A stretch of 32,000 nt of DNA from Methylorubrum extorquens (lineage in GTDB: Bacteria > Pseudomonadota > Alphaproteobacteria > Rhizobiales > Beijerinckiaceae): assembly GCA_900234795.1 (NCBI GenBank), contig LT962688.1, positions 2,970,001 to 3,002,000 on the forward strand, given 5' to 3'. Each line of letters begins with the position of its first letter. Positions within the stretch are counted from its first letter, which is position 1. The notes below the pieces were generated by a model. It was not told the origin of the DNA. It ran no database searches and saw only the letters and a program-made list of their open reading frames with translations. Shown piece after piece: positions 1 to 32,000 of this stretch. The translations under genes and the position numbers were made by a program.

Positions 1-591
1 CTGCTGCAGGACAGCCGCATCGACATCGAGAGCTACGTCAACGTCGCCCTCGCCAACCGCCTCGCTCGCGTCACCAACCGTCACTTCACCGTCGGCACCG
101 GCGTCGGCCAGCCCCGCGGCGCCGTGGTCGCGGCGGGTGCCGGCAAGGTCGGCCCGGCCGGGCAGCTCGCCAGCATCACCTACGACGACTTCGTGGACCT
201 GGAGCATTCCGTCGATCCGGCCTACCGGACGAACGGCCGCTACATGTTCCACGATCAGTCGCTGAAGGCGGTGAAGAAGCTGAAGGACGGCCAGGGCCGC
301 CCGCTGTGGCGCCCGGGCGTGACCGGTGGCGATGCCAACGACATCCTCGGCTACGGCTACACCATCAACCAGCACATGCCGCAGATGGGCGCCGGCGCGA
401 AGTCGGTGCTGTTCGGCGACTTCAAGAAGTACCTGATCCGCGACGTCATGGCGGTGACGCTCTTCCGGTTCGCCGACAGCCGCTACCTCGAAAAGGGCCA
501 GGTCGCCTTCCTGGCCTGGTCGCGGCACGACGGCGACCTGATCGACGCCTCGAACGACGCGCTGAAGGCCTTCCAGCACGCCGGCGCCTGA
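1..591 (+). CDS. Major capsid protein, HK97-fold family, C-terminal part (5' end lies outside the window)
   Basis: The frame is open from base 1 (LLQDSRIDIESYVNVALANRLARVTNRHFTVGTGVGQPRG...), which resembles HK97-type capsid C-terminal regions from memory. It is the first member of a co-oriented head-to-tail gene string. Third-codon positions are strongly G/C. Confidence 0.8.
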   Translation: MLQDSRIDIESYVNVALANRLARVTNRHFTVGTGVGQPRGAVVAAGAGKVGPAGQLASITYDDFVDLEHSVDPAYRTNGRYMFHDQSLKAVKKLKDGQGRPLWRPGVTGGDANDILGYGYTINQHMPQMGAGAKSVLFGDFKKYLIRDVMAVTLFRFADSRYLEKGQVAFLAWSRHDGDLIDASNDALKAFQHAGA

Positions 592-599
592 GGCTCACT

Positions 600-624
600 G
601 CCGGGCGGTCCCACGCCGCCCGGC
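600..624 (+). other. Perfect 9-bp GC stem-loop just after the capsid stop codon, with no T-tract
   Basis: GCCGGGCGG (600-608) pairs with CCGCCCGGC (616-624) around a 7-nt loop. This is a common position for a partial terminator or mRNA stabiliser after a capsid gene. Confidence 0.35.
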
Positions 625-657
625 CCCGTTCCACCATCGTAAAATCGGAGCCGGACC

Positions 658-957
658 ATGAAAGTCCGCATGTTGACCGCCATGGCCGGCGACGTGTCCT
701 ACGGGCACGGCGAAATCGTCACCGTCGAGGACCGTGTCGGCGAGGCCTGGATCAAGGCCGGGATCGCCGAGGTGGCACCGACGGCCGCGGCATCGGAGAA
801 GGCCGCCAAGGATCTGCGCGCCCGCGTCGCCGAGCTGGAGACCGCGCTCGCCGACGCCGAGGCCGACCGCGATGCCCTGCGCATCCAGGTCGCCGCCCTC
901 GCGGAGCAGAACGCCGCGCTGACCTTGGGTGCGACCACCGGCGCCGCAAACGCCTAA
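658..957 (+). CDS. Hypothetical phage head-associated protein with an Ala/Glu-rich coiled-coil C-terminal half
   Basis: ATG with GGAG 7 nt upstream. High GC3. Lies between the capsid and connector genes. No family recognised. Confidence 0.55.
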   Translation: MKVRMLTAMAGDVSYGHGEIVTVEDRVGEAWIKAGIAEVAPTAAASEKAAKDLRARVAELETALADAEADRDALRIQVAALAEQNAALTLGATTGAANA

Positions 958-1002
958 TCGCCGTCCACGGCCCGCTCTGGCGATCCTACGGGTATTCCGC
1001 AC

Positions 1003-1653
1003 ATGTACCGCAACGCCTTCAGCAGCCGCCAGCCCGCGGCGCCGCTGGTCTATGTGCGCGTCACCCCGCCGGCGGGTGAGGTGGTCGCTCTCGCCCGAGC
1101 TCGCGCGCATCTCCGCCTCGACCCGGCCGACGCCGATCCCTTGGAGATCGATCTCCTCGAGGCGGCGATCGCCGGCGCGGTCGGGCACCTGGACGGCCGC
1201 GGCCACGGTGCGCTCGGGCGGGCGCTGCTGACCCAGAGTTGGCAGGCGACCGGTGATCGCCCGGCCGACGATGCCGCTGGCCGGATGCCGGGCTTCGTCC
1301 TGGAGCTTCCACCGCTGCGCGAGGTGGAGAAGGTCGAGCGGCGTGTCGGCGGGCAGTATCAGGAGCTGCCGGCCGGCGCATGGGAGACCGTGCGCCTTCC
1401 AGCAGAGCGGGTCGCCGTCATCCCCGCCGGCGGCACGTCCTGGCCCGAGGCCGACGTCCACCCGGCCGCGTGGCGCATCACGTTCGCGGCCGGCTACGGC
1501 GCCGGCGACGACGTGCCGGCTCCCATCCGCGCCGCGATCCTGCTGATGGTCGCGGATCTCTACGACAACCGGGACGGCAAGACGCAAGCGAACCTCGTCG
1601 ATAACCCGACGGTCGAGCGTCTGCTCAATCCCTTCCGCGCCATCGGGGTCTGA
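1003..1653 (+). CDS. Head-tail connector protein (gp6-like / phiE125 gp8-like family)
   Basis: The motif VTPPAGEVVALARARAHLRLD...LLEAAIAGAV resembles connector (DNA-packaging) proteins from memory, and the position fits. The start could be further downstream. Confidence 0.55.
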   Translation: MYRNAFSSRQPAAPLVYVRVTPPAGEVVALARARAHLRLDPADADPLEIDLLEAAIAGAVGHLDGRGHGALGRALLTQSWQATGDRPADDAAGRMPGFVLELPPLREVEKVERRVGGQYQELPAGAWETVRLPAERVAVIPAGGTSWPEADVHPAAWRITFAAGYGAGDDVPAPIRAAILLMVADLYDNRDGKTQANLVDNPTVERLLNPFRAIGV

Positions 1654-1656
1654 GCC

Positions 1657-1986
1657 ATGCAGGCAGGCCAGCTCGACAAGCGCGTCACCTTCATGCGGCG
1701 CGAGCGCGTGCCCGGCAAATCAACCGATCGCGGTCCCTTCGCCGAGCTGCTGAAGGTCGCCTGCGCCTTCCGGCCGCTCTCGGGCCGGGCGCTCGCCGAG
1801 GCGGGTTCGCTCACCGATGCGATCGAGGGCAGCATTTGCGTGCGGGATACGGCCCGCACCCGCGGCCTCACCGTCGCCGATCGCGCCGTCATCGATGGCC
1901 GCGACATGGCAATCGAGTCGGTGCAGCCGTCCGACCGCTCGGGCTGGCTCTGGATCAAGGTGAGCCGCCGGAAGGCTTCGGCCTGA
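1657..1986 (+). CDS. Head-tail adaptor / head-closure protein (SPP1 gp16-like)
   Basis: Its size (109 aa), its N-terminus MQAGQLDKRVTF and its position after the connector gene are typical of head-closure proteins. Confidence 0.6.
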   Translation: MQAGQLDKRVTFMRRERVPGKSTDRGPFAELLKVACAFRPLSGRALAEAGSLTDAIEGSICVRDTARTRGLTVADRAVIDGRDMAIESVQPSDRSGWLWIKVSRRKASA

Positions 1987-2525
1987 TGGGCATCGGAGAT
2001 CTCCTCTCCTACGGCAAGATCGGCTGGGGCGCCGTCAGCGGCGTCGATGCCTTCGCCAACGCTCTGGCGCAGTACAGCGTGAAGCTCGTGCTGCGCTCCA
2101 AAAGCATCGACGCGGAGGCGGCGGCCGACATCGTCGAGCGAGCGCAGGCCGCGGTCCCGCGGGACAGCGGCCGATTGTTCGGCGGCATCCAGGCGCAGCT
2201 CGCCGACGACGTCTGGACGGTCACGGCGAGCGCGATCAACCCGCGCAGCCGGTTCGACATGGATTACGCCTTCCTCGTCGAGCACGGCACTCAGGCCGGC
2301 GTTCGGGGCGGCCGGCGGGGTGGCACCGTCCAGGTCGGCGGTCGCTCGCGCGCCGGTGCTTTCAACCCTGAGACCGGCCGGCGCTACCGCGTGGCGAACG
2401 CCAACCGGACATCCGCCCGCACCCACCCCGGCACCCAGCCGCAGCCATACTTCTACCCCGCCGTCGACGCGGTGATGGAGGAGCGGGGCCAGCGCCAGGC
2501 CGAAACCCTGAACGAGACGCTATGA
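1986..2525 (+). CDS. HK97 gp10-like neck / tail-attachment protein
   Basis: The start at 1986 overlaps the upstream stop as ATGA. The sequence ...VPRDSGRL...DYAFLVEHGT...PQPYFYPA resembles the gp10 family from memory. Confidence 0.6.
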   Translation: MGIGDLLSYGKIGWGAVSGVDAFANALAQYSVKLVLRSKSIDAEAAADIVERAQAAVPRDSGRLFGGIQAQLADDVWTVTASAINPRSRFDMDYAFLVEHGTQAGVRGGRRGGTVQVGGRSRAGAFNPETGRRYRVANANRTSARTHPGTQPQPYFYPAVDAVMEERGQRQAETLNETL

Positions 2526-2929
2526 TCCCGGAACTCGCCCTTCGCGACGGCGTGATGGAGCTGCTGCGCGCCTCGCCCGAGGTCGCGGCCCTCGTCCAGG
2601 ACAAGGTGTTCGACGGCGTCCCGAGCGACGACGACGCGGCCGAGCTGCCGTGGATCGCGATGGGCCCGATCCGCAGCCAGCCGGTGGATGCCGGCGAGGC
2701 ATACGGCTGGATCGTCACCCTGAAGGTGTTCGCGGAGTCGGCCGACTTCGACCGGACGCCGGCCTGGACGATCGCCCGGGCGGCGATCGCCGCCGTCGCC
2801 AAGGTGCAGCTCCCCGACGGCGACGTCTTCCTCGACGAGCTGAAGATCAACGGCGCCGGCGACGTGATCGACCCCGGCGCCATCAAGACCGTCTGGTTCG
2901 ACGTCGCCTGCCTGATGGCGGCCGGCTGA
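2522..2929 (+). CDS. Tail terminator / completion protein (DUF3168-like)
   Basis: The start overlaps the upstream stop as ATGA. It is 135 aa and sits directly upstream of the major tail protein gene. Confidence 0.55.
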   Translation: MIPELALRDGVMELLRASPEVAALVQDKVFDGVPSDDDAAELPWIAMGPIRSQPVDAGEAYGWIVTLKVFAESADFDRTPAWTIARAAIAAVAKVQLPDGDVFLDELKINGAGDVIDPGAIKTVWFDVACLMAAG

Positions 2930-2960
2930 CCCCCTCCCCTGAGACAACCCGGAGACGACA

Positions 2961-3419
2961 ATGGCCCAGCCCAACGCGTTTGGGGGCAAGGATCTGCGCG
3001 TGATGCGCAAGTCCGGCCCCACCGACGCCGCGCCGAAATTCATGAGCACCATCACCACGAAGGGGCTCACGGAGACGATGGAGTACGACGACGCCACCGT
3101 CCCGAACAGCGACAACCCCGACCAAGTGTGGGCCCGCCGCTCGCTGCCGAAGGGCTCGGCCTGGTCCGTCTCGTTCTCGGGCGTCGCCGATCCGCTGGCC
3201 TACAAGCAGATGCGCGCTGACATGCAGTCGGGCGTACCGACCTACGTCCAGATCCAGGTGGCCAAGCCGGCCGCGCAGGGCGGTGGCCGCTGGGACGGTG
3301 CGGTGTTCTACGAGAACCTGCAGATCCAGTCCGACGCCGGCGGCGTCGTCAAGTTCACCGGCCAGCTCCGCGGTGACGGCGAGCTGGCGTGGGCCGATGC
3401 AGCGGCGGGTGGCCCGTGA
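2961..3419 (+). CDS. Major tail protein (TP901-1 / GTA g9-like)
   Basis: GGAGA lies upstream of the ATG. It is 152 aa and sits between the tail terminator and chaperone genes. Confidence 0.65.
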   Translation: MAQPNAFGGKDLRVMRKSGPTDAAPKFMSTITTKGLTETMEYDDATVPNSDNPDQVWARRSLPKGSAWSVSFSGVADPLAYKQMRADMQSGVPTYVQIQVAKPAAQGGGRWDGAVFYENLQIQSDAGGVVKFTGQLRGDGELAWADAAAGGP

Positions 3420-3814
3420 GGACCGACACCTCCGCCACCGCGCTCCACGCCGACTTCGCCGGCCGTACGCTCAAGTTCGAGCTGGCGATCGGCGAGATCG
3501 GCGAGCTGGAGCGGCGCTGCAACGCCGGCATCGGCGAGATCATGGTGCGGCTCGCGGCGCACCGGTTCTTCGCCCACGACATCGTCGAGACGATCCGCCT
3601 CGGGCTGATCGGCGGCGGCCTCTCGCAGGCCGATGCCGAGACGCTGATGCGCTGGAACGTGCTCGGCCGTCCGCTGGCCGAGAACCTGCAGCTCGCCGGC
3701 AGCATCCTCGAAGCCGCCGTGAGCGGGGTGCCAGCACCGGGAAATCCGGCGACGGAGGGGGCGAACGACGCAGCCCCGGAGACCTCTCCGTCTTCTATCG
3801 ATCCGGCGGCATGA
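3416..3814 (+). CDS. Tail assembly chaperone, G-like (GTA g10-like)
   Basis: A GTG at 3416 overlaps the upstream stop as GTGA (the longest ORF starts at 3389). It lies immediately upstream of the tape measure region. The sequence LKFELAIGEIGELERRC resembles g10-type chaperones from memory. Confidence 0.6.
   Translation: MRTDTSATALHADFAGRTLKFELAIGEIGELERRCNAGIGEIMVRLAAHRFFAHDIVETIRLGLIGGGLSQADAETLMRWNVLGRPLAENLQLAGSILEAAVSGVPAPGNPATEGANDAAPETSPSSIDPAA
3739..3792 (+). promoter_or_regulatory. Candidate -1 programmed ribosomal frameshift signal (slippery heptamer plus stem-loop)
   Basis: G GGA AAT at 3739-3745 is in X XXY YYZ phase with the 3416 frame. After a 5-nt spacer, GACGGAG (3751-3757) pairs with CTCCGTC (3786-3792) and GGGGC (3758-3762) pairs with GCCCC (3773-3777). 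The -1 frame stays open to 3987. Confidence 0.5.
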
Positions 3815-3987
3815 TGGGGCTCACGCCCCGTCAGGTCGATGCACTGACGCTGCCTGAGATGGCGGCGATGTTCGAAGGGTTCCGGCAGTTCCACTCCGGA
3901 GCCAAGCCCGACGAAGAGCCCGAGGAACCCAGCCTCGACGCCTTCTTCGCCGCCCGGGCCGAGGCCATGGCCGCCGGCAACCTCTGA
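3811..3987 (+). CDS. T-like portion of the tail assembly chaperone (GTA g11-like), possibly expressed mainly as a G-T fusion
   Basis: The ATG at 3811 overlaps the upstream stop as ATGA. The product is 58 aa (MMGLTPRQVDALTLPEMAAMFEGF...). It is in the -1 frame relative to the G-like gene. Confidence 0.5.
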   Translation: MMGLTPRQVDALTLPEMAAMFEGFRQFHSGAKPDEEPEEPSLDAFFAARAEAMAAGNL

Positions 3988-4002
3988 AAGCGGACCTCCT
4001 CC

Positions 4003-6273
4003 ATGGCCGAACCGCTCCGCATCCGCTTCGCGACGGACCATTCCGCCGCGAAGTCGGGAATGCAGGATCTCGCCGCGTCCGTCGTGGCGAACATGATCAA
4101 GGTCTCGGATGCCATGAACACGGGCATCCAGGCCAACGGCGGCTACGCGGCGACCTTCAAGACGCTGGCGAGCAACGTCGGCCGGGACGCCCTCACCGTG
4201 GCGAATGCCGGTCTCTCGACGGCGGCCAACACCAACCTCTCCATCGTCGCCACCGCGAGCGCGATCGGCAAGACAGCGGCCGAGACCAAGACCGCCGGCG
4301 TGGTGATGACGGGCGCGACGGCAGCGGCACGCGCGCAGGCATCCTTTGCCTTCGGCGTGGTGCGCAACGAGGCGGCCCAGACCATGCGGGTGCTCGCCGC
4401 CTCGCCGCTGGTGGTCGGCAGTGTCGTCGGCCTCACCGCGGCCGTGGCGGGGTTCGCGTTCGTCTCGTCTGCCATCGAGCAGGCGAACGCCCAGATCGAG
4501 CGGTTCATCGCGCTCGGCGACAACGCCAGCCGTGCCGGTGTCGGCGTGGAGTTCTGGCAGCGCTTCCTCGAGGGCGCCAAGTCGGCAAAGCTTGAGGTCG
4601 CCGAGGTCGAGGCGATGCTGAAGAGCGCCGGCAAGGCCGTCACCCCGCGCTTCGAGGAAGAGGACCCGATCAAGAAACGCCTCTCGGAGCTGTTCGACTC
4701 CGGCTACCTCGGAAACTACGAGGGCGAGGGCATCTCTCAGTACCGCGCTGCCGGGAACAATGAGGAGCGGATCCGCGCCGCCTTGCAGGCAATGCGCGAG
4801 CTGATGAACCTCGGCGATCGCCTCGCCGCGATCGACCTGGGCGAGAAGCTCTTCGGCAGCGAGACGGCCGAGCTGCTGCGCTCCGGTCGCCTCGATATCG
4901 AAGCGATCGCCGCGGCCCTGGATCGGCAGCGCGATGACCTGATCAAGCAGGAAGAGGTCGATCGGGCGCAGGAGTTCCGCGACCGCCTGGACACCGCCTA
5001 CAAGACGATCAGCGATTTCTTCCTCGTCTCGGTGGCATTGGAGGGCAGCGGCCGGGTGATCCTGGACACCTGGCTCGGCATCGTCGAGGGCATTGCCGCG
5101 GCGACCAAGAACCTCGGCACCTTCTATAACAAGGTCCAGGAGGTCCAGGCCGAGGGCGCTAAGGGGTTCTTCGGCGAGCTGTTCGGCCGGAAGGCCGGAG
5201 CCGTGGCCGGCATCCTGGCCAACGGCTACATCGGAACCGCCACGCAGCTCGCGGCCGGCGCCGCCGGCGTCGTCCAGGACGGCGTTCGGGACAACGCGAC
5301 CGGCACCCGCACGCTCTACGACAAGCCGATTGGCCCGGAATTGCCGCCGGCGCCGGCGGGCACCATCACCAACGCGCCGATGCCGCCACGCCGGCCGCTC
5401 GACATGGTGCTCAACCCGGAGAAATACGGGATCGGGGTGAAGCCCACCGGCTCGAAGGGCAGCGAAGGCCCCGACGCCGTCGAGAGCTTCATTAACAGCC
5501 TGGAGAAGTCGGTCGCGGGGCTGAAGGCCGAGACCGAGGCCTTCAGCAAGTCGAACGCCGAGAAGGCTGCGGCCATCAACCTGGCGAAGCTGCGCGAGAC
5601 GGCAGATCAGCAGGGCATCACCCTCACCGAGGCGCAGATCGCGAAGACCAAGGCCGCGGCCGAGGCGACCGCGACCTACAAGGACAAGCTCCATGACCTG
5701 GAGCAGCAGGAGCGCCAGACCGCGGAAGCGGCCCGCCACTTCGGCAACACCCTGTCCGATGCGCTCGGAGACGCGATCCTCGAAGGCAAGGGCCTGCAGA
5801 ACATCCTTCTCGATGTCTCGAAGATGATGGTCCGCGGCGGCCTGCAGGCGTTGATTACCGGGCAAGGGCCGCTCGCCGGCCTGCTCGGCACGGCGCCGGC
5901 GGCGAGCCAGGGCGGCAACGCCGTCGGCGGCCTCGCCGGCATGGTTGCCTCGGTGTTCCGCGCCAACGGCGGTCCCGTGAGGGCGGGCCAGGCCGTCACG
6001 GTCGGCGAGATCGGACAGGAGATCTTCGTGCCCGACTCCAACGGTCGGGTGATGCCGATCTCCCGCGGCGGGTTCGGCGGCATGGGCGGCCCAGCGTTTC
6101 AGATCATCGATCAACGCACCATGGCCGCGCCGGCGCCCGAGGTCCGGCGCGGCCCGGGCGGCTCGATGCAGATCCTCCTGCGCGACCTCGAGGGCGGGAT
6201 CGCCCAGCGCGGTATGCGCGGCCAGGGCGCCTTCGCCGGCGCCGTCAGCGGACCCGACCGCCGCAAGGGCTGA
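4003..6273 (+). CDS. Tail tape measure protein
   Basis: It is 756 aa, Ala/Gly-rich with long helical stretches, and lies directly after the chaperone pair and before the tip genes. Confidence 0.85.
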   Translation: MAEPLRIRFATDHSAAKSGMQDLAASVVANMIKVSDAMNTGIQANGGYAATFKTLASNVGRDALTVANAGLSTAANTNLSIVATASAIGKTAAETKTAGVVMTGATAAARAQASFAFGVVRNEAAQTMRVLAASPLVVGSVVGLTAAVAGFAFVSSAIEQANAQIERFIALGDNASRAGVGVEFWQRFLEGAKSAKLEVAEVEAMLKSAGKAVTPRFEEEDPIKKRLSELFDSGYLGNYEGEGISQYRAAGNNEERIRAALQAMRELMNLGDRLAAIDLGEKLFGSETAELLRSGRLDIEAIAAALDRQRDDLIKQEEVDRAQEFRDRLDTAYKTISDFFLVSVALEGSGRVILDTWLGIVEGIAAATKNLGTFYNKVQEVQAEGAKGFFGELFGRKAGAVAGILANGYIGTATQLAAGAAGVVQDGVRDNATGTRTLYDKPIGPELPPAPAGTITNAPMPPRRPLDMVLNPEKYGIGVKPTGSKGSEGPDAVESFINSLEKSVAGLKAETEAFSKSNAEKAAAINLAKLRETADQQGITLTEAQIAKTKAAAEATATYKDKLHDLEQQERQTAEAARHFGNTLSDALGDAILEGKGLQNILLDVSKMMVRGGLQALITGQGPLAGLLGTAPAASQGGNAVGGLAGMVASVFRANGGPVRAGQAVTVGEIGQEIFVPDSNGRVMPISRGGFGGMGGPAFQIIDQRTMAAPAPEVRRGPGGSMQILLRDLEGGIAQRGMRGQGAFAGAVSGPDRRKG

Positions 6274-6276
6274 TCC

Positions 6277-6648
6277 ATGACCGTCGAAGCCTGGCCGCCT
6301 GGCCTGCCGCACCTTGTTGGTTTGGCGGGCTCTCTCGGCTCGTCCCAGCTCTACGAGCCGGCGCAGACCACGCGGATGGATGACGGCCCCGGCCGCGCCC
6401 GCCGGCGCACGCTCACTGTCGAGACGCCGCGCAGCATCACCCTGACGCTGAAGCGGGCCGAGTTCGAGCTGTTCCTGCAGTTCGTGCGCGTCACGCTCAA
6501 CAATGGCGCCAAGCGCTTCACCGCTCCCGTGCGTCTGCCGTCCGGCCGGATCGGCACCCGCACCTGCCGCATCGACGGTGCCGTCTCCGAACAGGATGCC
6601 GGCCCCCACAGCCGCGTGACCTTCAACCTCCGCGTCTACGACTGGTGA
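6277..6648 (+). CDS. Minor tail protein (lambda M position)
   Basis: It is 123 aa and is the first gene after the tape measure. Assigned by position only. Confidence 0.5.
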   Translation: MTVEAWPPGLPHLVGLAGSLGSSQLYEPAQTTRMDDGPGRARRRTLTVETPRSITLTLKRAEFELFLQFVRVTLNNGAKRFTAPVRLPSGRIGTRTCRIDGAVSEQDAGPHSRVTFNLRVYDW

Positions 6649-6655
6649 TCGCGCC

Positions 6656-7201
6656 ATGACCCTGAAAGCCGCTCTCGCCGAGTCCTATGCGTCCGGCGAC
6701 GAGGAGGGCGTCGTGGTGACGGCGGCCCAGATCGACCACGAGAGCTTCGACGCTCCGATCTTCGTCGTGACCGGCCTCGATACGGCCACCGGCGAGCCGG
6801 CCGAGAAAGTCGGCCTGCCGATCGACGAGGGTGGCGCGCGCGTGCTGCACACGCCCTGCGCCTTCACCTTCGTCCGCACCGGTGCCGACCATGACGGCCC
6901 GACGGACGGCAAGGTCCAGATCGACAACGTCAGCGACCTTCTTCACGGGCCGCTCAAGGGCGCGATCGGCTACAACGCGGCGATCAGCATCACCTTCCGG
7001 CAGTACCGCGTCCTGCCCGGCGCCCTCGCGGCCGTGACCGGGCCCGACGAGGTGATCGAGGGCCTGCTCCTCACCACGGTCGATCTCACCGCCGACACGG
7101 CCGAGGGCACCCTGTCGTGGCCGGACGGGCGCGATCAGAACGTGCCGACGGGCCCGAACGCCTTCTTCGACCGCGCAAACTACCCCGGCCTGTTCTCGTG
7201 A
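6656..7201 (+). CDS. Minor tail protein (lambda L position, DUF1833-like)
   Basis: It is 181 aa. Assigned from its position and a general resemblance to DUF1833 phage proteins from memory. Confidence 0.55.
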   Translation: MTLKAALAESYASGDEEGVVVTAAQIDHESFDAPIFVVTGLDTATGEPAEKVGLPIDEGGARVLHTPCAFTFVRTGADHDGPTDGKVQIDNVSDLLHGPLKGAIGYNAAISITFRQYRVLPGALAAVTGPDEVIEGLLLTTVDLTADTAEGTLSWPDGRDQNVPTGPNAFFDRANYPGLFS

Positions 7202-7605
7202 TCGAACGGATGGGTTTCCTCGCCGGCCTACGCCGGCGGCCCTACGACGGCGTCACGTTCAACTGCTGGCACGCGGCCAGCCTGATCCAGCGCGAGCTGT
7301 TCGGCCGGGCGCTGCCGCTCTTCCCCGTGTGGGAGGAACTGTCGCTCCGCGAGCGGATCGAGGCCTTCGCCTCGCATCCGGAGCGCCGCGCCTGGCGCGA
7401 GATCTCGGCGCCGATCGACGGCGCCTTCGTGCTGATGGGCCGCGCCCGTGGCCGCGAGCACCATTGCGGCGTCTGGCTCGCCGAGGGCGGCGGCCGGATC
7501 TGGCACGGCGACGCCCCGCACGGCGTCATCGACGATACCCCGCTCGAGCTGGCGCAGTCGCGCCGCTGGCTTCTCTCTCCTACCACGCCCCGGCCTGATC
7601 CATGA
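7198..7605 (+). CDS. NlpC/P60-type cysteine peptidase-like tail tip protein (lambda K position)
   Basis: A GTG at 7198 overlaps the upstream stop as GTGA (an alternative ATG lies at 7210). GVTFNCWH...HHCGVW gives a plausible Cys/His pair. Confidence 0.55.
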   Translation: MIERMGFLAGLRRRPYDGVTFNCWHAASLIQRELFGRALPLFPVWEELSLRERIEAFASHPERRAWREISAPIDGAFVLMGRARGREHHCGVWLAEGGGRIWHGDAPHGVIDDTPLELAQSRRWLLSPTTPRPDP

Positions 7606-8248
7606 CTGTCGTCGCGCTGACCAACGTGGCGGGCCAGGCCCGCGGCGAACCGATCCGGCTGGCCGGTCGCCGCCGGCGGCTCTCCACCATCGTCGCGCGT
7701 CACCGCCCGGTCGGCCGGCGCATTCTCGTGTCGGTGCATCGCAACGCGATCGACGAGGCCTCTCTCTCGTCCCAAGCGATGCGACCGTGCGGCTGCAGGC
7801 GACCTGGGTTCGCACCCTGGTCGGCCCGCGCGACGTCGTCGTCATCACCATCCTGCCGCTCGGCGGCGGCGGGAGCAGCAGCGGCGGCGGCAGCAAGAGC
7901 CCGCTCGGCATCGGGCTGGCGATCGCCTCGATCGCGCTGATCGCGATCGCGCCCTACGCGGCGCCGGCGCTGGCGGGTGCGGCGGTGTTCGGCGCTGGCG
8001 TCGGCGCGACCACGGGCACGCTCGCGACCGCCATCCAGGTCGGCATGGTGGTGGGCGGCGTGGCGCTCGGCGCCGCGGCGCAGCTCGCCAATGGCACCGG
8101 CGCGAAGACCAAGAACCGGACGCTCTACAGCGTCAGCGGCGGCGGGAACGTGCCGCGTGAAGGCGCGCGCAAGCCCCTGCTGTACGGGCGGTGCTGGTCC
8201 ACGCCGCCGCTCTCCCAGCGCGACTTCTTCCGCTACGAGGGTGACACC
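7602..8248 (+). pseudogene. Tail assembly protein I-like, with a reading frame broken at a (TC)4 tract and no stop codon of its own
   Basis: The ATG at 7602 overlaps the K-like stop as ATGA. GC3 is high in this frame only up to about 7760. After that, coding signal continues in the frame of the long ORF: ...VITILPLGGGG, then a hydrophobic Ala/Gly segment, then ...KPLLYGR. That layout matches lambda gpI as I remember it. Confidence 0.55.
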
Positions 8249-11200
8249 ATGGTCCTGACCAAGCGGATGACGCTTGGGCTCGGCCGCTTCAAGATCCACG
8301 CCATCAAGGCTGGCGGAGCTACGTTCTGGACTGAGGAAACCGGTCTCGAGGGCGCCTTCAACGTCGCCGGCAATGCCGTCGAGTTCCTTTACGAGAAGCC
8401 GTCGCAGCTCGCCGTCGGCGATGCGGTGTCGAGCGGCGACGTCGCCGGGCAGGAGCTGCCGCGCCCGGGCGGCAATCCGGCGGTCACGCCGTGGTTCCGG
8501 CTGGCACCGCAGGGTGTCTCCGTCGATCAGGCCCTGCTGTCTTGGTCGTACCAGTCGGTGTCGCGCACGTCGTCGGCCGGGCGCCAGGCCGCGGGTTATG
8601 CCGGCGTCGTCTTCATGGCGCGCCGCATCGATCCGGTCAGCGGCGCAGCTATGGGCGCGCCGTTCGAGCTGCTGCGCGACGCCATCGGCCCGGTTCTGAG
8701 CCCGGCAACCGCCCTGCGCTACTCCAGGACGGTGCGCCTGCCCGCCCGTGGAGCCTACGAGGTTTATGGGCAGAACCTCTACCCCGACGCCGCCTTCGCC
8801 GAGAACAAGGCGAGCTGGGACGAGCTGGTCGGGCTCATCGATGACGTCCGGATCCGGCCGGCAACGACGGAGATCGTGGTCCAGGTCCGCGCGGGCCCGG
8901 GCTTGAACTTCGCTGCCTTCAGCGACGTGAGCGTCCTCGCGACCCGCATCCTGCCGGTGTTGAACGGCTCGACCTGGACGGAAGAGCCGACCCGCAAGGC
9001 GGTGTGGGCCGCGGCCGACCTCGTGCGCAACGAGTACGGCCTCGATCAGCCCGACGGCTTCGACGTGGCCAAGGCGCTGCATTACATCGGCGAGCTGAAG
9101 GCCGACGACACGTTCGACGGCGCTCTGCCCGAGGTTTCGTCCTATTGGGAGGCCGCCGGCATCGTCCTGCTTCCGATGCGGGCCGACCCGGTGAAGGTTG
9201 GCGTGGTGCATTCGTTCGTGCGCGACGAGAGCCGCGACGAACCACGCCATGTCCTCACCCGCCGGCAGATCGTGCGCGACTCTGGCGGCGCCAGCTTCCA
9301 GCTCCTCGGCGAGGGCGGGGACGTCATCGTCGAGTTCGACCGCGACGGCGATCCGAAGCGGCCGGACGAGGCCCGCTACAGCTACGGCACGCCCTCGCGC
9401 ACGCCGCGGCGTTACAAGGTGCCGGGCATCACCGATGGCGATCATGCCTATCGCCATGCCAAGTGGCTAGCGCTGGTGTCGGTGTTCCGCGGCGCCTCGC
9501 GCACCGTGGTCACCGAATGGGACGGGCGCCTCGTCTACCCGGGCGATCACGTCCTCTCGGATCTGTGGTTCCTGAAGGGGCCGGTGGTCTATGGCGTCGC
9601 CGGCGCCGTCGGCCGCATCCTCACCTTGGACTGCGACGCGAACCTCTCCTCCGAGTGGGGCTTCGGCTCGATCCGGACGCGGTTCGGCCGGGAGTGGGGC
9701 ATCCTGCGGATGCGCGGCCTCGGTGCTCGCCGCGTCGAGCTGCACCCCGACGACGTTGCGGTCGCGGAAGCCCGCGTCGTCCAGACTGTGGACGGGCCGA
9801 TCCGGCTTGCCCTAGCCGATGTGCTCGCTCGCGACACCCAAGATCCGACCACCCTCGTCGTCGGCGAGCTCGAGGAGCTGCAGGAAACCTACGTCGTCCG
9901 CGCGGCGCTTCCGACCGATGCCGACCACGTCCGCATCGAGATGCTGCAGGACGATCGGCGCATCTGGGAGCTGCTGGGCGAGGAGGTGCGCGGCCCGCTG
10001 CCGGTCAATCCGGACGCCCTGGCCGAGCCGCTGCTGCCGAACATCAAGACGCTTCGGGCGCGGTGCGAACGCATTGAGACCGGCATCGAGGTGGTGTGGA
10101 GCATCGCTCCGCCCCGTGGCGCGCGATCCTACGACGTTTGGATCTCGTATGACGGTGACGTCACCCGGGAGCGGCTGTCGAGTGGCACGGCGAAAGAGGG
10201 ACGCGCGCCGATCCGGCAGTCCGAGTCCATCGTCACGCTGATCGCCGTCGCCTACGGCAGCACCGGCTTGGCAGGCCGCGAGGCGGAGACCACGTTCACG
10301 ACGGTGGCGCCGATCGTCCAGGGCAGCCTTGTCGATGTCTCGACCATCCCGCCCATCCCCTACGAGAAGCTGGGTCCGGACGCGCAGGCCAAGATCGCCG
10401 AGGCCGAGGCGGCTGCCGACGCCGCCATGGCTCGGGCCGAGGCCGCTGGCGCAGAAGTCGACGCCGTAGGGCAGGCCGCCCGCACGCGGGTCGAGGCGGT
10501 GCGTCGGTCGCTCGCCGTCGATCCGAAGGTGCGCGCCGGCTTCGTCGATGCGATCATCGGCGACGTCCGCCAGGATCTCGCCGTGCTCACCGACGCCTCG
10601 CTGCGCCTGCAGCACGAGGTCGCGATCCTGAAGGACACGCAGGCCGCGGCCGGCATCGAGGTGTTGAGCGCCGAGGGGCGGGTGCGCATCGCTGCGGTGT
10701 CGCAGCTGGAGACGGCGGTGGGCGAGCGCCTGACCTCGCTCTCCATCACGGTCGATGCCTTGCGCGGGCAGATCGAGCTGTACGGATCGGTCCAGGGCAA
10801 GGATGTGTCCGGTCTTGTCACCGAGATCAACGCCGTCCGTGTTCGTCTCGATGCGGTGGCCGCGACAGTCTCGACGCTGGCGACTTCGGCGCAGTTCGAT
10901 GCGCTGGGCGCCCGTGTTGGCACGGCCGAGCAGACCATCAGCGCGCAGACCGCCGCGATCGAGCAAAGGGCGACGCTCACCACGGTCAACGCGCAGGGCA
11001 CGCGCCTGACGACGGCCGAGAACCGCATCTCGGCGGCCGAGGGGCGCATCACCAGCGTCGTCACCGCCGCCGGCACGAGCGCGGTGGACACCGCCCTATT
11101 GCCGGGGCTGCTGTCGCGCTTCGCCGATGTGCTCGGCCAGCAGATCGGCGCCATCCAGGAGAACTTGGCCCGCGCCGAGACCAGCGCCAGCGCGAACATC

Positions 11201-12772
11201 GACGAGACAGGCCGCTCGATTGCGGAGGTCTCCACCCGCCTGCTCGCCTTCCGAGGCGAGGCCACGGCGCAGTTCGACACCGTCACCCGCGCGATTGCCA
11301 GCACCAGCGAGGCAGTCGTTCAAAACCAGACGCTGCTCTCCGCGCAGATCGGCAAGGTCTCGGCGGATGTCACGTCGGAGACGTTGGTGCGAGCGACGGC
11401 CGACAGTGCACAGACGATCCGAACGGATGGGGCGCTCTCGCGGATCGGCACGGCCGAGGCCGGGCTCAACAGCCTGAACCAGTCGCTGACGACCAACCTT
11501 GCGTCGATCGCCTCGCAGTTCCAGGGCGTCAATGCGCGCTTCGGCACCGCCGAGGCGAACATCCAGACGCTGTACACGTCCTATGCAGCCGGCGACGCGG
11601 CCAACGCGGCGGTCACTCAGACCCTACGCGCGGACTTCATGGCGACCACGGCCAGTCAGAACGCCTACAACATCGAGACGCGGCAGGTCATCGCCAACGG
11701 CGACAGCGCGAACGCGCAGTCGATCAACGCCCTCAGAGCGGACGTCAACACGCACGTTGGCAACCTGAACGCCTACAACGTCGAGACACGACAGGTGATC
11801 GTGAACGGCGACAGCGCGCAGGCCACTCGCACCGACCAACTCGTCGCTCAAACCAACCAGGATCGCGCCTTCTTCCTGTCGGAGAACAGCGCCCGATTCA
11901 ATCAAACCGAGGGGGTTGCGCGTGCGCTGAATGCCCTGTCCGTGCAGACCACCGCGGATCGCGGCTACTTCCTGGCCGAGCAGACCGCACGGATCAATCA
12001 GGATGGCGTCTTCGCCGGTCAGTTCCAAGACGTCTATGCCCGTACCGACGCAGGCACGGCGGCCGGCCGGATCAAATTCGAAGCGATCTCAGCCAATGGT
12101 GCTCCAGGGGTCGTGGCCCGGTACTCGATCCAGCTTTCAACTGAGCGGAATGGGGTCTTTCGCAACTCCGGTCTGTTCATGGATATGTCGGCAGACGGCT
12201 CGTCGCGGGTCGTTATCGACGCCAACTTGTTCGCCATCACGGCCAACGGCGGCCTATCCTACCCGTTCACCTTCGACGGGCAGACGCTCACCGTGAATAG
12301 CCTGCGGGTGACGCAGCAGGCCATTCTGCCGGGCGCTGTGTCAGATCGGCTTTCGCTCGTCGCTCAGGAGGTTGATGGCGGCGGGTTTTCCAACGATTGG
12401 CGTGAAGTCCCCGGAACGGGAACTACGTTGTATCCCGATACGAATTGGGGATTGATGTTTAGCGGCACAGCGATCCTCAACGCTGTTGCGCAAGGTAATG
12501 GCAATCTATCGACCAATACCAGGCTTGTGGTCGCCGTCGGCCTTGATGGCGCACCCTACGGCGCGTCGTTCGCTGTTGCTTCAGCGACGGGAGGAGGTGG
12601 CGGTCCGCCAGTTCATACCGTTGATACGGGCATCGCATCCAGTCCGGCCTTCTTCGAGATCTTACCCGCAGGAACCCCGAGGCGGATAGCGCTACTCTAT
12701 CAGCTTACTGGCCAAATCGGCTCCGGCAAGATCAAGTTCGGCCAATTGAAAGCGCAAGTAACGAAGCGCTGA
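8249..12772 (+). CDS. Host-specificity / central tail fibre protein, J-like
   Basis: One uninterrupted frame ends at 12772. An internal ATG at 8249 has GAGG 9 nt upstream. Segments resemble lambda J from memory (...DGDHAYRHAKWLAL...; C-terminal ...VIDANLFAI...). The true N-terminus is uncertain because the frame is open back to 7448. Confidence 0.8.
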   Translation: MVLTKRMTLGLGRFKIHAIKAGGATFWTEETGLEGAFNVAGNAVEFLYEKPSQLAVGDAVSSGDVAGQELPRPGGNPAVTPWFRLAPQGVSVDQALLSWSYQSVSRTSSAGRQAAGYAGVVFMARRIDPVSGAAMGAPFELLRDAIGPVLSPATALRYSRTVRLPARGAYEVYGQNLYPDAAFAENKASWDELVGLIDDVRIRPATTEIVVQVRAGPGLNFAAFSDVSVLATRILPVLNGSTWTEEPTRKAVWAAADLVRNEYGLDQPDGFDVAKALHYIGELKADDTFDGALPEVSSYWEAAGIVLLPMRADPVKVGVVHSFVRDESRDEPRHVLTRRQIVRDSGGASFQLLGEGGDVIVEFDRDGDPKRPDEARYSYGTPSRTPRRYKVPGITDGDHAYRHAKWLALVSVFRGASRTVVTEWDGRLVYPGDHVLSDLWFLKGPVVYGVAGAVGRILTLDCDANLSSEWGFGSIRTRFGREWGILRMRGLGARRVELHPDDVAVAEARVVQTVDGPIRLALADVLARDTQDPTTLVVGELEELQETYVVRAALPTDADHVRIEMLQDDRRIWELLGEEVRGPLPVNPDALAEPLLPNIKTLRARCERIETGIEVVWSIAPPRGARSYDVWISYDGDVTRERLSSGTAKEGRAPIRQSESIVTLIAVAYGSTGLAGREAETTFTTVAPIVQGSLVDVSTIPPIPYEKLGPDAQAKIAEAEAAADAAMARAEAAGAEVDAVGQAARTRVEAVRRSLAVDPKVRAGFVDAIIGDVRQDLAVLTDASLRLQHEVAILKDTQAAAGIEVLSAEGRVRIAAVSQLETAVGERLTSLSITVDALRGQIELYGSVQGKDVSGLVTEINAVRVRLDAVAATVSTLATSAQFDALGARVGTAEQTISAQTAAIEQRATLTTVNAQGTRLTTAENRISAAEGRITSVVTAAGTSAVDTALLPGLLSRFADVLGQQIGAIQENLARAETSASANIDETGRSIAEVSTRLLAFRGEATAQFDTVTRAIASTSEAVVQNQTLLSAQIGKVSADVTSETLVRATADSAQTIRTDGALSRIGTAEAGLNSLNQSLTTNLASIASQFQGVNARFGTAEANIQTLYTSYAAGDAANAAVTQTLRADFMATTASQNAYNIETRQVIANGDSANAQSINALRADVNTHVGNLNAYNVETRQVIVNGDSAQATRTDQLVAQTNQDRAFFLSENSARFNQTEGVARALNALSVQTTADRGYFLAEQTARINQDGVFAGQFQDVYARTDAGTAAGRIKFEAISANGAPGVVARYSIQLSTERNGVFRNSGLFMDMSADGSSRVVIDANLFAITANGGLSYPFTFDGQTLTVNSLRVTQQAILPGAVSDRLSLVAQEVDGGGFSNDWREVPGTGTTLYPDTNWGLMFSGTAILNAVAQGNGNLSTNTRLVVAVGLDGAPYGASFAVASATGGGGGPPVHTVDTGIASSPAFFEILPAGTPRRIALLYQLTGQIGSGKIKFGQLKAQVTKR

Positions 12773-12847
12773 GCGCTGCCGCGCCTTCCAAACTCACCCG
12801 CGAACAAATCCGCTCCGCTCTTCCCTCGCTTCTGAGGACGCTCGCCT

Positions 12848-14107
12848 ATGGCCCTGTACGGACCTTCCACCGCCACCGCATCGGTGACGGCCAACACCAA
12901 TCTCGTCACCATCGCCGGCATGGATCTCACGATCGTCACGCCCGGCATGACGATCAGCCTCGGCGCTCGCGATCGGAAGACGGGTGATGCCTGGATCATT
13001 GGCGCCGTCGCACCGAACGGCACCAACGGCGGCACGGTCACCACCGCCGGCAGCATCACCACCAGCTACGCCAACGCGCCCTTCGTCATCGACACGACCG
13101 GCTATCTCGGCACCGATGCCAGCTATGCCGCGGCCACCAGCCTGGCGCTGCTGCAGACGCTCGCCACCCTGTTTGGCCCGGCCACCAACCTCTATTCCGG
13201 CGCCCGGCAGATCGTCCTCGACAAGCTCGCCTCGACGGCGCTGGGGCGGATCGCCTTTGCCATCGCCGGCCGAACCTGGGGCGACCTCGTCCACCGCGAG
13301 TACGCCTACACGCCCACCGGAGGGTCGCAGATCGCGACGCAGTTGATGGAGCTTCGGGCTTTTCCCGACGGCTCCACGCCGATCGATGCGCTCCGCGTCG
13401 ACCTTTCGGCCGGGACGGTAGATTTCCGCCAGAACGAGATGGCGATGGCCTCGGCCTCGACCACCGATCTCGGCTCGGCGCCGGCGGGCCGCGTCGTGAT
13501 CACCGGCTCGGCGGCGATCCTGTCGTTCGGGGCGGGCAAGAACCTCACCCGCCTCTTGCGCTTCACGGCCGCTTGCACGCTCACGCACAACGCGACGAGC
13601 CTCATCCTGCCGGGTTCAGCCAACATCGTTACGGCCGCGGGCGATACGGCGCTCGCAACCTCCGACGCGGCCGGCAACTGGCGGGTGAGGCACTACACGC
13701 GGGCGACCGGCTATCCGCTCATCAGCCCTCAAGTGGTGAGTGGCAACTGCGGGGCGGCCAGCATTCCGGCCGGAAATACCCGATACTTCGCCCATGGCAT
13801 CGTCGCTGTCGCTGCGAGCCAGGCCTACATTCCGGCGGGACGCCGAGGGCGGTTCAGCAAGCTCCGGGTGGCGACGCCCGGTCCGCCGGGTGTCGGCGAG
13901 ACGTGGACGATCACGCTACAGAAGCTGTTCTCCGACACTGCGCTCACCTGCACGATCTCGGGCTCGGGCTCGAACGATGCGTCCGACCTCGTCAACAGCG
14001 TGCTGTTCGAGGCGTCCGACCGCTGGTCGCTCAAGGTCGTCTCGAGCGCGGGAGCGTCCGCGACGAACTGCATCCTGTTCTCCATGCTGTTCGAGGCGAT
14101 CGACTGA
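12848..14107 (+). CDS. Tail fibre protein
   Basis: It is 419 aa and follows the J-like gene. The motif ...VITGSAAILSFGAGKN...LTHNATSLILPGSANIVTAAGD...GNWRV is one I recall from alphaproteobacterial phage fibre proteins. Confidence 0.6.
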   Translation: MALYGPSTATASVTANTNLVTIAGMDLTIVTPGMTISLGARDRKTGDAWIIGAVAPNGTNGGTVTTAGSITTSYANAPFVIDTTGYLGTDASYAAATSLALLQTLATLFGPATNLYSGARQIVLDKLASTALGRIAFAIAGRTWGDLVHREYAYTPTGGSQIATQLMELRAFPDGSTPIDALRVDLSAGTVDFRQNEMAMASASTTDLGSAPAGRVVITGSAAILSFGAGKNLTRLLRFTAACTLTHNATSLILPGSANIVTAAGDTALATSDAAGNWRVRHYTRATGYPLISPQVVSGNCGAASIPAGNTRYFAHGIVAVAASQAYIPAGRRGRFSKLRVATPGPPGVGETWTITLQKLFSDTALTCTISGSGSNDASDLVNSVLFEASDRWSLKVVSSAGASATNCILFSMLFEAID

Positions 14108-14109
14108 CC

Positions 14110-14556
14110 ATGCCGCTCAAGCAGATCCGCGACGACCAGGGCCGCAAGGTCGCCTACCTCTCCATTGCACAGGGTGAGGCCGTCCCAGCCTTGCCTGAGG
14201 GCTGGGTGTTCGAGCCGGCCGATGACACGCCCCTATGGCAGCCGCCGACCGGAGTGATCTCGGATCGGCAGTTCGCGCAGGCGCTCGCCCTCGATGGGAT
14301 CATCACGAAGGCCGAAGCGCTTGCCTGGGCCGCCCGCGGCGACCTGCCGGAGGCGATGACCGACGCGCTGGCAGAGATCCCCGAGGCGGGCGGTCAGCGC
14401 TTCGGCGCGCACATGCTGCTGGCCGGCGCCACCACCTTCGAGCGCCATCATCCGCTGACGGACGCTCTGGGCGCGCTCCTGACCAACGCTGCCACCAGCA
14501 AGCCTTACGACGCCGCCGCGCTCGATGCGCTGTGGTCCCGCGCCGCCGACCTCTGA
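14110..14556 (+). CDS. Hypothetical phage protein (possible fibre accessory or assembly protein)
   Basis: The ATG lies 3 nt after the tail fibre stop. High GC3. Product is 148 aa. No family named. Confidence 0.5.
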   Translation: MPLKQIRDDQGRKVAYLSIAQGEAVPALPEGWVFEPADDTPLWQPPTGVISDRQFAQALALDGIITKAEALAWAARGDLPEAMTDALAEIPEAGGQRFGAHMLLAGATTFERHHPLTDALGALLTNAATSKPYDAAALDALWSRAADL

Positions 14557-14567
14557 GGAGCCGTCCC

Positions 14568-14864
14568 ATGCTGACGCTGACCAAGACCGTCACGACGACG
14601 GAAACACTCGACACGCCCGAGTCCATCGCCGAGCATATCCACGACGAGTACCTGCGGCGAACTGGCGCCGCACCGTTCAAGTTCGGCGACCGGGTGCGGA
14701 TCACCCGCCGTGACGGCATCCCGCCCGAGTTCATGGTCGGCGACGTGGGCACGGTGATGCTGTGCGATCCCGAGTTTTCGCCGCTCACCACCCTGATGGG
14801 CGTGAACGCCTCTGGCATGACGATCCAGTTCCCGGTGCAGACGGCGAACCTCGAAGCCGCCTAA
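14568..14864 (+). CDS. Hypothetical phage protein, 98 aa
   Basis: ATG with GAGGAG 7 nt upstream. High GC3. No family recognised. Confidence 0.5.
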   Translation: MLTLTKTVTTTETLDTPESIAEHIHDEYLRRTGAAPFKFGDRVRITRRDGIPPEFMVGDVGTVMLCDPEFSPLTTLMGVNASGMTIQFPVQTANLEAA

Positions 14865-14933
14865 GCCCGACCCGCTCGCTGCGCCACCCGGCCCGAGCCC
14901 GACACGTCCCCCTCAACATCGGAGAACACCATC

Positions 14934-15734
14934 ATGACCGTCGCCGAGATCCGGCGCGCTCTCTTGGCGCGCGGGTATGCCGTCGATACCGCCGGCGGCC
15001 TGGACGGGGCTATCCGCGCCTTCCAGCGCGATGCCGGGCTCGTACCCGACGGCGACGTCGGCCCGCTCACCCGGGCCGCCTTCGCCAAGCCGATCGCGAC
15101 GAAGCCGACCGGCACGACGGCGCCGATCGGCGGCATCGCCGGCCTCGTGACGGTCGCGCGGCTGCGGCGCTTCGAGCCGTTCGCCAGCGCGGAGATCCTC
15201 GCGGCGATCGCCGGCGACGTCGCCGCGATCGAGGCGGCCGGCATCACCACCCCGAAGCGCCTGGCGCACTTCCTAGCGCAGGTTGCCCACGAGTCCGCCG
15301 GCCTCGCCCGCACGGAAGAGGCACTGTCCTACTCGGCCCCGCGCCTGGTGGAGGTGTGGCCGAGCCGATTCCCGACTGTCGCCGCCGCGACACCCTACGC
15401 CCGCAACCCGCAGGCGCTGGCCAACAAGGTCTACGGTGGCCGGCTCGGCAACCGCCTGGCCGGCGACGGCTGGCGGTACCGCGGCGGTGGCGGCCTCGGG
15501 ACCACCGGCCGCGCGAACTACGCGGAGGCTGGCTTCGAGGCCGATCCGGACGCGCTGCGCCGTCCGGAGAACTTCCTGGCGCCGGCGCTGCTCTACTGGC
15601 GCACCCGCGGCTGCAACGCGCTGGCCGATCGGGACGACGTCGTCGGCATCACGGTGAAGATCAACGGCGGCAAGAACGGCCTCGCCGACCGCCGCACGCG
15701 CCTGGCGGCGGCCGAGCGCGTCTTCATCGCCTGA
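14934..15734 (+). CDS. Endolysin: N-terminal peptidoglycan-binding domain plus glycoside hydrolase family 19 domain
   Basis: LDGAIRAFQRDAGLVPDGDVGPLT looks like a PG_binding_1 domain. HFLAQVAHESAGL...NKVYGGRLGN...YRGGG looks like a GH19 domain. GGAGAA lies upstream of the ATG. Confidence 0.8.
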   Translation: MTVAEIRRALLARGYAVDTAGGLDGAIRAFQRDAGLVPDGDVGPLTRAAFAKPIATKPTGTTAPIGGIAGLVTVARLRRFEPFASAEILAAIAGDVAAIEAAGITTPKRLAHFLAQVAHESAGLARTEEALSYSAPRLVEVWPSRFPTVAAATPYARNPQALANKVYGGRLGNRLAGDGWRYRGGGGLGTTGRANYAEAGFEADPDALRRPENFLAPALLYWRTRGCNALADRDDVVGITVKINGGKNGLADRRTRLAAAERVFIA

Positions 15735-15788
15735 CCCGATCCGAGCGCCGGCGGTTTCCGGCGCCCCTCCCTTGTCGGAGATCTCCCC

Positions 15789-16181
15789 ATGTCGAAGCTC
15801 TTCCTCGCCCCCGGCGTCGTCGCCGGGCTGCTCGCGCTCGTCGGCGCCCTATCCGCGGCCTTCGGCTACCCGCTCGCCGGCGCCATCCTGGCCGATCCCG
15901 GCACGGCGGTGAACGCCACCATGGTGGTCACCGGTGTCGTCGGCCTCGTCGCCGGCATCCTCGGCGGCGTTCGCGGGACCGGTGTCCCGGCTCTGCCCGC
16001 CCCGGCCGTCGCCGCGGGCCTGTTCGCCCTGGTGAGCGCGCTCGCCAACGCGGCAGGCTACCCGCTCGCCGGCGCGATGCTGTCGGACCCCGGCACCGCC
16101 ACTCAGGCGACCGCGGTGCTGACCGGCCTCGGCGCGGTTCTCGCCGGCGTCCTGCCCGGCCTGCGCAAGCCCGCCGCGTGA
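15789..16181 (+). CDS. Holin candidate: 130-aa membrane protein with four predicted TM helices, built from an internal duplication
   Basis: It lies directly after the endolysin and has GGAGA upstream. Residues 10-60 and 74-124 are 32/51 identical by hand alignment. Confidence 0.5.
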   Translation: MSKLFLAPGVVAGLLALVGALSAAFGYPLAGAILADPGTAVNATMVVTGVVGLVAGILGGVRGTGVPALPAPAVAAGLFALVSALANAAGYPLAGAMLSDPGTATQATAVLTGLGAVLAGVLPGLRKPAA

Positions 16182-16232
16182 CCTGATCGCCGCCCGCCGC
16201 TCCCGGCGGGCGGTCTCCGCGCGGAGCCGACG

Positions 16233-16667
16233 ATGCCCGCCAACCCGTCGCCCTCCCCACCGGCCGTCCTGATCCGTGCCGAGCTCGATGCCATCGGCGC
16301 CGAGCTGGCGGTGCGCCTCCCGATCTCCGAACCGATACACCGTGCCATGGCCTCGAGCATCGACATCGGCTTCGACGGTCCGCCGGCCGAGCGCATCGCC
16401 GTCTCTCTCGCGCGGCTCGACGAGCGGCAGAAGGCCATGCAGGACACGGCCGACGCCCGCCATGGGCAGCTCGTCGCCATGCTGGCCGAGTACGCGACCC
16501 GCGCCGAGGTCGAGGCGAAGCACGTCAACATCGACACCCGCATCGGCGCCGTCGAGGATCGCGTTGAGAAGATCGAGGCGCGGACTTGGAAGGTGGTCGC
16601 CGGCATACTGTCGGCGGTTGGCACTGCCCTCGCCGGCGCCATCACGCTACACTTCCGGGGCGGTTAG
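16233..16667 (+). CDS. Tail-anchored coiled-coil protein, a possible lysis accessory
   Basis: It is 144 aa with GGAG 7 nt upstream and a single C-terminal TM segment (WKVVAGILSAVGTALAGAITLHF). It is the last + strand gene before the terminator. Confidence 0.45.
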   Translation: MPANPSPSPPAVLIRAELDAIGAELAVRLPISEPIHRAMASSIDIGFDGPPAERIAVSLARLDERQKAMQDTADARHGQLVAMLAEYATRAEVEAKHVNIDTRIGAVEDRVEKIEARTWKVVAGILSAVGTALAGAITLHFRGG

Positions 16668-16705
16668 CGACCATCACACCCCTCGACCCGTTGACCGTAT
16701 CGCGG

Positions 16706-16736
16706 CGCCCCTCGGCTTCGGCCGGGGGGCGTTTTC
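16706..16736 (+). terminator. Intrinsic terminator closing the phage late operon
   Basis: CGCCCCTCGGC (16706-16716) pairs with GCCGGGGGGCG (16721-16731): 11 bp including one G.U pair, around a TTCG loop. TTTT follows at 16732-16735. Confidence 0.6.
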
Positions 16737-17264
16737 GCGTTTCGGGGGGACGGAACAGGCTGTTAGCGGTGGGACAAAATCCGGCAAAAACCCTTATCAC
16801 TCAGTGGGTGTAACGACGGTCCCACCGGGGCTTAACCTATTGAATGGCTTCGCTTAGTGGGGTCCGTCCCTGGGCACCATCTTTCTGAAGAGCCCTAGAG
16901 CCTCAGAAAGTCAGGATTTTCTGATCTGTAGAGTTAAGTCGACTGTTTCGCGGCCTTCTCTCTATTCGCTTTGCGCCGTGTATCGGTGACCCGCCGAAGG
17001 GGTCATGTCCCTGCTGCTTGTCTCAGATCACCTTACGCTTATCCGGCGCCCGCCGTTCTGCTGTCTCAGTGTAGGGGCGCCGCCGGTTGCCGTCCTTCTC
17101 AGTTCCCTGAGTACCGCACGCTGCTGACAAACGGCCCCGTCGCTTGTTCGCTCATCGGTCGACGGCTGGGTTCTTCGGGAGGCGATCTCCAGACGGTCAA
17201 CGAGACCTGCGGGATGGGCGCTTCCCCGGTCCGCGTGATTCATCAGGACAGCGGCGAGCCCCCA

Positions 17265-17687
17265 TCACTGGAAGCGTGCCGCGAGCTTGCTCGAAGCTCC
17301 GGGATCGATGCGGTGCAACCGCTCCAGCGCGCGGATCGCGTCCCGCTCGGCCGATTCATGGTAGGCTGCTTTAACCCGATCCACGCGTTCGATCAAAACG
17401 TCGAGCTTTTCGAGTGGCGTCAGTTCGCGGGATGCCTCGCTCGATTTTACCAGCTCGTGAGCCGATTTTGCGGGCGGCATCGCACCAACCTTCTCGGCGA
17501 GTTCACGGACGGCCTCGGAAATGATCCCGAGTTGCTGGCCGAAACTTCCGACTTCCTTGATGACCGCGACTTCGATCTCCGGGACGCCCTGGTAGGGTCC
17601 CGCCGAGATGTCCTGACTCACCCCGCCGCTCAGCGGTGCGAAAAAGGGAAACGTGAACCACGAATACCAAGTCGGACTACCGGACAT
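17265..17687 (-). CDS. Orphan hypothetical protein, 140 aa, with an aromatic N-terminus and a helical C-terminal half
   Basis: The ATG at 17687 has GAGG 6 nt upstream (the longest ORF starts at 17822). The translation MSGSPTWYSWFTFPFFAPLSGGVSQDIS...SFGQQLGIISEAVRELAEK reads like a real protein, unlike the antisense + ORF. Confidence 0.5.
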   Translation of the reverse strand: MSGSPTWYSWFTFPFFAPLSGGVSQDISAGPYQGVPEIEVAVIKEVGSFGQQLGIISEAVRELAEKVGAMPPAKSAHELVKSSEASRELTPLEKLDVLIERVDRVKAAYHESAERDAIRALERLHRIDPGASSKLAARFQ

Positions 17688-17960
17688 GACGCACCTCGCT
17701 CTGTCGCAAGCCGCGTCATGGTCGGATCGTATGGGCTGACATTCAAGCTCACCCCCATGCCTGCTTGCACGGGCGAAATGCTGGATGGCGACTATGCCAA
17801 TCCTCGGCATCGAAAATGGCATGACGAACCTGATGCGCAGGCTTGAGCGATGTGTCGGTGTAGACCCGAAACAAGAATTCGCTCACTGGAGGTTAACAGT
17901 GCCAATCAGATGCAGCTGTGCGCAGACGTTGTGTGAAAGAGAAACTGCGCAGGGATATCG

Positions 17961-18100
17961 GAGCAATTAAATCGAAAGCGAAGAAAATTGATTTAGTAAT
18001 GCCCGAGTATACTATAAAATGTTTGATTGAATCGGATATGAGGTTATATCATTAGGAAACGAGTGCTTCCGAAACATAAGAATCTAATTTATAGAAAAAG
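17961..18100. other. Extreme AT-rich core of the junction island
   Basis: A hand count gives 43 G+C in 140 nt (about 31%), against roughly two-thirds G+C elsewhere. No ORF. It contains the 8-bp palindrome AGTATACT at 18006-18013. Confidence 0.9.
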
Positions 18101-18117
18101 AGTCCAGCTGAACGACG

Positions 18118-18210
18118 TTACCACTCAAAAAACGAGTCCAGCCGCGGCATCAGGCAGATCAGTGTTCCTGCCGCGCCGATCACGCCTGCCATCATCACTA
18201 TCGCCGCCAC
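18118..18210 (-). CDS. Small hydrophobic peptide, 30 aa (paralog 2)
   Basis: Hand translation gives VAAIVMMAGVIGAAGTLICLMPRLDSFFEW-stop. The start is a GTG at 18210, with an alternative ATG at 18195. The SD is weak. It is a paralog of the peptide at 18310-18408. Confidence 0.35.
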   Translation of the reverse strand: MAAIVMMAGVIGAAGTLICLMPRLDSFFEW

Positions 18211-18309
18211 CGTCGGATCCCCGCGTCATCTCTTCGCAGCCATAACGCGGAAGAGGCTTGGGAAGTTTCACCGTCTGGACATGGCACGCGAGGGGAGTTC
18301 AGAGGGCCG

Positions 18310-18408
18310 TCACCACTTCAGGAAGCGGTCGGCGCTCGGCCGTGCGGCAACGGTGAGGGCGATCGCGCCAAGGGCGCCGATCAGCATGATAGAGGCAGCG
18401 AGAATCAT
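18310..18408 (-). CDS. Small hydrophobic peptide, 32 aa (paralog 1)
   Basis: Hand translation gives MILAASIMLIGALGAIALTVAARPSADRFLKW-stop. ATG with GGAG 8 nt upstream. Mostly G/C third positions. Confidence 0.45.
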   Translation of the reverse strand: MILAASIMLIGALGAIALTVAARPSADRFLKW

Positions 18409-18537
18409 GACAGTTACTCCACGACGCAGATTCAGGGACGTCCTCTGAACCAACGAGTGGGAACGATGGCGTGTGCCGTGCGGCAGATTGGCGTGCTCGA
18501 AAAGAGTTTGGACCGGAACCCGGCTGGAACGTCGGCC

Positions 18538-19011
18538 TCAGCTATCCCGGCCGATCCCCAACCCCCGCAGGAGATCACCGATCGGATCGATCCGAGCGGC
18601 CTGCTGCGGCTGCGTCGCGGTCGTCGCCGTACCTGAGGCCGGCAATGCGGTGGAAGTCTCGGCAGCCGGAGCCGGCCGCAGCCGCGTCGCGACCTTTGCA
18701 GCACGGTGGCGCCGCACGGCTTGCACCCGCTGGGTCGTGTCGGCCCCGGCGAGGTCGTCGGCCGCCAGGAGCGCGACCATCTCCGGTGACAGCAGCGTGA
18801 AGGTCGCGGGCTTCGGCGCCGGCACGCCTACGGTGTATCGAGGCGGATCGGCCCAGGTGGAACCTTCGGCCGCCTCGGCACTGCTGACGATCATGTTCTC
18901 GGCGCGCGACGGTGTCGGTGCCGAATTCTGCGTTCTCACCAGAGGCGAGGTCGCGAGGAGACCGAACACCATGACGGCGGTGGTCGCGAAGACGGCTCTA
19001 TAGTGTTCCAT
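18538..19011 (-). CDS. Hypothetical signal-anchored or secreted protein, 157 aa
   Basis: ATG at 19011 (a TTG at 19032 gives the longest ORF). The N-terminal hydrophobic segment is AVFATTAVMVFGLLATSPLV. GC3 is fairly high. No family recognised. Confidence 0.5.
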   Translation of the reverse strand: MEHYRAVFATTAVMVFGLLATSPLVRTQNSAPTPSRAENMIVSSAEAAEGSTWADPPRYTVGVPAPKPATFTLLSPEMVALLAADDLAGADTTQRVQAVRRHRAAKVATRLRPAPAAETSTALPASGTATTATQPQQAARIDPIGDLLRGLGIGRDS

Positions 19012-19390
19012 GCTTGCGAAACGTACCGCCAAGGTTCTGGTTCCAGCGCTTCAAATCTGTCATCGCGAGATTCGAATCGTCGACCTGCCGCGTGCCCCGG
19101 AGCCTGGAGGGGCCTCGGCGGAACGTTCCGAACCGCTCTCGCCAACCTGGTCGTCGTGCCGCGGGTTCGATCCGGCGATCACCTTCGGCACTTCGGCCTG
19201 CATCCGCTTGACGCCCCCTCCGCCCGCCATGCTAGAGACCGCGCTCGACGCAAAGGGGCCCAGGGTCCGTTTGTCATCAACCACTTAAGCCGCGCTCCGA
19301 AAGCATCCGGCCCGGAGCGCACTTGTCCGGGCGTCGTCGCGCTTTCGCGTCGCTCGTTCGGATCGCAGCCCCTCTCGCCCCGGTGACTGT

Positions 19391-21181
19391 TTGAGGACCC
19401 TCCTCGATCTCCTGCGGGTGATGCGGCGACACGACCGACGGCAGCTCCTGATGCTGGGGCTCGGGCTCGGGCTCGCCGCCCTGCTCGAAGTGGTCGGCGT
19501 CGCCTCGGTGCTGCCGTTCCTCACGCTGGTCGGCGATCCCGGCGCGGCCGCGCGAATCCCCTATCTCGCCAACCTCCGCGATGCCTTCGGTCTCGCCGAC
19601 GACCGCACCTTCCTGCTCGCGACCGGGTTTGCCGCGCTCGCCGCGATCCTGCTGACCAGCGCGGTGAATGCCGCCTTCGCCTATGCGCAGCTCCTGTTCG
19701 CCCACATGGTCGGCTATGGTTTTGCCCGGCGCCTGCTCGCCCGCTACGTCGATCGCGAGCGCCTGTTCTTCGCGCATGCCAACAGCGCCGAACTCGCCAA
19801 GAACGTGCTGAGCGAGACCGATCGCCTCGTCGTCGGCGTGCTCACCCCAGCCATGGTGATCGCCTCGCGCGGCGCCTCGGCGCTGGCGGTGGTGATTTTC
19901 CTGATCGCGTATCAGCCCCGGCTCGCACTGATCCTCGGCGGCGGCTTCGGCGGGCTCTACGTCGCGATCTATGTCGTGATGCGGGCCCGCCTCTCCCGGC
20001 TCGGCACCCGGGCGGTGGCGGGCAACGAGGGCCGCTACCGTGTGGTGCAGGAGACCTTCGGCGCACTGACCGAACTCAAGCTCTACGGTCGGGCCGAGAC
20101 GTTCACGAGCAGCTTCGATGCGCCGGCGCGCTCCTACGCCCACGCCCTCGCCTCCAGCCTGGTCACCGGGCAGTTGCCACGCTTCGTCATCGAATCGCTC
20201 GCCTTCGGCGGCGTGATCGCCGTGGTGCTGTTCGCGCTGACGCAAGGGATCGACACCGCCGGCATGCTGCCGCTGCTCGGCCTGTTCGCCTTCGCCGGCT
20301 ACCGCATGCTGCCGGCCTTCCAGAACATCTTCACCTCCGTCTCGCAGTTGCGCTTCCATCTGCCCGGCGTCCGCCTGATCGTCGATGCCTTGGCGGGCGA
20401 GCGGGAGCCCGCGCTTCGCACGGCCGAGCGCCTGCCCTTCGCGCAGGCGATTCGTCTGGAGGATGTCGCGTTCGACTACGAGCCCGGTCGTCCGACCCTG
20501 CGCGGCATCGACCTGACGATCGCTGCGCACACCACCATCGGCCTCGTGGGCCGCACCGGCTCGGGCAAGTCGACGCTGGTGGGCCTGATCCTCGGCATTC
20601 TCACGCCGACGCGGGGACGCATTCTGGTCGACGGCCATCCGCTCGACGGCGACAGCCTGCCGGCTTGGCAGAACCGGATCGGTTACGTGCCCCAGGACGT
20701 GTTCCTGATCGATGGCAGCATCGCGCAGAACATCGCTCTCGGCATCCCGCCGGACAGCCTCGACCGGGTGGCCGTGGAGCGCGCCGCGCGGCTCGCGGGC
20801 GCGCACGATTTCATCGCGGCCCTTTCCGCGGACTACGACACCGGCGTCGGCGAGCGGGGGGCCCGGCTCAGCGGCGGCCAGCGCCAGCGTATCGGCATCG
20901 CCCGCGCGCTGTACCACGACCCTGATGTCATCGTGTTCGACGAGGCGACCAGTGCGCTCGACGGCGAGACCGAGGCCGCGGTGATGGAGGCGCTCGGCGC
21001 GCTGGGCGGCACACGCACGATCATCATGATCGCCCACCGCCTGACCTCGCTGCGCCGGGCTGATACGGTCCATGTCGTCGAGGACGGACGGATCGTCGCC
21101 TCGGGGCCGCCCTCGCAGGTGATCGCGGATCCCGCTGTCTCGCCTCCGCCTGCGGACGCCGTCGTGGCCCCGGCCCGGTAG
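19391..21181 (+). CDS. ABC exporter, fused permease and ATPase (MsbA/MdlB-type half-transporter)
   Basis: It has a six-TM N-terminal half, Walker A (GRTGSGKST), the signature LSGGQRQR, Walker B (VIVFDEATSALD) and the H-loop (IAHRL). The start is TTG at 19391, with an alternative ATG at 19421. Confidence 0.9.
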   Translation: MRTLLDLLRVMRRHDRRQLLMLGLGLGLAALLEVVGVASVLPFLTLVGDPGAAARIPYLANLRDAFGLADDRTFLLATGFAALAAILLTSAVNAAFAYAQLLFAHMVGYGFARRLLARYVDRERLFFAHANSAELAKNVLSETDRLVVGVLTPAMVIASRGASALAVVIFLIAYQPRLALILGGGFGGLYVAIYVVMRARLSRLGTRAVAGNEGRYRVVQETFGALTELKLYGRAETFTSSFDAPARSYAHALASSLVTGQLPRFVIESLAFGGVIAVVLFALTQGIDTAGMLPLLGLFAFAGYRMLPAFQNIFTSVSQLRFHLPGVRLIVDALAGEREPALRTAERLPFAQAIRLEDVAFDYEPGRPTLRGIDLTIAAHTTIGLVGRTGSGKSTLVGLILGILTPTRGRILVDGHPLDGDSLPAWQNRIGYVPQDVFLIDGSIAQNIALGIPPDSLDRVAVERAARLAGAHDFIAALSADYDTGVGERGARLSGGQRQRIGIARALYHDPDVIVFDEATSALDGETEAAVMEALGALGGTRTIIMIAHRLTSLRRADTVHVVEDGRIVASGPPSQVIADPAVSPPPADAVVAPAR

Positions 21182-21241
21182 CGGTTCCGCCGCGGCCCGG
21201 CTATCGCTTCGAAGCGAAGCAGATGCTTGGGGGCGAGGGCA

Positions 21242-22120
21242 ATGGACGGGACGGTCGAGATCCGTGCGGATGACGGCAGCACGGCGCGGATCGCGCTGCA
21301 CGGCGCCGAGCCGGTCTCCTGGCATGTCGATGGCCACGAATATCTCTGGAGCGGCGATCCGGAGCACTGGAACCGGCATGCGCCCTGGCTCTTCCCCGTC
21401 GTCGGCGCCTCGTCCGGCGGCAGCGTGCAGGTGGATGGCCGGCGCTACCCGATGGCCCAGCACGGCTTTGCCCGCGACCTGCCTTTCGCGGTTGTTAGCC
21501 AAAGCGAGGATGCGGTTTCCCTGCAGCTGACCGACAGCGAGGCGACACGGGCGCATTACCCCTTCCCGTTCCGGTTGACGATCGATGCTCGCATCGCAGC
21601 GAAGACCCTCGCCTTCGAAATCCGGGTCGAGAATCCGGGCAAGGCTGCCCTGCCCTACGCCCTCGGTTTCCACCCGGCTTTTCCCTGGCCGTTTGCCGGG
21701 GGCGAGCGTCGCGCCGATGGCGGCTACGCGGTCCTGTTTGAGGAGGCGGAACGGCCGTTCGTCCCGGAGGTCGGCGCGGGCGGGCTGCTGGTGCATAGCG
21801 AGCGGGAACTGACCCTCGACGGCGCGCGCCTTGACCTCGATCCCGACCTCTTCAGCGAGGCCCTGGTCTTCCTGCACGCGCGGAGCCGGGCGATGCGCTT
21901 CGTGTCGCCGAGCGGCCGAGCCATCGCCATGCGGATGGAGGACTTTCCCCATCTCGCGGTGTGGACCAAGCCGACAGCGCCGTTCCTGTCGCTGGAAGCC
22001 TGGACCGGACATGCCGACTGGGCCGGCTTCGAAGGTAATTTGGAGAATCGCGATTCGCAGCGTCTGCTGGCGCCGGGCGCAAGCGCCCGGCACGGGATCG
22101 CGCTGGCGATCGAGGGGTGA
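21242..22120 (+). CDS. Aldose 1-epimerase family protein
   Basis: PWLFPVVG...MAQHGFARD...GFHPAF resembles the mutarotase-like family from memory. ATG at 21242 within the 21227 ORF. Confidence 0.75.
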   Translation: MDGTVEIRADDGSTARIALHGAEPVSWHVDGHEYLWSGDPEHWNRHAPWLFPVVGASSGGSVQVDGRRYPMAQHGFARDLPFAVVSQSEDAVSLQLTDSEATRAHYPFPFRLTIDARIAAKTLAFEIRVENPGKAALPYALGFHPAFPWPFAGGERRADGGYAVLFEEAERPFVPEVGAGGLLVHSERELTLDGARLDLDPDLFSEALVFLHARSRAMRFVSPSGRAIAMRMEDFPHLAVWTKPTAPFLSLEAWTGHADWAGFEGNLENRDSQRLLAPGASARHGIALAIEG

Positions 22121-22132
22121 GCCTAAGCGTAC

Positions 22133-22342
22133 TTAGTCGACGGCGATGATGACGTCGGAGCTCTTGATCACGGCATAGGCTTCGCCGCCGACCTTCAGCC
22201 CCAGCGAATCGACCGATTCGTTGGTGATGGCCGAGGTGACGATCTGGCCGTTGGCGATTTCGATCTTCACATGGGCCGTGGTCGAGCCCTTCTCGACCGA
22301 AACCACCTTGCCCTTGAGGACGTTGCGCGCGCTGAGCTTCAT
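22133..22342 (-). CDS. mop: Molybdenum-pterin-binding protein (single TOBE/Mop domain)
   Basis: The 69-aa product MKLSARNVLKGKVVSVEKGSTTAHVKIEI...AVIKSSDVIIAVD is a classic Mop sequence. Confidence 0.85.
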   Translation of the reverse strand: MKLSARNVLKGKVVSVEKGSTTAHVKIEIANGQIVTSAITNESVDSLGLKVGGEAYAVIKSSDVIIAVD

Positions 22343-22350
22343 CGACGGGT

Positions 22351-22409
22351 GTCTCCGCTTTTGAGATGGCCCTCCCTGCCCCAGCGGCAGCAGGCCGGCA
22401 AGCGGAGAC
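22351..22409 (-). promoter_or_regulatory. SD-sequestering stem-loop in the mop 5' leader
   Basis: There is a perfect 10-bp inverted repeat: GTCTCCGCTT at 22351-22360 and AAGCGGAGAC at 22400-22409. In the mRNA the 3' arm contains the GGAGA Shine-Dalgarno, 9 nt before the ATG. Nested GGCC/GGCC and CUGCC/GGCAG pairings lie inside. Confidence 0.35.
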
Positions 22410-22423
22410 GAAATGCTTTCCCC

Positions 22424-22798
22424 TCACGCTTCGGGGAAGTCGTCCTCGCCGGGATCTGCCTCTTCGGAGACACGGCGGCGGCAGCCCCATTCGGCGAGCC
22501 GCGCGTTCATCTCGTCGAGAACGAAGTGGCGGGCGCTGTCACGGTCGTAACCCTCATCGAGGAGGTCGTCGTACTCAGTGAAGCTGTGCCGGGTGAACGC
22601 CGTCAGGGCGAGCCAAACCGCGGTTTCCGGCACCGCGCCGCGCAGACCGGGACTGCGCAACGCCCGGTCCAGCACCGCCTCCGCCTCGAAATCCGGAAGG
22701 CGCGGCGCGAGACGGGCCAACGCCTCGGCCAGAACCGCGCGGCGGTCCATCGGCGGCGCTGCATGGCTCGGACGGTCCGGGCTCCCTGCCCTCTTCAT
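22424..22798 (-). CDS. DUF2293-like protein
   Basis: The motif TRHSFTEYDDLL...RDSARHFV matches my memory of DUF2293. The start could be 22798 or 22750. Confidence 0.65.
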   Translation of the reverse strand: MKRAGSPDRPSHAAPPMDRRAVLAEALARLAPRLPDFEAEAVLDRALRSPGLRGAVPETAVWLALTAFTRHSFTEYDDLLDEGYDRDSARHFVLDEMNARLAEWGCRRRVSEEADPGEDDFPEA

Positions 22799-22825
22799 GC
22801 GGCGGCCTCGCCTCGATCCAAAATA

Positions 22826-22854
22826 CGAAAAAGGCGGAGCCTTGCGGCCCCGCC
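22826..22854 (-). terminator. Intrinsic terminator after rpsI
   Basis: The minus-sense RNA reads GGCGGGGCC-gcaa-GGCUCCGCC (one mismatch) followed by UUUUU. It lies 27 nt after the rpsI stop. Confidence 0.6.
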
Positions 22855-22880
22855 CTTTGCACCAGCGAAGATGAAACGCC

Positions 22881-23366
22881 TTAGCGCTTCGAGAACTGGA
22901 AGCTGCGGCGAGCCTTCTTGCGGCCGTACTTCTTGCGCTCGACGACGCGCGGGTCACGGGTCAGGAAGCCTTCGCGCTTGAGCGAGGAGCGCAGCTCCGG
23001 CTCGTAGTAGGTCAGCGCCTTGGACAGGCCGTGGCGCACGGCGCCGGCCTGACCGGAGAGACCACCACCCTTCACCGTGACGGTGATGTCGTACTGATCG
23101 ACGCGGGACACGATCTCCAGCGGCTGGCGCAAGATCATGCGCAGCACCGGACGGGCGAAGTAGGTCTCGACCGGGCGGCCGTTGACGACCACGGTGCCGT
23201 TGCCGGGCTTGATCCAGACGCGGGCGACCGCGTCCTTACGCTTGCCGGTCGCGTAGGCGCGGCCCTGGGCGTCCAGCTTCTGGACGTGGACGGGCGCCTC
23301 GTTCTCGGGGTTGCTCGTCTGGGTGTTCGCCCGATTGAGGTCGGCGAGGGACTGAAGGGTCGCCAT
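22881..23366 (-). CDS. rpsI: 30S ribosomal protein S9
   Basis: ...[11 protein letters not shown]...[19 protein letters not shown]...[13 protein letters not shown]. The ATG lies 3 nt after the rplM stop. Confidence 0.95.
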
Positions 23367-23368
23367 GA

Positions 23369-23830
23369 TCAAGCGCTCACGTTCTTACGGTTGAGGGAGC
23401 CGACGTCGAGCGCCTGCGGCTGCTGGGCCTCGTGGGGATGCGCGGCACCCTTGTAGACGCGCAGATGGCCGAGGATCTGGCGGAAGAGCGGGCCGCGCGG
23501 CAGCATGCGCTCGACGGCCTTCTCGACCACGCGCTCGGGGAACCGGCCCTCGAGGATGAACTTGGCCGAGCGCTCCTTGATGCCGCCCGGATAGCCCGTG
23601 TGGTGGTAGTAGACCTTCTGGTCGTACTTGCGGCCGGTGAACTTCACCTTGTCCGCATTGATGACGATGACGTGGTCGCCGCAATCGACGTGGGGCGTGT
23701 AGGCGGGCTTGTGCTTGCCGCGCAGACGCATCGCCACGATCGAAGCGAGACGGCCCACGACGAGGCCCTCGGCGTCGATCACGACCCACTTCTTGTCGAC
23801 GTCGGCGGGCTTCAGCGAAGTGGTCTTCAT
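23369..23830 (-). CDS. rplM: 50S ribosomal protein L13
   Basis: [30 protein letters not shown]...[13 protein letters not shown]... The product is 153 aa. Confidence 0.95.
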
Positions 23831-23906
23831 GGCCGATTCCCGTGCCGGTGACGTTGGAAACAAGGCGCCGCCGCGTCGGGTGAGGACGCAGCGGCGTACG
23901 GCTGGG

Positions 23907-23935
23907 TCAATAGGGGGATTCTGTGTCTTCGTCAA
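23907..23935 (-). promoter_or_regulatory. Sigma70-like promoter candidate for rplM-rpsI
   Basis: The minus-sense sequence is TTGACG-N17-TATTGA, about 75 nt upstream of the rplM ATG. Confidence 0.3.
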
Positions 23936-24065
23936 GGCAGACGCTGAACGCCTCGAAGAGAAAAGCGCAATCCGTGGAAGGCTTTTGCCGTTGCGGTATT
24001 GAGATACCGCATCCGGTTCGCCGTCTCGGCTTCTGCTCCTCCGAGGGGATCGCGACGAGCGCGAA

Positions 24066-24100
24066 CGAAAAAGCCCGCCACGGACGGAGCCGGGCGGGCG
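24066..24100 (-). terminator. Intrinsic terminator downstream of the transglutaminase-like gene
   Basis: In minus sense, GCCCGCC pairs with GGCGGGC around a 13-nt loop, followed by TTTTT. Confidence 0.5.
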
Positions 24101-24245
24101 GAGTTTGGAGATTCGTCCAGGCTTACCTGGAACATAAGATTGACGGGCTAAAATGCCGTTTAATCCGCCGGGCCCGAAAAAAACTTCATATCGCGCTCGG
24201 GCCACCGGATTCGCGGGGTGAGGCGTCGATCGTGAGGCGCCTCGG

Positions 24246-25106
24246 TCAGGCCGCGCCGGCATGCGGAGCCGGCTCCTCCGTCGAGATCGCATCGACCGTG
24301 CGCTCCATCGGCTCCGGGCCTCCGCCGGCGCGATCGATGCGGATCTCCATACTGGTCGGCTGCATCTCGCCGTAGGGCGTCGAGAAGGCGATTTCGGCGG
24401 CATCCCGCCCGATGCCGATGCGCACGAGACCGTCGAGATGGGCTTGGCGCGTCGCGTCGAACAGCCACCAGCGCCCATCGAGATAGGCCTCGAACACGGC
24501 GTGGAAGTCGCTGGGCACGAGGCCGTAGGCGTAACAGCTCACGAACCGGGCCGGGATGCCGAGCCCGCGGCAGAAGGCGGCGCCGAGATGGGCGAAGTCG
24601 CGGCAGACGCCGGCGCGCATCAGCAGGCTCTCGTCGGCCGTCGTCTCGCCGTCGCTCGAACCACGCCGATAGGCGATGTTGTCATGGATCCAGTTGCAGA
24701 TCGCATTGACGCGCTGATGGCCCTTCGGAAGGCTTCCGAACTCGGCTTGGGCGAAGGCGGCGAGCCGGTCCGACGAGACGAAGCGGCTCGGCAGCAGGAA
24801 GGGGAGGATGTCGAGGGGGAGCTCGGAGACGGGCGTCTCGGCAATCGTCGCCGGATCGGCCCGCACGACGGTCAGATCCACCTCGGCATTGTATTCGAGC
24901 GAGAACGGGCCGGGCTGCACGTTCACGCCGAGATAGCGGTTCTTGAGATCCGGCGTGACGTAGACGCGCCGCGCCAGGTCCGGCGCCAGGGTCAGGCTTT
25001 CGCGGGCGATGTCGAGGCTTTGCAGCTTCGCGACCTCGACATTGAAGATGAAGGTGGTGGGCGCCTTGACCTCATAGGCAAGACTGCAACCGAGCTTGAA
25101 TCGCAC
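24246..25106 (-). CDS. Transglutaminase-like cysteine peptidase family protein
   Basis: The motif [29 protein letters not shown]...[19 protein letters not shown] fits the transglutaminase-core Cys/His/Asp pattern. Confidence 0.8.
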
Positions 25107-25192
25107 GGGACGGCTCCGAATTTTGCGGGAAGATGCCTCATTCGAGCGAGGCGTTTTGCCGCAAACGCGCAGAGATCCGTTCGGCTCCGCTT

Positions 25193-25798
25193 TCAGGCTG
25201 CTTGTTTTTTGCGCTGCAGCAGAAGCACGGTCAGCGAGCGCACGCCTTGCGCCCCGTGGATCAGCACGCCCTCGATGTCGGCCGTCGCGGACGGACCCGT
25301 ATGGAGCACGGCATAAGCCGCCTGTCCGAAGTCCGGACGCTTATAGGCAGCCTGGATGTTCACGAGGATGTCGGCTGGGTCGAGCAGCACGATCAAGTGC
25401 TGGGCGAGATAGGCGACCGCGTTCACGATCAGGTCGTCTTGCGTGAACAGTACCGAGCCGGTCTCGGCGACGCCGAAGCGCGCGCGCACCACCGCCACGT
25501 CGACATCGTTGACCTCGGTCGGCTTGGCGACACCGGCGAGGTTACGATTCCCCGAGAATTCGGGCACGGCGGAGGCGATCACCGCCGCCCCGTCCAGACG
25601 CGCCCGCACCGGGGCGAAGGGATCGGACGGGCCGCCCGCACGCTCGACGCGCCCGCCCATCTTGCCCAGACGCTCGGCGAATTCGGCGACGAGATCGTCA
25701 CCCACCAGGGGCGCGAAGGTCGGCACCTCCGGCAGCGGGAAGTCGCCGGCCGGGCGGTTGGCCTTGAGCCGGCCGAGGATGGCCTCGCGGGCGCTCAC
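25193..25798 (-). CDS. lutC: Lactate utilization protein C (LUD domain)
   Basis: The GTG start overlaps the lutB stop as GTGA. REAILGRL...AETGSVL...GPSATADIE matches LutC/YkgG from memory. It is the third gene of a lutA-lutB-lutC string. Confidence 0.8.
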   Translation of the reverse strand: MSAREAILGRLKANRPAGDFPLPEVPTFAPLVGDDLVAEFAERLGKMGGRVERAGGPSDPFAPVRARLDGAAVIASAVPEFSGNRNLAGVAKPTEVNDVDVAVVRARFGVAETGSVLFTQDDLIVNAVAYLAQHLIVLLDPADILVNIQAAYKRPDFGQAAYAVLHTGPSATADIEGVLIHGAQGVRSLTVLLLQRKKQAA

Positions 25799-27369
25799 GC
25801 GTCGCTCCCCTTCTTCATCCGGTTCTGGCGGTACCACGCGTGGAAGCTCTGGCGCGGGGCGTGGGGCATCTCGCGCTTCTTCCCCCAGGTGTTGGCCGGG
25901 TTGTAGACGGCAAAGCGCGGCAGGACGCGCAGGGCCGAGTCGGCGGTCTGGATCGCGGCGCGGTACGCGGCGGGACGGCTCAGCACGGCGCCGGCGGCCT
26001 TCATCATGCCCTGCTTCAGGAGCGGGATCTGGTGCTCCTCCGCCAGCACCTTGCGCCAGGCGAAGATCTGCTCGTGGATGTTGATCTTCACCGGGCAGAC
26101 ATTGGTGCAGGAGCCGTTCATAGTCGAGGAGAACGGCAGGGTCGAGTATTTCCGCTTGTTGAAGGTCGGATCGATGATGAGCCCGATCGGCCCGGAATAG
26201 GTCGCGCCATAGGAGAGGCCACCCGAGCGCCGGTAGACCGGGCAGGTGTTCATGCAGGCGCCGCAGCGGATGCATTTGAGCGAGGTCCAGAACTCCTCCA
26301 TCGCGAGCCGCTCGGAGCGGCCGTTATCGACCAGCACCATGTGCATCTCGGTGCCGGGCCGCGGCCCGCGGAAATGCGAGGTGTACTGGGTGATCGGCGA
26401 GCCGAGCGCCGAGCGCGACAGCAGGCGGATGAACACGCCGAGATGCTCGACCCGCGGGATGATCTTCTCGATGCCGATCGAGTGGATCTGCAGCGGGGGC
26501 ACGTTGCCGGAGAGGTCGGCATTGCCCTCGTTGGTGCAGGTGACCACCGTGCCGGTCTCGGCGATGGCGAAGTTGCAGCCGGTGAGGCCGGCATCGGCCT
26601 TGAGGATCAGCGGGCGCGTGGTCTCGCGCTGGCTCTCGGCGAGGTAGTGGGCGTCATCGTTGTCGGGGTCGGTACCGAGCGTCCGGGCGAACACCTCGGC
26701 GACGTCGAGGCGGGTCTTGTGGACCGCCGGCATCACCACGTGGCTCGGCTCCTCGTCGTCGAGCTGCTGGATGCGCTCGCCGAGATCGGTCTCGATCACG
26801 TCGATGTCGTGGGCCGCCATGAAGTGGCGGAAGCCGCACTCCTCGGTCAGCATCGATTTCGACTTCACCAGCGACTTGGCGCCGTGCTTGCGCAGGATGT
26901 CGAGGACGATACGGTTGTGGTCCGCCCCATCCTCGGCCCAGTGGACGTGGACGCCGTTGGCCTTTGCGGCCGCCTCGAACTGTTCGAGGTAATGGTCGAG
27001 ATGGGTGAGCGTGTGCGTCTTGATCTGCGAGGCGATCTCGCGAAGCTCTTCCCACTCGGGGATGCCGTGGGCGGCGACATCGCGCTTGCGGCGCACGTCC
27101 CAGAGGCGCTCGTCATGGGCCTTCTGATGCATCGGCGCGGCGAGGAAGCGCTCGGCGGCCTCCGCCTGATCGATCGGGCGGTTGCCGCGTACCTTGGCGC
27201 CGCGGGGCTGCGGCTCGCGCGGCGCGTCGGCGCGGATCGGCTTCGAGGCGGCTTCGGCGTGCTGGAGCCGTTTGCCGCCGGGGCCGCGCTCGCTCTCGTC
27301 GGAGGGCGCGCGCACCTCGGGGTGGAGCACGTCCTCGGTCTGGCGCGGGGTCAGGTCGTCGGCGCTCAT
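25795..27369 (-). CDS. lutB: Lactate utilization protein B (iron-sulfur cluster-binding)
   Basis: It carries two 4Fe-4S motifs (CIRCGACMNTCPVY and CTNVCPVKI). The start overlaps the lutA stop as ATGA. The N-terminus has about 65 aa of low-complexity extension. Confidence 0.9.
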   Translation of the reverse strand: MSADDLTPRQTEDVLHPEVRAPSDESERGPGGKRLQHAEAASKPIRADAPREPQPRGAKVRGNRPIDQAEAAERFLAAPMHQKAHDERLWDVRRKRDVAAHGIPEWEELREIASQIKTHTLTHLDHYLEQFEAAAKANGVHVHWAEDGADHNRIVLDILRKHGAKSLVKSKSMLTEECGFRHFMAAHDIDVIETDLGERIQQLDDEEPSHVVMPAVHKTRLDVAEVFARTLGTDPDNDDAHYLAESQRETTRPLILKADAGLTGCNFAIAETGTVVTCTNEGNADLSGNVPPLQIHSIGIEKIIPRVEHLGVFIRLLSRSALGSPITQYTSHFRGPRPGTEMHMVLVDNGRSERLAMEEFWTSLKCIRCGACMNTCPVYRRSGGLSYGATYSGPIGLIIDPTFNKRKYSTLPFSSTMNGSCTNVCPVKINIHEQIFAWRKVLAEEHQIPLLKQGMMKAAGAVLSRPAAYRAAIQTADSALRVLPRFAVYNPANTWGKKREMPHAPRQSFHAWYRQNRMKKGSDA

Positions 27370-28109
27370 GCGGCGGCTCCGTTCAGCACCTGGGCGATGT
27401 GAATGTATTTGAGGCCGACGCCGAGACGCTCGGCGCAGCCCTTCTGGTGCATCAGGCAGGAGGAATCAGCCGAGACCACGTATTCGGCGCCCGCGCGGGC
27501 CTGATCGGTCACTTTGTCGTAGCCCATCTTGGCCGAGACCGCGGGCTCGAACACCGAGAAGGTGCCCCCGAAGCCGCAGCACTCGTCGGGCCGGGTCAGA
27601 TCGACGATCTCCACCCCCTTCACCTTCTTCAGAAGGTTGAGCGGCTTTGAGAAGAACGGCTGGTTCAGTTCGGTCGGCCGGGCATGGCCGATGCCGCGCA
27701 GCGCGTTGCAGTTCGAGTGGTAGGCGACCTTGTGCGGGAACTCCGCCCAGGGAAGATCCTCGATCTTGAGCACGTCGTGGAGGAACTCGACGAGCTCGAA
27801 CGTCCTGGCCCGCACATGCTTGACCGCATCGGTCTGCGGGATGGCGGTGAGGTGCTCGCGCACCTGATGCACGCAGGAGCCGGACGGGGCGACGATGTAG
27901 TCGAACCCGGAAAAATTCTTGACGAACAGCGCCTCGGTCGCGGCGGCCTCTTGATGGCAGCCGGTATTGGTCATCGGCTGGCCGCAGCAGGTCTGATCGT
28001 AAGGGTATTCGACGGTGAGGCCGAAGCGCTCCAGCAGTTCCAGCGTGGCGATGCCGACCTCGGGCTCGAAGGCATCGACGTAGCAGGGGACGAACAGTCC
28101 GATCCGCAT
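27366..28109 (-). CDS. lutA: Lactate utilization protein A ((Fe-S)-binding oxidoreductase with CCG domains)
   Basis: MRIGLFVPCYVD...DQTCCGQP...PDECCGFGG shows duplicated CCG motifs. The ATG is at 28109. Confidence 0.9.
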   Translation of the reverse strand: MRIGLFVPCYVDAFEPEVGIATLELLERFGLTVEYPYDQTCCGQPMTNTGCHQEAAATEALFVKNFSGFDYIVAPSGSCVHQVREHLTAIPQTDAVKHVRARTFELVEFLHDVLKIEDLPWAEFPHKVAYHSNCNALRGIGHARPTELNQPFFSKPLNLLKKVKGVEIVDLTRPDECCGFGGTFSVFEPAVSAKMGYDKVTDQARAGAEYVVSADSSCLMHQKGCAERLGVGLKYIHIAQVLNGAAA

Positions 28110-28231
28110 GGCGCTCTTCTGATCGTGATTTGAGTCGGTTGGCCCGCGTCTCCACCTTGGAACGGTTTCAAGCGGACAGGTGCTGCATACGCCTCCGATC
28201 CCCGGTTTCCAAGCGTGCCGCCTGATCCCGG

Positions 28232-28852
28232 TCAGTTGGTCACGGGGGCGGTCCGTCCGGCGGCGCGAATACGCTCCAGCACGCTCGCGTAGTTTTCCGG
28301 CGTCAGGATTCCGACGAGCTTGTCGCGGATGCGACCGTCCGGACCGATGATGAAGGTCTCCGGCACGCCGTAGACGCCGAGGTCGATTCCGGCCCGGCCG
28401 CTCGTGTCGGCGCCGACCGCCGCGAACGGCAGGCCGTTGCGTTCCAGCCAGCGCCGTCCGGCGTCGCCGGGATCCTTGTAGTCGATGCCGACGAGGCGGA
28501 TGCCGGGCTCCTGCGCAAGCCGCATCAGCATCGGATGCTCGATCTGGCAGGGGGCGCACCACGAGGCGAAGATGTTGAGGACGGTCACCTGCCCCTTGAG
28601 GTCCGCACTCGACAAACCGGGCACCGGCCGGCCGGCAGCCTGGAGGCCCGGCACCGGCTCCAGCGCGAAAGCTGGGACCGGTTTGCCGATCAACGCCGAG
28701 GGCAAAGCCGCAGGATCGGCACCCGAGCGCAGCCGGACCAGGAAGGCGACGGCCAGGATGGCGAAGACGAGCACTGGCAGCAGCGCCAGGAGCGAGAGGC
28801 GCGGGCGCTCCCCGGTGCCGGGCGGGGTCGCGTGCGGGGCCTGCGCGCTCAC
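28232..28852 (-). CDS. ccmG: Thiol:disulfide interchange protein for cytochrome c maturation (CcmG/DsbE)
   Basis: It has an N-terminal TM anchor, a WCAPC active site and the GVYGVPETFIIG motif. The GTG start overlaps the ccmD stop as GTGA. Confidence 0.85.
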   Translation of the reverse strand: MSAQAPHATPPGTGERPRLSLLALLPVLVFAILAVAFLVRLRSGADPAALPSALIGKPVPAFALEPVPGLQAAGRPVPGLSSADLKGQVTVLNIFASWCAPCQIEHPMLMRLAQEPGIRLVGIDYKDPGDAGRRWLERNGLPFAAVGADTSGRAGIDLGVYGVPETFIIGPDGRIRDKLVGILTPENYASVLERIRAAGRTAPVTN

Positions 28853-29001
28853 GAGCGACCTCCCCGCTCGTCCTGCAACTCGGCGAGCGCGCGGCGCTGC
28901 GCCCGCCCGTCCCACCAGCCATTGAGGGCCAGGGAGCCGAGCACCAGGGCTGCGAAGCCGTAGGAACCGACGATGAAGGGGGCGTAAGGTCCGAATTCCA
29001 T
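28849..29001 (-). CDS. ccmD: Heme exporter protein D
   Basis: This ORF is not in the track (50 aa). Hand translation gives MEFGPYAPFIVGSYGFAALVLGSLALNGWWDGRAQRRALAELQDERGGRS. It has a single TM segment and lies between ccmC and ccmG. Confidence 0.65.
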   Translation of the reverse strand: MEFGPYAPFIVGSYGFAALVLGSLALNGWWDGRAQRRALAELQDERGGRS

Positions 29002-29034
29002 GGCGGGTCTCAGAGTGCTCGTCCCATCGATCGT

Positions 29035-29137
29035 CCTAGAGCCGTATCCGACCCGATTGCATCAGGCCGGCGTCTCTAGGTCTTTGTGTCAACGCGCTTT
29101 CTTCCGCCGAACCGGCGTCCACTTCGTCGGAAAGCGC
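29035..29137. repeat. Structured intergenic element between ccmC and ccmD (two inverted-repeat pairs)
   Basis: CCTAGAG (29035-29041) pairs with CTCTAGG (29074-29080). GCGCTTTC (29094-29101) pairs with GAAAGCGC (29130-29137), and the complementarity continues imperfectly inward. It resembles the short palindromic intergenic repeats of Rhizobiales genomes (from memory only). Confidence 0.4.
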
Positions 29138-29138
29138 T

Positions 29139-29945
29139 CTAGATCGCTTGGCCCACGGGAAGGGTCGTCGCCGCGCGCGTCATCGGTGCGGCCTCCTGCA
29201 CGCCGGCATCGAGCCGCTCCGCCTGCCGGATCAGCAGCGTGCGCACCCGGCGGCGGTAGATCTCGGTTCGCATCGCCTGAAGATGCAGCGTGACGCCGAG
29301 CAGGGTCATCGCCAGCACCATCTCGAGCAGCGGGTAGAGCATCGAGGAATCGATGGACGAGCCGCCCATGCGAAGGATCGAGGCCGGCTGATGCAGCGTC
29401 GACCACCAGTTCACCGAGAATTTGATGATCGGCAGGTTCACCGCGCCGACCAGCGTCAGGATCGAGACCGCGCGCGCCGCCCGGCTCGGATCCTCGATGG
29501 TCCGCCATAGGGCGATGATGCCGCAATAGATCAGGAACAGCACCAGCATCGAGGTCAACCGCGCGTCCCAGACCCAGTAGGTCCCCCACATTGGCTTGCC
29601 CCAAAGCGAGCCGGTGACGAGGCAGATCAGGGTGAAGGCCGCACCGATCGGCGCGGCGGCGCGCTGCGACACGTCGGCGAGCGGGTGGCGCCAGACCATC
29701 GTGCCGATCGCCGAGAGCGTCATCGCCCCATAGAAGCCCATGCCGAGAATCGCGGCAGGGACGTGGACATACATGATCCGCACGGTGTCGCCCTGTTGGT
29801 AGTCGGGCGGCACAACGAAGAAGGTCAGGTACAGCCCGGCGGCAACGAGCAGGGCCGACGCCGCCGCGAGCCAGGGCAAGGCCGCACCCGACCAGCGCAG
29901 GAATTGGCCCGGATGGGCGAGGCGGTTCCAGAGAGCGGTCCACAT
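29139..29945 (-). CDS. ccmC: Heme exporter protein C
   Basis: It has the Trp-rich motif WGKPMWGTYWVWDARLTS and multiple TM helices. The ATG at 29945 has GGAGG 5 nt upstream (alternative start at 29957). Confidence 0.9.
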   Translation of the reverse strand: MWTALWNRLAHPGQFLRWSGAALPWLAAASALLVAAGLYLTFFVVPPDYQQGDTVRIMYVHVPAAILGMGFYGAMTLSAIGTMVWRHPLADVSQRAAAPIGAAFTLICLVTGSLWGKPMWGTYWVWDARLTSMLVLFLIYCGIIALWRTIEDPSRAARAVSILTLVGAVNLPIIKFSVNWWSTLHQPASILRMGGSSIDSSMLYPLLEMVLAMTLLGVTLHLQAMRTEIYRRRVRTLLIRQAERLDAGVQEAAPMTRAATTLPVGQAI

Positions 29946-30142
29946 GGACGCCTCCATACCGCCGAGTGCGCTGCAGCAGCAATGCGCGCCAACGTCCCGT
30001 CCGGCGTCCGCTTTTTGTGCGGGCGGACTGCGAAACATTTGTGCAACGCGATAACGGAACGCGTGGTAATCATAAGAATTAACGCTTGGTCCCGCTCAGT
30101 CTCTATTTTCGGGGATTGAAAATCGAAGTCACGAGCTGCCGC

Positions 30143-30982
30143 ATGCTGATCAAGGCCGGTTACGACATCACCTTCGAGACTGATGCTGCAACGCCGATGT
30201 CGCTGCTCCTCAGCCTTCACCCCTCCCGCGAGGGCGATCTGCGCAGCCCGCAAGACATCGTCTTCGATCCGGTGATTCCGCAGCGGCAGACGCTCGATTC
30301 CTTCGGCAACGTCTGCACCCGCATCGTCGCGCCGCCGGGCCGCCTCTCGATCTCGGCAGACTTCCTGGTCGCCGATTCGGGCTTGCCCGACGCAGTCGCG
30401 CCGGAGGCCGCCCAGATTCCGGTGGAGGCCCTACCCGACGACGTGATGCTCTACCTGATGGCGAGCCGCTACTGCGACACCGATAAGTTGGCCGGGATTG
30501 CGTGGTCGCTCTTCGGCCAGACGCCGCAGGGTTGGGCGCGGGTTCAGGCCATCGTCGATTACGTGCACGAGCGCATCCGCTTCAATTATATGCAGGCGGA
30601 TGCCACCCGCTCGGCCTTCGACGGCTACCAGCAGCAGGTCGGCGTCTGCCGCGATTTCGCGCATCTCGCCGTCGCGTTCTGCCGCTGCATGAACATTCCG
30701 GCGCGCTACTGCACCGGCTATCTCGGCGACATCGGCGTGCCGCCCGTGGCCGATCCGATGGACTTTTCGGCGTGGTTCGAGGTCTATCTCGGCGGGCGCT
30801 GGTACACCTTCGACGCCCGCCACAACACGCCGCGGATCGGCCGCATCGTCATGGCGCGCGGTCGCGACGCGACGGATTGCGCGATCTCCACGAGCTTCGG
30901 CGCGGCGCGGCTGGTCAGCTTCGCGGTTCACACCGATGCGGTGGCGGATGGAACGAAGGCCGATCTGGTCCGAGCCGCGTAG
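30143..30982 (+). CDS. Transglutaminase-like cysteine peptidase family protein (divergent paralog of 24246-25106)
   Basis: [29 protein letters not shown]...FSAWFEVYLGGRWYTFDAR. The ATG is at 30143 within the 30086 ORF. Confidence 0.8.
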   Translation: MLIKAGYDITFETDAATPMSLLLSLHPSREGDLRSPQDIVFDPVIPQRQTLDSFGNVCTRIVAPPGRLSISADFLVADSGLPDAVAPEAAQIPVEALPDDVMLYLMASRYCDTDKLAGIAWSLFGQTPQGWARVQAIVDYVHERIRFNYMQADATRSAFDGYQQQVGVCRDFAHLAVAFCRCMNIPARYCTGYLGDIGVPPVADPMDFSAWFEVYLGGRWYTFDARHNTPRIGRIVMARGRDATDCAISTSFGAARLVSFAVHTDAVADGTKADLVRAA

Positions 30983-30984
30983 CC

Positions 30985-32000
30985 TTACGCCATCACCTGA
31001 TCGGCCACCGCCTCAGCCAGCGAGAGCGCGGAGGTGAGGCCCGGACTTTCGATCCCGAAGAGCTGCACCAAGCCCGGCCATCCGTGCTCGCCCGGGCCGT
31101 CGATGCGAAAATCCGCTGCCGGCTCGCCGGGGCCGCTGAGCTTCGGCCGGATGCCCGCATAGTCCGGCATCAGGCGCCCGTTCGGCAGGCTGGGCCAGTA
31201 GCGCCGGATTGCCGCCTCGAAGCGCTCGGCGCGTCCCGGATCGACCACGTAATCGGGGGCGTCGACCCACTCGACATCGGGCCCGAACCGCATGCGTCCG
31301 GCGAGGTCCAGGGTCAGGTGGATGCCGAGGCCTCCCTCGACCGGAGCGGGGTAGATCAGCCGCGTGAAGGCCGGCCGCCCGTTGCATCCGAAATAGCTGC
31401 CCTTGGCCAGAACCTGACGGGGGATGCCGTCCGCCGCCATTCCCTCGATCCGGCGGGCGAGGGCCTGCGCGCCGAGGCCCGCGGCGTTGATGAGACAATC
31501 GACCTGCAGCACGTCCGGCGCCGCGCCGCCGAAGCGGACCTCCCAACGACCATCCCGGCGCTCGGCCGCTTCGATCGGGGTATTCAACGCCAGCACGCCG
31601 CCCGCATCTTCGACATCGCCGAGGAGCGCCAGCATCAGGGCGTGGCTGTCGACGATGCCGGTGGCGGGGGAATGGAGCGCGGCGACGCAGGACAAGGCCG
31701 GTTCCAGAGCCACAGCCTCGGCGCGCTCACACCAAGTCAGGCCCTCGACCCCGTTCTCGCCCCCGCGGGACAGGATCGTTTCGAGCGCCGAGCGCTCCGC
31801 CTCGTGCGTCGCCACGATCAGCTTGCCGCACAGCCGGTACGGCACGCCGTGGCTCTCGCAGAATTCGACGAGACGGCGGCGCCCCTCGACGCAATGGCGG
31901 GCGCGCAGCGAGCCGGGGGGATAATACATCCCGCCGTGGATCACCTCCGAACTGCGGGCGGACACGCCGGTGCCGATCGCCTCGGCTGCCTCCGCTACGA
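30985..32000 (-). CDS. FAD-dependent oxidoreductase (L-2-hydroxyglutarate oxidase-like), with the N-terminus outside the window
   Basis: The frame stays open to base 32000 (...VAEAAEAIGTGVSARSSEVIHGGMYYPPGSLRARHC...), which is typical of the DAO/LhgO family as I remember it. Confidence 0.75.
   Translation of the reverse strand, partial: VAEAAEAIGTGVSARSSEVIHGGMYYPPGSLRARHCVEGRRRLVEFCESHGVPYRLCGKLIVATHEAERSALETILSRGGENGVEGLTWCERAEAVALEPALSCVAALHSPATGIVDSHALMLALLGDVEDAGGVLALNTPIEAAERRDGRWEVRFGGAAPDVLQVDCLINAAGLGAQALARRIEGMAADGIPRQVLAKGSYFGCNGRPAFTRLIYPAPVEGGLGIHLTLDLAGRMRFGPDVEWVDAPDYVVDPGRAERFEAAIRRYWPSLPNGRLMPDYAGIRPKLSGPGEPAADFRIDGPGEHGWPGLVQLFGIESPGLTSALSLAEAVADQVMA

Follow-up and report, generated by a model that had tools for sequence, protein, structure and literature searches.

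The window analysed here is the whole stretch of 32,000 nt from Methylorubrum extorquens, and all positions are counted from its first letter. Two short open reading frames, named pep1 and pep2, are located on its minus strand, at exactly the coordinates that an original prediction, made from the sequence alone, had assigned to them. An interval of 99 nt separates them, and upstream, in the same orientation, is a 157-aa ORF with a hydrophobic N-terminus (orf157), as had also been described. The elements of the locus are the following:

18538..19011, minus strand: orf157, a predicted signal-anchored protein of 157 aa, co-oriented with the pair and upstream of it
18417..18420, minus strand: Shine-Dalgarno sequence of pep1, GGAG, 8 nt before the ATG
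18310..18408, minus strand: pep1 (32 aa), predicted single-pass membrane micro-protein, translation MILAASIMLIGALGAIALTVAARPSADRFLKW and stop
18218..18222, minus strand: Shine-Dalgarno sequence of pep2, GGGGA here and GGAGG in other species
18118..18210, minus strand: pep2 (30 aa), paralogous micro-protein, likewise predicted to be single-pass, translation VAAIVMMAGVIGAAGTLICLMPRLDSFFEW and stop

The start codon of pep1 is ATG, and its GGAG agrees with the initial description; GGAG or GGAGG was found within 20 nt upstream of this start in 13/13 species compared. For pep2, a GTG start had been proposed, with an internal ATG as the alternative. It is the GTG position that is conserved: a start codon occupies the same aligned position in all 13 species (GTG in 10 of them and ATG in three) and is always preceded by a conserved GGAG. 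A Shine-Dalgarno sequence was present before the start codon of each gene in every one of the 13 species.

The frames of both genes were compared among species, a check of frame conservation and Ka/Ks that had been suggested together with the prediction. Both frames were free of stops and frameshifts in the 13 species and in about 40 clusters from the databases. In the 11 Methylorubrum species, variable columns at codon positions 1, 2 and 3 numbered 11, 4 and 28 for pep1 and 6, 1 and 21 for pep2, and dN/dS was 0.14 and 0.06, respectively. Synonymous divergence (pS 0.46 for pep1 and 0.44 for pep2) was at least as high as that of the flanking genes, namely the ABC exporter (pS 0.36, dN/dS 0.12) and the epimerase (pS 0.375, dN/dS 0.21). 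The GC content of the peptide genes was 59–65%, with GC3 values of 0.81 (pep1) and 0.77 (pep2). On this comparative evidence pep1 and pep2 are genuine protein-coding genes under purifying selection, since variation is found almost exclusively at third positions, dN/dS is low while dS is normal, and Shine-Dalgarno sequences and starts are conserved. The same three features speak against these ORFs having arisen by chance without being translated, or serving as leader peptides or uORFs that regulate a downstream gene. Such a view could invoke the shortness of the ORFs, their omission from most RefSeq-style annotations and the lack of transcription start sites (TSS) for them in the list available for strain DM4. 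However, there is no conserved downstream gene to be regulated, the pair being followed either by lineage-specific DNA or by a tRNA-Phe gene of opposite orientation, and we consider this explanation hardly credible.

Both products share one layout, in which an N-terminal helix rich in Gly and Ala is followed by a Pro and then by the tail P-x-x-D-x-F-x-x-W at the C-terminus. The MAFFT alignment of pep1 and pep2 was ungapped and reproduced the one drawn by hand in the original prediction, with the initiator Met added, giving 11 invariant columns. Furthermore, HMMs of the pep1 and pep2 types were reciprocal best non-self matches among all the small ORFs of the fetched loci, and hhalign of the two family profiles gave a probability of 96.6% (E 4.9e-10) over 30 columns. 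As judged by these profile comparisons, the resemblance is far beyond chance and the two genes are paralogues derived from an ancient duplication, which upholds the paralogy first proposed.

Hydropathy and AlphaFold2 agreed with the predicted architecture, in which one transmembrane (TM) helix is followed by a short polar tail with a terminal Trp. On the Kyte-Doolittle scale, the highest-scoring windows of 19 residues reached 2.42 in pep1 and 2.26 in pep2. AlphaFold2 modelled helices at residues 2–21 and 23–31 for pep1 (pLDDT 89.9) and a single helix at residues 2–28 for pep2 (pLDDT 91.8). In pep1, the TM helix would span approximately residues 2–21 and the tail is RPSADRFLKW, with a net charge of +2; the tail of pep2 is PRLDSFFEW and its net charge is −1. 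Across the family the pep1 type is always net positive and the pep2 type always net negative. For pep1, the invariant residues of the family are L3, M8, G14, A15, T19, A21, A22, P24, D27, R28, F29 and W32, and the helices of both peptides carry small-residue G-x-x-G motifs. A single TM helix is thus predicted in proteins of no more than 50 aa, as in small accessory membrane subunits, and insertion into the membrane with this topology is suggested by both composition and models.

The family had not been recognised at first, and searches of named families returned none: hmmscan against Pfam and NCBIfam (E<=1), PADLOC and PHROGs scans, and PDB sequence searches (E<=10) gave no match for pep1 or pep2. 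Relatives were recovered through a profile search of 1.84 billion representatives and an alignment query; a concatenated pep1+pep2 query returned two proteins only. One match of 793 aa (P0059) was set aside as noise, being a hydrophobic protein of repetitive sequence. Two database relatives deviate from the common pattern: P0035, on a metagenomic contig of 528 nt, has a frameshift-like tail, and the tail motif is no longer present in P0064. The genes had been described as unannotated. This holds for most RefSeq-style pipelines, which omit them, but not for several GenBank genomes, where identical or near-identical entries are listed as "hypothetical protein" (ACK83688.1 / B7KPV2_METC4 and Mpop_2656 for pep1; Mpop_2657 / B1ZCC1_METPB for pep2).

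Across Methylobacterium and Methylorubrum the order was always pep1 and then pep2, at a distance of 68–135 nt. The pair occurred in six unrelated gene neighbourhoods:

Methylorubrum: orf157 and the ABC exporter
L022: HWE kinase
L023: DUF6894 genes and asparaginase
L027: response regulator and Ros/MucR
L029 and L032: glycosyltransferase and TonB receptor
L034: hypothetical genes and resolvase

No conserved partner gene was found beside the pair across the neighbourhood types compared, and kdp genes were present neither in the window nor in any of the six types. The ABC exporter, which is of MsbA/HepA/PglK type and lacks a peptidase domain, is divergently adjacent to the pair only in Methylorubrum. 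Because the same ordered pair recurs in six unrelated neighbourhoods, gene order indicates a two-gene module that stands on its own in the Methylobacterium/Methylorubrum chromosome.

The surroundings of the pair in this strain had been taken as a functional clue, pointing among others to phage-exclusion or lysis-modulating peptides, and such prophage or genomic-island cargo, moron genes included, was considered. In its favour, a prophage end located 1.25 kb away carries a lysis cassette (endolysin 14865–15734), and low-GC DNA abuts the pair. However, the prophage junction (16862|16863) is inside the tRNA-Phe gene, and the pair is present, collinear and identical in strains that are free of the prophage (L001, L002 and L004). 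The block with the pair is conserved in 11 Methylorubrum species although the DNA downstream of pep2 is entirely different in every lineage, and the pair is also kept in other chromosomal contexts. The placement inside a low-GC island stood only in part: lineage-specific low-GC DNA, including a stretch of 35% GC at 17950–18117, starts directly after the pep2 stop codon, but the genes themselves, at 59–65% GC, belong to the block conserved across species. No copy was detected by tblastn of pep1 against phage and plasmid collections or of pep2 against plasmids, searches whose sensitivity may be reduced by the low-complexity filter, and PHROGs and PADLOC were equally without a match. The 185-aa ORF of the island had no match in Pfam, NCBIfam, PADLOC or PHROGs. 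As far as synteny can tell, the pair belongs to the host chromosome and is not cargo, since strains without the prophage also have it and the junction is 1.25 kb away inside tRNA-Phe; the cargo explanation is effectively refuted and we regard it as extremely improbable. This negative result is useful, as it advises against following up pep1 and pep2 as candidates for phage defence.

Conserved non-coding sequence at the pair was limited to promoter-like boxes and short leaders. Two such elements were identified:

18451..18491, minus strand: promoter-like element of pep1, formed by CCAATCTGCCGCACGGCAC (18491–18473), a 17-nt spacer and CGTTG (18455–18451)
18244..18270, minus strand: promoter-like element of pep2, of ECF-sigma type, formed by TGAAAC (18270–18265), N17 and CGTT (18247–18244)

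The last base of the pep1 element is 42 nt before the ATG, and its CCAATCTGCCGCACGGCAC part, a 19-mer that is unique in the window, is invariant. The core 13-mer TGYCGCAMRGCAC had a single occurrence per locus in all 29 loci with the peptides, in every case before the pep1-type gene, and was absent from 5/5 loci without them. The geometry GCAC-N16/17-(G/A)TT(G/T) was retained in 13/13 species. The element as it appears here (GCAC-N17-CGTTG) fits no citable sigma-factor consensus, and it may be an operator instead of a −35 box. By eye, neither the GG-N10-GC spacing of sigma-54 nor the TTGACA/TATAAT boxes of sigma-70 were present, and no meaning can be attached to a sigma-70-like match of the promoter scan (18413–18386), which overlaps the start codon of pep1. 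A structured RNA at this place was also rejected: RNAalifold gave only a 4-bp hairpin upstream of pep1, without covariation, and substitutions in other clades break the palindrome-like motif of Methylorubrum.

The pep2 element ends 33 nt before the GTG. A sequence of the form xxAAC-N16/17-NGTT was located 31–35 nt before the pep2 start in all 13 species, while the remaining spacer was unalignable. The consensus of the general stress sigma factor EcfG in M. extorquens is GAAC-N16,17-C/GGTT (PMC4814048). The pep2 element agrees with 7 of its 8 positions and has one mismatch in every species. The 5' untranslated region of pep2 is short and highly conserved within Methylorubrum; a 5-codon uORF (MAAKR) noticed in this leader was discarded because L009 and L016 have lost its ATG. 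The ECF-sigma geometry and position of both elements suggest that they act as promoters, and dependence on particular sigma factors, with an EcfG-like one at pep2, may be proposed on the same grounds.

The dRNA-seq list of strain DM4, obtained in exponential growth on methanol or dichloromethane, contained no TSS for pep1, pep2 or orf157, and its mapping was validated by the start sites of tRNA-Phe and tRNA-Thr. This lack of TSS fits condition-specific promoters, but could equally reflect weak or no expression. Read-through into the pair from the orf157 promoter is also possible: a simple terminator scan found nothing relevant between orf157 and pep1, and the hairpins in this interval were mostly no more stable than those of shuffled sequences (z from +0.7 to −2.2).

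The best explanation of these data, in which we have moderate confidence, is that pep1 and pep2 are a stress-induced pair of single-pass membrane micro-proteins which act together, probably on a larger membrane partner. Envelope or general stress would switch on both peptides, which would then insert into the cytoplasmic membrane. There, pep1 would pack against pep2 through the small-residue faces of the helices and the oppositely charged tails, and the pair would bind a larger membrane protein encoded elsewhere, modulating or stabilising it in the manner of the small accessory subunits AcrZ, MgtS, KdpF and CydX. The pairing of pep1 with pep2 is suggested by these complementary features, and the existence of a larger partner by analogy with the accessory subunits. 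A more elaborate version, which we consider speculative and rather unlikely, is that the heteromer is obligate and that two different ECF-type promoters integrate two stress inputs at the level of its assembly, gating or stabilising an envelope function relevant in the phyllosphere. If true, such a heteromer with complementary tail charges would make a two-component membrane micro-protein module that is genus-wide and had not been recognised before.

Proteins of the AcrZ, MgtS, KdpF and CydX type work by binding a larger membrane protein. Like the pair, AcrZ, MgtS, KdpF, CydX/AppX and MgtR have 25–50 aa and consist of one hydrophobic helix with a short polar tail; members of this class are often induced by stress or other conditions and often overlooked by annotation pipelines. 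However, no sequence relationship with them was detected, their Pfam and NCBIfam models giving no match at E<=1. The C-terminus of KdpF (…RPERF) is superficially similar to the …ARPSADRF of pep1, but the KdpF models PF09604 and TIGR02115 were not matched and no kdpFABC operon lies nearby. In contrast to the accessory subunits, the two paralogues are always found together and outside any operon of a target complex, and the tail P-x-x-D-x-F-x-x-W-stop is unique to their family.

The main rival of the accessory pair is a toxic or pore-forming role of the type I toxin or persistence kind, which we judge unlikely. One or both peptides would oligomerise through Gly/Ala faces and depolarise the membrane under stress, being normally held in check post-transcriptionally. 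Type I toxins such as Hok/Gef, Ldr, Ibs, TisB, ShoB, DinQ and Zor are also small hydrophobic helical peptides, commonly in tandem copies, linked to stress and missing from many annotations, so the size, hydrophobicity and duplication of the pair are typical of them. The G-x-x-G motifs of the helices, the probably stress-type promoters, the lack of TSS in exponentially growing DM4 and the short conserved pep2 leader, which could be the target of an sRNA, point in the same direction. Against it, none of the type I toxin models of Pfam and NCBIfam (Hok/Gef, Ldr, Ibs, TisB, ShoB, Fst and others) was matched at E<=1, and neither an antisense nor an adjacent conserved sRNA was apparent: the opposite strand and the downstream DNA had no conserved block, conserved RNA structure was missing from the leader, and Rfam gave no match over the whole window. 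A trans-encoded sRNA is conceivable. In addition, synonymous sites evolve as fast as or faster than those of the flanking genes, a lack of constraint that would not be expected if an antisense RNA overlapped the genes or an antisense promoter were embedded in them. Unlike type I toxins, the pair is conserved genus-wide as a core gene would be, not patchily, and tblastn revealed no copies in the plasmid and phage collections. Finally, paralogues kept in fixed order throughout the genus, with invariant D, F and W in the tail, fit specific protein contacts better than membrane damage of a generic kind.

Export of the peptides, as a two-peptide signal or as bacteriocin-like (RiPP-like) products, was considered as well and found very unlikely. 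In such a scheme the hydrophobic N-terminus would serve for export or as a leader, activity or modification would reside in the conserved C-terminal D-x-F-x-x-W peptide, and release might be through the ABC exporter. Class IIb two-peptide bacteriocins (lactococcin G, plantaricins) have about 30 aa, pack through Gly-based helix contacts and work only as a pair; two tandem small peptides with Gly motifs recall them, and both the invariant C-terminal motif ending in Trp and the divergently adjacent exporter of this lineage could be accommodated. However, those bacteriocins are Gram-positive products with double-glycine leaders, an immunity gene and an ABC exporter with a C39 peptidase, none of which is conserved at the pair. 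Neither a double-glycine leader nor any other cleavable one is present, and the hydrophobic stretch begins at residue 2, without a positively charged n-region. Moreover, the exporter has no peptidase domain and adjoins the pair only in Methylorubrum, and in other species no modifying enzyme, immunity gene or transporter is conserved among the neighbours.

Annotation misses small membrane proteins systematically, and outside enterobacteria, to our knowledge, roles are known for few of them. The comparative evidence for this pair is unusually clean, with dN/dS of 0.06–0.14 over only 30 codons and an ordered arrangement conserved, together with stress-type promoter motifs, across a whole genus of plant-associated methylotrophs. 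The pair is a tractable candidate in M. extorquens, a genetic model organism, and could show how the general or envelope stress response of alphaproteobacteria acts at the membrane. A family model is justified, so that pipelines could call pep1 and pep2 consistently.

With respect to orf157, its start was corrected, and a further promoter-like element was identified before it:

19020..19044, minus strand: predicted EcfG promoter of orf157, GGAAC-N16-CGTT, a perfect consensus with its end 8 nt upstream of the ATG (19011)

Three matches to the EcfG motif were found in the window against 2.4 expected by chance. Since a lone match is thus expected by chance, the argument for orf157 is based on position and conservation, the motif being invariant in 16/16 species, including those in which the protein is only about 35% identical. 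In comparison with genes of the EcfG/PhyR regulon, orf157 has a perfect and invariant match, pep2 has one mismatch at the right distance from the start, and the pep1 element differs in its upstream box (…CGCACGGCAC). Because the motif ends 8 nt before the ATG, the orf157 mRNA is probably leaderless, and the gene is probably an EcfG target. The protein had no match in Pfam, NCBIfam, PADLOC or PHROGs; it has a conserved C-terminus (DPIGDLLRGLGIGRD), a dN/dS of 0.44 and homologues that were confined to Methylobacterium and Methylorubrum. Outside the Methylorubrum clade it is not a neighbour of the pair: no peptide genes were found beside the distant orf157 homologues (L017–L021), the pair being located elsewhere in those genomes, and in one more distant genome orf157 (L017) and the pair (L024) are about 70 kb apart on one contig.

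The two short ORFs of the original prediction lie on the minus strand, exactly where and as it had described them, downstream of a co-oriented gene encoding a 157-aa protein (18538-19011):

18408-18310, minus strand: pep1, product MILAASIMLIGALGAIALTVAARPSADRFLKW; ATG start with GGAG 8 nt 5' of it
18210-18118, minus strand: pep2, product (V/M)AAIVMMAGVIGAAGTLICLMPRLDSFFEW; GTG start preceded by GGGGA

The GC content by codon position (0.62/0.53/0.81 in pep1 and 0.60/0.47/0.77 in pep2) is coding-like for a genome of about 70% GC, and this pattern was absent from the alternative frames overlapping both ORFs. A scan of the genome collection with the 157-aa protein as query returned 15 species. 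In all of the ten closest ones (Methylorubrum clade; 157-aa protein 50-78% identical), pep1 and pep2 were present in the same order downstream of that gene. The prediction had implied frames free of stops and frameshifts in relatives, and both were indeed intact across this clade. At the nucleotide level, the two peptide ORFs could be aligned, while the DNA beyond the pep2 stop codon and the greater part of the spacers could not. Variable columns were distributed over the three codon positions as 11/4/28 in pep1 and 6/1/21 in pep2 (2/1/11 and 1/0/9 in the final 12 codons). Pooled Nei-Gojobori estimates gave dN/dS values of 0.14 for pep1 and 0.06 for pep2, with pS of 0.46 and 0.44, respectively. 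For the same species, pS and dN/dS were 0.36 and 0.12 in the flanking ABC exporter, 0.375 and 0.21 in the flanking epimerase, and 0.53 and 0.44 in the 157-aa gene. Taken together, these values point to selection on the protein sequence, the constraint acting at the amino-acid and not at the nucleotide level and being as strong as that on a housekeeping-type transporter.

The proposed paralogy of both peptides was borne out by profile comparisons. An HMM of pep1 recovered the pep2 ORFs and vice versa (E 5e-5 to 3e-2), in each case as the best non-self match when every small ORF from six-frame translation of the loci was considered, and hhalign with broader family alignments gave a probability of 96.6% (E 4.9e-10, 30 columns). 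Residues M8, G14, A15, P24, D27, F29 and W32 (pep1 numbering) are invariant in both types. One hydrophobic helix per peptide, as anticipated, is indicated by the best 19-residue Kyte-Doolittle windows (2.42 at residues 2-20 of pep1; 2.26 at residues 3-21 of pep2) and by AlphaFold2 models built with the family alignments, which gave helices 2-21 and 23-31 for pep1 (pLDDT 89.9) and helix 2-28 for pep2 (pLDDT 91.8). Across the family, the net charge of the tail is positive in all pep1-type and negative in all pep2-type members, which suggests that pep1 and pep2 may pack as a heteromer.

When 1.84 billion representative proteins were searched with the profile, just ten matched at E<=1e-3. Nine of them have the N-terminal helix signature, and eight also have the C-terminal D-x-F-x-x-W tail, which has been lost in the remaining one (P0064). 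The tenth match, P0059, lacks the helix signature and was considered noise. An alignment-seeded search gave 43 clusters, all of whose named sources are Methylobacterium or Methylorubrum, including M. longum, M. oxalidis, M. gregans, M. suomiense and M. rhodinum. The peptides had been described as unannotated; this does not apply to some GenBank genomes, such as M. extorquens CM4 (ACK83688.1 / B7KPV2) and M. populi BJ001 (Mpop_2656/2657), which list them, but it stands in that every family entry found is named only 'hypothetical protein'. The literature search found no paper naming these peptides. As no curated family covers either of them, in keeping with the earlier failure to recognise one, they make up a family that is new in itself but belongs to a familiar class, the small membrane proteins of bacteria. 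Its interest lies in the clean comparative evidence, the unusual two-gene layout with two distinct conserved promoter-like elements and the genetically tractable host, and is limited by its confinement to one genus and by the fact that it does not contradict current understanding.

Homologues of the 157-aa protein were found in Methylorubrum and Methylobacterium only, and the identical protein in a complete 5.6-Mb chromosome (GCA_002117815.2, CP021054.1), a Methylobacterium leaf isolate and several Logan assemblies. Contigs of more divergent members of the peptide family carry a pep1-type gene and then a pep2-type gene, separated by 68-84 nt, among neighbours that have nothing in common from one contig to the next: an HWE kinase; DUF6894 genes and an asparaginase; a response regulator and Ros/MucR; a glycosyltransferase and a TonB receptor; or hypothetical genes and a resolvase. 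One genome has the 157-aa gene and the pair on a single contig but about 70 kb apart (loci L017 and L024). Overall, neither peptide gene has a constant neighbour except the other. Members of the M. gregans group have, after the pair and on the same strand, a 63-65-aa gene with two predicted transmembrane helices (L029 4408-4599, L032 4361-4558), which is absent from the lineage of the window.

The window begins with prophage DNA, which takes up approximately its first 16.8 kb (junction 16862|16863), and the features around this prophage end are:

14865-15734, plus strand: endolysin with a peptidoglycan-binding domain (phrog_181, E 6.5e-62)
15735-16181 and 16233-16667, plus strand: two small ORFs after the endolysin
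16863-16879, minus strand: 17-nt 3' end of tRNA-Phe(GAA), TGGTGCCCAGGGACGGA, a remnant at the junction
17265-17822, minus strand: 185-aa ORF with a GC3 of only 0.69

The original prediction had placed the pair in a prophage-linked setting, and pep2 is 1.25 kb from the junction. However, window positions 16863-29012, pep1 and pep2 included, are collinear with the prophage-free chromosome L001 at 99.8% identity, prophage DNA replacing the L001 sequence only below 16863, so prophage cargo is an unlikely origin for the peptides. Since the tRNA end lies at the junction and L001 has an intact tRNA-Phe at the equivalent spot (12133-12208), the 3' end of tRNA-Phe(GAA) was the integration site of the prophage. 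ARAGORN found no tRNA in the window and, as a consequence, the complete copy must be located past the opposite end of the prophage. The lysis cassette occupies this prophage end (14865-16667, plus strand); given the hydrophobic C-terminus and weak coiled-coil matches of ORF 16233-16667, its two small ORFs may be holin- or spanin-like. Between pep2 and tRNA-Phe there is a variable segment (16863-18117, 1.25 kb, 56% GC), which includes, directly after the pep2 stop, a lineage-specific stretch of 168 nt at only 35% GC (17950-18117) that has no alignable counterpart in other species. This stretch may have been left behind by an earlier integration event at this tRNA. The 185-aa ORF of this segment, called as 118 or 140 aa in other assemblies, had no match in Pfam, NCBIfam, PADLOC or PHROGs.

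Three promoter-like elements were identified:

18270-18244, minus strand: TGAAAC-N17-CGTT, upstream of pep2
18491-18451, minus strand: CCAATCTGCCGCACGGCAC-N17-CGTTG, upstream of pep1 and different from the pep2 element
19011-19044 region, minus strand: GGAAC-N16-CGTT, a perfect EcfG consensus ending 8 nt before the ATG (19011) of the 157-aa gene

Upstream of pep2, 13/13 species have the motif xxAAC-N16/17-NGTT, which ends 31-35 nt ahead of the start codon, the remaining spacer being unalignable, and in every species compared it has one mismatch to the consensus GAAC-N16,17-C/GGTT that appears in PMC4814048 for M. extorquens EcfG, the general stress sigma factor of Alphaproteobacteria. The 13-mer core of the pep1 element occurs once per locus in 29/29 peptide-bearing loci and in 0/5 peptide-free loci; because no conserved RNA structure was found in it, this element is read as a putative DNA-level promoter or operator. 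The GGAAC-N16-CGTT motif is invariant in 16/16 species, even at protein identities as low as about 35%, and from its position the transcript is predicted to be leaderless and EcfG-dependent. The motif further casts doubt on the upstream database start (TTG at 19032, product 'MAVRFAS…'), suggesting that such longer starts are wrong and merely translate promoter sequence.

The dRNA-seq table for M. extorquens DM4 (PMC9320726 supplement; cells grown on methanol or dichloromethane) has no transcription start in the interval from rplM to tRNA-Phe and hence none for pep1, pep2 or the 157-aa gene. Orphan starts 22-27 nt 5' of tRNA-Phe and 39 nt 5' of tRNA-Thr validate the coordinate mapping. This lack of starts fits condition-specific promoters, yet it is equally a plain absence of evidence. 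The strong orphan starts themselves (DM4 3293591/3293596, minus, and 3294676, plus; L001 ~12230 and ~13315) are the promoters of tRNA-Phe and tRNA-Thr, unannotated in that table.

As judged from sequence, pep1 and pep2 form a module of the chromosome that is found genus-wide and encodes two predicted single-pass membrane micro-proteins, with stress-sigma-type promoter motifs. Strictly conserved polar residues in the tails, tail charges that complement each other and evolution resembling that of core genes argue for an accessory or regulatory pair as the likeliest mechanism, with roughly even chances of being correct: pep1 and pep2 would be induced by stress, form a heteromer and act on a larger membrane protein. 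The main rival, toxin-like pore-forming peptides, is rather improbable, and the expected antisense or sRNA signature was not seen. Bacteriocin or RiPP products and leader peptides are each unlikely, and so is a non-coding nature of both ORFs, against which stand their codon-position pattern and low dN/dS.

In one Methylobacteriaceae MAG (L023), the pair is flanked by two further ORFs, each about 45 aa long and paralogous to one another (MTVVIAASFAAAAAAVANLYLVVCIAEIL… at 4729-4869 and MTILAATALVALAAAANVFLVVALADTF… at 6491-6628), which both end in VPTAA and may represent another unannotated small-protein family. A LuxI/LuxR pair and several genes of the DUF6894 type are located nearby.
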